Origin: an uncultured Chloroflexia bacterium | Lineage (GTDB): Bacteria > Chloroflexota > Anaerolineae > CG2-30-64-16 | Reading direction: 5' to 3' | DNA: 64,000 bases | Assembly: GCA_963774265.1 (NCBI GenBank) | Contig: CAVZDU010000003.1 | Location: forward strand, 448,001-512,000 | Shown here: positions 1-64,000 of the stretch, one piece after another | How the letters are laid out: each line of letters opens with the position of its first letter | Position numbering within the stretch: the first letter of the stretch is position 1 | Translations under genes and position numbers: made by a program | The notes under the pieces: generated by a model | Seen by the model: the letters and a program-made list of their open reading frames with translations, nothing else | Told to the model about the DNA's origin: nothing | Databases searched by the model: none

Positions 1-200
1 CTGGCTGCCCCGGCATCACCTTTGAACAGTCGGTGGTCGGCGGGCATGACTTCGCTGCTATCAACGGGCAGGAATAAACTCGAAAACAACAGTTTGGCCT
101 TTACTGTGACAAGATCGTGGAAGGACGGAAGCGGGCTCTTGACTGGATGCTGGAGCAGATTCCATTCCTTAAAGATTTCACAAGCTGCGAAATTGGGGGA

Positions 201-230
201 TTGACAAGCGTCAGGAATCGTAGTATACAT
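201..230 (+). promoter_or_regulatory. sigma70-type promoter of the sugar ABC operon
   Basis: TTGACA at 201-206, TATACA(T) at 224-230 with a 17-nt spacer, in an AT-rich stretch upstream of ATG 421. Confidence 0.6.
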
Positions 231-234
231 TGTT

Positions 235-268
235 TAATCGCTTAAATAAGCGCTTAATCAAGCGATTA
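235..268. promoter_or_regulatory. three tandem LacI-type operator palindromes
   Basis: TAATCGCTTA 235-244, TAAGCGCTTA 247-256 (perfect palindrome) and CAAGCGATTA 259-268; central CG is typical of LacI/GalR sites; the operon ends in a LacI gene. Confidence 0.65.
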
Positions 269-420
269 CCTCGGAATACGACAGATAACGCACTCGCAAA
301 GTTCTAACTGTCATCGTAATCCAGAGTAAAGGAGGTGCTCACAGCGAACCACTACAGTAGAGCAAACTCGGCCGTATTACCCGTAAGTTCACCCCTACAA
401 TCTGGAGGAAAGAGGATCAC

Positions 421-1499
421 ATGTCGTACAAGCTCATCATCCCGTTGTTCCTGATCGTCATGCTGCTGGCCGCCTGCGGCGGCGCAGCCCCGACCACCGC
501 TCCTGCGGCACCTGCTGCCGCTACCGCCGCCCCTGCTGCTGCAGCCGCAAAGCCGGCCGCTGGGGAACCCGATTATCGTCGGCCTGATCACCAAGACCGA
601 GACCAACCCGTTCTTCGTCAAGATGAAGGAAGGCGCTCAGGCCAAGGCCGACGAATTGGGCGTCAAGTTGATGACCGGCGCCGGCGCCAAAGACGGCGAC
701 AACGAAGGCCAGGTGACGGCGCTCGAGAACATGGTCAACGCCGGGGCCAAGGGCATCCTCATCACCCCCAGCGACACCAAGGCGATCGTGCCGAGCATCC
801 AGAAAGCGCGCGATAAGGGCGTGGTCGTGATCGCGCTGGACACCGCGACCGAGCCGCAGAGCGCGGTTGACGCCCTGTTCGCGACCAACAACTTCAACGC
901 CGGCCTGCTGATCGGCCAGTGGGCCAAGGCGGCCATGGGCGGCAAGAAGCCCGTCATCGCCACGCTCGATCTGCAGCCCGGCATCACCGTCGGCGCGCAG
1001 CGCCACAACGGGTTCCTGCAGGGCTATCGGCCTGGCGCACGGCGGACCCGAACTCGTCCGACCTCGTCACCTCCGCCGAAGTGGTTTGCTGCCAGGACAC
1101 CCACGGCGACCAGACCGAAGGCCAGACCGCCATGGAGAACTGCCTGAGCAAGAACCCTGACATCAACCTGGTTTACACCATCAACGAACCGGCTGCCTTC
1201 GGCGCTTACCAGGCCATCAAGGCCGCGGGCAAGGAGAAAGACATCACCATCGTGTCCGTCGACGGCGGCTGCCGCGGCGTGCAGGGGTCGTCGATGGCCA
1301 GATTGCGGCCACTTCGCAACAGTACCCGCTGAAGATGGCCTCGATGGGCGTGGAAGCACTGGTCAAGTTTGCCCAGACCGGCGAGAAGCCGTCCGGCTAC
1401 ACCGATACCGGCGTCACGCTCATCACTGACAAGCCGCAGGCGGGCGTGGACAGCAAGGACTCCAAGTATGGCGCGGCGAACTGCTGGGGCGAGAAATAG
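421..1499 (+). CDS. monosaccharide ABC transporter substrate-binding lipoprotein (FrcB/RbsB-like), frameshifted in this assembly
   Basis: Lipobox LLAAC, Ala/Pro linker, then [42 protein letters not shown] and QYPLKMA pieces across ORFs 421-816, 623-1147 and 919-1332; TAG at 1497-1499. Confidence 0.85.
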
Positions 1500-1511
1500 C
1501 CTAAGCTGACT

Positions 1512-1550
1512 GAGTGGCGGTGAGGCTCACCCTCACCGCCACTCTCTTTT
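1512..1550 (+). terminator. intergenic stem-loop after the binding-protein gene
   Basis: Perfect 14-bp stem GAGTGGCGGTGAGG / CCTCACCGCCACTC followed by TCTTTT. Confidence 0.7.
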
Positions 1551-1564
1551 CAGGAGGATTACCC

Positions 1565-2560
1565 ATGAGCGCAGTCGTGAGTAAGGTCACCAAGCGTCGT
1601 TCCGGCGTTCTGAGACGTGTTGCGGGGATCGCCGATCATGGGCCCCCTTGCGGCGCTCGTGCTGGCGATTATCTTCTTTGCCACGCAAAGCGACAAGTTC
1701 CTGACTGGCGCCAATTTCTCCTTGATCATGCAGCAGGTGATGGTGGTCGGCACCCTGGCCATCGGGCAAACGTTGGTCATCTTGACCGGCGGCATCGATC
1801 TCTCCAACGGCATGATCATGGCGCTGTCCTCGGTGCTCATGACCGGCCTCGCCGTACGATCCGGGCGTCAATCCGATTCTGGCGATCTTGGTGGGCATCT
1901 GGCGTGTGTGTCGCTTTCGGTCTGTTGAACGGCGCGCTGATCACGGCCATCGGGCTGCCCGCCTTTCATCGTGACCCTGGGTACGCTACAACATTGTCTA
2001 TGCCCTGGTCCGTATCTACACCACGTCGACGATCACCAACCTGCCCGCCAGTCCTGTTGTTCTTCGGGAACACCTTCACGATCGGCGGCACCGAGATTCA
2101 CCTATGGCTCGGTGTTGATGCTCATCCTGTACGCGATCACCTGGTTCGTCTTGCGCTCGACGCCGGCCGGACGCTCCGTCTACGCCGTGGGCGATAACCC
2201 GGAGGCCGCCCGCCTGGCCGGCATCAACACCAACCGCGTGCTGATCGGGGTCTACACGATCGCCGCCTTGACTTACGGCATCGCCGGTCTGCTGCTGGTG
2301 TCCCGCACGGGCGTGGGTGACCCGCAGGCCGGCGCAAACCGGCAACCTGGACAGCATCACGGCCGTGGTGCTGGGCGGCACCAGCCTGTTGGGCGGTCGA
2401 GGCCAAATCATGGGGACGCTGATCGGCGCGCTCATCGTCGGGGTGTTCCGCAACGGCCTGCAACTGATGGGCGTCGAGTCGATCTACCAGGTGCTGATCA
2501 CCGGTATCCTGGTGATCGCTCGCGGTGTCCGTTGACTATCTCTCCCACCGGGGCAAGTAG
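1565..2560 (+). CDS. monosaccharide ABC transporter permease (FrcC/RbsC-like), frameshifted
   Basis: GQTLVILTGGIDLS, GRSVYAVGDNPEAARLAGI and LDSITAVVLGGTSLLGGRG motifs over several frames; AGGAGG RBS before ATG 1565. Confidence 0.85.
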
Positions 2561-2581
2561 CCAGACAGGAGGCATGTCGCC

Positions 2582-4096
2582 ATGAATGCATCCCCAGGTA
2601 AAGTCCTGCTGGAAATGAAGGGCATCGGCAAAACCTTCCCCGGCGTCAAGGCGTTGGAAGGCGTCAATCTCACCGTCCGGGAAGGCCAGGTCCATGCTCT
2701 GTTGGGTGAGAACGGGGCCGGCAAGTCGACCCTGATCAAGATTCTGTCCGGCGCCTATACGAAGGACGAAGGCCAGATCTTCTTCGAAGGGCAAGCCGGT
2801 TGAGATTCGCGGGCCCGCACGATGCCCAGGCGTTGGGTATCTCGACGATCTATCAGGAGTTCAACCTGGCCCGCGATCTGACCGTCGCCGAGAATATCTT
2901 TCTGGGCCACCTGCCCAGAAAAGGCGTCGACGGTCGATTGGGCTACGGTCAAGGCACGCTCGCAGGAGATCCTGGACACTCTGGGCGTCACCTTTTCCGT
3001 GGATGCGCCTGACCGCAACGCTTTCGGTGGCTGAACAGCAGTTGGTCGAGATTGCCAAATCGCTGAACCGCAAGACGCGCATCCTCATCATGGACGAGCC
3101 GTCGGCCGTGCTGGGCGAAAAAGACCTCGAAAAGCTGTTTCAGGTGGTCCGCTCGCTCCAGGCGCAGGGCATTGGCATCATCTACATCTCCCACCGTCTG
3201 AAGGAGATCTTCGAGCTGGCCGATGAGGTCACGGTCCTCAAAGATGGGCGCTATGTTGACACCCGGAGCGTCTCTGAAGTGACGATGGACGATCTGGTCA
3301 AGCTGATGATCGGGCGCGACCTGAAGGATGTCTATCCCAAGCGGAGCCTGACGCCCAGCGATGTCCTGCTGGAGGTCAACAATGTCTCCCAGACCAAGCT
3401 CGTGCACGATATTTCCTTCCAACTGCACGCCGGGCGAGATCGTCGGCTTTGCCGGCATCGTCGGCTCCGGGCGGACCGAGCTGGCGCGGGCCATCTTCGG
3501 CGCAGACCCATTCACCGGCGAGATGCGCATCTCCGGGCAAGCCGTATAAGCCGCACTCCCCGGCGGATGCGATCCAGCCACGGGGTGGCGCTGGTGACCG
3601 AGGATCGCAAGGCCCAGGGACTCTTCCTCAAGTTGAACGTCTGGCCATCAACACCACGATCTCGGGCTTGAAGCAATTGTGCCGGTTGGGCGTGATCCAA
3701 CTGGGCCAAGGAACTCAGCCTGGTCAAGCAGATGATCAAGGACTTGAGCATCAAGACGCCAGGCCCCAACTTTCATGGTGGTCAACATGAGCGGCGGCAA
3801 CCAGCAGAAGGTCGTCCTGGCCCGCTGGCTCAGCATCGGCACGCGCATCTTCATCCTGGACGAACCGACCCGCGGCATCGACGTGGGCAGCAAGTCTGAG
3901 ATCTACCAGATCATGGATGGATCTGACCAAGAAGGGCGTGGGGATCATCATGATCTCATCGGAGCTGCCCGAAGTCCTGGGCATGAGCGATCGCATCATG
4001 GTCATGCGCCAGGGCACGATCGTGAAGGAGTTGTCGCGAGCCGAGGCCAGTGAAGAGGCGATCATGAAGTACGCGGTGGGATCCGAGGCCGCTTGA
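2582..4096 (+). CDS. sugar ABC transporter ATP-binding protein (RbsA-type, two NBDs), frameshifted
   Basis: [10 protein letters not shown] Walker [15 protein letters not shown] and [12 protein letters not shown]. Confidence 0.9.
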
Positions 4097-4124
4097 TCTT
4101 GGCCGCAACAAGGAGGCGCTAACC

Positions 4125-4797
4125 ATGGCAGTGATTACGATTTCCAGAGAGCTGGGCAGTGGCGGCTTTGACATCGCCCAGCAGGTGGCGAAGAGTCTGG
4201 GCTATGAGTTCGTGGACAAGCGCACGATCCGATGGCATCTTCCGGCAGTACGGGCTGACCAAATTCGACGATTTGTACAACTCGGCGCCGAGCATCCTGG
4301 ACCTCATCAATGCGGACAATCTGCTGATCGTCTCGATGTTGAACGAGATTCTGGAGGCGCTGGCCAAACGCGGCAACGTCGTGATTCTGGGCCGGGCCGG
4401 CTTCGCTGTCCTGGGCGAGTATGCGGATGTGCTGAATGTGCACATCCAGGCTCCCTTCTCGGAGCGGGTGCAGCGGGTGATGGCCAGGGAAGGCCTGACC
4501 GATCTCGCAGCCAGCCGAGGAGCGGGTGCGACGAGGACGACAACGTGCACCGCAAATATGTCCAGAGGTTCTATAACAAGCAGTGGGATGATCCGTCCAA
4601 CTTCGATCTGGTCCTCGACTACGGGCTCGCTGTCCAGCGGACGAGGCCGTGAAACAGATCGTGGAAGCGGCCCGAGCCTTGACCAAAAGGCGCAGGCAAG
4701 GATGCGGTCACGACCGCATCGACTTCAGGTCGATCCTGTTCTGGCGGATGCCGTCGCCAAAACGATGGCCGGTCGGATAGCACAGGCGCCTGCGTAG
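4125..4797 (+). CDS. cytidylate kinase-like family protein, frameshifted
   Basis: MAVITISRELGSGG start, GNVVILGRAG, and YVQRFY..WDDPSNFDLVLD typical of Cytidylate_kin2. Confidence 0.75.
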
Positions 4798-5029
4798 GCG
4801 CGTGGACGGAGTAGGGTGAGGTTCTTCACGGTCCGCGGGCCGGATGGCGAAAAACTCGAATCATGGCCTCTGTGAGCCGAACCGACCCGCGGCCTTGACG
4901 TGAGCTGTTAGTCGGGGTCGTGCTTTCTCGACGTTATCAGAATCTGCAGTGGGCAGGCTGGAGGCCTCGGCCGGTCCTGTTCACTGCAGCATCCGGTCTC
5001 TTTGGAAAAAGCAGGGGGTACGCGAGCCA

Positions 5030-6487
5030 ATGATCCATTGCACGCTGGGCATCGACATGGGTACGTCGGGCGTTAAAGCCGCACTCCTTGACCTGGACAC
5101 GTTCAAGCTGATCACTTTGGCCATGCAGGGCTACGACAACGCGCCCGAACAATCCTCGGAGATGCTGTGGCAAGCGACCGCTGCCACCGTTCGCGAGGCC
5201 GTCACCGGGATCGATCCGCGTGCCATCCGGGGCATCAGCTTCTCGGGCCAGATGCACGGGACCGTCATGTACGATGCACAGGGCGAGGTCATCGAGCCAA
5301 TCATCAATTGGCAAGACAAGCGCTGCGATATTCCCCTCGGGCGGTACGGTAACCGGACCACGATCGAAGTGATGATGGCCCTCCTGGCCGGCGCCGAGTT
5401 TGACGACCTGGGCATCGACCTCCTGCCGAGCGGCTACCTCAGCGCAACGCTGTTCTATATCAAGGAAAACGACCCTGCGCTATTCGAGCGGATTTGCCAG
5501 GCCGTTCTGCCCGGGGATTTCATCCGCGGGCAGCTGCTGGGCGCCTCCGATCGCGCCTCCGGTCGCGCCACCGATCCGACCAACGCGTCTGGGACCGGCC
5601 TTTTCAACACCCGGCTCAATCGGTGGCACGGGAGCATCATCGCGAAACTCGGGCTGCCCCGGGAAATCCTGCCGGCCGTCCACGATAGCGCCGAAGTGGC
5701 GGGCGTGCTCCCTTCGGCCGTTGCGGAGGAGTTGAACCTGGCGCCGGGGACGCCCGTGGTCTACGGCGGCGGCGACAACCAGATGTCGCTGCTGGGCAAC
5801 GGGCTCGTCTCGAGCCGTTCGCCGGCCCTGATCAATATCGGCACCGGCGCGCAGGTGTCGCAGGTCACCTCCCAGTATGCCAGGAAGCCGGGCGTCGACA
5901 CTCGCAGCTATTTCAGCCGGTCATACGCTTTCGTCGGCCCGAGCCTGGGCGGAGGACGGAGTTACGCGCATCTGCACAGGGCGCTGCAGAGCCGCGAGGG
6001 GCGCGACATCGGATACCAGGAGATGGATGAGCTGGCTTCCAGAGTGCCAGTTGGCGCAGACGGGCTGGTGTTTCAAGTGACCGTACGTGGCGCGGCCGGC
6101 GGTCCCGAAGGCTTCGTCGGACATACGGAGTTGCAGGATGTGGGCCACCAGACCCGGGCGGTCATGGAGGGCGTGCTGCTGGATCTCTACCGGCTGCGTC
6201 CCCCCACATTGGCAGACGGGCCCGGGTTCATGGTGGGCGCGGGGAAAGGGTTGCAGAACAGCCGGGTCTGGGCGCAGATGGCCGCGGACGTGTTTGACTG
6301 CCCGATCAAGATCACCAACTTTGAAAATGCTGTTTGGGGCGCAGCAGTGATCGCGGCGGTGGGCGCCGGCGCGATCACTGACGTACGCGACGCGACTGCG
6401 ACGATCGAGTACAGCCGGGAGCTCTTGCCTGACCCGGCCAGTGCGGCGCAGTACCGAGACCTCATCGCTGAAAGGAAGGGTCCCTGA
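5030..6487 (+). CDS. FGGY-family carbohydrate kinase (sedoheptulokinase/xylulokinase-like)
   Basis: LGIDMGTSGVKA, SGQMHG, WQDKRC, GGGDNQ, NIGTG and RAVMEG. Confidence 0.85.
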   Translation: MIHCTLGIDMGTSGVKAALLDLDTFKLITLAMQGYDNAPEQSSEMLWQATAATVREAVTGIDPRAIRGISFSGQMHGTVMYDAQGEVIEPIINWQDKRCDIPLGRYGNRTTIEVMMALLAGAEFDDLGIDLLPSGYLSATLFYIKENDPALFERICQAVLPGDFIRGQLLGASDRASGRATDPTNASGTGLFNTRLNRWHGSIIAKLGLPREILPAVHDSAEVAGVLPSAVAEELNLAPGTPVVYGGGDNQMSLLGNGLVSSRSPALINIGTGAQVSQVTSQYARKPGVDTRSYFSRSYAFVGPSLGGGRSYAHLHRALQSREGRDIGYQEMDELASRVPVGADGLVFQVTVRGAAGGPEGFVGHTELQDVGHQTRAVMEGVLLDLYRLRPPTLADGPGFMVGAGKGLQNSRVWAQMAADVFDCPIKITNFENAVWGAAVIAAVGAGAITDVRDATATIEYSRELLPDPASAAQYRDLIAERKGP

Positions 6488-6488
6488 G

Positions 6489-7472
6489 ATGTTCGATGTG
6501 ATTGCCTGCGGCGAGCTCTTGATCGATTTCGTCTCGACTGAGTCTGGCGTAACGCTGGGCCAGGCGCCGGCATTCCAGAAAGCTCCCGGTGGCGCGCCTG
6601 CCAACGTCGCGGTGGGCGTCGCGCGGCTGGGATATCGGGCTGGCTTCCTCGGGCAGGTGGGCGATGACGACTTCGGGCACTTCCTGGCCGACACGATCGC
6701 GGTGGCCGGAGTGGACGTCGGTGGCTTGCGCTTTTCGCCCGAGGCCCGCACCGCACTGGCGTTCGTGTCCCTGCGCAACGACGGCGAGCGCAGCTTCATG
6801 TTCTACCGCCACCCAAGCGCGGACATGTTGTGGCGGCCTGAAGATGTGGACCGGGAGTACGTGGCGGGCACGCGCATCTTCCATCACGGCTCCATCTCGC
6901 TGATCAACGAGCCGAGCCGGAGCGCCACGCTGGCGGCGGTCGAGTATGCCCGCGAGGGTGGCGCGCTGATCTCGTACGATCCGAATCTGCGGCTGGCACT
7001 GTGGCCTTCGCCCGACGCGGCGCGGGCGGGGATCCTGGCGGCATGGCCGTTCGCCGACCTGATCAAGGTCAGCGAAGAGGAGCTGGAATTCCTCACCGGA
7101 GACCTGGACATCGAGCGCGCCGCGCGGTCTCTCTGGTCGCAGCGACTGCTGCTGTTGGTGGTGACGCGCGGGCCGGCCGGGTGCATGTACTTCACGCCGG
7201 AGGGCAGCGGTGTGGTGCCCGGCTTTGCGGTGCATCCAGTCGATACCACGGGCGCAGGAGATGGTTTCGTCGCCGGGCTCCTGGCCGGGCTCCTGGACTG
7301 CGGGCTGTCGCGGGATGCCGCCGACCTGGAGCGCGCCCTGCGTCTCGGGAACGCCATGGGCGCGCTGGCCACCACCCAAAAGGGCGCCATCCCGGCGCTG
7401 CCCACTCGCCAGGCGGTCGAGGCTTTTCTGCGGGAGGCAGCGCACGGGCAGGGGGATCAATGGGCAGATTGA
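6489..7472 (+). CDS. PfkB-family carbohydrate kinase (fructokinase-like)
   Basis: GELLIDF, PGGAPANVA, YDPNLR and DTTGAGDGF signatures. Confidence 0.9.
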   Translation: MFDVIACGELLIDFVSTESGVTLGQAPAFQKAPGGAPANVAVGVARLGYRAGFLGQVGDDDFGHFLADTIAVAGVDVGGLRFSPEARTALAFVSLRNDGERSFMFYRHPSADMLWRPEDVDREYVAGTRIFHHGSISLINEPSRSATLAAVEYAREGGALISYDPNLRLALWPSPDAARAGILAAWPFADLIKVSEEELEFLTGDLDIERAARSLWSQRLLLLVVTRGPAGCMYFTPEGSGVVPGFAVHPVDTTGAGDGFVAGLLAGLLDCGLSRDAADLERALRLGNAMGALATTQKGAIPALPTRQAVEAFLREAAHGQGDQWAD

Positions 7473-8543
7473 CCATCGCGGATGTTGCCAGAGAAGCAGG
7501 TGTCTCGACAGCGACGGTGTCGAACGTCATCAACAACACCCGCTTCGTGAGCGACGAAACTCGCCAGAAGGTCAACGACGCAATCGAAGCTCTGGGTTTT
7601 GTGCCGAGCGCGGTGGCGCGGAGCCTGGTTACCAACATCTCGCAGATCGCCGGCGTCATCGTCTCCGATATCACCAACCCCTTTTTTCCGGCCATGGTGC
7701 GGGGGATCGAAGATCAGACCCTCCCCTATCGTTACAGCATGGTCCTGGGCAACACCGATGAGGATCCGCTGCGCGAAGAGGAGCTTGTCCGTCTGATGAC
7801 GAGGCAGCGCGTCGACGGCCTCATCATCGCACCCACGGGTGTGCGTTGCGCACCGCTCCTGGCGCTGGCGGAATCGGGCGTTCCGATCGTCCAGCTCGAC
7901 CGCACCAGCCCAGGCTTGACCGCACCGCTGGTCGGCGTCAACAACGAAGAGGGCGCCTATCAGGCCGTGAGCTACCTGATCGGCCTGGGGCACCGACGGA
8001 TTGCCTGTCTGTTTGGCATCGAGGCAATCAGCACACAAGGTGAACGGCTCAAAGGCTGGAGGCGAGCCTTGCAGGAGGCGGATCTCCCGATCGACGAGGA
8101 CCTGATCGTGCGGGCAGATCCGCGTCTTCTACGGCACCTTGCCGGATGCCGCGGGTGCGATAGCTCCGGTCAGGCCTGCGCTGGCGCACGAGAAGCTGCC
8201 CGGTGTAGATGAGGCGCTGGGCGGTCTTTGGGAAGGTCCCCGGCCTCCCTCGGCAGTGTTCGCGCTGACGAATCAATTAGCCCTTAGCACGTTGTACGCC
8301 CTCAAGGCGCGTGGGCTAAGATTCCCGGAGGACATCTCGCTCGTCAGTTTCGATGACCCCGATTGGGCGCCGCTCTTTAGTCCCCCCCTGACTACTGTGC
8401 GCCAGCCCGCGTACCAACTCGGCGAGGCCGCCGCAGGCCTGTTGATGAGCCTGATCAACCACGAGCCGGCCGAGCCTCCTCCTCCCTTGCCGGTTGTCTT
8501 GATGAAAAGGGCGTCCAGCGGTCCACCGCCTTCGGGCGGGTGA
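7460..8543 (+). CDS. LacI-family transcriptional regulator, frameshifted near 8130
   Basis: TIADVAREAGVSTATVSNV HTH, DITNPFF, and PEDISLVSFDD..PPLTTVRQP in ORF 8139-8543. Confidence 0.9.
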
Positions 8544-8665
8544 AGTCACTGCGCCGAGGATGTCGTCTGCGCAGCGTCTCATCGCTTGGGCCCCCGCTCC
8601 AGTGAGTGAGCCGGCCGAGATCCAAGGTCGCAACCGGCCTTCTTGCGGCCCACAAGTCGACCTCC

Positions 8666-8693
8666 GACGTACTTCTGCGGGTAGAAGTACGTC
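8666..8693. terminator. stem-loop between the convergent LacI and primase genes
   Basis: 11-bp perfect inverted repeat GACGTACTTCT / AGAAGTACGTC with a 6-nt loop. Confidence 0.5.
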
Positions 8694-8758
8694 AAGCGCG
8701 TGGCGGAAGCGGCGCCATGATGGGTTGACGAACAGGAGAATTTACAAATCGCCTGCGC

Positions 8759-10940
8759 TCAATCATCGTCGCCGTCCACCTCCCGCACAAAGGACAACTC
8801 CCAGGGTTCCAGGCCTGCATAATCGTCCGCCTGCCCCGGGTTACCCCACGGGTCCCCCGCGTCCGGCGGCTCGGACTGGTGCACTGGTGCACCTGATTTC
8901 GGGGGGATAGACACACACACACTTCCCCTGGCCAGGTGGTCGGGATGCGGCAGCACCGGCCGGTCCGCGGGCATCGGGTCGCCGATGGCATAGCGCGCGG
9001 GCTGCCTCTCCCGCGTCTCAAGATTGACCAGGTACCCGTCATGGATGGCCCGCAGCGCGCGGCGGCCGGCCGCCGACTTGTCCAGCCCCAGGGCATTGGC
9101 CAGTTGGGCCCGGCTCACCTCGGCCGGCTTGTTCGCGGCCCTGGCCTGCCCGATCAGCTGCGCCACGGCTTCAACCGTTTCCCGCGTGGTCGCGTTCACC
9201 GCGGCCTGGACCGTGTCGCCGATCACGTCCGCGACCGTCTCATAGACCGCGCGGTAGTCCTCCGGCGTTGCGATGATCCGGCCGCCCTCGTCGCGGCCGC
9301 GCTGCGCCTGGTGCAGAATCGCGTGGCTGCGGATGAGATTCAGCACCGCCCCGAAATCACGGCGGAGGCGGACGGCCCGCACATCGGCCAGGCTGGTCAG
9401 GCGATCGGCGAAGGGAATGACCACCTCGCGGCAGCCGGCCAGCTCGAGCCAGGTCTGCAGCCCGTGCCAGGCTGAGAAGTCCGGCCGCGGAGGCTCGCGG
9501 CCCTTCGCGCGATCGGCCAGTGCCTGCAGAATCCCCGCGGTCTGTGTTGGGTCGTCGCGCACCGTCACCGAGAACATGCGGGTTTCGTTTTCAGGGTGCA
9601 GGCTCGCGCCGGTGGTCGTGACGATCAGTCCCGTCGGCCCGGCGCGCTCGATCAGTTTCGACTTAAGCCCATCCGCAGTCTTCTCCACGGTCTCATAGCG
9701 GATGCAACCCTCTGAAAGCAGGGTGCGCATCAGATAGGTGCCAAAGTCGGAGGTCAGGCCCGCGGCCTCGTACAGCACCAGGTGGCGATGGGCCAACGGC
9801 TCGTTGCTGTAGGCTAACGACCGCTCAGACATGGACGACAGTGCATAGAACGCGTTGGGCGGGAAGGCCCGGAGCACGGTCTCGACCGTGAAGGACTTGC
9901 CGCCCGACGACGGCCCCTTGACGACGACGGAGACCGGCCGCTTCAGGAGGCGCGAGGTGACGGCCAGGTAGAGCAGCCGCGCGGTGCGTTCCTCGCCCAC
10001 CAGCCCCAGGCTGTTGCACAGCCCGGTCAACTCGGCCAGGATATCGGGGGAACGGAGCAGCGCGGCAGCCTGTTGTTTGGCCTGGCCGGCCTCCGCATGC
10101 AGGGCTTCGGCCCGGAGCTCGCGCCACGGCCGGGCAGAGGCCCTGAGCCGGTCCACCAGCGCGGGCACATCATCGCCGGCCAGGTGGCAGTCGCTGATGT
10201 CTTTGCGGCCCTCGGGCGGGGTGATGACAAGGCAATCGGGGAGCGACTCGCCCACCTTCTCAGCGAAGGCCGCGCCGCCCCCGTCGCTTTCCCGCCAGGC
10301 ATACACCGTCAGTCCGTCCAGATAGCGCGCCCACTCCGGTTTCCAGGTGGCCGCGCCGGGGATGCCCAGCGCCGGGATGCCGTGAAGCCAGAAGGTCTGG
10401 GCGTCACTCTCCCCCTCGCACAGGATAACATACGGGGCGCTCCGATCCAGCCGCCAGAGCCCATACGGTTGGAATCTTGGCGCCCCTGCGCCACCTGAAG
10501 CGGTTCTCGCCGGTCAGCGCCACGCGCAACCGGACGCCGGTCTCGGTCCCGGCCGCGTCATAGTAGGGCATTTTCAGGTAGGGCTTGCCCAGGCTGTGGG
10601 CGGTCTGCAGGCCGAGCGCATCCAGAAAGTCCAGGGGCAGCCCCTTGACCCGGGCATAGTTCTCCAGGGTAGGGGGAAGGTATGTGTGTGTAGTACCCCC
10701 GCGTTCCAGTTGCACCAGTGCACCAGTCAAGTGCGCGGCCAGGTCACGGAGACCGCCCGACTTCCCGCAGGCGAAGCACTTGTAGCCCGCGGCCGAAACC
10801 GAGAAGTTCTGCGCGTGGGTGTCATGGTGGAATGGGCACAGCGCCCAATACTCGCCCTTCCGGTCCGGGAAGCGGCCGTCCGGCGACCCGCCCCGGTCCA
10901 ACTTCGGCAGGATCACCTCAAGCAGGCTATCGGAGTTCAC
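8759..10940 (-). CDS. phage/plasmid-type primase-helicase: CHC2 Zn finger + TOPRIM + P-loop ATPase + C-terminal wHTH; one frameshift near 10470
   Basis: CPFHHD..YKCFACG zinc finger (ORF 10404-11114); ILCEGESD..GIPG and KDISD TOPRIM motifs; VVKGPSSGGKS Walker A and LVLYEA (ORF 8759-10306); AQLANALGLDKSAAGRR HTH-like end; GTG start at 10940 with GGAGG upstream. Confidence 0.8.
8874..8929 (+). repeat. iteron-like site A inside the 3' end of the primase gene (inverted copy of 10671-10728)
   Basis: GACTGGTGCACTGGTGCA followed by a G-run, an (AC)n tract and CTTCCCCT. Confidence 0.75.
10671..10728 (-). repeat. iteron-like site B inside the 5' part of the primase gene (inverted copy of 8874-8929)
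   Basis: Reverse complement reads GACTGGTGCACTGGTGCA (18/18 identical to site A), then a G-run, (AC)n and CCTTCCCCCT. Confidence 0.75.
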
Positions 10941-11143
10941 CGGCCCCATCCTCCGGGTCCGGTCGCCCGCGGTAGCTGGCGGTCTCGGGCCGCTCGAACC
11001 AGGCGCCGGCCTCCACCGCGGCCTTGCGCAGAACGACCCGGATCGCGTCGGATTGCGTCCGTTCGAGCTTGCGCGCCGAGCGCGTCGATCATGCGCCGTT
11101 CTTCTTCCGAGCACTTGAACGTGAACGAATCTACTCGCCTCAT
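10937..11143 (-). CDS. small ribbon-helix-helix (CopG-like) DNA-binding protein, probably with one indel
   Basis: MRRVDSFTFKCSEEERRMIDAL continues in the shifted frame as ARKLERTQSDAIRVVLRKAA (beta-helix-helix pattern); abuts or overlaps the primase start. Confidence 0.6.
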   Translation of the reverse strand: MRRVDSFTFKCSEEERRMIDALGAQARTDAIRRDPGRSAQGRGGGRRLVRAARDRQLPRATGPGGWGR

Positions 11144-11201
11144 AGAACCCCCTTCGCTGCGATGCTAAAGGGAGTCTACTCCGGTCGAAACGGCATCATT
11201 C

Positions 11202-11227
11202 CGAACTTCGATTCGAACTTCGGATCG
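11202..11227. promoter_or_regulatory. tandem 12-bp repeats resembling LexA (GAAC-N4-GTTC) boxes
   Basis: CGAAC-TTCG-ATTCG at 11202-11215 and CGAAC-TTCG-GATCG at 11214-11227, upstream of the RHH-primase operon. Confidence 0.45.
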
Positions 11228-11231
11228 ACTT

Positions 11232-12020
11232 TCAGTCTTCGGTGTCGTCCCGTAGATGTTCAGGCCACAACTCGGTAAACTCGGCCCAGGAGATCGGCTT
11301 GCGCGTTTGCCAGAGATGGGCGACACGCTTGGGAATCCACACGGTGACGGTTTCGTAGGTCAGGCCTTCGTCCTGCCAGGCAGTTGAGAATGGGAGCCTC
11401 ACGCCGGCCTGGCGTTTCTCCCACATCGCACGCATCTTGATCCGCGAGTCACGGTAGGGCCCGCGCCTCCGCGTTACCTCTTCCGAGCGCAAGGCGGCCG
11501 GCACCTGATCGGAAGCCACGTCCCCCTCCGCATCGCCGAACGCCAGATCCAGGCTTTCCTTCACGCGTTCCTTGCGTTCCGTTTCGTAGGTCTGCCAGAC
11601 CGGCCCGATCGCGGGATAGTGTGCCTGCAACTCCTTCAGCAGGCTCACGAAAATGTTCAGCACGGGCAGAAGCTGCTCGGAGCAGCTCGCCCTCACGTAA
11701 GTCTCGCGACCCAGTGCGGCGAACCGGAACCGCATCACCGGCCCCAGGTGCTCTATCTTTGGCTCATATCTCTCAGTCACGACCTCCGGCGCCCAGTCCG
11801 CCGGGATGGAAACAGTCGTTCTCCGGACTGCCGCCACCACAATCTCGACACGCACAACCGGCACAGCGCGGTGGCTCACCTTGGGCGCTGACAGGAACAA
11901 CTCAACCTGATAGTCTTCCCTGTGACCGCCCACGGTCCGGGGCGGCAGCGCCTCCATGAACCAGGCTTCCACGGCGTAAACGTCGTCCGGAATCGTGAAG
12001 TCGACCACCGTTGCTGCCAT
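11232..12020 (-). CDS. hypothetical protein, possible C-terminal DNA-binding domain
   Basis: Intact 262-aa ORF with a GGAGG RBS and its own TTGCGC-17-TATAAT promoter; basic helical C-terminus; family not recognised. Confidence 0.55.
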   Translation of the reverse strand: MAATVVDFTIPDDVYAVEAWFMEALPPRTVGGHREDYQVELFLSAPKVSHRAVPVVRVEIVVAAVRRTTVSIPADWAPEVVTERYEPKIEHLGPVMRFRFAALGRETYVRASCSEQLLPVLNIFVSLLKELQAHYPAIGPVWQTYETERKERVKESLDLAFGDAEGDVASDQVPAALRSEEVTRRRGPYRDSRIKMRAMWEKRQAGVRLPFSTAWQDEGLTYETVTVWIPKRVAHLWQTRKPISWAEFTELWPEHLRDDTED

Positions 12021-12052
12021 CGCTTTCCTCCCGCCGTGAGTTACGACAGGGC

Positions 12053-12147
12053 ATTATAGAATATGCGTTCGCTCGGCGCAAGCAGGGCCTCCGGATTTGA
12101 CATCCGGCCATCTGTTCTGTTATACTTCGCAGAAGAACAAAGATTCT
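12053..12147. promoter_or_regulatory. divergent sigma70 promoters with LexA-like boxes
   Basis: Leftward TTGCGC (12081-12076), 17 nt, TATAAT (12058-12053); rightward TTGACA (12097-12102), 18 nt, TATACT (12121-12126) with TG extension; AGAAT-ATGC-GTTCG at 12058-12071 and AGAAC-AAAG-ATTCT at 12134-12147. Confidence 0.7.
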
Positions 12148-12169
12148 ATTTCATCGAAGGAGACATCGC

Positions 12170-12583
12170 ATGGCAATGTCAAGCACGACTGTTTGGACCA
12201 GGGGGTTCAGCGAGAACCCCGCGGGCGCGCCCCTCAGGCTGAAGTCGATCATTGAAATGCTGGACCATATCGGCGACGAATGGGTGACCCTGCCCGGCGG
12301 CGCGCCTGCCGGGGACGCCGGCACAGGCAACCCCGCCGGGGGCGTCGACCAGGGTCGCGCCATGACCCGCCGGGAGCTCCTGGCACGCGTGCTGTGGACG
12401 CGCGCGATCATGGACGCCGACGGTGCGGCCACCAGGCTCATCATCGAGTACCTCGACGGCAAGCCGGATGAGTGGGGAGAAACAACCGGCGAGGCGCCAA
12501 GGTTCTGCGCCGACGACTACGCGCTGGCCGAGGCGCTGCTGCGGGAGGGCTCAGGCAGTGACGGCTCCGACTTCTCCCGATAA
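12170..12583 (+). CDS. putative terminase small subunit (DUF5681-like)
   Basis: N-terminal WTRGFSENPAGAP resembles the FxKGQSGNPxGRP motif; helical LARVLWTRAIM..ATRLIIEYLDGKP; overlaps the terminase large subunit. Confidence 0.6.
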   Translation: MAMSSTTVWTRGFSENPAGAPLRLKSIIEMLDHIGDEWVTLPGGAPAGDAGTGNPAGGVDQGRAMTRRELLARVLWTRAIMDADGAATRLIIEYLDGKPDEWGETTGEAPRFCADDYALAEALLREGSGSDGSDFSR

Positions 12584-14172
12584 GCGCCGGCGGCGCCACG
12601 TGCCGGGCGCGGGCGCAGCGGTCCTGCGGACTTCGCAAGTCTCACAGGGATCGTTCCCAATGCCCGGCGCGTCCCCGGATGGCGGCTCGTATGGGGATCA
12701 GGCCCTCTGGCTGGCCTGCTCGCGGTCGCCCGCCTGCTTCCTCGACCGCTTCGGCCATGTCTACGATCCGCTGGCGCGCGGCTGGACGCGCTTCCGCCTC
12801 TGGCCGGCCCAGGTGCGGGCCCTGGAGCAGCTCGCGTCCCACCGCCTGGCCGTCGTCCTCAAGGCGCGCCAGCTCGGCATGTCGTGGCTGACGGTCGGTT
12901 TTGGGCTCTGGCAGATGCTCTTCCGCCCCGAAGCCACCGTGCTGCTCTTCTCGCAGCGCGACGATGAGGCGGTCCACCTGTTGACCTTCCGGCTGCGCGG
13001 CATGTACGACCGCTTGCCGCCCCTCTTCCAGGCGCGCACGGTCGTGCGCGACAACGCCCACGAGCTCCGCCTGTCCAACGGCTCGGCCGCGCTGGCGTTC
13101 CCGACCACCGGCGGCCGCTCCTACACCGCCTCGCTGGCGATCGTGGATGAGGCCGATCACACCGACGACCTCGACGGGCTGCTCAATGCGGTCAAGCCGA
13201 CCATCGACGCCGGCGGCCGGCTGGTGCTCCTGTCCACCGTCGACAAGTCCCGGCCCGAGTCGCCGCTCAAGCGGATCTACCGGGCCGCCGTGGCCGGCGA
13301 GAATGACTATACGCCGATCTTCCTGCCCTGGCACGCGCACCCCGGCCGCAGCCCCGCCTGGTACGCCGAGCAGGCGCGCGACATCCAGGCACGCACCGGC
13401 GGGCTGGATGACCTGCACCAGGAGTACCCGGCCACCGACCTGGAAGCGCTGGCCCCGCGCGCTGGACAAGTTCTTCCCGGCAGAATGGCTGAACCGATGC
13501 TACGAGCCATTGAAGATTGAGGGAAATCTGCAATCTTCGATTTTCAATCTTCAATCACTCACCGTCCACGTGCCGCCGCAGCCCGACCACCACTACGTGA
13601 TCGGCGCGGACCCGGCGGAGGGCAACCCGCAGAGCGATGAGAGCGCCGCGGTGGTGCTGGACTATGCCACCGGCGAGCAGGTGGCGACGATGGGGCTGCG
13701 CTGCGATCCGGAGATGTTCGCCGTACACCTGGACCGCCTGGCCGCGGCCTATGCAAGCCTCGCCGAGCACGGCGGCGAAGCCGAAATCATGGTCGAGCGT
13801 AACAACCACGGCCATGCCGTGATCCTTGCGCTGCGCCAGCTCGGCGCACTGCTGCTGCGCGGGTTGGATGGCGAACGCGGCTGGACCACCACCGGCTCCA
13901 GCAAACACCAGCTGTTTGATTGGGCGGCGAAGGACATCCGCGAAGGCGGGCTGAAACTGCACGATGAGACCACCTACTGGCAGCTCACCTCGATCGACGG
14001 CGCCACGCTGGCTGCGCCGCCGGGGCAACACGACGACCGGGCGATGGCGTGCGTGCTGGCGCTCGAAGCCCTGCGCAGGGCGGGCGGACCGAACCGGGTC
14101 CTGTCGCTCATGATCCCGGGGGTGGACCCGATAGAGGTGGCCGACCGAACCCCGTGGGGAGAGAAGTGGTAG
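12558..14172 (+). CDS. phage terminase large subunit, one frameshift near 13460
   Basis: FRLWPAQ adenine-binding motif, VLKARQLGMSW Walker A, AIVDEA Walker B, LLSTV coupling motif, YVIGADPAEG and VERNNHG nuclease motifs, HDDRAMA end; start uncertain (GTG 12558 has GGAGG). Confidence 0.88.
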
Positions 14173-14316
14173 AGGGCGTTCTCAGTGCTGGGATAGTGTC
14201 ACATTTGTGATTTTATTGTAACTATGATAGGCTCTGCCGCGCAAAGGAGAATCGTCGGCGCGACGGCGGCTCGTGCAACCGCATAGCGCGTGTGTTACGC
14301 AGAAGGAGCGCTTGCG

Positions 14317-16377
14317 ATGTCATTGACGCGACGTGCCATTGGCTTCCGGGCCGTGGCTGCGGTGCTGGTTGTCGCGGCCCTGTGTGTCACCGCCTGCTCC
14401 GCGCCCGCCACTCCTGTGCCATCCACACCAACACCGCGCGACTACTGGCCAACGGCCGGCTGGCAAACCGCGCCCGCCGGCCAGCACGGCTTGGACGAGG
14501 CGAAACTGGCGGCGCTCGAGCCGGAGATTGCTGCGGAATTGCCGTTCCTCAACAGTCTGCTGATCGTCCGTGACGGGCGTCTTGTGTACGAAACTTACTC
14601 AAACGGTCAGGACGCTGCGTCGCTGAACGAAATCCGGTCGGTGACCAAGAGCGTCACGTCGATGCTGGCCGGTATCGCGCAGGCACGCGGGGAGTTGGGT
14701 GGGCCGGACGTATCTTTGTCTCAGGTTGCGCCGACGCTTTTTGCCGGCTCCCAACACGCCGATAAGCAGAAGCTGACCCTACGCGAACTGCTCATGATGC
14801 GCTCTGGCGTGCAGTGGGATGACATCACCGCGGAGAAGTTGATCGCCGCCAACGGGGTACCTGCCTACCTGCAGCAGGACATTGTCGGTGTTGCCTTGGA
14901 TCAGCCCATGGTCCATAAGCCCGGAACCACCTGGAACTACAGCACGCTCGACACGCAGCTGGCCGCTGCGCTGCTCGAAAGCGCGACCGGACGGTCCTTG
15001 AAGGAGTATGCAGCCGAACGCCTTTTCGCACCGTTGGGCATCAGCACCTTTGACTGGCAAAGCGACCGTGTCGGCCATACGGTGGGCGGCGGCCAACTGC
15101 GCCTCACGGCGCGCGACATGGCAAAACTGGGCTACCTGTATCTGAACCGCGGCACGTGGGATGGGCGGCAGCTCGTCCCGCCCGACTGGGTCCGGCAGAC
15201 CACCACGCCCCAGGCGACCGGCGTCTATTCTGCGACCGGCCAGACGATACCGATCGATTGGTACGGGATGGGTTGGTGGACCTGGAAACCGCAGCTTTTC
15301 GGCGGCCAGCGCGCGATTGCCGCGCGGGGCTATGGCGGGCAAGGCATCATCTTGCTCCCGGATCAGGACATGATCATTGTAACGACCGCCGATTCGGTCG
15401 TGGCGCCCGAGCAAGCGAGTGCCCAGGACTCCCGAGTCTACGACCTGGTCAAAGATCGTGTGATACCGGCAATTGCCGACCTGCGTCCGCCCGATCCGTT
15501 CTGGGCGGTTCCGGCCTCGGCGTCGCCCCCGCACCCAGCTCTCTACCTGGCCGGCGCGGACGGCCGCGGCCAGCGCAGCATTTTGCAGGACCCGGAGTAC
15601 GGTTTCTGGGGTCCGTCATGGTCGCCTGACGGCAAGCAGATCGTGTTTTCCCGCATCATCCCTGCCGTGGAAATGCCGGGCAACCCTGTCGCCGAGCTGT
15701 TTATCGCCGACGCCGACGGCAAGAACGTGCGGCAGTTGACGAAGAGCGGTCGCAACAACTACCTGGTGGCCTGGGCGCCAGATGGACGCGCGCTGGCCTA
15801 CCTTTCCGGCAGTGGCGACGCAGCGGAAATCTACGCGAAGGATATCGAGAGCGGCCCGGAAACCCGGCTGACAACCAACTCAGCCCAGGAATACGGCATC
15901 ACCTGGTCGCCGGATGGGCAGAAGATCGCGTTCGGGACGAAGCGCGACGGTGATTGGGGCATCTACACGATGAATTCCGACGGCACGGGCCAGCAGCCTC
16001 TGCCCACTCCCGCCGCCGGCAATTCGCCCGCTTGGTCGCCGGACGGCCGCCACATTGCCTTTATGTCGGAGCGTAACGGCGATGCTGAGATATTCGTGAT
16101 GGACGCCGACGGTGGCAACCAGCGCCTCGTGCTCGGGGGTGATGGGTGGGATTATCTGCCGGCCTGGTCACCGGATGGCAGGCGCATTGCATTCTCGTCG
16201 ACGCGCGGCGGCGACGCCGCAGTCTACGTTGCGGCGGCCGATGGCAGCGGCGTTGCCAGGGTCAGCAGTCGTGACCTCGTCGCAGAATTCGAATCCTGGT
16301 CACCTGATGCGACACGGCTGGTATTTCACGCGACTCCGAAACCGAAGGGCGGCCTTTTCGGATTGTTCGGCCGCTGA
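14317..16377 (+). CDS. lipoprotein: serine hydrolase (class C beta-lactamase fold) fused to a TolB-like PD40 beta-propeller
   Basis: Lipobox VTAC, SVTK catalytic motif, WNYS, ARDMAKLG, ARGYGGQ, then six WSPDG-type repeats. Confidence 0.85.
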   Translation: MSLTRRAIGFRAVAAVLVVAALCVTACSAPATPVPSTPTPRDYWPTAGWQTAPAGQHGLDEAKLAALEPEIAAELPFLNSLLIVRDGRLVYETYSNGQDAASLNEIRSVTKSVTSMLAGIAQARGELGGPDVSLSQVAPTLFAGSQHADKQKLTLRELLMMRSGVQWDDITAEKLIAANGVPAYLQQDIVGVALDQPMVHKPGTTWNYSTLDTQLAAALLESATGRSLKEYAAERLFAPLGISTFDWQSDRVGHTVGGGQLRLTARDMAKLGYLYLNRGTWDGRQLVPPDWVRQTTTPQATGVYSATGQTIPIDWYGMGWWTWKPQLFGGQRAIAARGYGGQGIILLPDQDMIIVTTADSVVAPEQASAQDSRVYDLVKDRVIPAIADLRPPDPFWAVPASASPPHPALYLAGADGRGQRSILQDPEYGFWGPSWSPDGKQIVFSRIIPAVEMPGNPVAELFIADADGKNVRQLTKSGRNNYLVAWAPDGRALAYLSGSGDAAEIYAKDIESGPETRLTTNSAQEYGITWSPDGQKIAFGTKRDGDWGIYTMNSDGTGQQPLPTPAAGNSPAWSPDGRHIAFMSERNGDAEIFVMDADGGNQRLVLGGDGWDYLPAWSPDGRRIAFSSTRGGDAAVYVAAADGSGVARVSSRDLVAEFESWSPDATRLVFHATPKPKGGLFGLFGR

Positions 16378-16418
16378 ACAGGGGGATGGCCCCGGTACTC
16401 GCAAGGAAGATCGACACG

Positions 16419-19378
16419 ATGCCTGACATCTTTGTAGGACGTGAACGAGAACTGCGGGCGCTGGCGGGTTTTCTCGAGCGCACGCTGGCGGGACAGGCCC
16501 AGGTCGCCTTTGTCGCGGGCGAAGCCGGTGTCGGGCAAATCCTCTCTCGTCGACGAGTTCGTGCGCCGCGCCGAGGAGGCGAACCCAGACGTCATCGCGG
16601 CCACCGGCGAGTGCAACGCGCAGACCGGCGCGGGCGATCCGTACCTGCCGTTTCGCCAGGTGCTGGCCGAACTCACCGGCGCCGGCGACTCGAAACGGAC
16701 GGGCGGCGGGTTCGCCGCGACCAATGCCTCGCGCCTCAAGGAGTTCGTGCGCGTCTCGGGCGAGACCCTGCTCTCGGTCGGCCCGGACCTGATCGGGGTT
16801 TTTGTCCCCGGCGCGGCGCTCCTGGCCAAGCTCGCGACCACCGTCGCCAAGCAGAGCAAGCTGGCCGACACGTTGGCCGAGCGGGTGAAGGCCGGCCGGG
16901 GCGGCGCCGCCGACCCGTCCCTGGACCAAGAGAGGATCTTCGAGCAGTACGCGCAGGTGTTGGCCGCCCTCAGCCGGCAGCGGCCGCTCATCCTGATCCT
17001 CGACGACCTCCACTGGGCGGACAGCGCCTCGCTGAGTCTGCTGTTCCACCTCCAGCGTCAACTGGCCGGACAGCCGCGTGCTGATCGTGGGCACCTATCG
17101 CCCCGACGACATCGCATTAGGCCGTATTTCGGCGACATCGGGACGAGTCGAGCGCCATCCGTTCGAGCCCATCCTCAACGAGATCAAGCGGTATGCGGGC
17201 GATGTGGTGATTGACCTCGGCGCCGCGCAGATCGATGAGGGCCGGGCGCTCGTCGACGCGCTGGTGGATGCCGAGCCTAACCGGCTCGACGCGGGCTTCC
17301 GCCAGGAGTTGTATGCTCGCACCGAAGGCCACCCGCTCTTCACGGTCGAACTACTGCGCACCCTCGAGGAGCGCGGCGACCTGATCAAAGATGCCGGCGG
17401 GCGTTGGGTGCAAGCTGCATCGCTGGATTGGGAGACCCTGCCCGCCCGCGTGGAAGGTGTGATTGCGGAACGACTTGCCCGGCTGACGGACGAAGCGCGC
17501 GAGACGTTGACCGTCGGCAGCGTGATGGGTCGCGAGTTCGCCGCCCAGGTCATCGCCCAGGTGCAGGATGCGCCGGAGCGCGAGGTGGTCAAGCTGCTCG
17601 CACGCGATTTGGAGAATCGGCATCACCTGGTGTCGGAGACGGGCGAAGTGCGTATCGGCAAACGTTTTCTGTCCTGGTATCGCTTTGCGCACGCGCTGTT
17701 CCAGCAATACCTCTACGATGAGTTGAGCGCGGGTGAGCGCCGCCTGTTGCACGGTGATGTCGGCAGGGTGCTCGAGACCTGGTATGCGGATCGCACCGGC
17801 GAGATTTCGGCGCAGCTGGCGCAGCATTTTCAGGAGGCGGGCGAGGATGAGAAGGCGGTCGCGTATCTGATCCAGGCGGGCGACGCCGCGTTCGGGGCCT
17901 ACGCTCAAGCCGAAGCGGCAGCTTATTACTCGCGCGCACTCGAGCTGGAGCGGTCGGGCGCGGCCACGGACGCCCAACACCTACACCTCTACACGCGGCG
18001 CGGCCGTGCGCTGGAACTATCGGAGCACTACGACCTGGCGTTGGCGAACTATGAAGAGATGCAGGCGTTGGCGCAGGCGCGTCGCGATCGCAGCCTCGAG
18101 TTGGAGGCGCTCATGTTGCGCGCGCTCGCCTACGCTGTCGGGTCGCGCGTGTGGGACTTGGACAAAGCGCAGGCCCTGGCACTCGATGCGCTCGCGCTGG
18201 CAGGTGACCTGGGCGATCGTGCCGCCGAAGCCAGGGTTCATTGGATTCTGCTCCTGGTCAATCGCTTCGGCAACGAGGGCGCAGCGAAAGCGGTCGAGTA
18301 CGGCGAGCGATCGCTGGCGCTGGCGCGCGAATTCGGGCCGAAGCAGCAGCTGGCGTTCACACTGAAGGATCTGGCGGTTGCATACGTCATGGTCTCGCGC
18401 TTCGCTGAGGCGCGGGCCATTTTGCCTGAAGCGATCAGCCTCTGGCGCGAGTTGGACAACAAGCCGATGCTGGCCGAAGCCCTTGGTGGGCAAGCCGCCC
18501 AGAGTTTTGGCTCTGGCGACTTCGACGAGGCCGTCCATGCGGGTGAAGAATCTTATGCGCTCAATCAAAGTATCCGCAATCGCTTCGGGCTGGTGATCAC
18601 CGCGAGCTTTGGCTGTTTGGCGTATGAGGAGCTTGGTCAGATGGACATGGCGATTCGGCGAGCCCAGGAGGCGGTCGCCATCGGTGAGGAACTGGGTCTC
18701 CGTGCGGGGCCGCATTGGGCGGTGCTTGTCGAACTGGCAGCCATGGTTGGCTTCTTGGGCGATTTCGCGCGGGCCATCGAGTACGCCGAGCGTGCGATCG
18801 CGACGAGCGCCCCTGAAATACCCGCTCGGGTGATGTATCCGAAAGCGGTTCTGGCCAGTCTGTATCTGCAACGGGGTCAGCGCGCCGAGGCGGAAGCGTT
18901 GCTGGCGTCCGCTGAGGCCATGCCGGTTGAAGGCTTCCTGGAAGCCACTGGTGCTGTGTCCGCTCAACCTGTGTTCGCGCACGCCGAACTTGCGCTCGCG
19001 CAAAACGATCCGGAGCGCGCGCTGACGCTGATGGACGATGTGATCGAGTCGGTGGGCCGCATCGGAACTCTGGTCCTATTGCCGCCAGCACACCATTTGC
19101 GGGCCAAGGCGCTGTGGGCGCTCGGTCGCCCAGACGAAGCACGCGCGGTGCTGCAGGATGCGCGCGTCCGGGCCGAGGCGATGCAGGCGCGTTATCGCCT
19201 GTTGCCGATCCTCATGACCCTGCGCGAGTTGGAGCTCGAGCTCGGTCGCCCGGCGGAGGCGGAGGCCGTCCGCATCGAAGCGCGGGAGGTTGCCGCGTAC
19301 ATCGCGGAGCACTCCCCGGACGATTTGCGCCCATTGTTTCTCAGCTTGCCGGCGGTGCGCGCTGTGATGGGCGCCTAA
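16419..19378 (+). CDS. STAND-class ATPase (AAA_16) with TPR repeats, frameshifted
   Basis: FVGREREL, GEAGVGKS, LILDDLHWAD, TEGHPLF, YRFAHAL and long TPR-like helices. Confidence 0.85.
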
Positions 19379-19487
19379 TCGTGGAACAGGGTCATCTGCC
19401 AGGAAGACATTCAGCCAAGCTATTGTCGCCCCTCTATGCACCCGGGATGCCGAGCATGGTGCGAACAACGGAGGCCAGCGGAGTCTG

Positions 19488-19635
19488 CTTCATGCCCGCG
19501 GCCCGGGCCGCCTCGATCAGGTTCCGGTTGCCCTGGCGATCCACCGTATCCACCTGATCCTCAGCGCCGCGCATCGCCGAGTTGGCGGTGATGATGACGG
19601 TCTCGATCCCAGCACAGGCCGGGCCGAGCGTTGCG
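19488..19635 (-). pseudogene. internal fragment of an NmrA/atypical SDR NAD(P)-binding protein
   Basis: Minus strand reads TLGPACAGIETVIITANSAMRGAEDQVDTVDRQGNRNLIEAARAAGMKQ, with no start and no C-terminus. Confidence 0.6.
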
Positions 19636-19654
19636 CGCTCCTTTCTCCTTCCTC

Positions 19655-20326
19655 TTAACGCTCGCGACTTTCCAACACCCGGTCGAACGCGTCCTCCTCC
19701 AGAGCGGACAGCGTCGGTGCGGTCAAATCCGCCCGGAGGCTGGCGTGTCGTGGGCCGACGCCGATGCAGCGCATGCCCGCCCGCCGCGCGGCTTCGATGC
19801 CGGCCGGCGCATCTTCCACCACGATGCAGCGATAGACCGGTACGGCGAGCCGCTTTGCTGCGGTCAGGAACACCTCGGGGTCGGGCTTACCCCGCACCAC
19901 ATCCTCTGCAGTGATAACCGCCGTGAAGATGCTGGTGATGCCCAGCACCTCCAGGGTCGTATCCACGTTGAGGCGCGGGGCTGAGGTGGCCAGCGCCTGG
20001 CGCCATCCCCCGGCAGCCAGGCGGCCCAGCCACATCTCGACGCCCGGCAGCAGCTCGATCCCACGCTTGCGCACCAGCCGGCGGTAGCGCTCCTCTTTCG
20101 CGTCGCTGATGCGTGCGAGGTCGGCGCGGGCCACGGCTGGGCCAAGCCAGGCTGCCAGCGTGGCATCGTTGCGCTGCCCGAACGTTGCGTCGAACTGCTC
20201 CCGGCTGAGTGCGAAGCCTTCGCCGGCCAGCACCTCGCGCCACGCGAGCCAGTGCAGCTCGCGCGAGTCGAGGAGGGTGCCGTCAAGATCCCAGAGGACG
20301 GCCAGGGCTAAATGGGGTTGTGTCAT
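19655..20326 (-). CDS. HAD-family phosphatase (beta-phosphoglucomutase-like)
   Basis: WDLDGTLLDS, ATSA, GKPDPEVF and VEDAPAGIEAA. Confidence 0.9.
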   Translation of the reverse strand: MTQPHLALAVLWDLDGTLLDSRELHWLAWREVLAGEGFALSREQFDATFGQRNDATLAAWLGPAVARADLARISDAKEERYRRLVRKRGIELLPGVEMWLGRLAAGGWRQALATSAPRLNVDTTLEVLGITSIFTAVITAEDVVRGKPDPEVFLTAAKRLAVPVYRCIVVEDAPAGIEAARRAGMRCIGVGPRHASLRADLTAPTLSALEEDAFDRVLESRER

Positions 20327-20458
20327 CTATACCACCATGGATAGATTTCGGGTCCACGATCATCATACCCGCGACCCGTTGCCCGCACAACTCGATCTTG
20401 TCCGCGTTGTGTTACAATAGCCCACGCCATTGACGATACTTCAGGAGGATGACTTCGT

Positions 20459-22307
20459 GTGGAGCGCATGGGACCGACTGGAATGCCTGCCGCCGACCTT
20501 CACCGCCGCGTCCGGCAACTGCTGGCCGCTGAACTCCCTGCCCCCCGTTCGCTGATCGTGGAAGGCCGCGCCATCGCGGCCGATCTCACCCTGGGACGCT
20601 CCCTCTTCTGCGAGCAACTTGGCGTGTCCTCTGAGGCCGAATACAAGGCGCGCTGCAAGGCCGACGGGACCATCATGTATCATGCCCATATCGGCATGGA
20701 CTCCTGGCCCGCCACGGTCGACGCCCTCCACTACATCCACCAGGTGGCGCAGCACGAAGGCTATCGCCTCGACCGCGCAGGCATCTGCCTCGACCGGCGC
20801 ATGGCCCTACCCGAGGCGTTCCGCCACGGCATCCCGGCGGAGACCGGCCCCCTGATCACCACCCCTGCCGAATGGCGGGAGATCGGCCAGGTCGTCCCGA
20901 TCCAGCCTCACATGGGCGATTTCATGATCGGATTCCCGGCCGCAACCCTCAACACCATCTACGCGCTCCGGGCCGGCGTCACCACCATCGGCAACCTTTC
21001 GCAGTACTTCAGCCACGAAGCGCCCATGTGGAAGAATCCTGTGACGACGGTCGCGGAGACGGTGCGCGCGGATCGCGATCCTGGGCGCACGCCGGGAGGA
21101 TGGGTTGCTGCTCCACTCGTACCTGGAAGACGGGTTCGGCGCGCTCTTCTTCGATTGCGCAACCGTGGCCGGCTGGGCCTACCTGGAGCGCTACATCGTG
21201 GAGAACCTGCTCGGCGCCAGGCTCAGCCACTGCATCGGCGGCCTGACCACCGATCCGGTCAAGCGCGCGGGCTGGGTGTTCGCGCTGGACGAGATCCACG
21301 ATCACGATTGTCTCGGCTCGATGATCTACGGCGACACCATCTCGCTCACCCGGGATTTCCCGCGCAACTGGGCTATCGTGGGCGAGTACCTGCTTTGGGA
21401 CATCCTGGCCCAGCTCGAGTGTCCGACAGGCCACGCGGTGCACCCCTTGCCGATCACCGAGGCCATCCGCATCCCATCCGCGGAGGAGATCGCTGAGATC
21501 CAGACCTTCGGCCGCCAGGTCGAGCGGACCGCGCGCCGGATGCACGGGGCGGTGGACTTCGGGCCGGCGCGCGCGTTCGCGCGCCAGATGACGGCCGCGG
21601 GCAAGGAAGTTTGCGAGGCTGCGCTGGCTGGATTGGAGGATGCGGGCGTCGACGTGCGGAATCCTCTTCAGCTCCTGTATGTGCTCGAGGGCCTGGGCCC
21701 GGTCGAGTTCGAGCGGCAGTTCGGCATCGGAGAGCTGGACGAGGCGACCGGACGCCGGAGGCCTCTTGCGCCCACGGACATATGTGCGCGTTCGCTGTCG
21801 ATCATCGACGAGCATTTGCCCATTTTCACCGCCGATAAGATGCGCGGCCTGATGGGAAGGCGGAAGCTTCTGCTGGCCTCCACCGACGTCCATCAGCATG
21901 CCATATTCGTCCTGGAGGCGTTGCTGCGCGAGGCAGGCGCGGATGTGGTCAACCTGGGCCCCGAGCAGAACGCGGCCGATGTGGCCGAGGGCGCGGCGGC
22001 GCATGGCGTCGAAGCGATTCTGCTCAGCACACACAACGGGATGGCGCTCGAATATGCGCAGCGGTTGCAGTCGGAGTTGTCCCGTCGCGGGGTGGATGCC
22101 CCGGTGTTGATGGGCGGCGTCCTGAATCAGAAGCTGGCCGACCGGCCGCTCCCCGCGGATGTGACCCTGGACCTCAAGCGGCTGGGCATCCATACGGGCG
22201 CGCTCACGGATGGCAGCGTGGGGCGGCTGCTGCCCGCAAGAGGAGACGTCTCATCGCTGAACGATCCCTTGATCACCGCTTTCGTGGGAGACTGCACCTT
22301 TCAGTGA
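20459..22307 (+). CDS. cobalamin-dependent mutase-like protein (catalytic barrel + C-terminal B12-binding domain), frameshift near 21070
   Basis: C-terminal LLASTDVHQHA, VVNLG, LLSTHNG and LMGGVL B12-binding Rossmann motifs; about 450-aa N-terminal domain with PHMGDFMIG and GVTTIGN. Confidence 0.7.
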
Positions 22308-22309
22308 GC

Positions 22310-22795
22310 TTAGCCGCTGGTGAAGCGGTCCCGGAACACGTCGATCTGGCCGCAGTGCTCGCGCTTGTGTGCGTAGAAGCTATACACGATGTAGTCCTCC
22401 AGGTCGTAGTTATCGCCGTACCAGGGCAGGATGCCGTTCTGCCGCCAGGCGCCGGACGGGATCAGGTCAGCCAGCGCAGCCACCTGCTCGTACGCAGTCG
22501 TATACTCCGTCATCGCCTCGTCCATCGACATGGCCTTGCGCAACACGTCCACCTGCCGGTCGTTAAACGCCTGGCCATCACGGCTGATCTCATCGACAAG
22601 CGGCGTCGGGCAGGGTTCGATAATGTTTCCCAGAACCTCGACCAGGACCAATTCGTACGAAGACAGGTGCGCGACCAGATCCTTGACTGACCAGTATCCC
22701 AAGGCCTCCGGGATGGCAACCCTGTCCCGGGGGAAGCGTTCAACAGTCCGCATCACGGTCAGATGGCCATATTTCAGAACATCTCGTGGGTTCAT
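22310..22795 (-). CDS. DinB/ClbS-like four-helix bundle protein
   Basis: WSVKDLVAHL and HKREH motifs. Confidence 0.8.
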   Translation of the reverse strand: MNPRDVLKYGHLTVMRTVERFPRDRVAIPEALGYWSVKDLVAHLSSYELVLVEVLGNIIEPCPTPLVDEISRDGQAFNDRQVDVLRKAMSMDEAMTEYTTAYEQVAALADLIPSGAWRQNGILPWYGDNYDLEDYIVYSFYAHKREHCGQIDVFRDRFTSG

Positions 22796-23009
22796 TTCTA
22801 TCGGCCTTTCTCGCTGCCGGAGTAAAATGTCTGAGCGACAGGCGCCGGGCAGAGGCTTTGCGGCAGCTATCCAACTAAACGTAGCTTAAGATACGTTTTA
22901 CGGACGTAGCATCACTTCCAAACCCGCGACCGCGCGTCCTTTCATTCTGGCGCTTTGGGTGTACAATATCGCTCAATTGACGCCCGACACCACTGGGAGG
23001 TTCTCAACC

Positions 23010-23689
23010 ATGAGTCCTAAAAAAACCACAAAAGCGCAGCCGGTCGAGCCTGGTCGCGACCCCGAGCAAGCTGGCAGCCAGCCGCAAGGGAGCGGCGCCG
23101 AGGAGACGCGCCTGCTGGACCTCAACGCGCTGCTGAGCGGCCCGCCCCAAGGGGCAGGAGAGACAGGAGCTGCGCCGGGGACACCCCCTGCGGACCTGGG
23201 TGATCTGCTCACCGGGCTTTTGGGCGGCGGAGGCGAAGGCGCCGGGTTGGGACTCGATGGGATCGCAGAGCGCTCCGGGGTGTCCAGATCCGCGCTTTCG
23301 GCAGCCCTGCCCCTGGTGCTGGGCGCCCTGCTCAAACCCGGCAAGCAGCAGGCGGCCGGTGGCCTGGCCAGTCTCGCCGCGGCGGGAAGCCGGTCGATTC
23401 CGCATCGTTGGAGGCCACCGGTCTGCCGGAGGAGCTGGCAAAAAAGGCGGGCATCGACGGCAAGACCGCCATGACGATCATCCAGGCCGTCCTGAAGGCG
23501 TTGGGCGTAGGAAAGACGACCGCCAAGGCGAAACCCAAGAAGAAGCCGAAGACCACTGCCAAGCCCAAGGCGAAACCGAAGCCGAAGACTGCTGCCAAGC
23601 CTAAGGCAAAACCGAAGCCAAAGACCACCGCCAAGCCCAAAGCCACGGCGAAACCGAAATCGAAGACGACGAGCAGCGCGAAGAAGTAG
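23010..23689 (+). CDS. DUF937-like helical protein with a histone H1-like Lys/Pro/Ala tail, frameshift near 23400
   Basis: LDGIAERSGVSRSALSAALPLVLGAL and LAKKAGIDGKTA helices, then KPKAKPKPKT(T/A)A repeats to the TAG at 23689. Confidence 0.6.
23522..23662 (+). repeat. coding tandem repeat with about 36-bp period (12-aa AKPKAKPKPKTT units)
   Basis: GCCAAGCC(C/T)AAGGC(G/A)AAACCGAAGCC(G/A)AAGAC recurs with synonymous variation. Confidence 0.75.
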
Positions 23690-23798
23690 CCGGCCAAGCC
23701 AGTCGCCAGCGCCAAGCGCCCAGGTAGTTTGACCGTGGCTCCGGCCGCCGGCTCAAGCACCTGGGCGCTACCCCGGCCAGGCGAGGACAGCGAGGAAC

Positions 23799-24716
23799 AT
23801 GAAGATCGACGCAACCACAGCCACCCCGCACATCACACGCTCGCATCGCGGCTTGTTGCTCGCCGCATCCATCATGACGACCCTGCTGGTGACACTCGGC
23901 GGCATCGTCTGCGCGACCGAGTCTGGCGCAGGCTGCCCCGACTGGCCGGGCTGTTACGGCCGCATCGTGCCGCCGCCGCAGATCAATGCGATCATCGAGT
24001 ATACGCACCGCCTGGTCGCGGCCCTGACGTCGCCGCTGATCATCGCAGCCGCAGCCGTCAGCTGGCGAAATGCCCGCGCAATCCGATGGGTGAGCCGCCC
24101 GCTTGCGATCTCGATCGTTTTTCTCCTGGCCGTCGTCACCTTCGGCGCGTTCGCAGTGCTGACCGGCCTGCCGCCGATTCTCGCCGCCATCGACCTTGGT
24201 TCCGCACTGATCGTGCTGGCGCTCGTTGTCACCGCAACGGTGGTCGCTCGGGCGCGGTGGTCGGATCCTGACCTGCCGGATCGTCTCTCGTTTAGCAGCA
24301 TCCCTGCCCTGCTCGGCATCGGGGCGCTGGCCGCGGTCTTCGCCTTGCACGTGAGCGGCGTGCTGGTCGCCGGCAAGGGTTCGCTCACGCGCTGCCTTGG
24401 CTGGCCGATGTGGCGGCTGCTGCCGGACGATCTTGCGGGTTGGCCACAAATCGCCAGGCTCGCTCTTGCGGCAGTCGCGGCCGTGCTGGTCTTGGCTGTG
24501 ACGGTCCAGGCGTGGAGATCCGGGCGTAGACGCGCCGCCGCGGCGGCCGGTGCGGCGTTTCTGGCCGAAATGGCCACGAGCGTGCTGTTGTTGACCGCGG
24601 GCACCAGCCCACTCTTGCTGGTGATCCACGTCGCCGCGGCCGCGAGTCTGTGGGCCGTGCTCGTAGTGTTAGCAGTGCTTTCAGGAGAAAACCAATGCAG
24701 CAGAATGACTGGGTGA
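23799..24716 (+). CDS. COX15/CtaA heme A synthase-family membrane protein
   Basis: GAGCPDWPGCYG and IEYTHRLVA motifs, second C..WP motif, about 8 TM segments. Confidence 0.8.
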   Translation: MKIDATTATPHITRSHRGLLLAASIMTTLLVTLGGIVCATESGAGCPDWPGCYGRIVPPPQINAIIEYTHRLVAALTSPLIIAAAAVSWRNARAIRWVSRPLAISIVFLLAVVTFGAFAVLTGLPPILAAIDLGSALIVLALVVTATVVARARWSDPDLPDRLSFSSIPALLGIGALAAVFALHVSGVLVAGKGSLTRCLGWPMWRLLPDDLAGWPQIARLALAAVAAVLVLAVTVQAWRSGRRRAAAAAGAAFLAEMATSVLLLTAGTSPLLLVIHVAAAASLWAVLVVLAVLSGENQCSRMTG

Positions 24717-25030
24717 AGGAATTTCCGTGCACGATCTGGGTGTGCGACCGGGATGGCATCATGCTTGAAATGAACGACCACGCGGCAGACACGCAGGAGG
24801 GGGGTCGCGACCTGATCGGGACGAACATCCTCGACTGTCATCCCGAGCCCGCGGCCATGAAGCTCGCAGAGCTGCTGGCCAGCGGGCAGGCGAACATCTA
24901 CACGATCGAGAAGGCCGGCAAGCGGAAGCTGATTTACCAGGCGCCATGGTATGAGGACGGGGTCTATGCGGGGTTCGTGGAGCTATCGCTGCCCCTGCCG
25001 GCTGAGATGCCGCATTTCGTGCGGAGCTGA
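24695..25030 (+). CDS. stand-alone PAS-domain protein
   Basis: IWVCDRDGIMLEMND, LIGTNILDCHPEP and YTIEKAGKRKLIYQAPWY. Confidence 0.75.
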   Translation: MQQNDWVKEFPCTIWVCDRDGIMLEMNDHAADTQEGGRDLIGTNILDCHPEPAAMKLAELLASGQANIYTIEKAGKRKLIYQAPWYEDGVYAGFVELSLPLPAEMPHFVRS

Positions 25031-25077
25031 AAGCAAACAGCCGGGGAGTTCTCAATACCGAGACCTGATCGCCCGGC

Positions 25078-26173
25078 TCAGCTGACCTTCCCACGCGCCG
25101 CGATGGGCCAGACCGCCTCCAGCACGCCCGCCGCGGATCACATGGTACTCGTCGTGCAGGTTGATGGTGGTGCAGCCGTGGTTGGGCACGAGCTCGACCT
25201 TGTCGCCGAGTTTGAGTGGCGCGCCACCGTGCGCCGCAGGTGGCCGTGCTCCTCCGATAGACCGACGAGCTCCCAGCCCGGCGGTGCGCTGAGCCTGGGC
25301 AGTCCGAAGTCGCGCGTGAGCGTCTTGAGCCCGGCGTCGATGATCACCCGGTCGAGCAGAACGCACGCTGGTCACCGTCGCCAGCACCGTCAGCCCATAG
25401 GCAAAGTCGATGCCGACCTCCTCCCGATACTGGCTGTCCATCGTGATGTACGAACCGACCTGGATCTCAGTGACGCCAGGATGGCGCCCCGTGATGAGGC
25501 TGGTGCCGGTGCCGCCGCTGCTCACAATCTTGACCGGGATGCCGTGGCGCCGCAGAAGATCGGCCGTATCCACCAGCTGTATCACGCTGGCTTCGGTCTT
25601 TTCGCGGCGCTCCTCCAGGTCCTGGATGAACACCGTGTGACCTTCGTAACCCATCAGCCCCTCAAGACGGAGGCCGGGGGATGCGGCGACGCGCTGCGCC
25701 AATTCAAGGGCCGGCGCACCAGGCAGCACCCCGCAGCGATCCATGCCGATATTGAGCTCGACCAGGACTCGCAGCCGTATGCCCTTCGCTTGCGCCGCCG
25801 CATCCAGCTCGGCTACGTTCGCCGCGTCATCTACGGCCACCATGACCTCGGTGTAGCCCGCCAGGTTCACCAGTCTCGCAATCTTGCCGGCGCCAACGAC
25901 CTGGTTGGCGATCAGGATGTCTTTGATGCCTGCGGCGGCCATCACCTCCGCTTCGCCCAGCTTGGCACACGTGATGCCGATCGCGCCCGCCGCGATCTGC
26001 ATTTGTGCGAGCATCGGGGACTTGTGCGTCTTAGCGTGCGGGCGCAGACGCACCGGACCGTCTCGAAAGAGGTCAGCCATGCGCTGGATATTCGTCTCGA
26101 CGGCCTCGATATCCAGGCACAATGCCGGAGTATCCAGGTCAGCCTTTGCGGTGCCGACAGATGATCGTGCCAC
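25078..26173 (-). CDS. PLP fold-type III enzyme (DSD1/D-threonine aldolase family), frameshifts near the 3' end
   Basis: LDTPAL, LRPHAKTHK PLP lysine, RCGV, GLMGYEGH, SGGTGT, PNHGCTTINLH and WPIAARG. Confidence 0.88.
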
Positions 26174-26230
26174 GCTTCTTCTCCCTTCGATATCGTGTAG
26201 CAGCGGTGAACAGGGCCAAACGGGCACGCA

Positions 26231-27535
26231 TCACGTGAGCCAATCGGCGATGGTCAGGGCGTAGGTCTTGGTCAGGGTGATCAGGTCCTCTACGGACACC
26301 CACTCATCCGGCGCGTGCGCGTTGGCCCCGCGTGGGCCCAGGATCACGACGGGTGTGGGGCTGTGCAGGTTAAAGATGAATCCATCGCAGGCGAACGGCG
26401 CAGGCCCGAACGTCGGTGGCAGACCGGTTAGCGAGCCCAGGTTGGCTGCCAACGCCCCAACGGCGGGATGATCTTCGACCATGCTGCTGCCGGCCAGGAA
26501 GCGCGTACGTTCTTCCCAGCGCGTGGTCACCCGCTGCAAAGTGGGTGTCGTTTCGGTCGCACGGGCGACCACCCCTTTGAGCTCCGTTTGCAGCTCATCT
26601 TCGGTCACCCCAGGCGGAATCTCGATCCAGAACTCCACCCAGGCAGTGTCGGGGATGGCTTCGCCGGTGCCCCACGGCAACAACTCACCGGCCCGCAATA
26701 CGAAGGGCATGAGGGGAAACACGTCGTTCTCGAACCCTTTGGGTTTCGGCCGCGCCTGGCGTTCCGTGTTGTAATTGTCCAGCGCGGCCAGCAGGTGGCC
26801 GAGCGCGGTCGTCGGGTCGCGCCAGACCGTCTTACCGAACCCCATGCCTGCCCCCTGAGAACTGGTGAAGAGGCGGAACTGCTGGCCGCCACGGTGTGCC
26901 GTGCTGACCAGCATGTTATTCGGCTCGGGCAAGATGGCAAGATCGGCGTTGTAACCGCGCAACCGGCAGGCCAGGGTCCCCTGGGCGCTGCCGAACTCCT
27001 CGTCAACCACGGTCTCCAGGATCAGATCGCCTTTCAGCGGCAAGCCCAGCTCACGAATGCAGGCCGCGGCGGTAAGATACGCGGCGATGCCGCCCTTCAT
27101 GTCGCTGGCCCCGCGGCCGTACAGGCTGCCGTCCACCACCGTGCCATCCCACCAGCCATACGTCCCTTCGCCCACGGCCGGCACTACGTCGACGTGGCCG
27201 GTAAACAGCAAGGACCTGCGCCCCGATGCCAGGCCCACATCGCCGCCCGGCAACGGCGTCAACACGCCAACGACGTTGGGCCGATCGGTGTAGTCATGCC
27301 CTGGCCAGTACGCCGGATGTTCGGTCAGGCCTGCAACTTCGAGCGGGTTGAAGACATCCAGCTGGCAGCCGAGGTCGCGCAGGTAATCGGCGACGAACAT
27401 CTGGCACGCCTTTTCGGCGCCGTGCGGCGGCTTGTTCTCGCTGGGTATGCGCACCAGGGATTGCGCCAGCCCGACCACATCGGCCCGGTGGGACTCAACC
27501 CACGCCAGGATCGCGTCGCGTGGTACCGTGGTCAT
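26231..27535 (-). CDS. M20/ArgE-DapE family metallo-deacylase
   Basis: TGHVDVVP, YGRGASDMKGG, VDEE and AHAPDEWV. Confidence 0.9.
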   Translation of the reverse strand: MTTVPRDAILAWVESHRADVVGLAQSLVRIPSENKPPHGAEKACQMFVADYLRDLGCQLDVFNPLEVAGLTEHPAYWPGHDYTDRPNVVGVLTPLPGGDVGLASGRRSLLFTGHVDVVPAVGEGTYGWWDGTVVDGSLYGRGASDMKGGIAAYLTAAACIRELGLPLKGDLILETVVDEEFGSAQGTLACRLRGYNADLAILPEPNNMLVSTAHRGGQQFRLFTSSQGAGMGFGKTVWRDPTTALGHLLAALDNYNTERQARPKPKGFENDVFPLMPFVLRAGELLPWGTGEAIPDTAWVEFWIEIPPGVTEDELQTELKGVVARATETTPTLQRVTTRWEERTRFLAGSSMVEDHPAVGALAANLGSLTGLPPTFGPAPFACDGFIFNLHSPTPVVILGPRGANAHAPDEWVSVEDLITLTKTYALTIADWLT

Positions 27536-27565
27536 GATCGGTTATCCTCCCCTGTCTCGCGCAGA

Positions 27566-28321
27566 TCAATCCGCCAACTGTCCGCCGTCAATGAGGATTG
27601 CATCGCCGTGGACAAACGAGGCATCGTCTGAGGCCAGGAAGGCAATCACCGCAGCAACCTCTTCCGGCTTGCCCGTGCGCCGCAGCGGGATCTTGTTCTG
27701 GATGTAAGCGTTCACAAACTCGTCGCTGTCCATGGACGAGGTGCTCTCGGTGACGATGTAGCCGGGACAGACGCAGTTGACCCGGATGCCGTAAGGGCCC
27801 AGCTCAAGCGCCAGCGTCTTCGTGAGCAGCACCACGCCGCCCTTGGCGGCATTGTAGTGCGCGTAGTACCGCTCACCCGCCAGCCCATTGGTCGACGCCA
27901 TGTTGACGATCACGCCCGCGCGGCGCTCCTTGAAGTGGGGAATCACCGCCTGGGTCATCAGAAACGTACCCTTCAGGTCCACGTTCATGATGCTGTCCCA
28001 GCGCGCCTCAGTGATGTCCTCAAAATGGTCCTCGTAGTAAATGCCGGCGTTATTGACCAGGATATCCACGCCGCCCATCGTCGCCAGCGCCTCCTGAACG
28101 GTGGCCAGGTCATCCGCCTTGACCGACACATCCGCGGCAAAGGGATAGACAGCCGCCCCCGTCTCAGCGGCGATCTGTCGCGCTGTGGCATCGGCAGCGG
28201 CGCCGTCCACGTCCGTCAACATGATAGTCGCGCCCTCGGCCGCAAAACGGGCCACCGTCGCTTTTCCGATGCCATTCGCCCCGCCGGTAACGATCACCCG
28301 CTTGCCCTCGAATCTGCGCAT
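27566..28321 (-). CDS. classical SDR oxidoreductase
   Basis: TGGANGIG, NNAG, YNAAK and PGYIVT. Confidence 0.92.
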   Translation of the reverse strand: MRRFEGKRVIVTGGANGIGKATVARFAAEGATIMLTDVDGAAADATARQIAAETGAAVYPFAADVSVKADDLATVQEALATMGGVDILVNNAGIYYEDHFEDITEARWDSIMNVDLKGTFLMTQAVIPHFKERRAGVIVNMASTNGLAGERYYAHYNAAKGGVVLLTKTLALELGPYGIRVNCVCPGYIVTESTSSMDSDEFVNAYIQNKIPLRRTGKPEEVAAVIAFLASDDASFVHGDAILIDGGQLAD

Positions 28322-28420
28322 GCTGTCCTCCTGACAGCGATTATAGTATCATAGCGGCGCAGTGTGCCAACGAGCGGCGACTGCGTGACCCTCACCTGAA
28401 GCCCGGACTTCGGATTCGCC

Positions 28421-28450
28421 TTGACAGGAGTGTGTCCCTGGCCGTACACT
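28421..28450 (+). promoter_or_regulatory. sigma70 promoter of the kinase-cutC-fusion operon
   Basis: TTGACA 28421-28426, 18 nt, TACACT 28445-28450. Confidence 0.6.
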
Positions 28451-28547
28451 ACGAGAAGTCTTCGGCTCCGGGCTTGTCAGCCATGACAGACCCACGCGCA
28501 GCCGGCCGACGAGATCGGGCGCTACTAAACGCTGGGAGCGTACGTGG

Positions 28548-29648
28548 ATGATCCCCGGACTTGACGAAGTCGCCAGGCAATTCTGTTTCCAGGGCCACTG
28601 CATCGAGGCGATGCCCTACGGCACCGGGCACATCAACCGCACCTACGTAACTCGCTGCGCCGCGCCCGGGGATGGCCGCCGCCGCTATCTTCTGCAGTGC
28701 ATTAATGTCAACGTCTTCCCCGATCCCCCCGCCCTGATGGAGAACATCGAGCGGGTCACCCGTCATCTGCGGTCCAGGATCTCCGCGGCCGGCGGCGATC
28801 CGCAGCGCGAAACACTGAATCTTGTTCCCACCACAGACGGCGCCCTTTTTCACAAGGATTCGGCCGGGAACACCTGGCGAGCCTACCTGTTCATCGAAGG
28901 CGCGCAGGCCTATGAAATGGCGACCAGCCTGGCGCATGTCTACAACGCAGGCCAGGCCTTCGGCAACTTCCAGCGCATGCTGGCGGATTTCCCGGCCAAC
29001 GCGCTGCACGAGGTGCTGCCGGGCTTCCACGACACCCCCCGCCGCTTTGCCGCCTTCGTTGAAACTTTGGCGCGCGATCGGGTTAACCGGGCGGCGGGCG
29101 CGCGGGAGGAGATCAGATTCATCGAGCAGCGCGCTTCAGAGACCGCCGTGCTGGCAGAGCTCCTGGACCAGGGGAGGCTGCCGATTCAGGTGACCCACTA
29201 CGATGCCAAGTTCAGCAACGTGCTGATGGATGATATCACCGGGAAGGGCCTGTGCGTGATCGATCTGGACACGGTCATGGCGGGTTCGGTGCTATATGAC
29301 TTCGGGGACGCGGCGCGGGCCGGGGCCGCGCTGGCAGCCGAGGATGAGCCCGATTTCGCCCGAGCCGGCATCTCGCTGGAGACCTTCGAGGCCCTCACGC
29401 GCGGCTACCTCGACGCGGCGCGCGGCTTCCTGACCCCGACCGAACTCGACTATCTCCCCTTCGCTGCCCGGCTGATCACCCTGGAGCAGGCCATCCGCTT
29501 CCTGAACGATTACCTGAACGGCGATATCTACTACAAGATAAACCGGCCGGCCCATAACCTGGACCGCGCACGCACGCAGATCCAAATGCTGCATGACATG
29601 GAAAAGCAGTATGACAGCATGGTTGCGATCGTAACGCGGTACCGGTGA
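28548..29648 (+). CDS. APH-fold sugar kinase (N-acetylhexosamine 1-kinase/MdsC-like)
   Basis: GTGHINRTY, LQCIN, GFHDTP, THYDAKFSNV, VIDLDTVM and RFLNDYLNGDIYYK. Confidence 0.8.
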   Translation: MIPGLDEVARQFCFQGHCIEAMPYGTGHINRTYVTRCAAPGDGRRRYLLQCINVNVFPDPPALMENIERVTRHLRSRISAAGGDPQRETLNLVPTTDGALFHKDSAGNTWRAYLFIEGAQAYEMATSLAHVYNAGQAFGNFQRMLADFPANALHEVLPGFHDTPRRFAAFVETLARDRVNRAAGAREEIRFIEQRASETAVLAELLDQGRLPIQVTHYDAKFSNVLMDDITGKGLCVIDLDTVMAGSVLYDFGDAARAGAALAAEDEPDFARAGISLETFEALTRGYLDAARGFLTPTELDYLPFAARLITLEQAIRFLNDYLNGDIYYKINRPAHNLDRARTQIQMLHDMEKQYDSMVAIVTRYR

Positions 29649-29679
29649 CGTGATAGGGTCGCGTAGAATCGGAGGAACC

Positions 29680-30462
29680 ATGAACGGCAAACCGGAAGTA
29701 ACGGAGGGGCGCACCAGCGTGATTCTCGAAGCTTGCGTCGACTCCGTCGAAGCTGCGCTGGCTGCACAGGCAGGGGGCGCAGATCGCGTGGAGTTGTGCG
29801 CCGATCTACTCGCAGGCGGATGCACGCCCAGCCCGGGGACAATTCAGCTTGCCCGCGAGCTCCTTGCCATCCCCATGCATGTCATTATCCGGCCGCGCGG
29901 TGGCGACTTCTGCTATTCGGACGCCGAGTTCGCAGCGATGAGGCTGGACATCGACTACTGCAAGCAGGTGGGTGCGCAGGGTGTGGTGATCGGCATCCTC
30001 AATCCCGACGGCACGGTGGACAGCGGGCGCACGCGTGAGCTGATCGCACTGGCCCGGCCGCTGAGCGTCACCTTCCATCGCGCCTTCGATATGACGGTTG
30101 ATCCATTTGCGGCGCTCGAAATGCTGATCCACCTGGGGGTCGATCGCATCCTGACAACCGGCCAGGAAGCGTCAGTGCTGGAGGGGTTGGATCTGATCGC
30201 CGACCTCGTCCGAAAGGCAGACGGGCTGGTGATCCTGATGCCTGGGGTGCCCGGCAACGTCAGCGAACGCAGCCTCGCCAGGATCATCACCCAAAGCGGC
30301 GCCCGTGAGGTGCATACTTATGCACCGATGACCCTCGACGGCCGGATGGTGTATCGCAACCCGCGCGTCTTCATGGGCGGCGAGCTGCGACCGCCCGAGT
30401 ATACCCTGAGCCTGACCGATGCAGAACGCATCCGGGTGCTTAAGGGCCTTCTGAAGAGCTGA
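29680..30462 (+). CDS. cutC: CutC-family (copper homeostasis) TIM-barrel protein
   Basis: EACVDS, GADRVELC, GGCTPS, IRPRGGDFCYS and TFHRAFD. Confidence 0.9.
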   Translation: MNGKPEVTEGRTSVILEACVDSVEAALAAQAGGADRVELCADLLAGGCTPSPGTIQLARELLAIPMHVIIRPRGGDFCYSDAEFAAMRLDIDYCKQVGAQGVVIGILNPDGTVDSGRTRELIALARPLSVTFHRAFDMTVDPFAALEMLIHLGVDRILTTGQEASVLEGLDLIADLVRKADGLVILMPGVPGNVSERSLARIITQSGAREVHTYAPMTLDGRMVYRNPRVFMGGELRPPEYTLSLTDAERIRVLKGLLKS

Positions 30463-30481
30463 CACGTCAGCGAAGGATCTC

Positions 30482-32728
30482 ATGCCTGATCAGCCATTCA
30501 CCCACCTGCACCGCCCCTTGAAAGCCGTCATCCTGGCTGCCGGCGCCAGGTCCATCACCGGGGATGGCCTGCCCCTGCTGCTCCAGGAATTGAGCGGGCG
30601 CAAGATCATCGACTATGTCGTTGCCAACGCGGCGCAGGTCGTGGCGCCGGCCGACACCTATGTCGTCGTAGGCCACCGCCGGGAGGCCATCCAGGCGCAT
30701 TTGGGGCCGGGCTACCAATACGTCGTGCAGGAGACGGCGCGTGGCACGGGCGATGCGGTCCGCCAGATCCGGCCGCTGCTCCGGGACTACGACGGCGACC
30801 TGTTGATCCTTTACGGTGACACGCCACTCTTTGGGTCGGCCTCGATTCGAGGCCTGATCAACCGCCACCGCCTGCGTGCGGCCAACTTGACATTGCTCAC
30901 GGCGGTTGCCGACCGGCCATACCCTTACGGTCGCGTGATCCGCGACAGCGATGGCCGCATCGTCGATATCATCGAGGAGGCGCAGGCATCGGCTCGCGTG
31001 AGGGAGATTCGAGAACTGAACGTCGGCGCGTACGTCGTTTCTGCACAGCAAATCTGGCCGGTGCTGGAGGCGCTCACACCGTCGCCGGTGGACGACGAGT
31101 TCCGGCTGACCGACTCGGCCCACCGCTTGATTCACTATGGCCTGGCCGTCGAGAGTTACCAGATCTACGATCCCGACGAGATCCAGGGTATCAACACTCG
31201 CGCCGATCTGGAGCGGGCCGAGTTCATCCTGCAACGACGTCTTTTCCGACCACGACGGCAGGAAGAACGCAATATCGTCCAGTTCGGCACCGGCGGCTGG
31301 CGTGCTGTCATCGGTGAAGGATTCACCCTCCACAATGTGCGCCGGCTGTGCCAGGCGCTGGCCAACGACATTACCCGCCGTGGGCTGGAGAAACGGGGTG
31401 TGCTGATCGGCTACGACCGCCGGTTCCTGTCCAACCAGGCCGCAGAGGCTGCGGCGGAGGTTTTCGCCGGCAACAACATCCAAACCATCCTGCTGACCGA
31501 AGACGCACCCACCCCGCTGATTAACTACGCCACCGAGCTTGTCAACTCGGCCTTTGGGTTGGCGTTTACCGCCAGCCATAACCCGCCGGACTGGAACGGT
31601 CTCAAAGTCTTCCACGGCGACGGCTCGCTGCTGCGGACCGAGGAGACCGATCAGATCGAGGACGAAACCAATCACCTGAACCTGGACGACGTGGTGAAGA
31701 TCCCGCTGGATATCGCGCTCGCGGCCGGCATCGTCGTGCGCCGGGACTTCGTCAACGAGTACGTGGACCGGGTCGAGTCCTTCGTCGACCTGGATGCCAT
31801 TCGCCAGGCGGGGCTGAAGGTCGTTGTGGACCCGATGTACGGCGTGGGACATCTGACGTTGGGCATCATCCTCAATGAGGCGCGCTGCCGGGTGACCTTC
31901 ATCCACGAGCGGCGCAATCCGCTCTTCGGCGGTCGATCGCCCGCGCCCGATCTGGAGGCGCTGCGCTTGCTGCGGACGATCGTGCGCGAGGAGCACTTCG
32001 ACCTGGGCCTGGCTACCGATGGCGACGCAGACCGCATCGCGCTGATCGACGAGCGCGGAAACTTCATCGACATCAACGATCTGTTGCTGCTGCTCTACTG
32101 GTATCTGCACGAGGTCAAGGGGCAACGCGGGGGCGTGGTGCGCAACCTGGCAACCACCCATCTGCTGGACCGGCTGGCGGACTCGTTCGGCGAGAAGTGC
32201 ATTGAGACGCCGGTCGGGTTCAAATGGATTGCCGCGGCCATGGTGGAGAACAAGGCGCTGCTGGGCGGTGAGTCCAGCGGCGGCCTGACCATTCGCGGCC
32301 ACATCCTGGGCAAAGATGGCATCTTCGCCGCGGCGCTGATCATCGAGATGCTGGCGGTGACAGGCAAGCACATCTCAGAACTGCAGGAGTTGGTCTGGAA
32401 CATCACCGGACGACTCTACTCCGCCGAGGATAATCTGCCCGCGACCGCGGATATGCGCATCATCGTACCCCAACGCGTCAAGGCGTTAGTGACAGACGGC
32501 CAAGCGCCCTATCCCGTGGCCCAGGTCTCCGAAATCGATGGCACAAAAATCACCTTCCAGTCAGGTGATCCCCGAGTGGCCTCCGGGGCGTGGGTGCTGC
32601 TGCGCTTCTCAGGCACCGAACCGGTGCTTCGCATTTTCGCCGAGGCCGAGACACCTGAGAAGGCGCGTGAACTGGTGGATTGGCTCAAACAGGGCGCCGC
32701 AGTACAGCAGGCGCCACGAACCCACTAG
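30482..32728 (+). CDS. fusion: GlmU-like nucleotidyltransferase domain + phosphoglucomutase/phosphomannomutase
   Basis: ILAAG, RGTGDAV, YGDTP, YGRVIR, ELNVG and QGINT in the first ~250 aa; then FGTGGWR, TASHNP, DGDADR, GGESSGG and RFSGTEP, in one uninterrupted 748-aa frame. Confidence 0.88.
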   Translation: MPDQPFTHLHRPLKAVILAAGARSITGDGLPLLLQELSGRKIIDYVVANAAQVVAPADTYVVVGHRREAIQAHLGPGYQYVVQETARGTGDAVRQIRPLLRDYDGDLLILYGDTPLFGSASIRGLINRHRLRAANLTLLTAVADRPYPYGRVIRDSDGRIVDIIEEAQASARVREIRELNVGAYVVSAQQIWPVLEALTPSPVDDEFRLTDSAHRLIHYGLAVESYQIYDPDEIQGINTRADLERAEFILQRRLFRPRRQEERNIVQFGTGGWRAVIGEGFTLHNVRRLCQALANDITRRGLEKRGVLIGYDRRFLSNQAAEAAAEVFAGNNIQTILLTEDAPTPLINYATELVNSAFGLAFTASHNPPDWNGLKVFHGDGSLLRTEETDQIEDETNHLNLDDVVKIPLDIALAAGIVVRRDFVNEYVDRVESFVDLDAIRQAGLKVVVDPMYGVGHLTLGIILNEARCRVTFIHERRNPLFGGRSPAPDLEALRLLRTIVREEHFDLGLATDGDADRIALIDERGNFIDINDLLLLLYWYLHEVKGQRGGVVRNLATTHLLDRLADSFGEKCIETPVGFKWIAAAMVENKALLGGESSGGLTIRGHILGKDGIFAAALIIEMLAVTGKHISELQELVWNITGRLYSAEDNLPATADMRIIVPQRVKALVTDGQAPYPVAQVSEIDGTKITFQSGDPRVASGAWVLLRFSGTEPVLRIFAEAETPEKARELVDWLKQGAAVQQAPRTH

Positions 32729-32764
32729 CGTGTATGAGAATTCAAGCGGGAGGCATCAACAACA

Positions 32765-33872
32765 ATGCGCATCGCAAACCGGGACTACACACGCTCTGAA
32801 GTCCTGCGTCGTGTCGGAAACGTCAGCCAGCTCGCCGGCACACGACACACCGTATTGGCGGAAGGCCGCGCAAAAGGAATCGCAGCGATCGATTTCGACA
32901 CCGGCGCAGGACTGCGATTCATCGTCCTGCCCGACCGGGGCCTGGACATCTCGGCGGCGGGATATAGAGGCACTAACCTGGTGTACCAGACCCCGAACGG
33001 CGAAGTGCACCCGGCGTTCTATGAGCCGGAAGGGCTGGGCTGGCTGCGCACCTTCTTCGGCGGCCTGCTGACCACCTGCGGGCTGACCTACCTGGGGGCT
33101 CCCGGCCGCGACGGCGATGAGGATCTGGGGCTGCATGGCCGCTACGCGGCCACCCCGGCGCGCCGGGTCTGTGATCGCTCACGATGGGAGGGCGACGACT
33201 ACGTCCTGGAAGTCTCGGGGGTGATGGAGGAATGCCGGCTCTTCGGCGACAAGCTGCGCCTGACGCGAACCATCACCACTCGCGCCGGCGCCAAGTCCCT
33301 GGCCATCCACGACGTCGTGGAGAACTTCGGCCACCGCCCGTCGCCCTTTACGATCCTGTACCACATCAACTTTGGTTTTCCGCTCCTCGATGCCGGCAGT
33401 CGCGCCATCGTCGCCGCGGCCGAGAGCACGCCCTACGATGCGCGTTCGGCAGAGGGCATGCCCGATATGCTGGCGTTCTCCGATCCTGTGCCGCTTTACG
33501 AGGAGCAGAACTTCTCCCACCGCATGGGGATCGACGCCGAAGGGTGGACCTGCGCCGCGCTGATCAACCCCACCCTGCACGGCGGGCTGGGTGTCTACAT
33601 CAAGTTCGACGGCCGGGCCCTGCCCTACCTGAACGAGTGGAAAATGATGGGGGAAGGTGACTACGTGGCAGCCCTGGAACCCTGCAACGCCCCTTGCGAA
33701 AACCGTGGCTCGCTGCGTGCAAAGGATCTTCTACCCTATCTGGCCGCGGGCGCCGCGCAGGAGTTGCGCGTGGAAATCGGTGTACTGGAAGGCGAAGCCG
33801 AGAATCCGCAGCTTCGAACAACGCGCGGCCGCGTGCCTGTCCACCGGCGCTCCTCCGGGCTCGCTGCGATAG
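32765..33872 (+). CDS. DUF4432 / aldose 1-epimerase-fold protein, probable indel near 33805
   Basis: PDRGLDI, GGLLTTCGL, GLHGR, LYHINFGFP and ALEP. Confidence 0.85.
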
Positions 33873-33880
33873 GTAACGTC

Positions 33881-33914
33881 AAACCCTTCGGGTCTTGCCT
33901 GCCCGAAGGGTTTT
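33881..33914. terminator. bidirectional terminator / REP-like hairpin between convergent genes
   Basis: AAACCCTTCGGG ... CCCGAAGGGTTTT. Confidence 0.7.
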
Positions 33915-33920
33915 CTAGAG

Positions 33921-35252
33921 TTACACCCGGTGCACCTTGAACTGGGGCAGGTAGTCACGGTGCTGCGCGAATAGCTCGTTGGTCATCGACCGGATCTCGG
34001 CCAGCGATAGCACCGCGGCCGTCAGCGGGTCGTGGCAGATGGCGCGATAGACCGCCACGGGATCGCCGGTCAGCGCCGCCTGGATCGCGAGTTCTTCGAT
34101 GCCGCTGGAGAGCTGGGTCAGGAGCGCGCATTCGGGCGGCAGCGCGCCGACATGTATCGGATGGAACCCGGCCTTGTCCACCAGCACCGGCACCTCGACG
34201 CACGCGCCCCTCGGCAGGTTCGTGATCAGGTCGGTGTTGGGCACGTTGCCGTTGAACACGAATTTCTCGCCCCCGCGCAGCGCGTTGATGATGTGGGCCG
34301 CGTACTCTTCACCGCGCGCCAGGTCTTCCGGCGCAAGCTCCCGCGCCAACTCCTTCTTGACGATCTCCACCCAGGTGGCCTCGTTGTCCTGGTATTCCTT
34401 CAGGATGTAGGCGTATTCTCCCGGATTCCAGCCGGTGCCGTGGGTGCAGTACTTTTCGATCAGGTCGGGACGCTTGCGGAACCACCAGTTGTACTCGGAG
34501 TTGTGCCCGCTCGACTCGGTCACGTAGTGGCCCAGCGCCAGGTACATCTCGTTGCGCACCGGCTCCTCGTTGTAGACCTCGGCGCGCTCCGTGATCGCCT
34601 CGTGGATCAAGGGGTAGGCGTCCACCCCGTTCCAGCGGTAGTCCAGGTACCAGGCCTGGTGGTTGATGCCCGCGCAGGTATAGGTGATCTCGCTGTACGG
34701 CGCGCCGATCCAGTCGGCCAGCATCATGGCTGTGCCCTGCACCGAATGGCAAAGCCCGGTCACGGGGATGAAGGTCTGCCTCTGGAGCGCGCCGCACAGC
34801 ATCGCCATCGGATTGGTGTAGTTGAGCAGCACGGCTTCCGGGCAGACCCGCTCCATGTCGCGCACGATATCCATCATGGGCGGCAGCGTGCGCAGGAAGC
34901 GGAAGATGCCGCTGGGCCCGCGGGTGTCGCCCACGTTGATATCCACTCCGTACTTCTTGGGGATCTCGATATCGTGCCGCCAGACATCGGTGCTGCCGGC
35001 CAGGATGGTCGTCAGAACGACGTCCGCGCCGCGGAGCGCCTCGACGCGGTCCAGCGTTGCCTCAACTTTGGCCGGCGTGCCGGTGGCCTCGATCAGCCTG
35101 GTCACGCCGCGACGGGCAAAGTCCAGCCGCTCCGTGTTGATGTCCATCAAGGCGATGGTGGCATCCTGCAGGATCGGGAAGGTGAGGATGTCGCGCACGA
35201 GCTCGCCGGTGAAGCCGAGACTCCCGGCGCCGATGAAGGCGATCTTGGTCAT
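33921..35252 (-). CDS. melA: GH4 NAD-dependent alpha-galactosidase/alpha-glucosidase
   Basis: [29 protein letters not shown] and [10 protein letters not shown]. Confidence 0.85.
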
Positions 35253-35280
35253 GTGTCACACCTTTGCATTGTTGATGAGC

Positions 35281-36135
35281 TTACTTGCCCCCCAGCCCGC
35301 TGAGCGTGATGCCTTCCACGATCCAACGCTGGACGAGCAAAAAGATGAGCAGCACCGGCAGGATCACCAGCACCGAGGCTGCCATGGTGAGATTGGTCTT
35401 GTCAACCATCTGGCTGGAGTACCAGGTCAGGATGATGGGCAGCGTGCGGACGTTCTTCTCGGTCAGGACGATGAGCGGCCACAGGTAGGAGTTCCAGTTG
35501 AACATGAAAGTCAACATGCCGAATGTGGCCAGGGCCGGACCAAGCTGCGGGAGCACGATGCGCCGGTAAATCTGAAACTCGCCGGCCCCATCCACACGCG
35601 CGGCGTCGATCAACTCATTGGGGATGGACATGGCGAACTGCCGAAACAGGAAGATGCCAAAGGCGTCGATCGCGGCGGGGATGATCAAGCCCGCCAGGTT
35701 GTTGATCAGGCCGAGCCTGGCCAGTATCAGGTAGGCGGGGATCATGATGATCTGGCTGGGGATCATCATCGTCGCCAGGATGAACCAGAAGAGCACCCGC
35801 TTCCCCTCGAATTGGTACTTGGCGAAGATGAACCCGAAAAGCGAGCTGGTGAAAAGCACCTGGACCACGTTGGCGAGCGCGATGATCGCGGAGTTCCTGT
35901 AGAAATTTCCCAGCGGGAGGTTGGGGTCGTTCAGGACGCGCGTGTAGTTGGCCAGCGTGAAATCCTGCGGGAAGAAGGTGGGAGGCACCTGGCGGATCTC
36001 GGCCAGCGGCTTGAACGAGCTCAGCACCATCCACGCGAACGGCAGCAAGGTGATCAGGCTGGCCGGAACCAGGATGAAGTAGGCCAGGTTGAGCCGCCGC
36101 CGGGGCCGATATCGGGAGTGAGTTGCAGTTGCCAC
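35281..36135 (-). CDS. carbohydrate ABC transporter permease (MalG-like)
   Basis: IPNELIDAARVDGA EAA loop and FNWNSYLWP; GTG start at 36135. Confidence 0.9.
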   Translation of the reverse strand: MATATHSRYRPRRRLNLAYFILVPASLITLLPFAWMVLSSFKPLAEIRQVPPTFFPQDFTLANYTRVLNDPNLPLGNFYRNSAIIALANVVQVLFTSSLFGFIFAKYQFEGKRVLFWFILATMMIPSQIIMIPAYLILARLGLINNLAGLIIPAAIDAFGIFLFRQFAMSIPNELIDAARVDGAGEFQIYRRIVLPQLGPALATFGMLTFMFNWNSYLWPLIVLTEKNVRTLPIILTWYSSQMVDKTNLTMAASVLVILPVLLIFLLVQRWIVEGITLSGLGGK

Positions 36136-36137
36136 GG

Positions 36138-37133
36138 CTAGTACTCCCATTCCGTGCGCATCAGGCGCGTCTGGACGATCGAGATGGAGAGGATCATCAG
36201 GAACATCACCAGCGAAACGGCCGCGGCCCAGCCCATCTTCTGGTAACGGAAGGCGTAGTTGTAGATGTTCAGCAGCAGCACCTGGGTCTGGTCCTCTGGC
36301 CCGCCCTGGGTCATCACCTGGATAATGTCGAACACCTGGAAGGCAGAGATCATGGTCAGGACTGCGGCCAGGAGGATCGTGGGCATCAGCAGCGGCACAA
36401 CGATGCGCGTCAGCATGTGCCAACCATTGGCGCCATCGATCCGGGCCGCGTCTTTGATGGTCTGCGGGATGCCCTGGAGCGCGGCGATGAAGATGACCAG
36501 GTTGTAGCCCAGGTCTTGCCACAGGTAGGCGACGATGACGGCCAGCAAGGCCACCGGGACGCCCAGGACGACGAGGTTGGGATCGCCGGTCCAGTTGATG
36601 CCGGTCAGCTTGCCCGTGAAGAGCCGGATGATGCCGTTCAACAGGCCTCTCTGCGGGTGGTAGATGAACTGCCACATGATGGCCACACCCACGGAAGGCG
36701 CCAACACTGCCAGGAAGAAGAAGGTGCGGAAGATGCCCTTGACACCCTCGTGCACCGATTCGATCAAGACCGCAAGGGGCAGGGTGACCAGCAGGTTAAG
36801 CGGGACGACGATGGCCGCAAAGAGGAGCGTCGTCTTGACACCGATGTGGAACTGGCGGACCTCCAGCGGCGCGCCGGGTGCGAAGTCCAGCATGTTGCGG
36901 AAGTTGCCCAACCCGATGAAGGGGTTGTTCTCGCCAAAACCGAGGAAACCTCCGCCTGCCCGGCGCGCGCTGTAGTCGAAAAACGCCAGCGCCAACCCCC
37001 AGACCAGGGGGAACAAAGTCCAGAACGCCATGTAGAGGACCAACGGCGAAACCGCGAGGCGTACAAAGCGCCTCTCGGCCGCGTCGCGCCCCTGGCGAGC
37101 TTCCCGCGGACGGAAATGGTGGGATTGCGCCAA
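36138..37133 (-). CDS. carbohydrate ABC transporter permease (MalF-like)
   Basis: FIGLGNF, AALQGIP..DAARIDGA and FQVFD. Confidence 0.9.
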   Translation of the reverse strand: MAQSHHFRPREARQGRDAAERRFVRLAVSPLVLYMAFWTLFPLVWGLALAFFDYSARRAGGGFLGFGENNPFIGLGNFRNMLDFAPGAPLEVRQFHIGVKTTLLFAAIVVPLNLLVTLPLAVLIESVHEGVKGIFRTFFFLAVLAPSVGVAIMWQFIYHPQRGLLNGIIRLFTGKLTGINWTGDPNLVVLGVPVALLAVIVAYLWQDLGYNLVIFIAALQGIPQTIKDAARIDGANGWHMLTRIVVPLLMPTILLAAVLTMISAFQVFDIIQVMTQGGPEDQTQVLLLNIYNYAFRYQKMGWAAAVSLVMFLMILSISIVQTRLMRTEWEY

Positions 37134-37150
37134 CGCCAGCTCCCCGTAGC

Positions 37151-38563
37151 CTACTCGAACGAGCCCCGCACCTCGCTCTCGACGGTCTGAAGCGTCTCTT
37201 CGAGCGTGGCATTCCCCTGCAGGAAGTTTAGGACCGTCGGGTAGGTGACCTCATACCAGACGAAGTCGCGGTCGGGGAATCGACCCTCAAACTGCCCGTA
37301 CTTGAGCAAGCCAAAGAAGGGTTCGAAGTAGGGGAACTCGCCCACCAGCTTCTCGGCGTTGGCGCCCGCCACGTTCTCCACAAGCGCCGGCAGCGTCCCG
37401 GAGGCCAGGTTCCACTCCGCCGCATTGGCGGGATCGAGCGCGGCAAACTTGACGAATTCCCATGCGGCATCCTGAGCCTTGCTGTTGGCCGAGACGGCAA
37501 GCCCCCAGCCGGAGGCAGCCGCAAAGACCGGCTCAGCGCCGACGCTGGGCAGAGGCTGGTAGATCGTCGCGGCGGCGACCTCCGGGTAGTCTCCGCTGTA
37601 CTCGGGAATGGCCCACGGTCCGACCAGGCCGATGGCGCTGGTCTCGGCGAAGAACGAGTCGCCGACCCAGTTCACCTCATCCGTGAAGAGCTTCGGGTCC
37701 ACCAGCCCCTCGTCCACCAGGCGCTTCATCATCTCGAGGGTCTTGACCCCTTCGGGGGTGTTCACGGTGTAGACACCGTCCTTGAGGTATTGGCCGCCGT
37801 ACTGCAGGAAAAGAGAGTGGAACATGGTGGCGATGCCGTCCGACCCGGTGAAGTTGAGCCCGGCACGGGTCATCACGCCGTCCTGCACCACGGCTAGCTT
37901 CTTGGCGTCGGCGATGACCTCATCCCAGTCCGCCCAGCCATCCTGGTACCCGGTGGCGCCGGCTTCCTTGGCCAGCTTGGTGTTCAGCAGCACGGCGCCG
38001 TACTCGATGTTGAACTCCTGTGGCAGTCCGTACAACTTTCCGTCGCACTGATAGCCGCCAAGCGGCGCGGCGAACAGCTTGGCCTCAGCATCCGTTGCGG
38101 AGATGACCGTATCCGGGACCGGGGCCAGGTTACCGCCTTCGGCAAACGAACACACCCACGAACCGAAGAGGTGCAAAATGTCGGCTTCAGTCTTGGCCGG
38201 CAGTGCAGTTTGCAGGGTCTGGATGTACGTATCGTAGTCGAAGGTCTCGAACACGATCTCGACATTGGGGTGGGTCAGCTTGTACTTGTCGGCCAGCACC
38301 CGGAAGCCGCTGCTGAACGACTCATTCTGGTGTGACCAGAGGCGAAGGGTGACCTTCTCCTGGGGTGCGGCTGCGGGGGCCTGAGTCGCTTCTGCGGGCT
38401 TTTCGGTTGCGGCTGCGGGTGCCTGGGTCGCTTCTGCGGGCTTTGCGGTTGCCGCGGCTGGCTCCGCCGCGGCCGGGGCGGTGGTCGCCTGGGGTGCTGC
38501 GGGGGTCGCACAGGCCGTAAGCACCAGCGCGACCACGACTGCGAACAGACAGAACCTTCTCAT
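37151..38563 (-). CDS. carbohydrate ABC transporter solute-binding lipoprotein (family 1)
   Basis: Lipobox LTAC, repeated PAEATQAPAAA linker, GKLYGLP and AAWEFVKF. Confidence 0.9.
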   Translation of the reverse strand: MRRFCLFAVVVALVLTACATPAAPQATTAPAAAEPAAATAKPAEATQAPAAATEKPAEATQAPAAAPQEKVTLRLWSHQNESFSSGFRVLADKYKLTHPNVEIVFETFDYDTYIQTLQTALPAKTEADILHLFGSWVCSFAEGGNLAPVPDTVISATDAEAKLFAAPLGGYQCDGKLYGLPQEFNIEYGAVLLNTKLAKEAGATGYQDGWADWDEVIADAKKLAVVQDGVMTRAGLNFTGSDGIATMFHSLFLQYGGQYLKDGVYTVNTPEGVKTLEMMKRLVDEGLVDPKLFTDEVNWVGDSFFAETSAIGLVGPWAIPEYSGDYPEVAAATIYQPLPSVGAEPVFAAASGWGLAVSANSKAQDAAWEFVKFAALDPANAAEWNLASGTLPALVENVAGANAEKLVGEFPYFEPFFGLLKYGQFEGRFPDRDFVWYEVTYPTVLNFLQGNATLEETLQTVESEVRGSFE

Positions 38564-38721
38564 CGTACTCCTCCTTGAGTCAATGGCAGCAGGAAAATGC
38601 GGATCACTGCCCGGATGCAGAATTCAGTATATCATACATCGACCGGGTGCTTGACACGCAATGGGCGTCGCAAACGCCGTGAGAGTCGCCACCACCGCCG
38701 ATGATCGAGTCAAGTCCAGCG

Positions 38722-38900
38722 CTACTTTGCCACAACGCTGAGCCTGCTTACCTGGATGTACGGCAGCAGACCAGGGTGCCACGCTCCTGGCCCGCTCACC
38801 CACTCGCGCTCCTGGCTGATGCTCGCGATGTCACGCAGCGCGCCGTACGCGTTGCCGGCCAGCATGACATCCTTCACGCGGCCCACGATTTCGCCGTTCC
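38722..38900 (-). pseudogene. C-terminal fragment of a TldD/PmbA-family protein
   Basis: Minus strand reads NGEIVGRVKDVMLAGNAYGALRDIASISQEREWV...LPYIQVSRLSVVAK-stop; the upstream part is missing. Confidence 0.65.
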
Positions 38901-39122
38901 TCGATACGGATATCCGGGTACTCGACGTCGTGCGACTTCAGTGCCTGCTCCAAGCGATCGCGCATGGCTGTGCCTCCTTTTTTGTGCGCCCTCAGTATAC
39001 CCCCGATTGCCCCTGATGGCTCACAAACGTCACGAGAGAAGACCGGTCGCGAGCCATTGTGCTGTTATGACGATTGTGGTATCCTAACTCATGAGAATGT
39101 CACTTGGTGCAGGAGTTGTGCA

Positions 39123-39490
39123 ATGTCTGAATTGGCAGCCGATTACCAGACGGTTGTCGGACGCTTGGGAGTGCTAGAAAACGAGCTGCGGCAGTTGCGC
39201 GATCTGGTGACAGCCAAGTCCCAATCGGTATCCCCGTCGACTGCGGCCGATCACCTATATATCACGCAGGTACAGAGTATCTTGGGTGGCGAGCCCATCA
39301 TCAAGGGAACCCGAACGCCAGTGCGGGCAGTGGTGGAGCACTGGAAATTCGGTGATGCACCTGAAGAAATCGTCCGCAAGCTGCCGCACTTGCGCTTGGC
39401 GGAAGTCTTCGATGCGTTAGCTATTACGACGACCACCGCGCCGAAGTCGAGCGTTTGATCGCCCTAAACCGAGTCGCAGCCGATGGCTGA
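39123..39490 (+). CDS. DUF433 antitoxin, indel near 39420
   Basis: ILGGEPIIKGTRTPV..EEIVRKLPHLRLAEVFDALA, continuing as YYDDHRAEV in the shifted frame. Confidence 0.85.
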
Positions 39491-39857
39491 ACGCGCCGAC
39501 CAGGAGTTGGAGGCGCTCTACGTGCACCTTTACTGCGACGAAGATGTGTCTGCCGGCATCGTCGAAAACATGCTCCAGCGCGGCTTTGATGTGCTGAGCG
39601 CCCGTGAAGCTAATCGCTTACACCTGGATGACGACGCGCAACTGGCTTTCGCAGTAGCCACCCAACGCGCCCTGTTCACCCACAACCGATTCGATTTCGA
39701 ACAGAGGCACAGCCAATATCTGGCAGAAGGACGTCAACACTACGGTATTATCCTGGCGCGACGTCGTCCAAGCGATTCAGATGTTGTTGCCAGGCTGTTG
39801 ACTCTGCTCAACTCGATCACAAGGGACGAAATGGTCAACCAACTCCGCTACATTTGA
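39483..39857 (+). CDS. DUF5615 PIN-like toxin (VapC45 type)
   Basis: LYCDEDV, DDAQLAFA, THNRFDF and HYGIIL; overlaps the DUF433 gene. Confidence 0.85.
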   Translation: MAERADQELEALYVHLYCDEDVSAGIVENMLQRGFDVLSAREANRLHLDDDAQLAFAVATQRALFTHNRFDFEQRHSQYLAEGRQHYGIILARRRPSDSDVVARLLTLLNSITRDEMVNQLRYI

Positions 39858-39872
39858 ACATCCCAAAGTTCG

Positions 39873-40045
39873 TTACAACCGCCAATTATCCACCGGTGAC
39901 GCCTTCTGGTGCGCCCTGGCGCAGTCGGTCTGCGGGATGCGGGCGTAGCGCTTCACCATCTCGATATCGGAATGCCCCAGCAGCGCCTGCAGCGTGAACA
40001 GGTCGCCCTCGTTGCGCAGATAGGTGATGGCGAAGGTGTGGCGGG
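39873..40045 (-). pseudogene. C-terminal remnant of a tyrosine recombinase
   Basis: [45 protein letters not shown]-stop; N-terminal part absent. Confidence 0.85.
39956..39982 (+). repeat. 27-bp direct repeat, copy 1 (inside the integrase remnant)
   Basis: CCATCTCGATATCGGAATGCCCCAGCA, identical to 44034-44060. Confidence 0.85.
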
Positions 40046-40090
40046 ATGTGCGCTGAGGGCAGATATGCGACCACGAGGAGTGGGAGTGCG

Positions 40091-43000
40091 ATGGAGGCGG
40101 GCGCCGACAGGCGAGTGTCACCCCGATTGATTGGCCGGCAGGAGGAGATCGGACGGCTAGGCAGCGCCTTGTCCGAGGCCGTGCGGGGTGCAGGCCAGTG
40201 TGTCCTGATTGCGGGCGACGCGGGCATCGGCAAGACCCGGCTGATCGCGGAGCTGCGTGCAGGCTTCCAGGGGCGCGTCTTCGCGGGGCAATGCTACGAA
40301 GAAGAAACCTCCTTCGCGTTCGCCCCACTGCAGGCTGCGCTGCGAGGGTTGCTCGAGGCTGCGGATGCGGCAGTGGCCGAACTACTGGAGCACCGCGCCG
40401 ATGGCCTGGCCCGCCTGCTGCCCGAGCTGGCCGATCGTAGCACTGCACGTCCCCTTGCCGGGGAAGAGGGCAATCCGACCGCGAGCCAGCGCGTGCTCTT
40501 TGAGGCGATGGCCGGGCTGCTGTTTGACCTGGCAGCCCGTCAGCCCCTGCTCGTCGTCTTCGAGGACCTGCACTGGAGCGACGAGAGCACGCTGGCGTTC
40601 ATCCGTTTCCTGGCGCGGCGGCTGAGGAGCCGTGCGGTTCTGCTCATCGGGACCTACCGGCCCGGCACGGTCCCCGAGACCCTCGCGGACCTGAACGTTG
40701 CACTGGAGCGCGAGCATCTCGCGCAGCACATTACACTTGCGCCGCTGGTTCGCGCTGAGGTGGAGGGCCTCCTGCGCAGCATCCTTGACAGCGCACAACC
40801 CATCAGCGCAGATTTCCTTGATGCGGTCACGGCTTTTTCCGAAGGCAACCCCCTCCTCGTCGAAGAGCTCGTGGCTGCGATGATCCAGGCCGGCGATATC
40901 TACCAGGCCGACGGCGTCTGGGCGCGCAAACCCGTGCACGAGCTGCGTGTGCCGCGCAACATGCAAGACGGTGTGCAGCGGCGCACCGAGAAACTGACTC
41001 CCGAAGCGCGGCGAGTGCTGACGCTGGCCGCGGTGGCCGGCCGCGAATTTGACTTCGAGATGCTCAGCCAGGTTACGGGCCTGGGCGAGGGGGACCTTCT
41101 ACGCGGGGTTGAAGGAGCTGATCCGGGCCGGCTTCATCAGCGAAGAGCGCGCAGATGCCTTCGTCTTCCGGCACCCGCTGCTGAGAGAGGCAGTGCAGGG
41201 GCAACTATTGGCGCGCGAGCGGCGTACGCTCCACGCGCAGATCGCGGGCGCGCTCGAACGCCTGCACGGCGCGGATGTGGGAGCGTACACGGCCGAGCTG
41301 GCATACCACTACCATGAAGCGGCGGCCTGGGAACAGGCGCTGCCCCATGCACGCCGCGCCGGAGAGCGGGCGCGGCAGCTCGACGCGACACCGCGAGGCG
41401 CTCAGCCACTTCACCCGCGCACTGGACTGCGCGCAGCATCTGGGCAGCGAGGCGCCGCTCGACCTGTTGCTGGCGCGAGCCGATCTCTACGAGCGGGTCG
41501 GCGAGTTCAATGCAGCTGATGCCGACCTGACCGCGGCCCTGCACGGAGCAGAGCAGGCGACCCGCCTGGCTGAGTCATGGCAGGCACTCTCGAAACTGGG
41601 GTACCTGTGGGCTGCCCACGACTATGATCGCAGCCTGGCCTGGTTCGAGCGCGCGTTGGCCGTCGCCAATGCGTTGGAGGATCCCCTGGTCCAGGCAGAA
41701 ACCTTGAACCTCATCGGCAACGTTTACCTCAACCGCGACCTGCCTGACGCGGCCTTGCCCTATCACCAGGCGGCGCTGGCCGCGTTTGAGTTGGTCGGGG
41801 ATTTGGCGGGCCAGGCCAACACGCTGGAGTTGATGGCGGTCAGCAACTATAACCTGCCCGATGTGTTGGCGGGTGCAGAGTGCGAAGAGCGGGCGCTCGC
41901 TCTGGCTCGCGCGGCCGGCGCCCGCTCCGTCGTCTTTCACGCGTCGATTCACCTGCTCCTGCCTGTTCGGTTCGAGACCGAGGTGGGGCCACCGGTAGAA
42001 TCTCAACGCCTGGTTCAGTTGGGGGAGGAGGCTCTGGCGCTGGCGCGTGCGATGAGCTGGGCGGGCGGCGAAGCGCAGGCGCTCGGGCTACTGGGCGGGT
42101 TTCATGGGCTTCTTGGGCACTACGATCGCGGCCTGGCACGCCTTCACGAGAGTCTGCAGTTGGCCGAGCAACTCGATCATGCCGCCGGGATCTCCGCGTC
42201 AGAGCGCATGATCGCATCTATCTTGCTCGACCTGTTGGCCTTCGATGAAGCGGCTGACCGGCTGCGCCGTGCGTGGACGCTGGCAACCGGGGCCGGCGCC
42301 CTCCTGTTTGCGGACATCGCGGCCCTGGCCCTCGCGCAAACGCTGGCAGCCCGCTGTGGGCCTGGGGACCTGGCCGAGGCTGCCGATCTGCTGGCCGGCT
42401 TGCTCTCCGGCAGTACTCTGCGAGGAGGCCGCAATCCGCGCGAGGCCCTGGCCACGCGTGCGGAGCTCGAGCTGGCGCAAGGGCGGTCCGCCGCTGCGGT
42501 GGGCACTCTCGAATCTCTGATCGCAGCAACGCGCCACCTTCCGAGCCACGGCTTATCCGCGATTCCGCGCCTTGCGCTGCTATTGGGCCGAGCCCTCATG
42601 GCGGTAGGACGTACTGAAGAGGCAGAGGATGCGCTCCAGGCGGCCGTGGCCGGCGCGGATGCCCAAGGCCGTGAGCCCTTGCTGTGGCGCGCTCACGCGG
42701 CCCTCGGCAGGCTGCGCCTGGATCTGAAGCAACGTCGTGTGGCCCAGGATGAGTTTGGTCGTGCCCGTGCGCTGATAGCCGGGCTTGCCAGCGCCGTACC
42801 GGACGCGAACCTGCCGCGAAGCGTTTATGCGGAAAGCCCTGGCGACCATCCCCCTTCCCCCCGTGCCAACTGAACGGCGAGTGGTGGCGCAGGCGCATCA
42901 TGGGCTCACCGAGCGCGAGCGCTCCGTGGCCACGCTGGTGGCCCGCGGGCACTCGAACCGGGAGATCGCGGACGCCCTGGTCATTTCCGAACGCACCGTG

Positions 43001-43093
43001 GAGCGCCATGTCGCCAATGTCCTCGCCAAACTCGGGCTGGCATCGCGCGTCCACCTCGCGGCGTGGGTGACTGAAAACCTCCCTTCGCCGTAG
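40091..43093 (+). CDS. large ATP-binding LuxR-family regulator (AAA_16 + TPR + LuxR HTH), frameshifted
   Basis: [34 protein letters not shown] and [32 protein letters not shown]. Confidence 0.9.
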
Positions 43094-43214
43094 CCATCCC
43101 CCACGAAAATCTGAGTGCTCGGCCCTGAAAAAGTGGGTGCTGCCGCCGATGCCGGAACCGGCCGCGCCTGTTATCCTACCCTTAGTGTTGAGATAGGGTA
43201 CAAGGAGGGTTCAA

Positions 43215-43649
43215 ATGTCAAGCAAGCAGAACATCGCCGCGCTTCAGCGGCTGATCGAGGGTGGGTTTGGACGGGGCGATCTGCAGGTGGTGGACGAGGT
43301 GGTGGACGCTAACGCGGTGGAGCATCAACCGGGCATCGAGCCGCCGAATCGCGAAGGCGTCAAGCGGGCGATCCGGTTCCTGCACACGGCGTTTCCCGAT
43401 TTCCAGGTCACACTGCAGCACATCGTGGCGGATGGCGACATGGTCTGGTGCCACTTCACGGCACGCGGCACGCACCTTGGGCCTTTTGGCCAAGTACCGC
43501 CAACGGGCAAGCGTATGACGATCGACGTCATCGATATTGCCCGCTTCAGCGACGGCCGAATCGTCGAACATTGGGGCATTGCTGATCGTTTCAGCCAGGC
43601 CGAGCAGTTGGGACTGCTATCCCAACGGCGCGAGCCTGTGGCCGGGTGA
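43215..43649 (+). CDS. SnoaL-like ester cyclase
   Basis: AFPDF, GTHLGPF, PPTGK and DGRIVEHW. Confidence 0.9.
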   Translation: MSSKQNIAALQRLIEGGFGRGDLQVVDEVVDANAVEHQPGIEPPNREGVKRAIRFLHTAFPDFQVTLQHIVADGDMVWCHFTARGTHLGPFGQVPPTGKRMTIDVIDIARFSDGRIVEHWGIADRFSQAEQLGLLSQRREPVAG

Positions 43650-43660
43650 GCAGGTGAAGT

Positions 43661-43945
43661 ATGTACATCTTGCACATCGAACACCCTGTCCCCGATTTCG
43701 AGGGCTGGAAGAAGGCATTTAACAGCGACCCCGTCGGGCGTGTGCGATCTGGAGTGCGGCGGTACTGGATTTCGCGGGCTGTGGACGATCCCAACCACGT
43801 GAGTATCGACCTGGAGTTTGCCACTGAGAGCGAAGCAGCGGGCCTCTTGGCTGCGATGCGCGCGGTGTGGGCGCGCGTGCAGGGCCAGATTATGATGAAC
43901 CCACAGGCACGAATTGCCGAGATCGTGGAGACACTTCAGTATTAG
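43661..43945 (+). CDS. small dimeric alpha-beta barrel / cyclase-like protein
   Basis: IEHPVPDFEGWKKAF..DDPNHVSIDLEF pattern; co-oriented with the SnoaL gene. Confidence 0.65.
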   Translation: MYILHIEHPVPDFEGWKKAFNSDPVGRVRSGVRRYWISRAVDDPNHVSIDLEFATESEAAGLLAAMRAVWARVQGQIMMNPQARIAEIVETLQY

Positions 43946-43950
43946 GACTT

Positions 43951-44014
43951 GCCTGCCCGGGTGGGAGCCGCGGGCGGAGCACCTGCTCCGCCCGCGTTCA
44001 AGTGTATGTTATGT
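43951..44014 (+). other. strong hairpin ending in GTTATGT (terminator or degenerate attC-like site)
   Basis: 13-bp perfect stem CGCGGGCGGAGCA / TGCTCCGCCCGCG (43969-43996), then TTCAAGTGTAT-GTTATGT. Confidence 0.45.
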
Positions 44015-44033
44015 GTCGGTTCTACGGACGCCT

Positions 44034-44060
44034 CCATCTCGATATCGGAATGCCCCAGCA
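44034..44060 (+). repeat. 27-bp direct repeat, copy 2
   Basis: Identical to 39956-39982. Confidence 0.85.
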
Positions 44061-44152
44061 CAGATCCGGCGTTTATGTTTGCCACAAAGTTCATTTGCCT
44101 ACCATCACGGAGTGTGATATCGTACGATAAATCGAGATTGGATTTAGCAAAA

Positions 44153-44973
44153 ATGGCCGATAATCTTACCGCGATTTCTGTAGCCCGGATGTTGCACGAG
44201 CAGGAACTGTTCTACTTCTCGTCGCGCACCCTTGCTGACCTGCTCGGCCGCGACCTTTCCCAGGTCCATCCGCTCGTGCGTCAGTTGGTGCGGGCTGGTC
44301 TTATAGCTGAGATCGAGAACGGCAAGTACTTGCTCCTCGGCTTTGAGCCGGAGCGCGTGCTCGCCAACCCGCTCTTCATCGGCTCCCATTTGATTACACC
44401 CGGATACGTGTCCTACTGGTCGGCTCTGCACACCTATGGTTTCACGGAACAGGTGCCGCTTACGGTGTACGTGGCGACCACCAGGAAGAAGTCGCCTGTC
44501 GAATACGCCGGACAGCGCTTTCGTTTTGTGACGATCCAGCCGCGCAAGTTCTTCGGCTACCGCCGCGAGCAGGTGGGTGGGTTGCCGGTTTTGATCGCCG
44601 ATGAGGCCAAGGCGCTCATTGACAGCTTGAGCGAGCCGGAATATGCCGGGCGGGATCGCTGAGGTCGCGAAGGCGCTGCGCACAGCGATCGAGACGATCG
44701 ATCTCAATACGTTGGTGGAATACGCCAACCGGCTCGGTGACAAAACACTGGGCTCCCGCCTCGGTTATTTGCTGGGCCTCGTGGGTCGCGTTGTCTCGCC
44801 CTGCGATGGGGTCGCCTGCCCCGAAGACGGGCGAGGGGACGCCTCAACTCATCCGCTCCACCTCGTCGGTCAAGCTCGATCCCGGCCGACCGGGGCAAGG
44901 CCGGCGCGATACTCGTTGGAGAATTGACATAAACTTATCGCTTGAAGAACTGAGAGGGGAGGGTATCGGCTGA
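44153..44973 (+). CDS. type IV TA antitoxin, AbiEi family, frameshifted
   Basis: wHTH N-terminus, GYVSYWSALHTYGFTEQVP, KFFGY, EAKALIDSL, RLGYLL and RWRIDIN. Confidence 0.85.
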
Positions 44974-45803
44974 TGCTGACTCGCACACAAATCCAACGTC
45001 TGGCGCAGCGCAATCACATCGGCATGCAGGCCCAGGAGCGCGACTACCTCCAGCACCTGTTGCTGATGCTTTTCTACGCCCGCTCACAGGCACTCATCTT
45101 CAAGGGCGGCACCGCGCTACGCCTGGTGTACCGGGGAGTCCGCTATTCGGAGGATTTGGACTTCAGCGCCTTGATCAGCGGGGAGCCGGTTGCTGCACCA
45201 GCCCGAATCGCCGAGTTGCGCCGCCTGTGGCAGGCGGTCGTGGCCGACTTACGCGACTTCGGCGCCGAGGGCGAGATACGCAACGTTCGGCAGGGTGAGG
45301 TTGGGCTCAGCTTCGACGTGAGCTACCAGGGGCCGCTGTACGATGGTCGCGATCGGAGCAAGGGGAAGGTGCGCGTCGATGTCAGCTTGCGCGGCGAACC
45401 ATCGGCTACCCGTCGGGAGTTGGTGCGCTCGGAGTACGACGATGTGCGGCCGTTTGTCGTCACTGTGCTCAGTCCGGAACATCTGCTGGCCGAGAAGGTG
45501 CGCGCCTTGCTGGTGCGGGCCAAGCCGCGCGATCTTTATGACGTCTGGCTGATGGTCGAGCAGGGGGTCCAGCTGGACGCCGACCTGATCCGGCAGAAGC
45601 TCAAGCTCTACGAGATGACCTTGACGCCGACGGTGGTTGAGGCGGCGCTGACACGCGCGCGACGGGATTGGGAACGCGATCTGCGCCCGCTCTTGGGGCA
45701 GTATGTGGAGCCTGACGTGACCGACCGCACCGCAGCGACGCTGCTCCGACTGGCCGAGTCTGCGAGCGAGGGCGCCGGCCTGGCCGACAGCCGCGGAGAA
45801 TGA
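44973..45803 (+). CDS. type IV TA toxin, AbiEii nucleotidyltransferase
   Basis: ERDY, FKGGTAL, RYSEDLDF, AEKVRAL and PRDLYD. Confidence 0.9.
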   Translation: MLTRTQIQRLAQRNHIGMQAQERDYLQHLLLMLFYARSQALIFKGGTALRLVYRGVRYSEDLDFSALISGEPVAAPARIAELRRLWQAVVADLRDFGAEGEIRNVRQGEVGLSFDVSYQGPLYDGRDRSKGKVRVDVSLRGEPSATRRELVRSEYDDVRPFVVTVLSPEHLLAEKVRALLVRAKPRDLYDVWLMVEQGVQLDADLIRQKLKLYEMTLTPTVVEAALTRARRDWERDLRPLLGQYVEPDVTDRTAATLLRLAESASEGAGLADSRGE

Positions 45804-45872
45804 GCATGGCGCGCAAACTGGATCGGATTCTTATTGAAGACGTTGAAGCTACCTGCTGGGATGGCGCCCACC
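45800..45872 (+). pseudogene. N-terminal stub of a DEDDh 3'-5' exonuclease
   Basis: MSMARKLDRILIEDVEATCWDGA matches the D-x-E-x-TC Exo I start of ERI/KapD-like nucleases; similarity is lost afterwards. Confidence 0.5.
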
Positions 45873-46010
45873 ACCTCGGCGTCGGAAAGATAAGCGGTGC
45901 GCCTGCCTGAAGCGGTTTCCATGAGCCATCCGATGTGGCGAGGACTCTTCTATTCGCCCGGTTTCTTGGGCGGTGCGGGCGGCGCCTTCGGCGCTTCATC
46001 CTCTGAAGAC

Positions 46011-46035
46011 GTGGGCGCGGTCATCCCGCGCCCAC
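46011..46035. terminator. GC-rich hairpin after the Fe-S gene
   Basis: GTGGGCGCGG-TCATC-CCGCGCCCAC, perfect 10-bp stem. Confidence 0.6.
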
Positions 46036-46048
46036 ACTGACACTTATT

Positions 46049-46465
46049 CTAGCCCTTGCTGGCGTACACGATCTCGGTGCGGCTGCGCTCCCACTCGGGC
46101 AGCTTGAAGATCCGGTAGCCGCGCCCGCGCAGCTCATCGAGCTTTTTCGCCACTTCGCTTTGCGCGTCGTCCAGGTCGCCATAAGTCATGGCGCCGTTGG
46201 GGCAGTTGTGGACGCAGTAGGGATCTTGCTCCTGCTTTGTGCGCCCCCCGCACAACGTGCAGTCGGTGGTGTGGATGGGGATCCAGCTCATGCGCAGATT
46301 AGGCCACACGCCCGAAGGGCGGTCGATGCCTTCGCCGCTGCCCAGGGTGCGCACGTGCTGCCACCACTCGTCGTCGGCTAGCTGGTTGCCGACCTTGCAG
46401 GCCAGGGAGCAGGTCCAGCAGCCGGTGCAGCGCTGCAGGTTGATCAGGATGGTTGGCTGAGTCAT
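46049..46465 (-). CDS. 4Fe-4S dicluster subunit (short DmsB-like)
   Basis: CTGCWTCSLAC, CTLC and PYCVHNCP..YGDL; overlaps the oxidoreductase stop. Confidence 0.85.
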   Translation of the reverse strand: MTQPTILINLQRCTGCWTCSLACKVGNQLADDEWWQHVRTLGSGEGIDRPSGVWPNLRMSWIPIHTTDCTLCGGRTKQEQDPYCVHNCPNGAMTYGDLDDAQSEVAKKLDELRGRGYRIFKLPEWERSRTEIVYASKG

Positions 46466-47710
46466 TTCTGACCTCCATTCTTGCCGTTTACTTTGCGCAC
46501 ATCGCACGCGCAGTCCCAGATCGTATCCCAGGCGCCGGCCAGGACCGACTCGCCGCCGGCAAACATGTTCCCGATCTTTCCCTCATCCGCAATACATTGC
46601 CACCAGCGCTTTGTCAGATCGTCAATGGTTTCCATGCCTCCCAGCGGGACGAGCAGCTCCGCATAGGTGCCTTCCTCGAACTGGCGCTTGCGCCAGCCGA
46701 ACCAGACCTGCACCGTCCCGGGCGGGATAGCCTCGTCCAGGCGCAAGATGGTCTTGACCTTGCCGCGCTGGTTGAAGCACTCGATGGTGTCGCCGTCTTT
46801 GAGGCCTTCCTTGGCTGCGTCGACGGGGTTCATGCGCGCCGATGGCCCGCCACCGGAAAGCTTGGTCATCCAGGGGTCATCGGTGAAGATGGACTGCATG
46901 AAGAAGCGCTGCCGACCGGTGAAGAAGTGGTAAGTGTATGGGTTCTCGCGCACGCCATCCGGAACCTCGAGCGTGGGCCTGTATTTTGCCAACGCCTCGC
47001 CCAGGTCCGCCAGGCGCTCGACGTAGAACTCGACGCGGCCGGATTCGCTCGGGAACCGGCGCGATGCCCAGGGATCGTTAGGCGTTTCCGGCACAGCCGC
47101 CCGGACGCGTTTTTCCTTCTTCAGGCGCTCCATCGTCAGCGGCGGCTGGATGTCGGCGATCATCGGGTAGGGCGACTGCAGCCGGATATCGAGCCACTCT
47201 TCGGTGGTCTTGTCGAAGTATTCGCCCAGGCCGACGCGCTTGGCCAGCTCGCTCCAGAAGAAGTTCGGGTCGCGGGCTTCGCCTAGCGGCTCGATCGCCG
47301 GTTCCTGCAGGACGATGTGGTTGTAACAGGCCGAGGCGATAATCTCCATGCGCTCGAAGGAGGTGCAGTCGGGCAGTACGTAGTCGGCCAGCTCGCCCGT
47401 ATCGGTCATCCAGATGTCGAAGTCGACCACCAGTTCCATCTGCGGGAAGGTTTCTTTCTCCCAGCGTGAGCGGTTCGGGCAGTTGTGCACCGGGTTGCCG
47501 TTGGCTTTGATAAAGGCCTTAATCGGATAGGGCTTGCCGGTCTTGACCTGCTCGAAGAAATCATCCTGGCGGATGTATTTCGCCTTGATCCCCTCGATCC
47601 CATCAGGGAACGCGATGGGGAAGTCGTTAAAGAGGATTGGATAACCGGTCGGCATCAATTCGCAGGTCGCGCCGCCGCCGAGCATGCCGATGTTGCCGGT
47701 CAACAGGGCA
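46462..47710 (-). pseudogene. C-terminal half of a molybdopterin (DMSO reductase family) oxidoreductase
   Basis: Begins abruptly at LTGNIGMLGGG; DIWMTDTGELADYVLP, SGRVEF and MNPVDA..DGD..NQRG; no N-terminal Fe-S/Tat half. Confidence 0.8.
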
Positions 47711-47943
47711 TTCGAGGGCTAGCGCCTGGCAGGCATATCCCAGCGAGTCCTGGTGATGCGCCAAAAATCTTCGTAGCTGCCCATGAGGCTGCGCAGCCAG
47801 GTATACTCAAGCTGCTTGGCCCGCCAGAGCTGGCTGAGGGCTTTGCCGCGCCCCGGAAAAGCCCCTTCGGCGGCGTCGACCACTGAATGAACGTCAAAGA
47901 GCGTGCCGTAGGCATCGAAGGCATAGGCCTGTAAGGCGGTCAT
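47711..47943 (-). pseudogene. N-terminal third of a haloacid dehalogenase type II
   Basis: [21 protein letters not shown] and DFWRIT; runs directly into the oxidoreductase half. Confidence 0.8.
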
Positions 47944-48175
47944 TTTCCCTCAGCAAATAGATCCAGTCTGGCTCTCGGTTAGGAATATTCTATCACCGGA
48001 ATGATGAACACAAAAAGCGGAGCGAGCCATGGAACCGCTCGATCCGCTTTCTCTTCAACCTTACCGTGTGAATTGGGCCTCAGGCGGTCATGTCAATCAA
48101 TTTACTCAAAGTGCTTTTCGGCCAGGGCAACTAAGGTGCAATTGCCCTGTTCCCCCCACTCCCTTCTTAACGATA

Positions 48176-48216
48176 CAGGCCGCAGGGATCAGTTCAGTCT
48201 GATCCGCTGCGGCCTG
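48176..48216. terminator. hairpin downstream of the DUF937 gene
   Basis: CAGGCCGCAG-GGATCAG...CTGATCC-G-CTGCGGCCTG long imperfect stem. Confidence 0.55.
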
Positions 48217-48257
48217 AGTTACGCACCCCTGTGCGACGACCTCTCTGGGACTGACAC

Positions 48258-49332
48258 CTACTTGCAGTTATAGCCTTGCAGGAGTTTGCCCTCGGCATCG
48301 ACCACCGCTTGACGCGCGCTCAAAACCTTCTGCGCCGACGCACCTACGGTGGTGCCGGTGATGCCGCTGACGAAATCGCTGTAGGTCTTGTAGACATTCT
48401 GGAGCGTCGCCGTCTCTGCCGGGCGCACCGTTCCCAAGACATTCACGACGCCGTCGAATGCAGCTTTCACCTTGTCCTGGCCGGCCTTAAGGTCAGTGAC
48501 AGTGGTGTTGGCGTTGATCGTGGGCAGGCCCTTGACCGTCTGGTCGAGCGTGCTGATGGCCGTACAGACCGGCGCCTGCAAGTCGGCCGGCAGCGCCTGA
48601 AGCGTGATCGGCTTCGGGCGCAGGAACAGGAGCCACAAGATGGCCAGCACGGCCACAGCGCCGAGCAGCCACCATAGCCACTTCATGGATCGCACGGGTG
48701 ACGGCGGTTCAGGCTGAGGATTGAGCCTGGGCGACGGCGCCGCAGGCGGCGTGACGCGCGGCACTGTTGGCGCAGGCGTGCTGATTATTGGGCCGGCGCT
48801 TAGGCCCAGCGTGTCGGCCAGCGCCTTCGGCGCAGCGGCCTTCACGAAGTCCGTTTGCCCGGCCAGCAGGTTGGCCAGGCCTGACGCGTTCAAATTGCCG
48901 CGGGTGACCTGCCTGCCCACCAAAGCCAAGACCATAGGGGCAATGCTGTTGAGAAGTGTGGAGGCGGACCCTCCCCGGATGCCCGCGATCGAGGCAATCG
49001 CGTCAATCACCTTGCTGGTGTTGCCGCCCAAGAGGCTGCTGACGATGCCAGCGCCCGAAGAAAGCAGGTTCTGGCTCGAATCGGAGCCGCCAAGAAGGCC
49101 AGCGAGGTTGCCCAGTACATCCGCACCGCCGGTCTGATTCCTCACCAGGTCCAGGATCCCTTGCCGCGCCGGCGGGCGTCCCACCCTGTTTGGCCAACGC
49201 GCCCACCAGGCTGGGTACGACTGCCCCCAGAGCATTCTGCGTCTGCGCGGCGGAAGTCCCGCTCAGACTGCCGAGTGTGTCTACTACATCGGGCGTGAGC
49301 TGCTTGCCGATGAGTTCGATCAGGCTGTCCAT
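48258..49332 (-). CDS. DUF937 domain membrane-anchored protein, frameshift near 49170
   Basis: MDSLIELIGKQLTPDVV..ALGAVVPSLVGAL, IAPMVLALVG, Pro linker, WLWWLL TM segment and helical extracellular domain. Confidence 0.75.
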
Positions 49333-49915
49333 TCTCTTCTCCTTTCTACAACACGACTGTGGGACTCAAACGAGCCAAACCACATCTAAAATGAAATGAT
49401 AGCAGGTCTCCGTGACGAAACAGATTACCTTGCTCTAAGGATTGTATGGTCTGTCGTACGCTCTTCGATCTTTCATAGCTGTGAACCCCACACTGCATGC
49501 CGCGCTCGTCATTGCGGGGTCATTTTCCACGAGGGCAGGGCTTGCCACCGGCCGAAAACCGTCGTGGTCGCTCCTGGGGTCAGGAGCGTGCCTGGAAGAC
49601 CCATAAACAGTTTTGGCAAGAAGATGACGGCACTCGACCTGCCGAAACAGCACCACTCGCGGAGATCTGGATCTGCGGCCCCGCGGTCGATCCGTCATCG
49701 TGATTGCGCCTACCGGTTACGCCCTCGTAGATCTACTGCGTGACGCGGGGTTCACCATTGACCAGAGCCGCCTGGATCGCGTCTTCCACGACCCGAAGGG
49801 ACCGATCACCCGCGCCGTGAAGCTTTGCTCGCCGGGGATGTGACCGCCGGTGTGCGTATCAAATACTGGTCGCTGGATCGAGCCCGATCTAAAGTGCAGA
49901 TACCTCAGAATGCAC

Positions 49916-49947
49916 GGAACCCCACAGATAGCTATCCGTGGGGTTCC
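49916..49947. terminator. hairpin just outside the att repeat (probable original tRNA-Pro terminator)
   Basis: GGAACCCCACAGATAG / CTATCCGTGGGGTTCC near-perfect palindrome, downstream (minus sense) of the displaced tRNA 3' end. Confidence 0.6.
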
Positions 49948-49969
49948 AGGTACGCCTGATGATGATGTT

Positions 49970-50009
<40 letters not shown>

Positions 50010-50276
50010 ACATTCTTATATCCTGTATTGAGTACGCTTTGCATTCCTCAGTAACCCCAAACCGTGGGGGGCCTTCGTTAAGCTTCTGATCTTCCCCTGC
50101 TCAGCCGTGTCAGGCATGTGTGGTGTCAGATTGGGGACCGAACCTTAAAGTTTCGCGAAGTTGCGAAATTGGGGTCATTCCCCATTCACTAACAAAGTGT
50201 TACCGTCCCTGAAAATGGATAAACCTATTGACACACCACATATAATATAGACACGGGTTTACATCTAGGGGGACGC

Positions 50277-50708
50277 ATGGCAGGTCCAACACAACGGGTC
50301 AAGGGGCGAATGTCCAGGGTGCAGGTAATTCGAGCGCAGCACCTGCTGCACATGAAGTATGCGCCTTCGGAGATCGCGGATGAGATTGGTCTTCCGAACA
50401 AGGACCTGGTCTACCAGTTCATCAAGGCCGGTTGTCCACACGAACGGGACGAGAATGATCGGATATGGATCGTCGGCACGCTGTTTCGCCAGTGGGCCAA
50501 GTCTCAGGCGACAGGCGACCGCACCGAACACGATAAGATGCTTGAAGGTCAGGCGTATTGCTTCAGATGTCGCAAACGGGTGACGATGAAGGCCACTGGC
50601 GTGCGGCCGTCAGGTCGTTATCTGGAGTTGCTCACGGGCACGTGCGCGGAATGCGGCGGGATCGTCAACCGGGCACGCAGAAGGGGGGGCGATGATCAAC
50701 CGGGATAA
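50277..50708 (+). CDS. HTH + Zn-ribbon (DUF5679-like) protein, possible excisionase/regulator
   Basis: YAPSEIADEIGL HTH-like segment; AYCFRCRK...GTCAECG; overlaps the integrase start. Confidence 0.7.
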   Translation: MAGPTQRVKGRMSRVQVIRAQHLLHMKYAPSEIADEIGLPNKDLVYQFIKAGCPHERDENDRIWIVGTLFRQWAKSQATGDRTEHDKMLEGQAYCFRCRKRVTMKATGVRPSGRYLELLTGTCAECGGIVNRARRRGGDDQPG

Positions 50709-51769
50709 CTACAAGGCTTACAAGCGGTATCTGTCCTATCTCTCCGATATGAAGCAGTTGGATCGACTCACGGTCGACAAGTACCGGAAAGAACTGGTCT
50801 ACCTGTTGGAGTGGGCAGATGAGCAGCCGTTATTCAGGGTCCACACGATCCGACCGTCGTTCCCGAAGTTCTTGTTAGAGGCCGACGGTAACGGCGACGG
50901 GAAACCCCTCACGTCAGCCTACGCGCGGCGAGTGAGCGCGGCCACGCGGGCGTTCCTGACGTGGCTTCGCATGTCCGAAGGGGGACCGTACCGCGATCTC
51001 TCGGAGAGTTGGCTTGAAACCCTTACCGCGCAGCGGCAGCGGCAGGGAGCGATCCGCGAGCACGAATTCTACACGGTCGAGGAGGTGCGCCAGTTGTTGA
51101 GCGTGCCCGCTGATAGCCTCCTCACGCGGCGGGATCAGGCAGCGGTAGCATTCCTGTTCATTTCGGGAGCGCGGATCGGCGCATTCGTCACGATGACGAC
51201 GCGGTGCGTCGACGTGGAGCATCGCCGTGTGCGGCAGTGGCCGGACCTGGGGGTAGTCACCAAAAACCGTAAGGCAGCAACTACCTATTTTCTGGACGTT
51301 CCCGATCTGCTCGAAGTGGTCGGGCAGTGGGACGCGTTGGTCCGATCTCGATCCTCGGAGAACGATCTTTGGTATCCGATCCTATCGCGATGGCGACAGG
51401 ATTGTCGAAGGGAAACCGGCGACTCCCGATCGCGCGACGGACTTCTACCGCGGACTGAAGCGTCTATGCTCGGCGGCAGGGGTCACCTTCAAGTCTCCGC
51501 ACAAACTGCGCCATGGCCACACGATGCACACGCTAGCAGGTGCCGAAACGATCAGCGACCTGAAAGCGATCAGCCAAAACCTGATGCACAGCAGCCTGAC
51601 GATCACGGATCAGGTCTATGGAGTCCTCGGGGCGAATGATGTTGCTGATCGCATCGGCGCGCTTGGCGGCAGCGGGGCCGATCGGCAACGAGAGCCAGGC
51701 GCTGGCGACATGAAGATAGAGAAGATCATCGACCGGGCGATTGCAAGGGCGCTTGCTGGGCGGGCGTAG
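50692..51769 (+). CDS. tyrosine recombinase/integrase, frameshifted near 51400
   Basis: SAM-like N-terminus, FISGARIGA (R), TKNRK (K), HKLRHGH (HxxR), NLMHSS and DQVY (Y). Confidence 0.9.
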
Positions 51770-51828
51770 GGCACGGTAACACAGAATTAGGGGACGTGAG
51801 TTGCATCAACACCGAGAGGTTTTGAGTT

Positions 51829-51939
51829 GCGAGGCAGTACGGATCAGGGGCCGGTCGCGGGGCAGCCACCGCGCCGATCGTTCGCGAGGCAGTACGGATC
51901 AGGGGCCGGTCGCGGGGCAGCCTCCCGCGCCGGCCGTTC
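51829..51939 (+). repeat. two tandem ~55-bp hairpin-forming units
   Basis: GCGAGGCAGTACGGATCAGGGGCCGGTCGCGGGGCAGCC identical at 51829-51867 and 51884-51922, each followed by CCGCGCCG..CGTTC. Confidence 0.85.
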
Positions 51940-51954
51940 TTGGGAGGTACGGGG

Positions 51955-52146
51955 ATGGATGATGACTATGATGCGTCGATAAGGCGTCGGTTCAAGCTTG
52001 ATCCGAAGTCAGCCTGGCAAAAGAGGCTGGATGTACTTACGACGAACCAGCAAGCGGAATTGGAACGTCTCAAAGATTTGAAGCGGCGCTTCCATCTCGA
52101 CATGAGCGAGGCAGAGATGTTAGAAAAGGTCGAGAGGCTACCATGA
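51955..52146 (+). CDS. small hypothetical helical protein
   Basis: GGAGG RBS, 63-aa ORF, ATGA overlap with the next ORF. Confidence 0.6.
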   Translation: MDDDYDASIRRRFKLDPKSAWQKRLDVLTTNQQAELERLKDLKRRFHLDMSEAEMLEKVERLP

Positions 52147-52430
52147 CGGATCAAGATGCACAGATCGAGGATCTGAAAGGACAACGCGCGGAGCTGCAAG
52201 TCAGGTTCAACGCCTGGGGCACCCGCATGTCCGAGATCGACGCGGAACTCGCAGCGCTGTGGCAGGCGTGGCGTCAGCTCTTGCGAGATCGCTACCATCA
52301 CGAACAGTCTTGCATCGCGGCGGGCGTGGATGGCGTTCTGCCCCCGATCGATGTAAGCGCGGTCAAACCCATCCTGGATCGCATCATGGACGGTCGCAGC
52401 GGGATCTTGCCAAAACACCCGCGCGACTGA
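52143..52430 (+). CDS. small coiled-coil protein, paralog 1
   Basis: QIEDLKGQRAELQVRFNAWGTRMSEIDAELAALWQAWR; translationally coupled. Confidence 0.7.
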   Translation: MTDQDAQIEDLKGQRAELQVRFNAWGTRMSEIDAELAALWQAWRQLLRDRYHHEQSCIAAGVDGVLPPIDVSAVKPILDRIMDGRSGILPKHPRD

Positions 52431-52446
52431 ACGGAAGGAGATCGGG

Positions 52447-52725
<279 letters not shown>

Positions 52726-52836
52726 AACGAGACGGAGTATACCGCTCACGGCGCAGAAATGCAAAAACGGGCCGCACGCTCCTCCCTTGCGCGGCCGCGC
52801 GCCCTGTGCTATCTTACCCACACACAGGAGGTCGCC

Positions 52837-53935
52837 ATGAGCCTGCAGATCGGCATCGTCGGCCTGCCCAACGCCGGGCAAATCCACCCTCTTCAACGCC
52901 CTGACGCAAGCAGGCGCGGCCATCGCGCCCTATCCCTTCACGACCATCGACCCGAACCTGGGCATCGCGGCTGTGCCGGACCCGCGGCTCGATCAACTGG
53001 TGGCCCTGGTCAAACCCGAGAAGGTCTCACCCGCCACGGTGGAGTTCGTGGATATCGCCGGCCTGGTCAAGGGCGCGAGCCACGGCGAGGGGCTGGGCAA
53101 CCAGTTTCTCGGCCATATCCGCAACGTCGACGCAGTGCTGCTGGTGCTGCGCGGGTTCGAGGACCCCGATGTACCGACCGCGGGCGAGCAGGTCGATCCC
53201 CTCGTCGACCTCGAAACGTTGGAATTGGAGCTGATCCTGGCCGATCTGACGGCCACGGATCGACGCATCGAGAGGGTGCAGGGCCAGGCCAAGGGGCGGC
53301 CGCGCGACTTCGCGGAGCAATTGGCGTGGCTGGGGCGGCTGCGTGGACATCTCGACGACGGGCGGAGCGCAGTGACCTTCCCTGAGCCGGCCCACCACGC
53401 GGACTGGACGACCGACTTCCCGCTCCTGAGCGGCAAACCGCGACTCTACGTCGTCAACGTGGGCGAAGATACGCTGCCGACCGGCGACCCGCTGGCGGCC
53501 CCCGTCCGGGCAAGAGCACAGGCTGAAGGTGCACCTTGCCTGACCCTGTGCGCCGCGTGCGAGGCGGAGCTGATCGGCTGGCCGCCGGATGAAGCGGCGG
53601 AGTACCGCAAGGACCTGGGGCTGGCGGAGTCGGGCCTCACTCAGCTCATCCGGGTGAGTTACCGTCTGCTAGACCTGATTACCTTCTTCACCATTGCGGG
53701 CGGCAAGGAGAGCCGCGCCTGGAACCTCAAGCGAGGCCAGACAGCTTATGAGGCAGCGGGCAAGGTGCACACTGACATCCAGCGCGGCTTCATTCGCGCT
53801 GAGGTAGTCCCCCAACCTGCGCTGATCGCAGCAGGCGGCGTGGCCGGCGCGCGCAGCCAGGGGCACGTCCGGCTGGAAGGCAAGGAGTACGTGGTGCAGG
53901 ATGGCGATGTGATCGCCTTCAGATTCAATGTGTGA
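52837..53935 (+). CDS. ychF: redox-regulated ATPase YchF (Obg family), indel near 52875
   Basis: GIVGLPNAGKS, YPFTTIDPN, VDIAGLVKGASHGEGLGNQFL, HTDIQRGFIRAE and EGKEYVVQDGD. Confidence 0.95.
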
Positions 53936-53974
53936 ACACACAAACGCGGGAAACCACAAACACTTATGAGCCCC

Positions 53975-54003
53975 TTGTCAACGTGACCGTCTTGTGCTAA
54001 AAT
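53975..54003 (+). promoter_or_regulatory. sigma70 promoter
   Basis: TTGTCA, 17 nt, TAAAAT with TG extension. Confidence 0.65.
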
Positions 54004-54142
54004 ATTTGTGTTGGGGTTGCGACCGGCGCCCCACTGCATGAGCCTCGCGGCATGCCGTACCTCTCAATTCTCCGGGGGCACCTTGTTGTTCGCAGCAGCG
54101 ACGATCCGCGAGGGCGCCCTCACATGCAAAGGAGTGTGACAG

Positions 54143-54571
54143 ATGAGGTCGAAGCCCTTTCCTCCGAAGTTCGCGTATGTCGCAGCGTTGGCGATCCTGC
54201 TCGCAGTGTGCTTCTACGCGGGCAGCCTGGCCACCAGTGATCAGCCCGTGAGCGCCCAGGGCGCCAACAACCCCACTGATCTGACGGCTCCAGAAGGGGA
54301 ATTCTCGTGCACCATCGGGAACGTTGCGGTGTACGAGAACCGCATTCACGTCTACTGCCCGGCTCACGTTGGCCTGATCAAGTATTTCGCCTACTCGGTA
54401 CTTTCCTCTGCGCAGTCCCGGCAGGCAAATCGGTACCTGGCCATCCTGAACACCGCCTATGCGTTGGGCAAGCCAGTGTTGGTGGCCTTTAACGACAGCT
54501 CGACAGCCAATCCGCCAGGGTGCCAGACCGACGATTGCCGGCTCATCACCGGATTGGCGATCGCGCCATGA
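54143..54571 (+). CDS. secreted Cys-containing hypothetical protein
   Basis: AAGGAG RBS, signal peptide ending VSA-Q, four Cys in a small beta domain. Confidence 0.7.
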   Translation: MRSKPFPPKFAYVAALAILLAVCFYAGSLATSDQPVSAQGANNPTDLTAPEGEFSCTIGNVAVYENRIHVYCPAHVGLIKYFAYSVLSSAQSRQANRYLAILNTAYALGKPVLVAFNDSSTANPPGCQTDDCRLITGLAIAP

Positions 54572-54792
54572 AAACACGAATGCGCGGCGCGCTGATCGTG
54601 GCCACGGTGTTGGTCATGGTGTTGGCCTACCTGGGCGGCGCGCTGGTATCAGCGCAAACCAGCTCTGCCCCGGCAGGCCCGCAGGCGCCAGCTCTCACCA
54701 ACGCACAGTGGGCTGTACTGGAGGCGGCCAATGCCCTGCTGCTCGATGGTGATGGCGAGACACCGACCTATTTGCCGCTCGTGCGGAAGTAG
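54568..54792 (+). CDS. small secreted protein with C-terminal YLPLVRK motif
   Basis: ATGA overlap, signal peptide VSA-Q, terminal TYLPLVRK resembling the Chloroflexota LPL[V/I]x[R/K] motif. Confidence 0.7.
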   Translation: MKTRMRGALIVATVLVMVLAYLGGALVSAQTSSAPAGPQAPALTNAQWAVLEAANALLLDGDGETPTYLPLVRK

Positions 54793-54869
54793 TCGCGGTT
54801 CGCGGACGATGCAGACAGTGTTCACTTGAGCACCCTTTGCATCGTGCGCATATTGCTTCCTCTCCATTC

Positions 54870-54898
54870 TTGCCATACTCTCACCTCTGTGCTATAAC
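54870..54898 (+). promoter_or_regulatory. promoter of rpsF-ssb-rpsR
   Basis: TTGCCA, 17 nt, TATAAC with TG extension. Confidence 0.65.
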
Positions 54899-54928
54899 TT
54901 ATCTACCGCGCGAGGGCTCCAGCCCTCG

Positions 54929-55015
54929 CTCTTTCTGCCCCCGGCGCGCAGCTCCAAGCTGGGTTGACCGGCGGCAATCCCCCTCCTGGGGAGGGGCATT
55001 TCCGAAGAAAGGAGG
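54929..55015 (+). ncRNA. S6:S18 ribosomal protein leader
   Basis: CTCTTTCT pairs with AGAAAGGAG (sequesters the RBS), TGCCCC/GGGGCA inner stem, and unpaired CCG (55002-55004) upstream of rpsF. Confidence 0.7.
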
Positions 55016-55027
55016 TACCGACGCGGT

Positions 55028-55330
55028 ATGTCCGACATTATGCGCGATTATGAGATGATCGTCATCGCTGCCCCGCAGTTAGATGATGAAGGCCTGAGCA
55101 GTCTGACCCAGCGTGTGAGTGGTTGGATTACGGGCGCGAAGGGAACGGTTTCCAACACCAATGTTTGGGGCCGTCGTTCGCTCGCGTACGCGATCAAGAA
55201 GCAAACTGAAGGCTACTACGTGCAGTTCAATTTTCAGTTGCTGCCCAGCGCGAGCCGCGAGCTCGAGCGCAACCTGCGACTGGATGAGAACGTCATCCGA
55301 CACCTGGTAATCCGCCTGGACGAGGTATAG
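55028..55330 (+). CDS. rpsF: 30S ribosomal protein S6
   Basis: MRDYEMIVI, WGRRSLAYAIKK and VIRHLVIR. Confidence 0.97.
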   Translation: MSDIMRDYEMIVIAAPQLDDEGLSSLTQRVSGWITGAKGTVSNTNVWGRRSLAYAIKKQTEGYYVQFNFQLLPSASRELERNLRLDENVIRHLVIRLDEV

Positions 55331-55363
55331 CCCCGACCTGACGGTGGAAGGGAGACGTGGACC

Positions 55364-55750
55364 GTGGCAAGAGGCTTAAACAAGGTCCTAATCATCGGCA
55401 ACCTGGGCCGCGATCCCGAAATGCGGTATACGCCGAGCGGTAAGCCGGTCACTTCGTTCAGTGTGGCGGTGAGCCGCGGCTGGACGACAAGCGCAGGCGA
55501 ACGCCGCGAGGCCACGGAATGGTTCAATGTCATCGCCTGGGGCAACCTGGCCGAGATTTGCAACCAGTATCTGCGTAAAGGCTCGCGCGTCTATGTTGAG
55601 GGACGGCTGCAAACGCGGAGTTGGGACGATCCCGATGGGCAGCGGCATTCGCGCACCGAGGTGGTCGCCAACGAGATGATGATCCTGGACAGCCGACCCG
55701 GCAATAACGAACCGGATGATTTCGGTTACGAAGAGGAAATGGGCTTCTAG
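55364..55750 (+). CDS. ssb: single-stranded DNA-binding protein
   Basis: LNKVLIIGNLGRDPEMRYT, YLRKGSRVYVEGRL and an acidic tail. Confidence 0.97.
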   Translation: MARGLNKVLIIGNLGRDPEMRYTPSGKPVTSFSVAVSRGWTTSAGERREATEWFNVIAWGNLAEICNQYLRKGSRVYVEGRLQTRSWDDPDGQRHSRTEVVANEMMILDSRPGNNEPDDFGYEEEMGF

Positions 55751-55787
55751 ACCGTAGGGTCAGGCCCCGACATACGGAGAACTTCAT

Positions 55788-56138
55788 ATGGCAGACGAAA
55801 GAGAAATGAACAGCACGTCGCCCGCTCCCATGGAGCGTGTCGACCGGCCAGAGCGCGGCGATCGGATGGATCGCCGCCCGCGTGGTGGACCGGGCGGTGG
55901 TCGGGGGCGTTTCCAGCGCCGCCGCATCTGCGCCTTCTGCGTCGATAAGGTCGACAAAATCGACTATAAGGATGTCAACTTGCTGCGTCGCTTCGTATCT
56001 GACACCGGTCAGATTGATTCGCGGCGTCGCACGGGCACATGCGCTCGCCATCAGCGTCGCGTCACCGAGGCCGTCAAGCGGGCTCGCTTCCTGGCGCTGT
56101 TGCCTTACACCGCCGAGCACATTCGCCGCTACGGTTGA
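55788..56138 (+). CDS. rpsR: 30S ribosomal protein S18 (Zn-binding form, Arg/Gly-rich N-terminal extension)
   Basis: [20 protein letters not shown] and [11 protein letters not shown]. Confidence 0.97.
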
Positions 56139-56187
56139 TGTTATGGCGAGCGGGGGACGCCCTCCGTTCGCCTAGTAAGGAACACCT

Positions 56188-57435
56188 ATGGCCAAGCGCA
56201 AAGAAGACGAACTCCGCGAGGAGACTAAGAAGCAGGCGCACCGTCGTCGCCGGGATGAGCAGGCCAATCGTAAGCTGATGTTGGGCCTGGGCGCAGTCGG
56301 CGCACTCTTGCTCCTGCTTATCATTGCAGGCGTTGTTCAGGAACTCGTTCTCAAGCCTCGACAACCCGTCGCAACGATCAACGGGCAACGCATCGGCTTG
56401 CAGGATTACCAGAAGCAGGTGAAGTTCAGTTGGTACCAGCAGCTCCAGCAGGGTACGCCAGTCGCTGACCCCCAGGGCTCCGGCCTCGAGGTGCTGGACC
56501 AGATGATCGATCTCGAACTGCTTCGCGAACAGGCTGCCCAACGCGGCATCACCGTGACCCAGCAGGAAGTGTCCGACCGGGTGGAACAGGCCTTTGGCTT
56601 CTACCGCCAGACGCCGACCCCGTTCCCGACAAGAACGCCCGATCCCAATGCCTCGCCGACGCCGGCGCCCCCGGGCACGGTCGCGCCGACAAGCACGCCC
56701 GCACCCACGGCCACGCCCTTCACCGAAGAGTCGTTTAAGGCTGACCTCAAGCGGTACATGGACACGCTCACCGCGACCACGGACATGACCGAGGCGGACT
56801 GGCGCAAGCTGGTTGAAGCGGAATTGCTCCAGCAGAAGCTGTACGAGGACGTCACCAAGGACGTTCCGACCACGGGCGAGCAGCTACGGCTCCGCCACAT
56901 CCTGATCGCAATTCGCGCGCCTCAACCAACCCCGGAGCCGACTGCAACACCGGGAGCGGACGCGACGCCGGCCCCAACAGTGGCGCCTGGCGCGACTGCA
57001 ACGCCGACGCCCCAGCCGACCCCTGCCCCGCGCACGGACGCCGAGGCCCTGCAACTGGCCCAGGAGATCAAGCAGAAGCTGGCTGCAGGCGAGGACTTCA
57101 CTTCGCTGGCCGTCGTCTATTCGGATGATTCGGGCAGCAAGGCGCAAGGCGGCGAGTTGGGTTGGTACTCAAAGGGCCAGGGACTGGTCCAGGAGTTTGA
57201 GGATGCGGCCTTCGGCCTGGAAGTTGGGCAGATCAGCGATCCGGTCCTGACGCAGTTCGGTTACCATATCATCCAGGTGGAAGAGAAGGACCCGAACCGC
57301 GAGCTGGACGCGTACACGCTGTACCAGAAGAAGCAGGAAGCCTACAGCACGTGGCTGACTGATGTGCGCAACGCAGCTAAAATTGAGCGCACCTGGACAC
57401 TGGACAAACTCCCACCGACGCCGTCGGCGGGATAA
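56188..57435 (+). CDS. membrane-anchored parvulin-type PPIase (SurA/PrsA-like)
   Basis: TM segment, SurA_N-like helices, RHILI, YSDD..GGELGW and TQFGYHII; PT-rich inserts. Confidence 0.9.
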   Translation: MAKRKEDELREETKKQAHRRRRDEQANRKLMLGLGAVGALLLLLIIAGVVQELVLKPRQPVATINGQRIGLQDYQKQVKFSWYQQLQQGTPVADPQGSGLEVLDQMIDLELLREQAAQRGITVTQQEVSDRVEQAFGFYRQTPTPFPTRTPDPNASPTPAPPGTVAPTSTPAPTATPFTEESFKADLKRYMDTLTATTDMTEADWRKLVEAELLQQKLYEDVTKDVPTTGEQLRLRHILIAIRAPQPTPEPTATPGADATPAPTVAPGATATPTPQPTPAPRTDAEALQLAQEIKQKLAAGEDFTSLAVVYSDDSGSKAQGGELGWYSKGQGLVQEFEDAAFGLEVGQISDPVLTQFGYHIIQVEEKDPNRELDAYTLYQKKQEAYSTWLTDVRNAAKIERTWTLDKLPPTPSAG

Positions 57436-57440
57436 GCTCA

Positions 57441-57474
57441 AGGGGACGCAGATCAGCTGAGGTCTGCGTCCTCT
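57441..57474. terminator. bidirectional terminator between the PPIase gene and rel
   Basis: AGGGGACGCAGATC / GGTCTGCGTCCTCT stem. Confidence 0.7.
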
Positions 57475-57476
57475 CT

Positions 57477-59648
57477 TTAGCCGTTCTGTCTTCGGACCTC
57501 GCGGACGTTCTGCACCTGGTTGATCTTATAGAGCACCCGATCGAGTTGTTCTGCGTCGCGCACTTCCAGGGTGGCGGTGATCATCGCCAGGTTGTCGCGG
57601 CGGGCAGTGACAGCCGACGCATCCTCGAGGTTGATGTTCTCCAGGTCCAACACCCCGACGATATCCTTCAGAAGCCCGGCCCGGTCGTAGGCCATCACCC
57701 GGATTTTCACGCGTGAAAGTTGCGGCGGCGTCGAGCCCCAGTCCACGCGGATGATGCGGTCGCGGTCGAGCCGCTGCACGTTCGGGCAGTCGCTGCGATG
57801 GACCGACACCCCGCGGCCGCGCGTTACGAAACCGACGATATCATCCGGTGGCATAGGATTGCAGCATTTGGAAATGACGGTCAACAGGTTCCCTGCGCCC
57901 TGCACCGCAATCCCTTCCACGTGGGGAGCAGCCGCTGTCGACTGCCGCTGATCGGTGTGCGGCAGCTCTTCCCGGGCCTCCTTGAGCGCCTCGTCGGGCT
58001 TATTGAGCTGCAGCACCCGCTTGGCAATGTCCGCAGTGGTGATGTCGCTTGTGCCCACCTCAGTGAGGAAGTCATCCAGGTTCTGATAACCGAACAACCC
58101 TGCCACATCCTGGTACGTCATCTGATCGATATTGAGGCGGTGCAGTTCGCGATCGAGCAGGTCGCGTCCCGCCGAAATATTCTCGTCCCGGTTTTGTAGT
58201 TTGAACCACTGGCGAATCTTGGTCCGGGCGCGGGAGGTTTTGACATAACCCAGGTGCGGATTGAGCCAGTCGCGGCTGGGGCCGCCGCGCTTGGCGGTCA
58301 GCACTTCCACCTGATCCCCGCTCTGGAGGGGGGTGTCCAGGCTCACGAGCTTGCCGCGCACCTTGGCCCCGCGACAGCGATGGCCGATCTCCGTGTGAAC
58401 GCGATACGCGAAGTCGATCGGCGTGGCGCCCGCGGGCAGGTCAATCACCTCTCCCTTCGGGGTGAAGACGTACACACGATCTTTGAAAAGCTCATCCTTG
58501 GCTGTGGCGATGAATTCGCTGCCGCCGGCCTGCTCCTGAGACTGCCAGTCGAGCACCGAACGCAGCCACTTGATCTTGCGGTCGTAAGCATCATCGTGGC
58601 GGGTTTGCGATTTGTAGCGCCAGTGTGCGGCGATACCCACATCGGCGATACGGTCCATCTCGGGCGTTCGGATTTGCACTTCGAGCGGCCGCCCGTTGGG
58701 CCCCACAACCGCGGTGTGGAGCGACTGATATTGGTTATCCTTCGGGCTCGCGATGTAGTCATCAAATTCACCCGGGATGGGCCGCCACAGAGAATGCACC
58801 ACCCCCAAGGCCGCGTAGCAATCTGCCAATTCCGGTACGATCAGCCGAATGCCGTGCTGGTCATACACCTGATCGAGGGTGACGCCCTTGCGCTTCATCT
58901 TGCGCCAGATGCTATAGATATGCTTGGGCCGGCCCGAGATGTTCGCCTGGACGTTGTGCTTTTCAAGCTCTCGTTTCAGCGTCTGAACGACAGCCTCGAC
59001 TTGCGCCTCGCGCTCCTCGCGCCGCGCGGAGAGCTCCTTCGCCATCTTCTCGTAGGTATCCGGCTCCAGGTAGCGAAACGCGAGATCCTCCAATTCCCAT
59101 TTGATCTGGTAGATGCCCAGGACGCTGGCGAGGGGTGCGTAGACATCGAGCGTCTCGCGCGCGATGCGCTGCTGCTGGCTGGCCGACATGGCGCCGAGAG
59201 TGCGCATGTTGTGCAGCCGATCCGCCAGCTTGATGAGGACCACGCGCACATCGTTGACCATGGCCAGCAGCATCTTGCGGAAGCTTTCCACCTTGGGATC
59301 GCGGCTATCCTCGGGATACGCCGCCATGTCGGAGATGTTTTGCAGCTTGGTGACGCCGTCGACCATGCTGGCGACTTCGGGGCCGAACTCCTCGATGAGG
59401 ATAGGGACTTTATGGAGGGTGTCCTCGGCAACGTCGTGCAGAAGTGCGGCAGCGACGGTGCGCGCATCCAGCCGCAGGTCAGCAAGGATAGCGGCGACGG
59501 CCTCGGGATGGATTATGTAGGGCTCGCCCGTCTTGCGCTTCTGCTCGACGTGGGCCGCGTCGGCATACTCGTACGCACGGTGGACGAGGGCCGTGTCCTG
59601 CGGCGAATAGCTTTTCGGCAGATGCTCTCGAAGCGATTCCCAACTCAT
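57477..59648 (-). CDS. rel: long RSH (p)ppGpp synthetase/hydrolase
   Basis: GEPYIIHP, LLHDVAED, KLADRLHNMRT, GRPKHIYSI, YQSLHT, TGS (DFAY..HT), CCNP and ACT domains. Confidence 0.97.
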   Translation of the reverse strand: MSWESLREHLPKSYSPQDTALVHRAYEYADAAHVEQKRKTGEPYIIHPEAVAAILADLRLDARTVAAALLHDVAEDTLHKVPILIEEFGPEVASMVDGVTKLQNISDMAAYPEDSRDPKVESFRKMLLAMVNDVRVVLIKLADRLHNMRTLGAMSASQQQRIARETLDVYAPLASVLGIYQIKWELEDLAFRYLEPDTYEKMAKELSARREEREAQVEAVVQTLKRELEKHNVQANISGRPKHIYSIWRKMKRKGVTLDQVYDQHGIRLIVPELADCYAALGVVHSLWRPIPGEFDDYIASPKDNQYQSLHTAVVGPNGRPLEVQIRTPEMDRIADVGIAAHWRYKSQTRHDDAYDRKIKWLRSVLDWQSQEQAGGSEFIATAKDELFKDRVYVFTPKGEVIDLPAGATPIDFAYRVHTEIGHRCRGAKVRGKLVSLDTPLQSGDQVEVLTAKRGGPSRDWLNPHLGYVKTSRARTKIRQWFKLQNRDENISAGRDLLDRELHRLNIDQMTYQDVAGLFGYQNLDDFLTEVGTSDITTADIAKRVLQLNKPDEALKEAREELPHTDQRQSTAAAPHVEGIAVQGAGNLLTVISKCCNPMPPDDIVGFVTRGRGVSVHRSDCPNVQRLDRDRIIRVDWGSTPPQLSRVKIRVMAYDRAGLLKDIVGVLDLENINLEDASAVTARRDNLAMITATLEVRDAEQLDRVLYKINQVQNVREVRRQNG

Positions 59649-59674
59649 ACACTCACCAATTCCCCATACCCGTT

Positions 59675-59703
59675 TTGCTCTTCGTCCTGCCTGATGCTAT
59701 ACT
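59675..59703 (+). promoter_or_regulatory. tRNA-Arg promoter
   Basis: TTGCTC, 17 nt, TATACT with TG extension. Confidence 0.6.
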
Positions 59704-59715
59704 CGTCGAGCAAAT

Positions 59716-59788
59716 GCCCCCATAGCTCAGTGGATAGAGCGACTGACTTCGGATCAGTAGGCCGCGGGTTCGAATCCTGCTGGGGGTA
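59716..59788 (+). tRNA. tRNA-Arg(UCG)
   Basis: GCCCCCA/TGGGGGT acceptor, GCTCAGTGGATAGAGC D-arm, ACTGA-CTTCGGA-TCAGT anticodon arm, GCGGG-TTCGAAT-CCTGC T-arm; CCA not encoded. Confidence 0.93.
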
Positions 59789-59803
59789 CTGGGTCCTTAA
59801 TCG

Positions 59804-59857
59804 AAACCTCCCAGGTCTCAGGCCAACCAACGGTTGGCACGACCTGGGAGGTTTTTT
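59804..59857 (+). terminator. nested hairpin after tRNA-Arg (terminator / REP-like)
   Basis: AAACCTCCCAGGTC...GACCTGGGAGGTTT (14-bp stem) enclosing GCCAACC/GGTTGGC, followed by a T-run. Confidence 0.75.
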
Positions 59858-59890
59858 GCTGCAACACTGCCTGCGCCCCCCACTGTTCGA

Positions 59891-59920
59891 ATCATAGCAC
59901 AGGCCCGCGCACTTTGGCAA
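59891..59920 (-). promoter_or_regulatory. leftward promoter, candidate rel promoter
   Basis: Minus strand TTGCCA, 18 nt, TATGAT with TG extension. Confidence 0.5.
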
Positions 59921-59992
59921 CCCCGCGAAAAAGGGCCGGGCTGCGCTCCTGGGCGGTCTAGCGATACAGGCATTGTCCGTGCCTTTACAAAA

Positions 59993-60730
59993 GCCCAAGC
60001 CGTGATCGGTGGCGAGTACGATGCCGTCGTGCATACACTCCGCCGGCTGGCACGCGCCGGCTGGGTCGTGCGCCTGACCGCGGGCCGCTATGCCATGATC
60101 CCGCTGTCCTCCGGGAGCACGTCCGCGCCCCAGGTGAACCGCTACGTCATCATGCGCGAACTGCTGGAGCCGGCGCCGTACTACATCTCGCACGACAGCG
60201 CCATGGACATCCACGACATGCTGACCCGGCCCATCACCCTTGTCAGTGCGACGTCGCCGCGCCGGTTGGCTGGGAGCACGATCCTGGGCATCCCGTATCG
60301 TTTCATCTATGCGCCGCCTACAGCCCTCTGGGGCCATGCGCCGATCTGGGTGACGCCCTACGAACAGGTGACCGTAAGCGACCTGGAGCGGACCCTGCTG
60401 GACGGGCTGGCCCGCCCAGATCTCTGCGCAGGCATCAGCGAGGTCGCCACGGCGTTATGGATGCGCCACACCGACCTGGACTGGGACAAGCTGGGGGATT
60501 ACGCCGAAAAGCTGGGAGGACAGGCTGCAGCGCAGCGCCTGGGTTATCTGCTCGAGCTCTTCGAATTGGGATCGCCAGCGTTGCTTGCCCGGCTGCAAGC
60601 GCTAACGGCGACCGGGTACGTGCGTCTCGCCCCGCGGTTGCCCGACGAGGGGCCTTACCTGGCGCGGCTGGCGTCTACGCATCAATATCGAGCCAGCCAG
60701 CCTGGAAGCTGTCAGCAGGACGTGACCCGT
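59993..60730 (+). CDS. second AbiEi-family antitoxin, apparently 5'-truncated, with a 3' indel
   Basis: LARAGWVVRLTAGRY, YYISHDSAM, SDLERTLLDGL and RLGYLLE; no convincing start or RBS. Confidence 0.75.
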
Positions 60731-61542
60731 GATCCAACCTGCTGAAATCGCGCGCCTAGCCCACCGCTTGGGCCTTGGCGACAAGACCGTCGAAAAGGAC
60801 TACGCGCTGACGTGGACGCTGCTGGCGGTCGCGGACTCACCGCTGCGTGACCGCCTGGCCTTCAAGGGCGGCACCGCGCTCAAGAGGGTCTACGTGCCGG
60901 AGTATCGGTTCTCAGAAGATCTCGACTTCACATTGCTGGCTGAGAATGTCCAACGATGAGCTGGTCGGTGCAGTGGAGGCCCTCTTCACCTGGTTGCGAC
61001 GCGAGGCCAACATCACGCTCGCCGTCCGCCGGCTGAAGGTGCACCAGACCGGGAACCCGGCGATCTATCTGAACTACACAGGTCCTTTGGGCGGCGACCT
61101 GATCACTCGGTTTTTCAAGACGGACTTCACGCGCGATGAAGTGCTTCTCTTCCCACTGGTCGAGGCGCCTTTGCATGTGCCGTACAGCGATTGTCAATCG
61201 CGCAGCCAGACGTTGCGCGTCTACTCGCCCGAGGAGATTCTGGCCGAGAAGCTGTGCGCGCTGCTCGGACGCACAGAGCCGCGCGATCTGTACGATGTAT
61301 ATTACATTCTGGAGCACGACCTGGCGGATGCCCAGGCTGTTTCGTATCGGGTAGATGCCAAGATGGCGCATAGCAAGGTGCAACGGGCCGAACTGGGCGG
61401 CGTGTTGGTACGCAAACAGGAGACCTTGCGCCGGCTATGGGAGCCACGACTGAAGGGCCAGATGCCCGACCTGCCACACCTGGATACCGTGATTCGTGAG
61501 ACAAATCGTTGGCTGCGGCAAGCGGGACTTGTGGGCGAGTAG
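60729..61542 (+). CDS. second AbiEii nucleotidyltransferase toxin, frameshift near 60950
   Basis: VEKDY, FKGGTAL, RFSEDLDF, AEKLCAL and PRDLYD. Confidence 0.88.
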
Positions 61543-61745
61543 CAGAGCAGGCTCGCCGCATCATCATCAAGTGACTGACCGCTCCACTCATGGTGGCCGC
61601 CATGGAGGATGATGAACTCATTCATGAGACGCAGGCGATCGTGGGCCGCCAAACCCCCTCAGCGCTGGTCGCCACATGCAGGTAGCGTCCCAGCGGCGGG
61701 CCCGGCAGCCTTCATCGCCGACATGGCGAGGCTCCCTGAAAAGCC

Positions 61746-61774
61746 GCGTGTGTGACTGAATCTGTCACACACGC
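61746..61774. terminator. hairpin between convergent genes
   Basis: GCGTGTGTGAC / GTCACACACGC perfect 11-bp stem. Confidence 0.55.
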
Positions 61775-61894
61775 CGCAACTTCTAAGAGGGCCTGGCTAG
61801 CGGATGAGGAACGTGCTACTGACAGCCCGGCAGAGATAGCTCGGCGAAACCCGGTGCTGGCACTCGGCGAACAACAGAAGGAAATCCTCTCGTG

Positions 61895-62683
61895 CTATGC
61901 GGCCGGCCTGCTGTTTGCTGAGCTTGCCGGCAACCGGAGTGGGCGCACCCCGCTCCAGATCAACAACACTGCGACGATCCCAGCTGCGACCCATGCCGCC
62001 AGCGAGACTGCGGGGATGGGCGCTTGCCTGAGGGCGATGCCGATCAAAGCCCAAACCGGCACGGCCAGATAGGCCACGTCGCGCCGCGTCACGGCCACCA
62101 AGGCGGCGACGGCCACGGCTGCCGCCAACATGATGATCGTCCAGGTCGCCGGCGCAATGCCCCAGCCGTCCCAGCCCAGCACATAGAGCAGTTGCGACGC
62201 GTTGGCGATGGTCGCCACGGTGATCCAGCCCAGGTAGATGCTGAATGGCACGCCCACCGCCCAAGTCTCATTTGGGGCGACGCGGGTCCGCCCCGTGCCC
62301 AGGCGCAGATAAATGCCGATCAGGGCGCCCAGCAGTATCAGCATGAACAGCATGCTGAGCGGGAAATGCTCGTAGTGCCACGCGAAGATCCAGGCGATAT
62401 TCGCCAGGCTCGCCACGACGAAGAGGCCGCCGATGCGCCGCAGCCGGCTGTTCTCCCGTCGGCTGGGGAGCGCCTGGAAGATCGCGAAGGCGATGAGGCC
62501 CAGGTATATGACGCCCCAGATCGCGAAGACATAGGCCGCCGGCACGAACAAGACCGGAAACTGGTCGGTGACTTCGCCGGATCGCATGCCGTTGAGCGGC
62601 AGGATGTTAGCCAGCGCATTGATGACAAGGGTTGCCACCAGTCCGATAATGGTGACAACCTGACGAAGGGTATCGCGTTGCAT
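61895..62683 (-). CDS. TspO/MBR-like tryptophan-rich membrane protein
   Basis: PAAYVFAIWGVIY, NIAWIFAWH and PFSIYLGWITVATIAN. Confidence 0.8.
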   Translation of the reverse strand: MQRDTLRQVVTIIGLVATLVINALANILPLNGMRSGEVTDQFPVLFVPAAYVFAIWGVIYLGLIAFAIFQALPSRRENSRLRRIGGLFVVASLANIAWIFAWHYEHFPLSMLFMLILLGALIGIYLRLGTGRTRVAPNETWAVGVPFSIYLGWITVATIANASQLLYVLGWDGWGIAPATWTIIMLAAAVAVAALVAVTRRDVAYLAVPVWALIGIALRQAPIPAVSLAAWVAAGIVAVLLIWSGVRPLRLPASSANSRPAA

Positions 62684-62749
62684 AGTTTCGCTCCTTGTAT
62701 GATACTTTCGGCAGGTTGCGGGCCCGCTTCAGGATCAGCAGGCTTCGAC

Positions 62750-63751
62750 TCATTGTGATACGTCAGCGCGCCTCAGATAGGACGAAATCTCTCCCGCCAG
62801 CGCGCTGCCCTTCGCCTCGTCGAAGCTGCCGGTCGTGCGCCACAGGATGCCGCCCTGGCGGTCGACCAGCAGGACGTGAACCTCGTTCTTGCTGGGGATG
62901 CCGAGCGCCCGCATGAACCTTGCCAGGTCGATGTAAAGCGTGATGGTGCGTTCGCGCGCCCTGGCGTTGGGGATGCCTGCCCGCATGCCCTCGTTGATGA
63001 AGGTACGCGAGAGCGCGGGCAGCTCATTAATGGTGGGCAATTCATAGTAGGCGAGCTCAGAAAAGGAGGATTCCAGCTTGTCCGCGAAAGGAATCCAGGT
63101 GTTGACGATGGTCTGCTGGAACTGCAAAAACGGCACGAACAGGAGATTGAGATCGCCCCGGAAGTCGCGCGGGAACTCGAGTTCCTGGCGGTTCAGGTTG
63201 AATCCTGAAACTACGGGAAATCTGACGCTGTCCGAGCCGACATCTAGCCGGCTCCGGCGAACTAGTAGCGGCATTGCTTCCTCTTTTCTTGTGAACAACG
63301 CCCGCCAGGCGCCGGTGGACCACATTGCCCAGAGCACGAGCACCGGCTGGAAGAACAGCCGAACGAAGCGGGCCTGATCGGTGTTCAACCCGAAGGCATC
63401 GATCCGGTTGACGTACTGGGAGATGTTGCCCGGGAAGATCAGCACAAAGAACGCAGCAGCGGCCAGGCCGACGAGCACGCGCTGTTTGAACAGGAAGATC
63501 AGGGCTAGCCCCAGCGCAATCTCAGCGATCCCGGACAGGATGACGACCAGATCGCCATTCACTGGCAGCCAGGTCGGCACCTGGGCCAGAAACTCGGCCC
63601 GCGCCACCGTGAGATGGGTGGTCCCGGCAAAGACCAGGAATGCGCCCAACAGGATGCGCAAGACTGTCTGCACCGTCCGGGAGGTCTTCTGTCCCGTACC
63701 GGGCTGTTCGGAGCGAAGGCTCTTGTTCTCTGTGATCACCCAATTCTCCAT
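62750..63751 (-). CDS. DoxX-like membrane domain in frame with an ATP10/thioredoxin-like domain
   Basis: AGTTHL..QVPTWLP..SGIAEI..FPGNI..RLFFQP, then FPRDFRG, QQTIVNTW, GMRAGIP and LVDRQGGILW. Confidence 0.7.
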   Translation of the reverse strand: MENWVITENKSLRSEQPGTGQKTSRTVQTVLRILLGAFLVFAGTTHLTVARAEFLAQVPTWLPVNGDLVVILSGIAEIALGLALIFLFKQRVLVGLAAAAFFVLIFPGNISQYVNRIDAFGLNTDQARFVRLFFQPVLVLWAMWSTGAWRALFTRKEEAMPLLVRRSRLDVGSDSVRFPVVSGFNLNRQELEFPRDFRGDLNLLFVPFLQFQQTIVNTWIPFADKLESSFSELAYYELPTINELPALSRTFINEGMRAGIPNARARERTITLYIDLARFMRALGIPSKNEVHVLLVDRQGGILWRTTGSFDEAKGSALAGEISSYLRRADVSQ

Positions 63752-63828
63752 GTGACGCCTGCGATTACGTCGTACACACAGGGGCACGGGGATGCAAAAC
63801 CGGGGAGAAGGTATCTGGTACCCAGGCT

Positions 63829-64000
63829 CTAGTAAGTCAAACCGACCGCGCGGCGCACGAAGCGCTCATCCGCCAGGTTCTGCAACATGAAGTCGGCCAC
63901 ATCGGCGCGCGCAATGCGTGGTTGGCTAATCTTCTCCGCGGGTCGGTGATGCAGCGGTAGATGCCGGTCCGGGGGCCATCCTCCAGTCCGCCCGGCCTGG
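63829..64000 (-). CDS. C-terminus of an NAD(P)H-binding (BVR-B-like) oxidoreductase, truncated by the window edge
   Basis: RPGGLEDGPRTG and IARADVADFMLQNLADERFVRRAVGLTY-stop. Confidence 0.75.
   Translation of the reverse strand, partial: QAGRTGGWPPDRHLPLHHRPAEKISQPRIARADVADFMLQNLADERFVRRAVGLTY

Follow-up and report, generated by a model that had tools for sequence, protein, structure and literature searches.

The alpha protein of P4 combines a primase, an NTPase/helicase and a C-terminal DNA-binding domain in one polypeptide and serves a capsid-less satellite. P4 uses the terminase of its helper at a cos site and carries int, sid, psu and delta. In the portions of PMC10085698 that deal with the PICI core, PICIs are described as encoding a regulator and a primase/replicase of their own, as diverting packaging by means of a small terminase, and as using helper capsids. 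Excerpts from the same source and from 10.1101/2022.09.08.507074 state that cf-PICIs carry both terS and terL. PICMIs (parts of PMC10803314) and VEIMEs (parts of PMC9618062) are introduced as minimalist marine satellites, very small and packaged as concatemers; some VEIMEs carry terS and primase/helicases. Both groups have integrases, and in these same parts they are presumed to use the large terminase of a helper. Within the portions of the literature that our search covered, no described satellite family with terS and terL yet without head genes was found. Here, we analyzed a 5.4-kb divergent unit (8759..14172; the island) in an uncultured Anaerolineales genome, which carries such a pair. 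Coordinates refer to the window, the whole stretch of 64,000 nucleotides that was analyzed.

Genes of the island

The island is flanked by a LacI-type sugar operon on one side and by a beta-lactamase/PD40 gene on the other, and its GC content resembles that of the DNA around it. In a comparison within the genus, the single orthologous flank that was found stops at the LacI gene. The ORFs and the Pfam and PHROG matches bore out the gene content and order of the original prediction: a primase-helicase, an RHH-like gene and an orphan are directed leftward, and a terS-like gene and terL rightward.

The primase-helicase gene (8759..10949, minus strand; about 729 codons when read through) is covered by ORFs 8759-10306(-) and 10404-11114(-). 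Its product consists of a CHC2 Zn-ribbon, a DnaG/T7-gp4-type Toprim core, a P-loop NTPase (GPSSGGKS) and a C-terminal region. The Zn-ribbon matched PF01807 in Pfam (E 1e-6); in PHROG, the protein matched families of primases and primase/helicases. The DnaG-like model of PADLOC, which is a generic domain, matched residues 121-261. Against PDB, the profile of the paralogues matched Toprim proteins as well as the Zn domain of DnaG and the primase of T7 gp4, and the paralogues carry a winged-helix-like MarR_2/HTH_24 at the C-terminus. Both arms of a 55-nt inverted repeat (8874..8928 and 10674-10728) are within the primase-helicase frame, and the tandem ACTGGTGC is present in each arm. On contig C1, a YdjC-like gene lies between two more copies of this repeat, which is a candidate origin, iteron set or REP element.

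An ORF of about 70 aa (10927..11143, minus strand) overlaps the primase start. Judged by its sequence pattern, the product is an RHH-like small regulator. Frame translations gave an intact ORF only when one base near 11078 was dropped, and the uncorrected ORF had no match in PHROG. The orphan (11232-12020, minus strand; 262 aa) had no match in Pfam or PHROG, and a search of 5.8 billion proteins gave no relative. The sole relative detected is a 382-aa ORF next to terS-terL at locus L020, with 31% identity over 174 aa.

The divergent control region (12021..12169) is located between the starts of the orphan and the terS-like gene. It contains a near-consensus rightward promoter-like site, TTGACA-18-TATACT, at 12097-12126(+), which is one of two such sites found (shuffled mean 0.5). 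Near 12053-12058, the minus strand reads TATAAT without a mismatch. Ribosome-binding sites of the GGAGG type, recognized by eye, precede the first gene on each side. These promoter-like and ribosome-binding sites agree with those noted in the original prediction.

The terS-like gene (12170-12583, plus strand; 137 aa) was assigned to the DUF5681 type from a weak Pfam match and its position. The match (18.4 bits) is below the cut-off of 27.5, whereas the homologues at L012 and L041 are above it. The gene is constantly found just upstream of terL, in portal-less and portal-linked loci alike. Its fold model (pLDDT 61) was too poor for use.

The terL gene (12660..14172, plus strand) encodes a T4-gp17-type large terminase with an N-terminal ATPase domain, a C-terminal RNase-H-like nuclease domain and conserved acidic residues. 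PHROG TerL families matched both halves, and the ATPase domain aligned with PDB structures of gp17 (E 7.8e-7). Blocks kept in an alignment of six relatives include KARQLGMSW, IVDEAD, VIGADPAEG, VERNNHGHA and HDDRA, which we take to be the catalytic motifs; portal-less TerLs retain these motifs. The C-terminal tail, IPPxD...D..GW, is common to portal-less TerLs and their portal-linked relatives. A short low-GC, REP/MITE-like palindrome (13504..13560; inverted repeat I20) lies within the variable linker that joins the two domains and keeps the reading frame. Dozens of 30-48-nt copies with 80-97% identity are present in genomes of the genus, and few in the window's own genome.

Frame breaks and missing gene classes

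The original prediction had described terL as ending cleanly and the catalytic motifs as kept. The motifs are indeed conserved in the relatives, but frame breaks in terL, the primase-helicase and the RHH-like gene had been overlooked. The ATPase half of terL shares its frame with ORF 12423-13520, the nuclease half with ORF 13147-14172. Alignment with intact relatives placed the break at APRA|DKFF, where 2 nt are missing near 13463. The primase-helicase shifts frame near 10466-10479; from their coordinates, four paralogues in the same genome stay in one frame across this point.

Essential rpoB and rpoC also change frame in the same assembly. At the RHH site, one letter is missing at 11078 from short-read contigs that are otherwise near-identical (two contigs; X1, depth 7.53 of 11.4), and a 224-nt record over the site differs by two letters and one gap. 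At the terL site, a related short-read contig has two extra letters exactly at the break, and another contig (depth 2.6) is without the insertion. The RHH break is the only one contradicted by near-identical reads, and no listed contig bridges the primase break. Since rpoB and rpoC are broken too and short-read contigs correct the RHH-like gene, the breaks are most likely indel errors of the assembly and not decay. As a practical lesson, uncorrected indels in long-read MAGs can make live elements look dead.

The island lacks structural and integration genes. As predicted, Pfam and PHROG detected no portal or capsid gene in the island, and none was found elsewhere in the window or in the whole assembly (5.5 Mb, 84% complete). 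The unlinked portal/capsid cluster that had been suggested as a possible partner was also not found in this 84%-complete genome: 15 head-module proteins compared with the whole genome by tblastn gave nothing, nor did profile searches with PF05065, phrog_10963 and phrog_4523. The phrog_10963 result is weak, since none of 14 reference genomes gave a positive signal in its control. Elsewhere in the genome, a DUF5681 gene and a TerL-ATPase fragment each stand alone.

The nearest matches to the integrase family PF00589 are fragments at about 39.9 kb and 51 kb of the window, more than 25 kb away, and Pfam and PHROG scans of the module detected no serine recombinase. Repeats at the edges were not above chance (longest shared word 10 nt; at least 10 nt in 31 of 200 shuffles). 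The predicted lack of att repeats and of a recombinase at either edge was therefore confirmed.

Portal-less terminase genes in relatives

Related loci come from Anaerolineales, Anaerolineae and Chloroflexi MAGs, which bears out the Chloroflexota origin supposed in the original prediction. In Anaerolineales genomes and metagenomes, we found nine portal-less terS-terL loci, eight of them independent, in which the pair is followed by ordinary cellular genes: the window, L012, L013 (= L021), L020, L058, L091, L092 and L095 (= L096). L013 and L021, from two separate assemblies, are 99.3% identical over 12.6 kb and share the same host junctions on both sides. The original prediction had considered that homologues might always be followed directly by portal and capsid genes; these nine loci are not.

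In a TerL tree of 21 rows, five portal-less rows and one row of unknown context formed a clade (support 99/97). With 28 rows, the clade comprised nine portal-less and three unknown rows (SH-aLRT 99), and all 13 portal-linked rows fell outside. The sister group consists of 13 terL loci that run directly into portal and protease/capsid genes. In comparison with the four closest relatives (L020, L059, L013 and L012), dN/dS of the TerL ATPase domain was 0.16-0.24; this check had been proposed beforehand, and it shows constraint. The values were 0.26-0.37 for the nuclease domain and 0.37-0.45 for TerS. In short-read assemblies, terL ORFs of 594-624 aa are intact. These results show that the portal-less lineage is recurrent, monophyletic and constrained.

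Each independent locus has its pair in a different chromosomal neighbourhood. Replication genes adjoin the pair in four of the eight independent loci (window, L012, L013 and L095), and they belong to unrelated, non-homologous families. L095/L096 carries Prim-Pol+D5_N+Pox_D5 immediately 3' of terL, L012 carries HTH_36+IstB-like and ResIII helicase genes with a Gp49-type toxin nearby, and L013 carries a DnaC-like ATPase. At L020, the place of replication genes is taken by GmrSD and one type IIG restriction-modification gene, and at L058 by HTH/Hfq-like ORFs. Three of six genomes with a portal-less pair (G007, G030 and G033) also possess a portal-linked head module. In relatives, such modules are about 9 kb and contain terS, terL, portal, protease/MCP and an SU10-type adaptor.

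Interpretation and comparison with known systems

From this evidence, all of it computational, we give an even chance to the reading that the locus is a compact, capsid-less satellite, mobile or ex-mobile, which replicates and packages itself and brings a whole terminase to a helper procapsid. In such an element, TerS would recognize the element's DNA, TerL would act as motor and nuclease, and a P4-alpha-like primase-helicase would initiate replication under a small RHH regulator, while another phage-like element would supply the procapsids. Helper infection or induction would lift repression, and the primase-helicase would start replication at an origin within or close to its gene and so amplify the island. 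TerS would then bind a pac site of the island, and TerL, whose C-terminal tail matches that of portal-linked relatives, would dock on the helper portal and fill the helper heads. The packaged DNA may be concatemers of the island or, since no integrase or att is present, the island with its rightward flanking chromosome in situ. The original prediction had offered an undescribed whole-terminase satellite and, alternatively, a module that stays in the chromosome and both amplifies and packages the DNA beside it; the two are compatible with the evidence, which does not separate them.

Several results were counted against the satellite reading. No integrase, excisionase or att was found in any portal-less locus examined, which leaves a satellite life cycle incomplete on paper and gives no account of how the loci spread between genomes. 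A candidate helper head module is absent from the window's own 84%-complete genome, and IMG/VR contained no relative of at least 75%. Half of the independent loci are without adjoining replication genes, and the dN/dS values of the nuclease domain and TerS suggest moderate constraint only. The three frame-broken genes of the island were also counted, as was L058, whose terL is broken in an assembly of 550 contigs that is probably short-read.

These breaks bear on a different explanation, which we consider rather unlikely: that terS-terL and a replication gene were left from a temperate phage after two-sided deletions and are unused and decaying. Three breaks within 5.4 kb, the broken terL of L058, the lack of integrase, att and structural genes, and the phage debris noted above (the lone DUF5681 gene and TerL-ATPase fragment) agree with such a relic. 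So does the order of replication and then terminase genes, which is what a lambda-like prophage would leave. However, the same assembly breaks rpoB and rpoC, and near-identical short reads are without the RHH break. Random decay does not predict that nine of nine portal-less loci share a single TerL clade, that host genes always follow the end of terL, that the ATPase domain has a dN/dS of 0.16-0.24, or that ORFs of 594-624 aa are intact elsewhere. Non-homologous replication genes fit module exchange better than one shared deletion. A cryptic prophage would be marked by relaxed selection and lineage-specific gene loss; we found a single constrained clade and breaks attributable to assembly. 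Thus, the recently deleted prophage that the original prediction had kept as a possibility is disfavoured.

It is improbable, in our estimate, that the pair is instead a domesticated host module, in other words a terminase fixed in the chromosome, whether or not it is coupled to local over-replication, which would interfere with the packaging of an invading phage as a satellite-like defence or would transduce its flank by in-situ headful packaging into helper heads, as in lateral transduction or GTAs. The absence of integrase and att from any locus, the GC content shared with the neighbours and the identical host junctions of L013 and L021 would suit such a module, and so would the restriction genes beside L020 and the toxin and helicase near L012. 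In contrast, PADLOC gave no match for TerL, TerS or the orphan (21 proteins scanned), and the genome to which the window belongs offers no heads that such a module could fill. The different neighbourhoods, together with the orthologous flank ending at the LacI gene, indicate movement and not vertical fixation. A mis-join of a phage fragment to the chromosome at about 8.7 and 14.2 kb is very improbable. The assembly is error-prone, and public contigs aligned to the stretch cover either edge little, but the same kind of host-terL and host-replication junctions occurs in independent assemblies, one pair of which is 99.3% identical through 12.6 kb that include both junctions. In addition, GC content is continuous and the host contig spans 617 kb.

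If the satellite reading is extended to the whole clade, Anaerolineales might host an undescribed class of capsid-less, integrase-less hitchers with an invariant TerS+TerL core and a swappable replication module. They would be parasites of the roughly 9-kb portal/capsid modules or of phages of the same bacterial family. As non-excising elements, they might package island and flank in situ and form a dedicated platform for lateral transduction. We put this forward tentatively, at less than an even chance. An element of the satellite type proposed here would, if real, widen the target set for satellite-finding tools and offer a first entry point to the biology of phages, hosts and hitchers in Chloroflexota, which are abundant in digesters and soils. 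If packaging occurs without excision, the island would be a natural, dedicated starter of in-situ transduction.

Compared with T4, whose gp17 its terL resembles, the island has no portal gene after terL and a REP-like insert in the linker. A GTA requires a head (and tail) structural cluster in the same genome, linked or unlinked, which was not found in the 84%-complete genome. The primase-helicase resembles P4 alpha, compared by description, in its single-polypeptide architecture of primase, NTPase/helicase and C-terminal DNA-binding region; unlike P4, the island has its own terminase, and int, sid, psu and delta were not detected in it. With PICMIs and VEIMEs it shares a very small size and the lack of capsid-remodelling genes, but it carries TerL and no integrase. 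Like PICIs such as SaPIs, it is small and has its own primase (Zn-ribbon, Toprim and P-loop in one protein), and helper dependence is proposed here. The candidate counterparts of the PICI small terminase and of a regulator of the alpA/merR/stl type are the terS-like gene, with its DUF5681 match below the cut-off, and the RHH-like ORF, recognized by pattern after dropping one base. It differs from PICIs in the absence of a capsid-morphogenesis gene, an end integrase and flanking att, and in a full-length TerL on board. It shares a terS-terL pair with cf-PICIs, which add capsid, head-tail adaptor, connector and integrase genes that the island does not have; the portal-linked modules of its relatives resemble cf-PICIs more than the island does. 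As far as the consulted portions of the sources describe them, the satellite families compared here either borrow a helper large terminase or bring the whole capsid kit. A complete packaging enzyme with a replicon only would, if the satellite reading is true, be a third satellite strategy.

Genes of the island and their reading frames

The window (G000:C3:448001-512000, on contig C3 of its own assembly G000) belongs to an assembly of 5.5 Mb in 10 contigs with 63% GC, rated 84% complete. The island at 8759-14172 is flanked by a sugar-kinase/LacI operon on one side and by a beta-lactamase/PD40 gene on the other. On the minus strand lie a 515-aa ORF (8759-10306), which is the helicase part of a primase-helicase, a 236-aa ORF with a CHC2 zinc ribbon (10404-11114), a small ORF (10937-11143) and a 262-aa orphan (11232-12020). 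On the plus strand, a 137-aa terS-like ORF (12170-12583) precedes two ORFs that overlap in different frames and match the ATPase half (12423-13520) and the nuclease half (13147-14172) of a large terminase. ORF calls with Pfam and PHROG matches confirmed the genes, order and coordinates of the original prediction; ORFs were selected by a GC3 filter, and low-GC genes may be missed. It also reported near-consensus promoters; a strong promoter-like site was recovered at 12097-12126, before the 137-aa gene, with 11 of 12 matches and an extended -10.

The read-through TerL (P0001, 503 aa) matched T4 gp17 ATPase structures (E 7.8e-7), and all conserved TerL blocks were common to P0001 and six relatives in the alignment. 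No Pfam model detected it. The read-through primase-helicase (P0002, 729 aa) possesses a DnaG-type zinc ribbon, a Toprim core like that of T7 gp4, and a P-loop domain that was not assigned to a superfamily; its paralogues carry a MarR-like winged helix near the C-terminus. This layout presumably resembles that of the P4 alpha protein. The terS-like protein is a DUF5681 relative, with a weak match in the window and matches above the cut-off in homologues, and its gene immediately precedes terL in every case. The predicted models of TerS (pLDDT 60.8) and of the helicase half (pLDDT 54.9, with the P-loop region below 50) did not reach the quality needed for a fold search. For the orphan, a search of 5.8 billion proteins found only the query, and an Atlas search was blank. 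Its sole detected relative is a 31%-identical ORF adjoining another terS-terL pair without a portal gene (locus L020).

The original prediction held that the unit keeps its catalytic motifs and that terL ends cleanly. The gene identities stood, but three genes of the unit, the primase-helicase and terL among them, are broken in the assembly. The Toprim motif (PYGLWRL...YVILCEGESD) precedes the start of the 515-aa ORF and shares its frame. Thus, primase and helicase form one gene with a +1 shift near 10466-10479; by arithmetic on coordinates, four paralogues elsewhere in G000 keep a single frame at the corresponding point. The terL gene is short by 2 nt near 13463, where the window reads APRA and then DKFF versus APR(A/M)VDKFF in intact relatives. 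The small ORF yields a plausible 70-aa ribbon-helix-helix (RHH) protein only after one base near 11078 is dropped.

All three breaks most probably stem from indel errors in a long-read assembly, because host genes are broken as well and short-read contigs differ at 11078 and 13463. Nearby host genes also look broken, namely those for LacI, a sugar-binding protein, an ABC ATPase and a regulator of MalT type. Frame changes were noted in the window at 623-1332, 3003-3671, 7472-8543 and 16441-19378, and rpoB (C7:822-4053), rpoC (C7:4204-8551) and many other genes change frame in G000. In the sister genome G001, LacI is whole and other genes of the same operon are broken. Two near-identical short-read contigs (depth 7.53 of 11.4) lack one letter at 11078, and a related contig has two extra letters precisely at 13463. 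By this comparison, an assembly-error origin is shown for 11078, suggested for 13463 and possible for 10466-10479. The check covered three soil runs of one study, in which only 7-8% of the query words were present, in patchy low-depth contigs. No listed contig bridged the primase break at 10466-10479 (one stops at 10462) or the island edges, and contig joints such as 8920>10627 and 12880>14032, with short sides and low depth, were given no weight. Few contigs together with 84% completeness are as expected of uncorrected long-read indel errors; a GC3-based genome-wide fragmentation index of G000 was uninformative.

Repeats were observed within two of the genes. A low-GC palindromic sequence of 57 nt (13504-13560) lies in frame in the inter-domain linker of TerL. 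Copies of 30-48 nt with 80-97% identity recur by the dozen in other genomes of the genus, so that it is apparently a REP/MITE-like repeat that a coding linker tolerates. A 55-nt inverted repeat with tandem ACTGGTGC (8874-8928 and 10674-10728) has both arms inside the primase-helicase frame, and two closer copies flank a YdjC-like gene (G000:C1:188469-188525 and 189344-189392). This repeat might represent an origin, iterons or a REP element.

Integration features and head genes in the host genome

The original prediction described no att repeats or recombinase at the edges. In agreement, no att-like repeat was found, and no tyrosine integrase was detected within 25 kb of the unit. There was no tRNA nearer than 52.6 kb and no Rfam match at E up to 0.1. 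Within the genus, an orthologous flank was found in G001 alone, where it matched window 4944-8528 at 83% and then diverged. The right flank is without a close orthologue, and the comparison therefore did not define the edges of the insertion. G000 contains four further primase-helicase copies with 34-65% identity (C2:454093-456195, C6:129799-131846, C7:93492-95553 and C10:191729-193705), each with zinc ribbon, Toprim and P-loop and none beside a terminase. One of them, on C2, is 2.6 kb from a tyrosine integrase, which places the replication gene in a family of integrative elements.

Scans of the window revealed no gene for a portal, capsid, adaptor or tail. The unlinked portal/capsid cluster that the original prediction proposed to look for was likewise not found in the assembled genome (84% complete) with 15 head-module proteins and three family models, at the sensitivity of PHROG, Pfam and tblastn.

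Other elements were noticed in G000. In its far half, the window has a DUF433/DUF5615 pair and two AbiE-type toxin-antitoxin genes or pairs. Two fragments of tyrosine integrases also lie there, one of them about 1 kb from a tRNA-Pro (features at 38964-39857, 39873-40448, 44973-45803, 50692-51639, 52650-52725 and 59834-61542). Locus L042 (G000:C5:115000-134900) contains an island at about 3494-16690. It encodes a 636-aa serine integrase, an Arc-like repressor, a 251-aa ORF whose match is to the TerL ATPase domain alone (phrog_7579, E 5e-54), an 810-aa protein and a tyrosine integrase. A lone terS-like (DUF5681) gene on C1 (L041:9989-10453; G000:C1:~820497) was set aside, as an MFS transporter follows directly and no terminase is nearby.

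Related terminase pairs, their neighbours and constraint

Of 36 further genomes in the window's family, 14 had TerL homologues; 24 genomes representing 24 other families of the class had none, and a cut-off of E 1e-40 left these counts unchanged. All loci come from MAGs and metagenome contigs, and several are short. At 13 portal-linked loci (L014-L019, L022-L024, L026, L045, L057 and L097), terS-terL runs into a phrog_10963-type portal, a protease/major-capsid fusion and an SU10-type adaptor, beyond which host genes lie. At the portal-less loci (the window, L012, L013, L020, L058, L091, L092 and L095), terL is followed by a cellular or replication gene; L021 is equivalent to L013 (99.3% identical over 12.6 kb) and L096 to L095. 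The following genes include those for an oxidoreductase, a CDGSH protein, phosphofructokinase, a hydrolase and an enolase-family protein. The exception is L012, where the immediate neighbour is a 372-aa ORF without family assignment. An IMG/VR scan gave only portal-linked or distant relatives, among them a phage (L046) with a different portal family after terL, and a scan of genome contigs gave no new loci.

Rows were labelled by context before tree-building. In a maximum-likelihood tree of 21 rows, five portal-less rows and one unlabelled row formed a clade (support 99/97). With 28 rows, nine portal-less and three unlabelled rows formed one clade (SH-aLRT 99), and all 13 portal-linked rows fell outside; the three unlabelled rows inside and two outside had too little flank to label. 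Homologues are not always followed by a portal directly after terL, the situation against which the original prediction was to be judged.

At the DNA level, the window resembles its closest relatives in terS-terL alone (about 12112 to about 14127), and the flanks differ. Replication genes of unrelated families flank the pair in four of the eight independent loci: a DnaG-type primase-helicase in the window, an HTH_36+IstB-like gene with a ResIII helicase in L012, a DnaC-like ATPase in L013, and a Prim-Pol/D5 gene directly after terL in L095 (and L096). L020 carries GmrSD, a type IIG restriction-modification gene and the orphan's relative, and L058 carries HTH/Hfq-like ORFs. The portal-linked module is also carried by three of the six genomes with a portal-less pair (G007, G030 and G033), and not by G000.

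The original prediction had named relaxed selection on terL as a point to check. Within the clade, Nei-Gojobori dN/dS against the window was 0.16-0.24 for the TerL ATPase domain with four partners and 0.38 with L058, 0.26-0.37 for the nuclease domain and 0.37-0.45 for TerS, all ratios probably inflated by strong GC3 bias; relaxation was not found. Intact terL ORFs of 594-624 aa are present in short-read assemblies. In well-studied phages, the TerL C-terminus contacts the portal. By hand count over the rows listed, the C-terminal tail IPPxD...D..GW is present in 7 of the 10 that are portal-less or unlabelled and in 11 of the 13 that are portal-linked; the remaining rows are divergent or truncated towards their ends. 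Retention of the tail therefore suggests that portal docking is still selected.

Several arrangements were noticed among these loci. In metagenome contigs L091 (107-1659) and L098 (93-2169), a single terL is preceded by two terS-like copies that lie 1.2-1.7 kb from each other; in L091, a DUF433 gene separates the copies. L013 has repeats at 8935-9198, 9561-9680 and 11287-11348: three tandem 88-nt units, which contain a 62-nt hairpin, lie before terS. This hairpin recurs after the stop codon of terL, and the spacer between terS and terL is filled by a second family of GC-rich palindromes. A conserved module of about 9 kb in relatives (L014, L015, L024, L057, L045, L097 and others; e.g. L057:398-8999) has the order terS, terL, portal, small protein, protease/major-capsid fusion, 138-aa protein, SU10-type adaptor, 254-aa and 218-aa proteins. 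Host genes, for instance one for a Na/Ca exchanger, flank the module, and no replication, lysis or tail genes were recognised in it. It appears to be a capsid-forming island or a GTA-like unit in Anaerolineales.

Interpretation and comparison with known satellites

The original prediction kept a recently deleted prophage as an alternative. On the sequence evidence, a single recent deletion cannot explain a portal-less terminase lineage that is monophyletic and constrained and recurs beside different replicons. The simplest reading is that the island belongs to a family of small elements selected to replicate and to be packaged into the heads of others, the helper being hypothetical. Because there is no integrase, two routes would be open: packaging of a concatemer after helper-assisted excision, or packaging in situ, which would carry flanking chromosome. 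The pair may instead serve the host, for example by packaging interference; a known defence system found no support in PADLOC.

A haloarchaeal preprint that mentions TerL and satellites proved irrelevant here. No satellite with terS and terL and without head genes was found in the available text of published descriptions, and the supplements of these papers might list such variants. As far as that text goes, the SatelliteFinder paper (PMC10085698), the VEIME paper (PMC9618062) and a mycobacterial satellite preprint (PMC12822802) describe satellites that carry either terS alone or terL together with a complete capsid kit.
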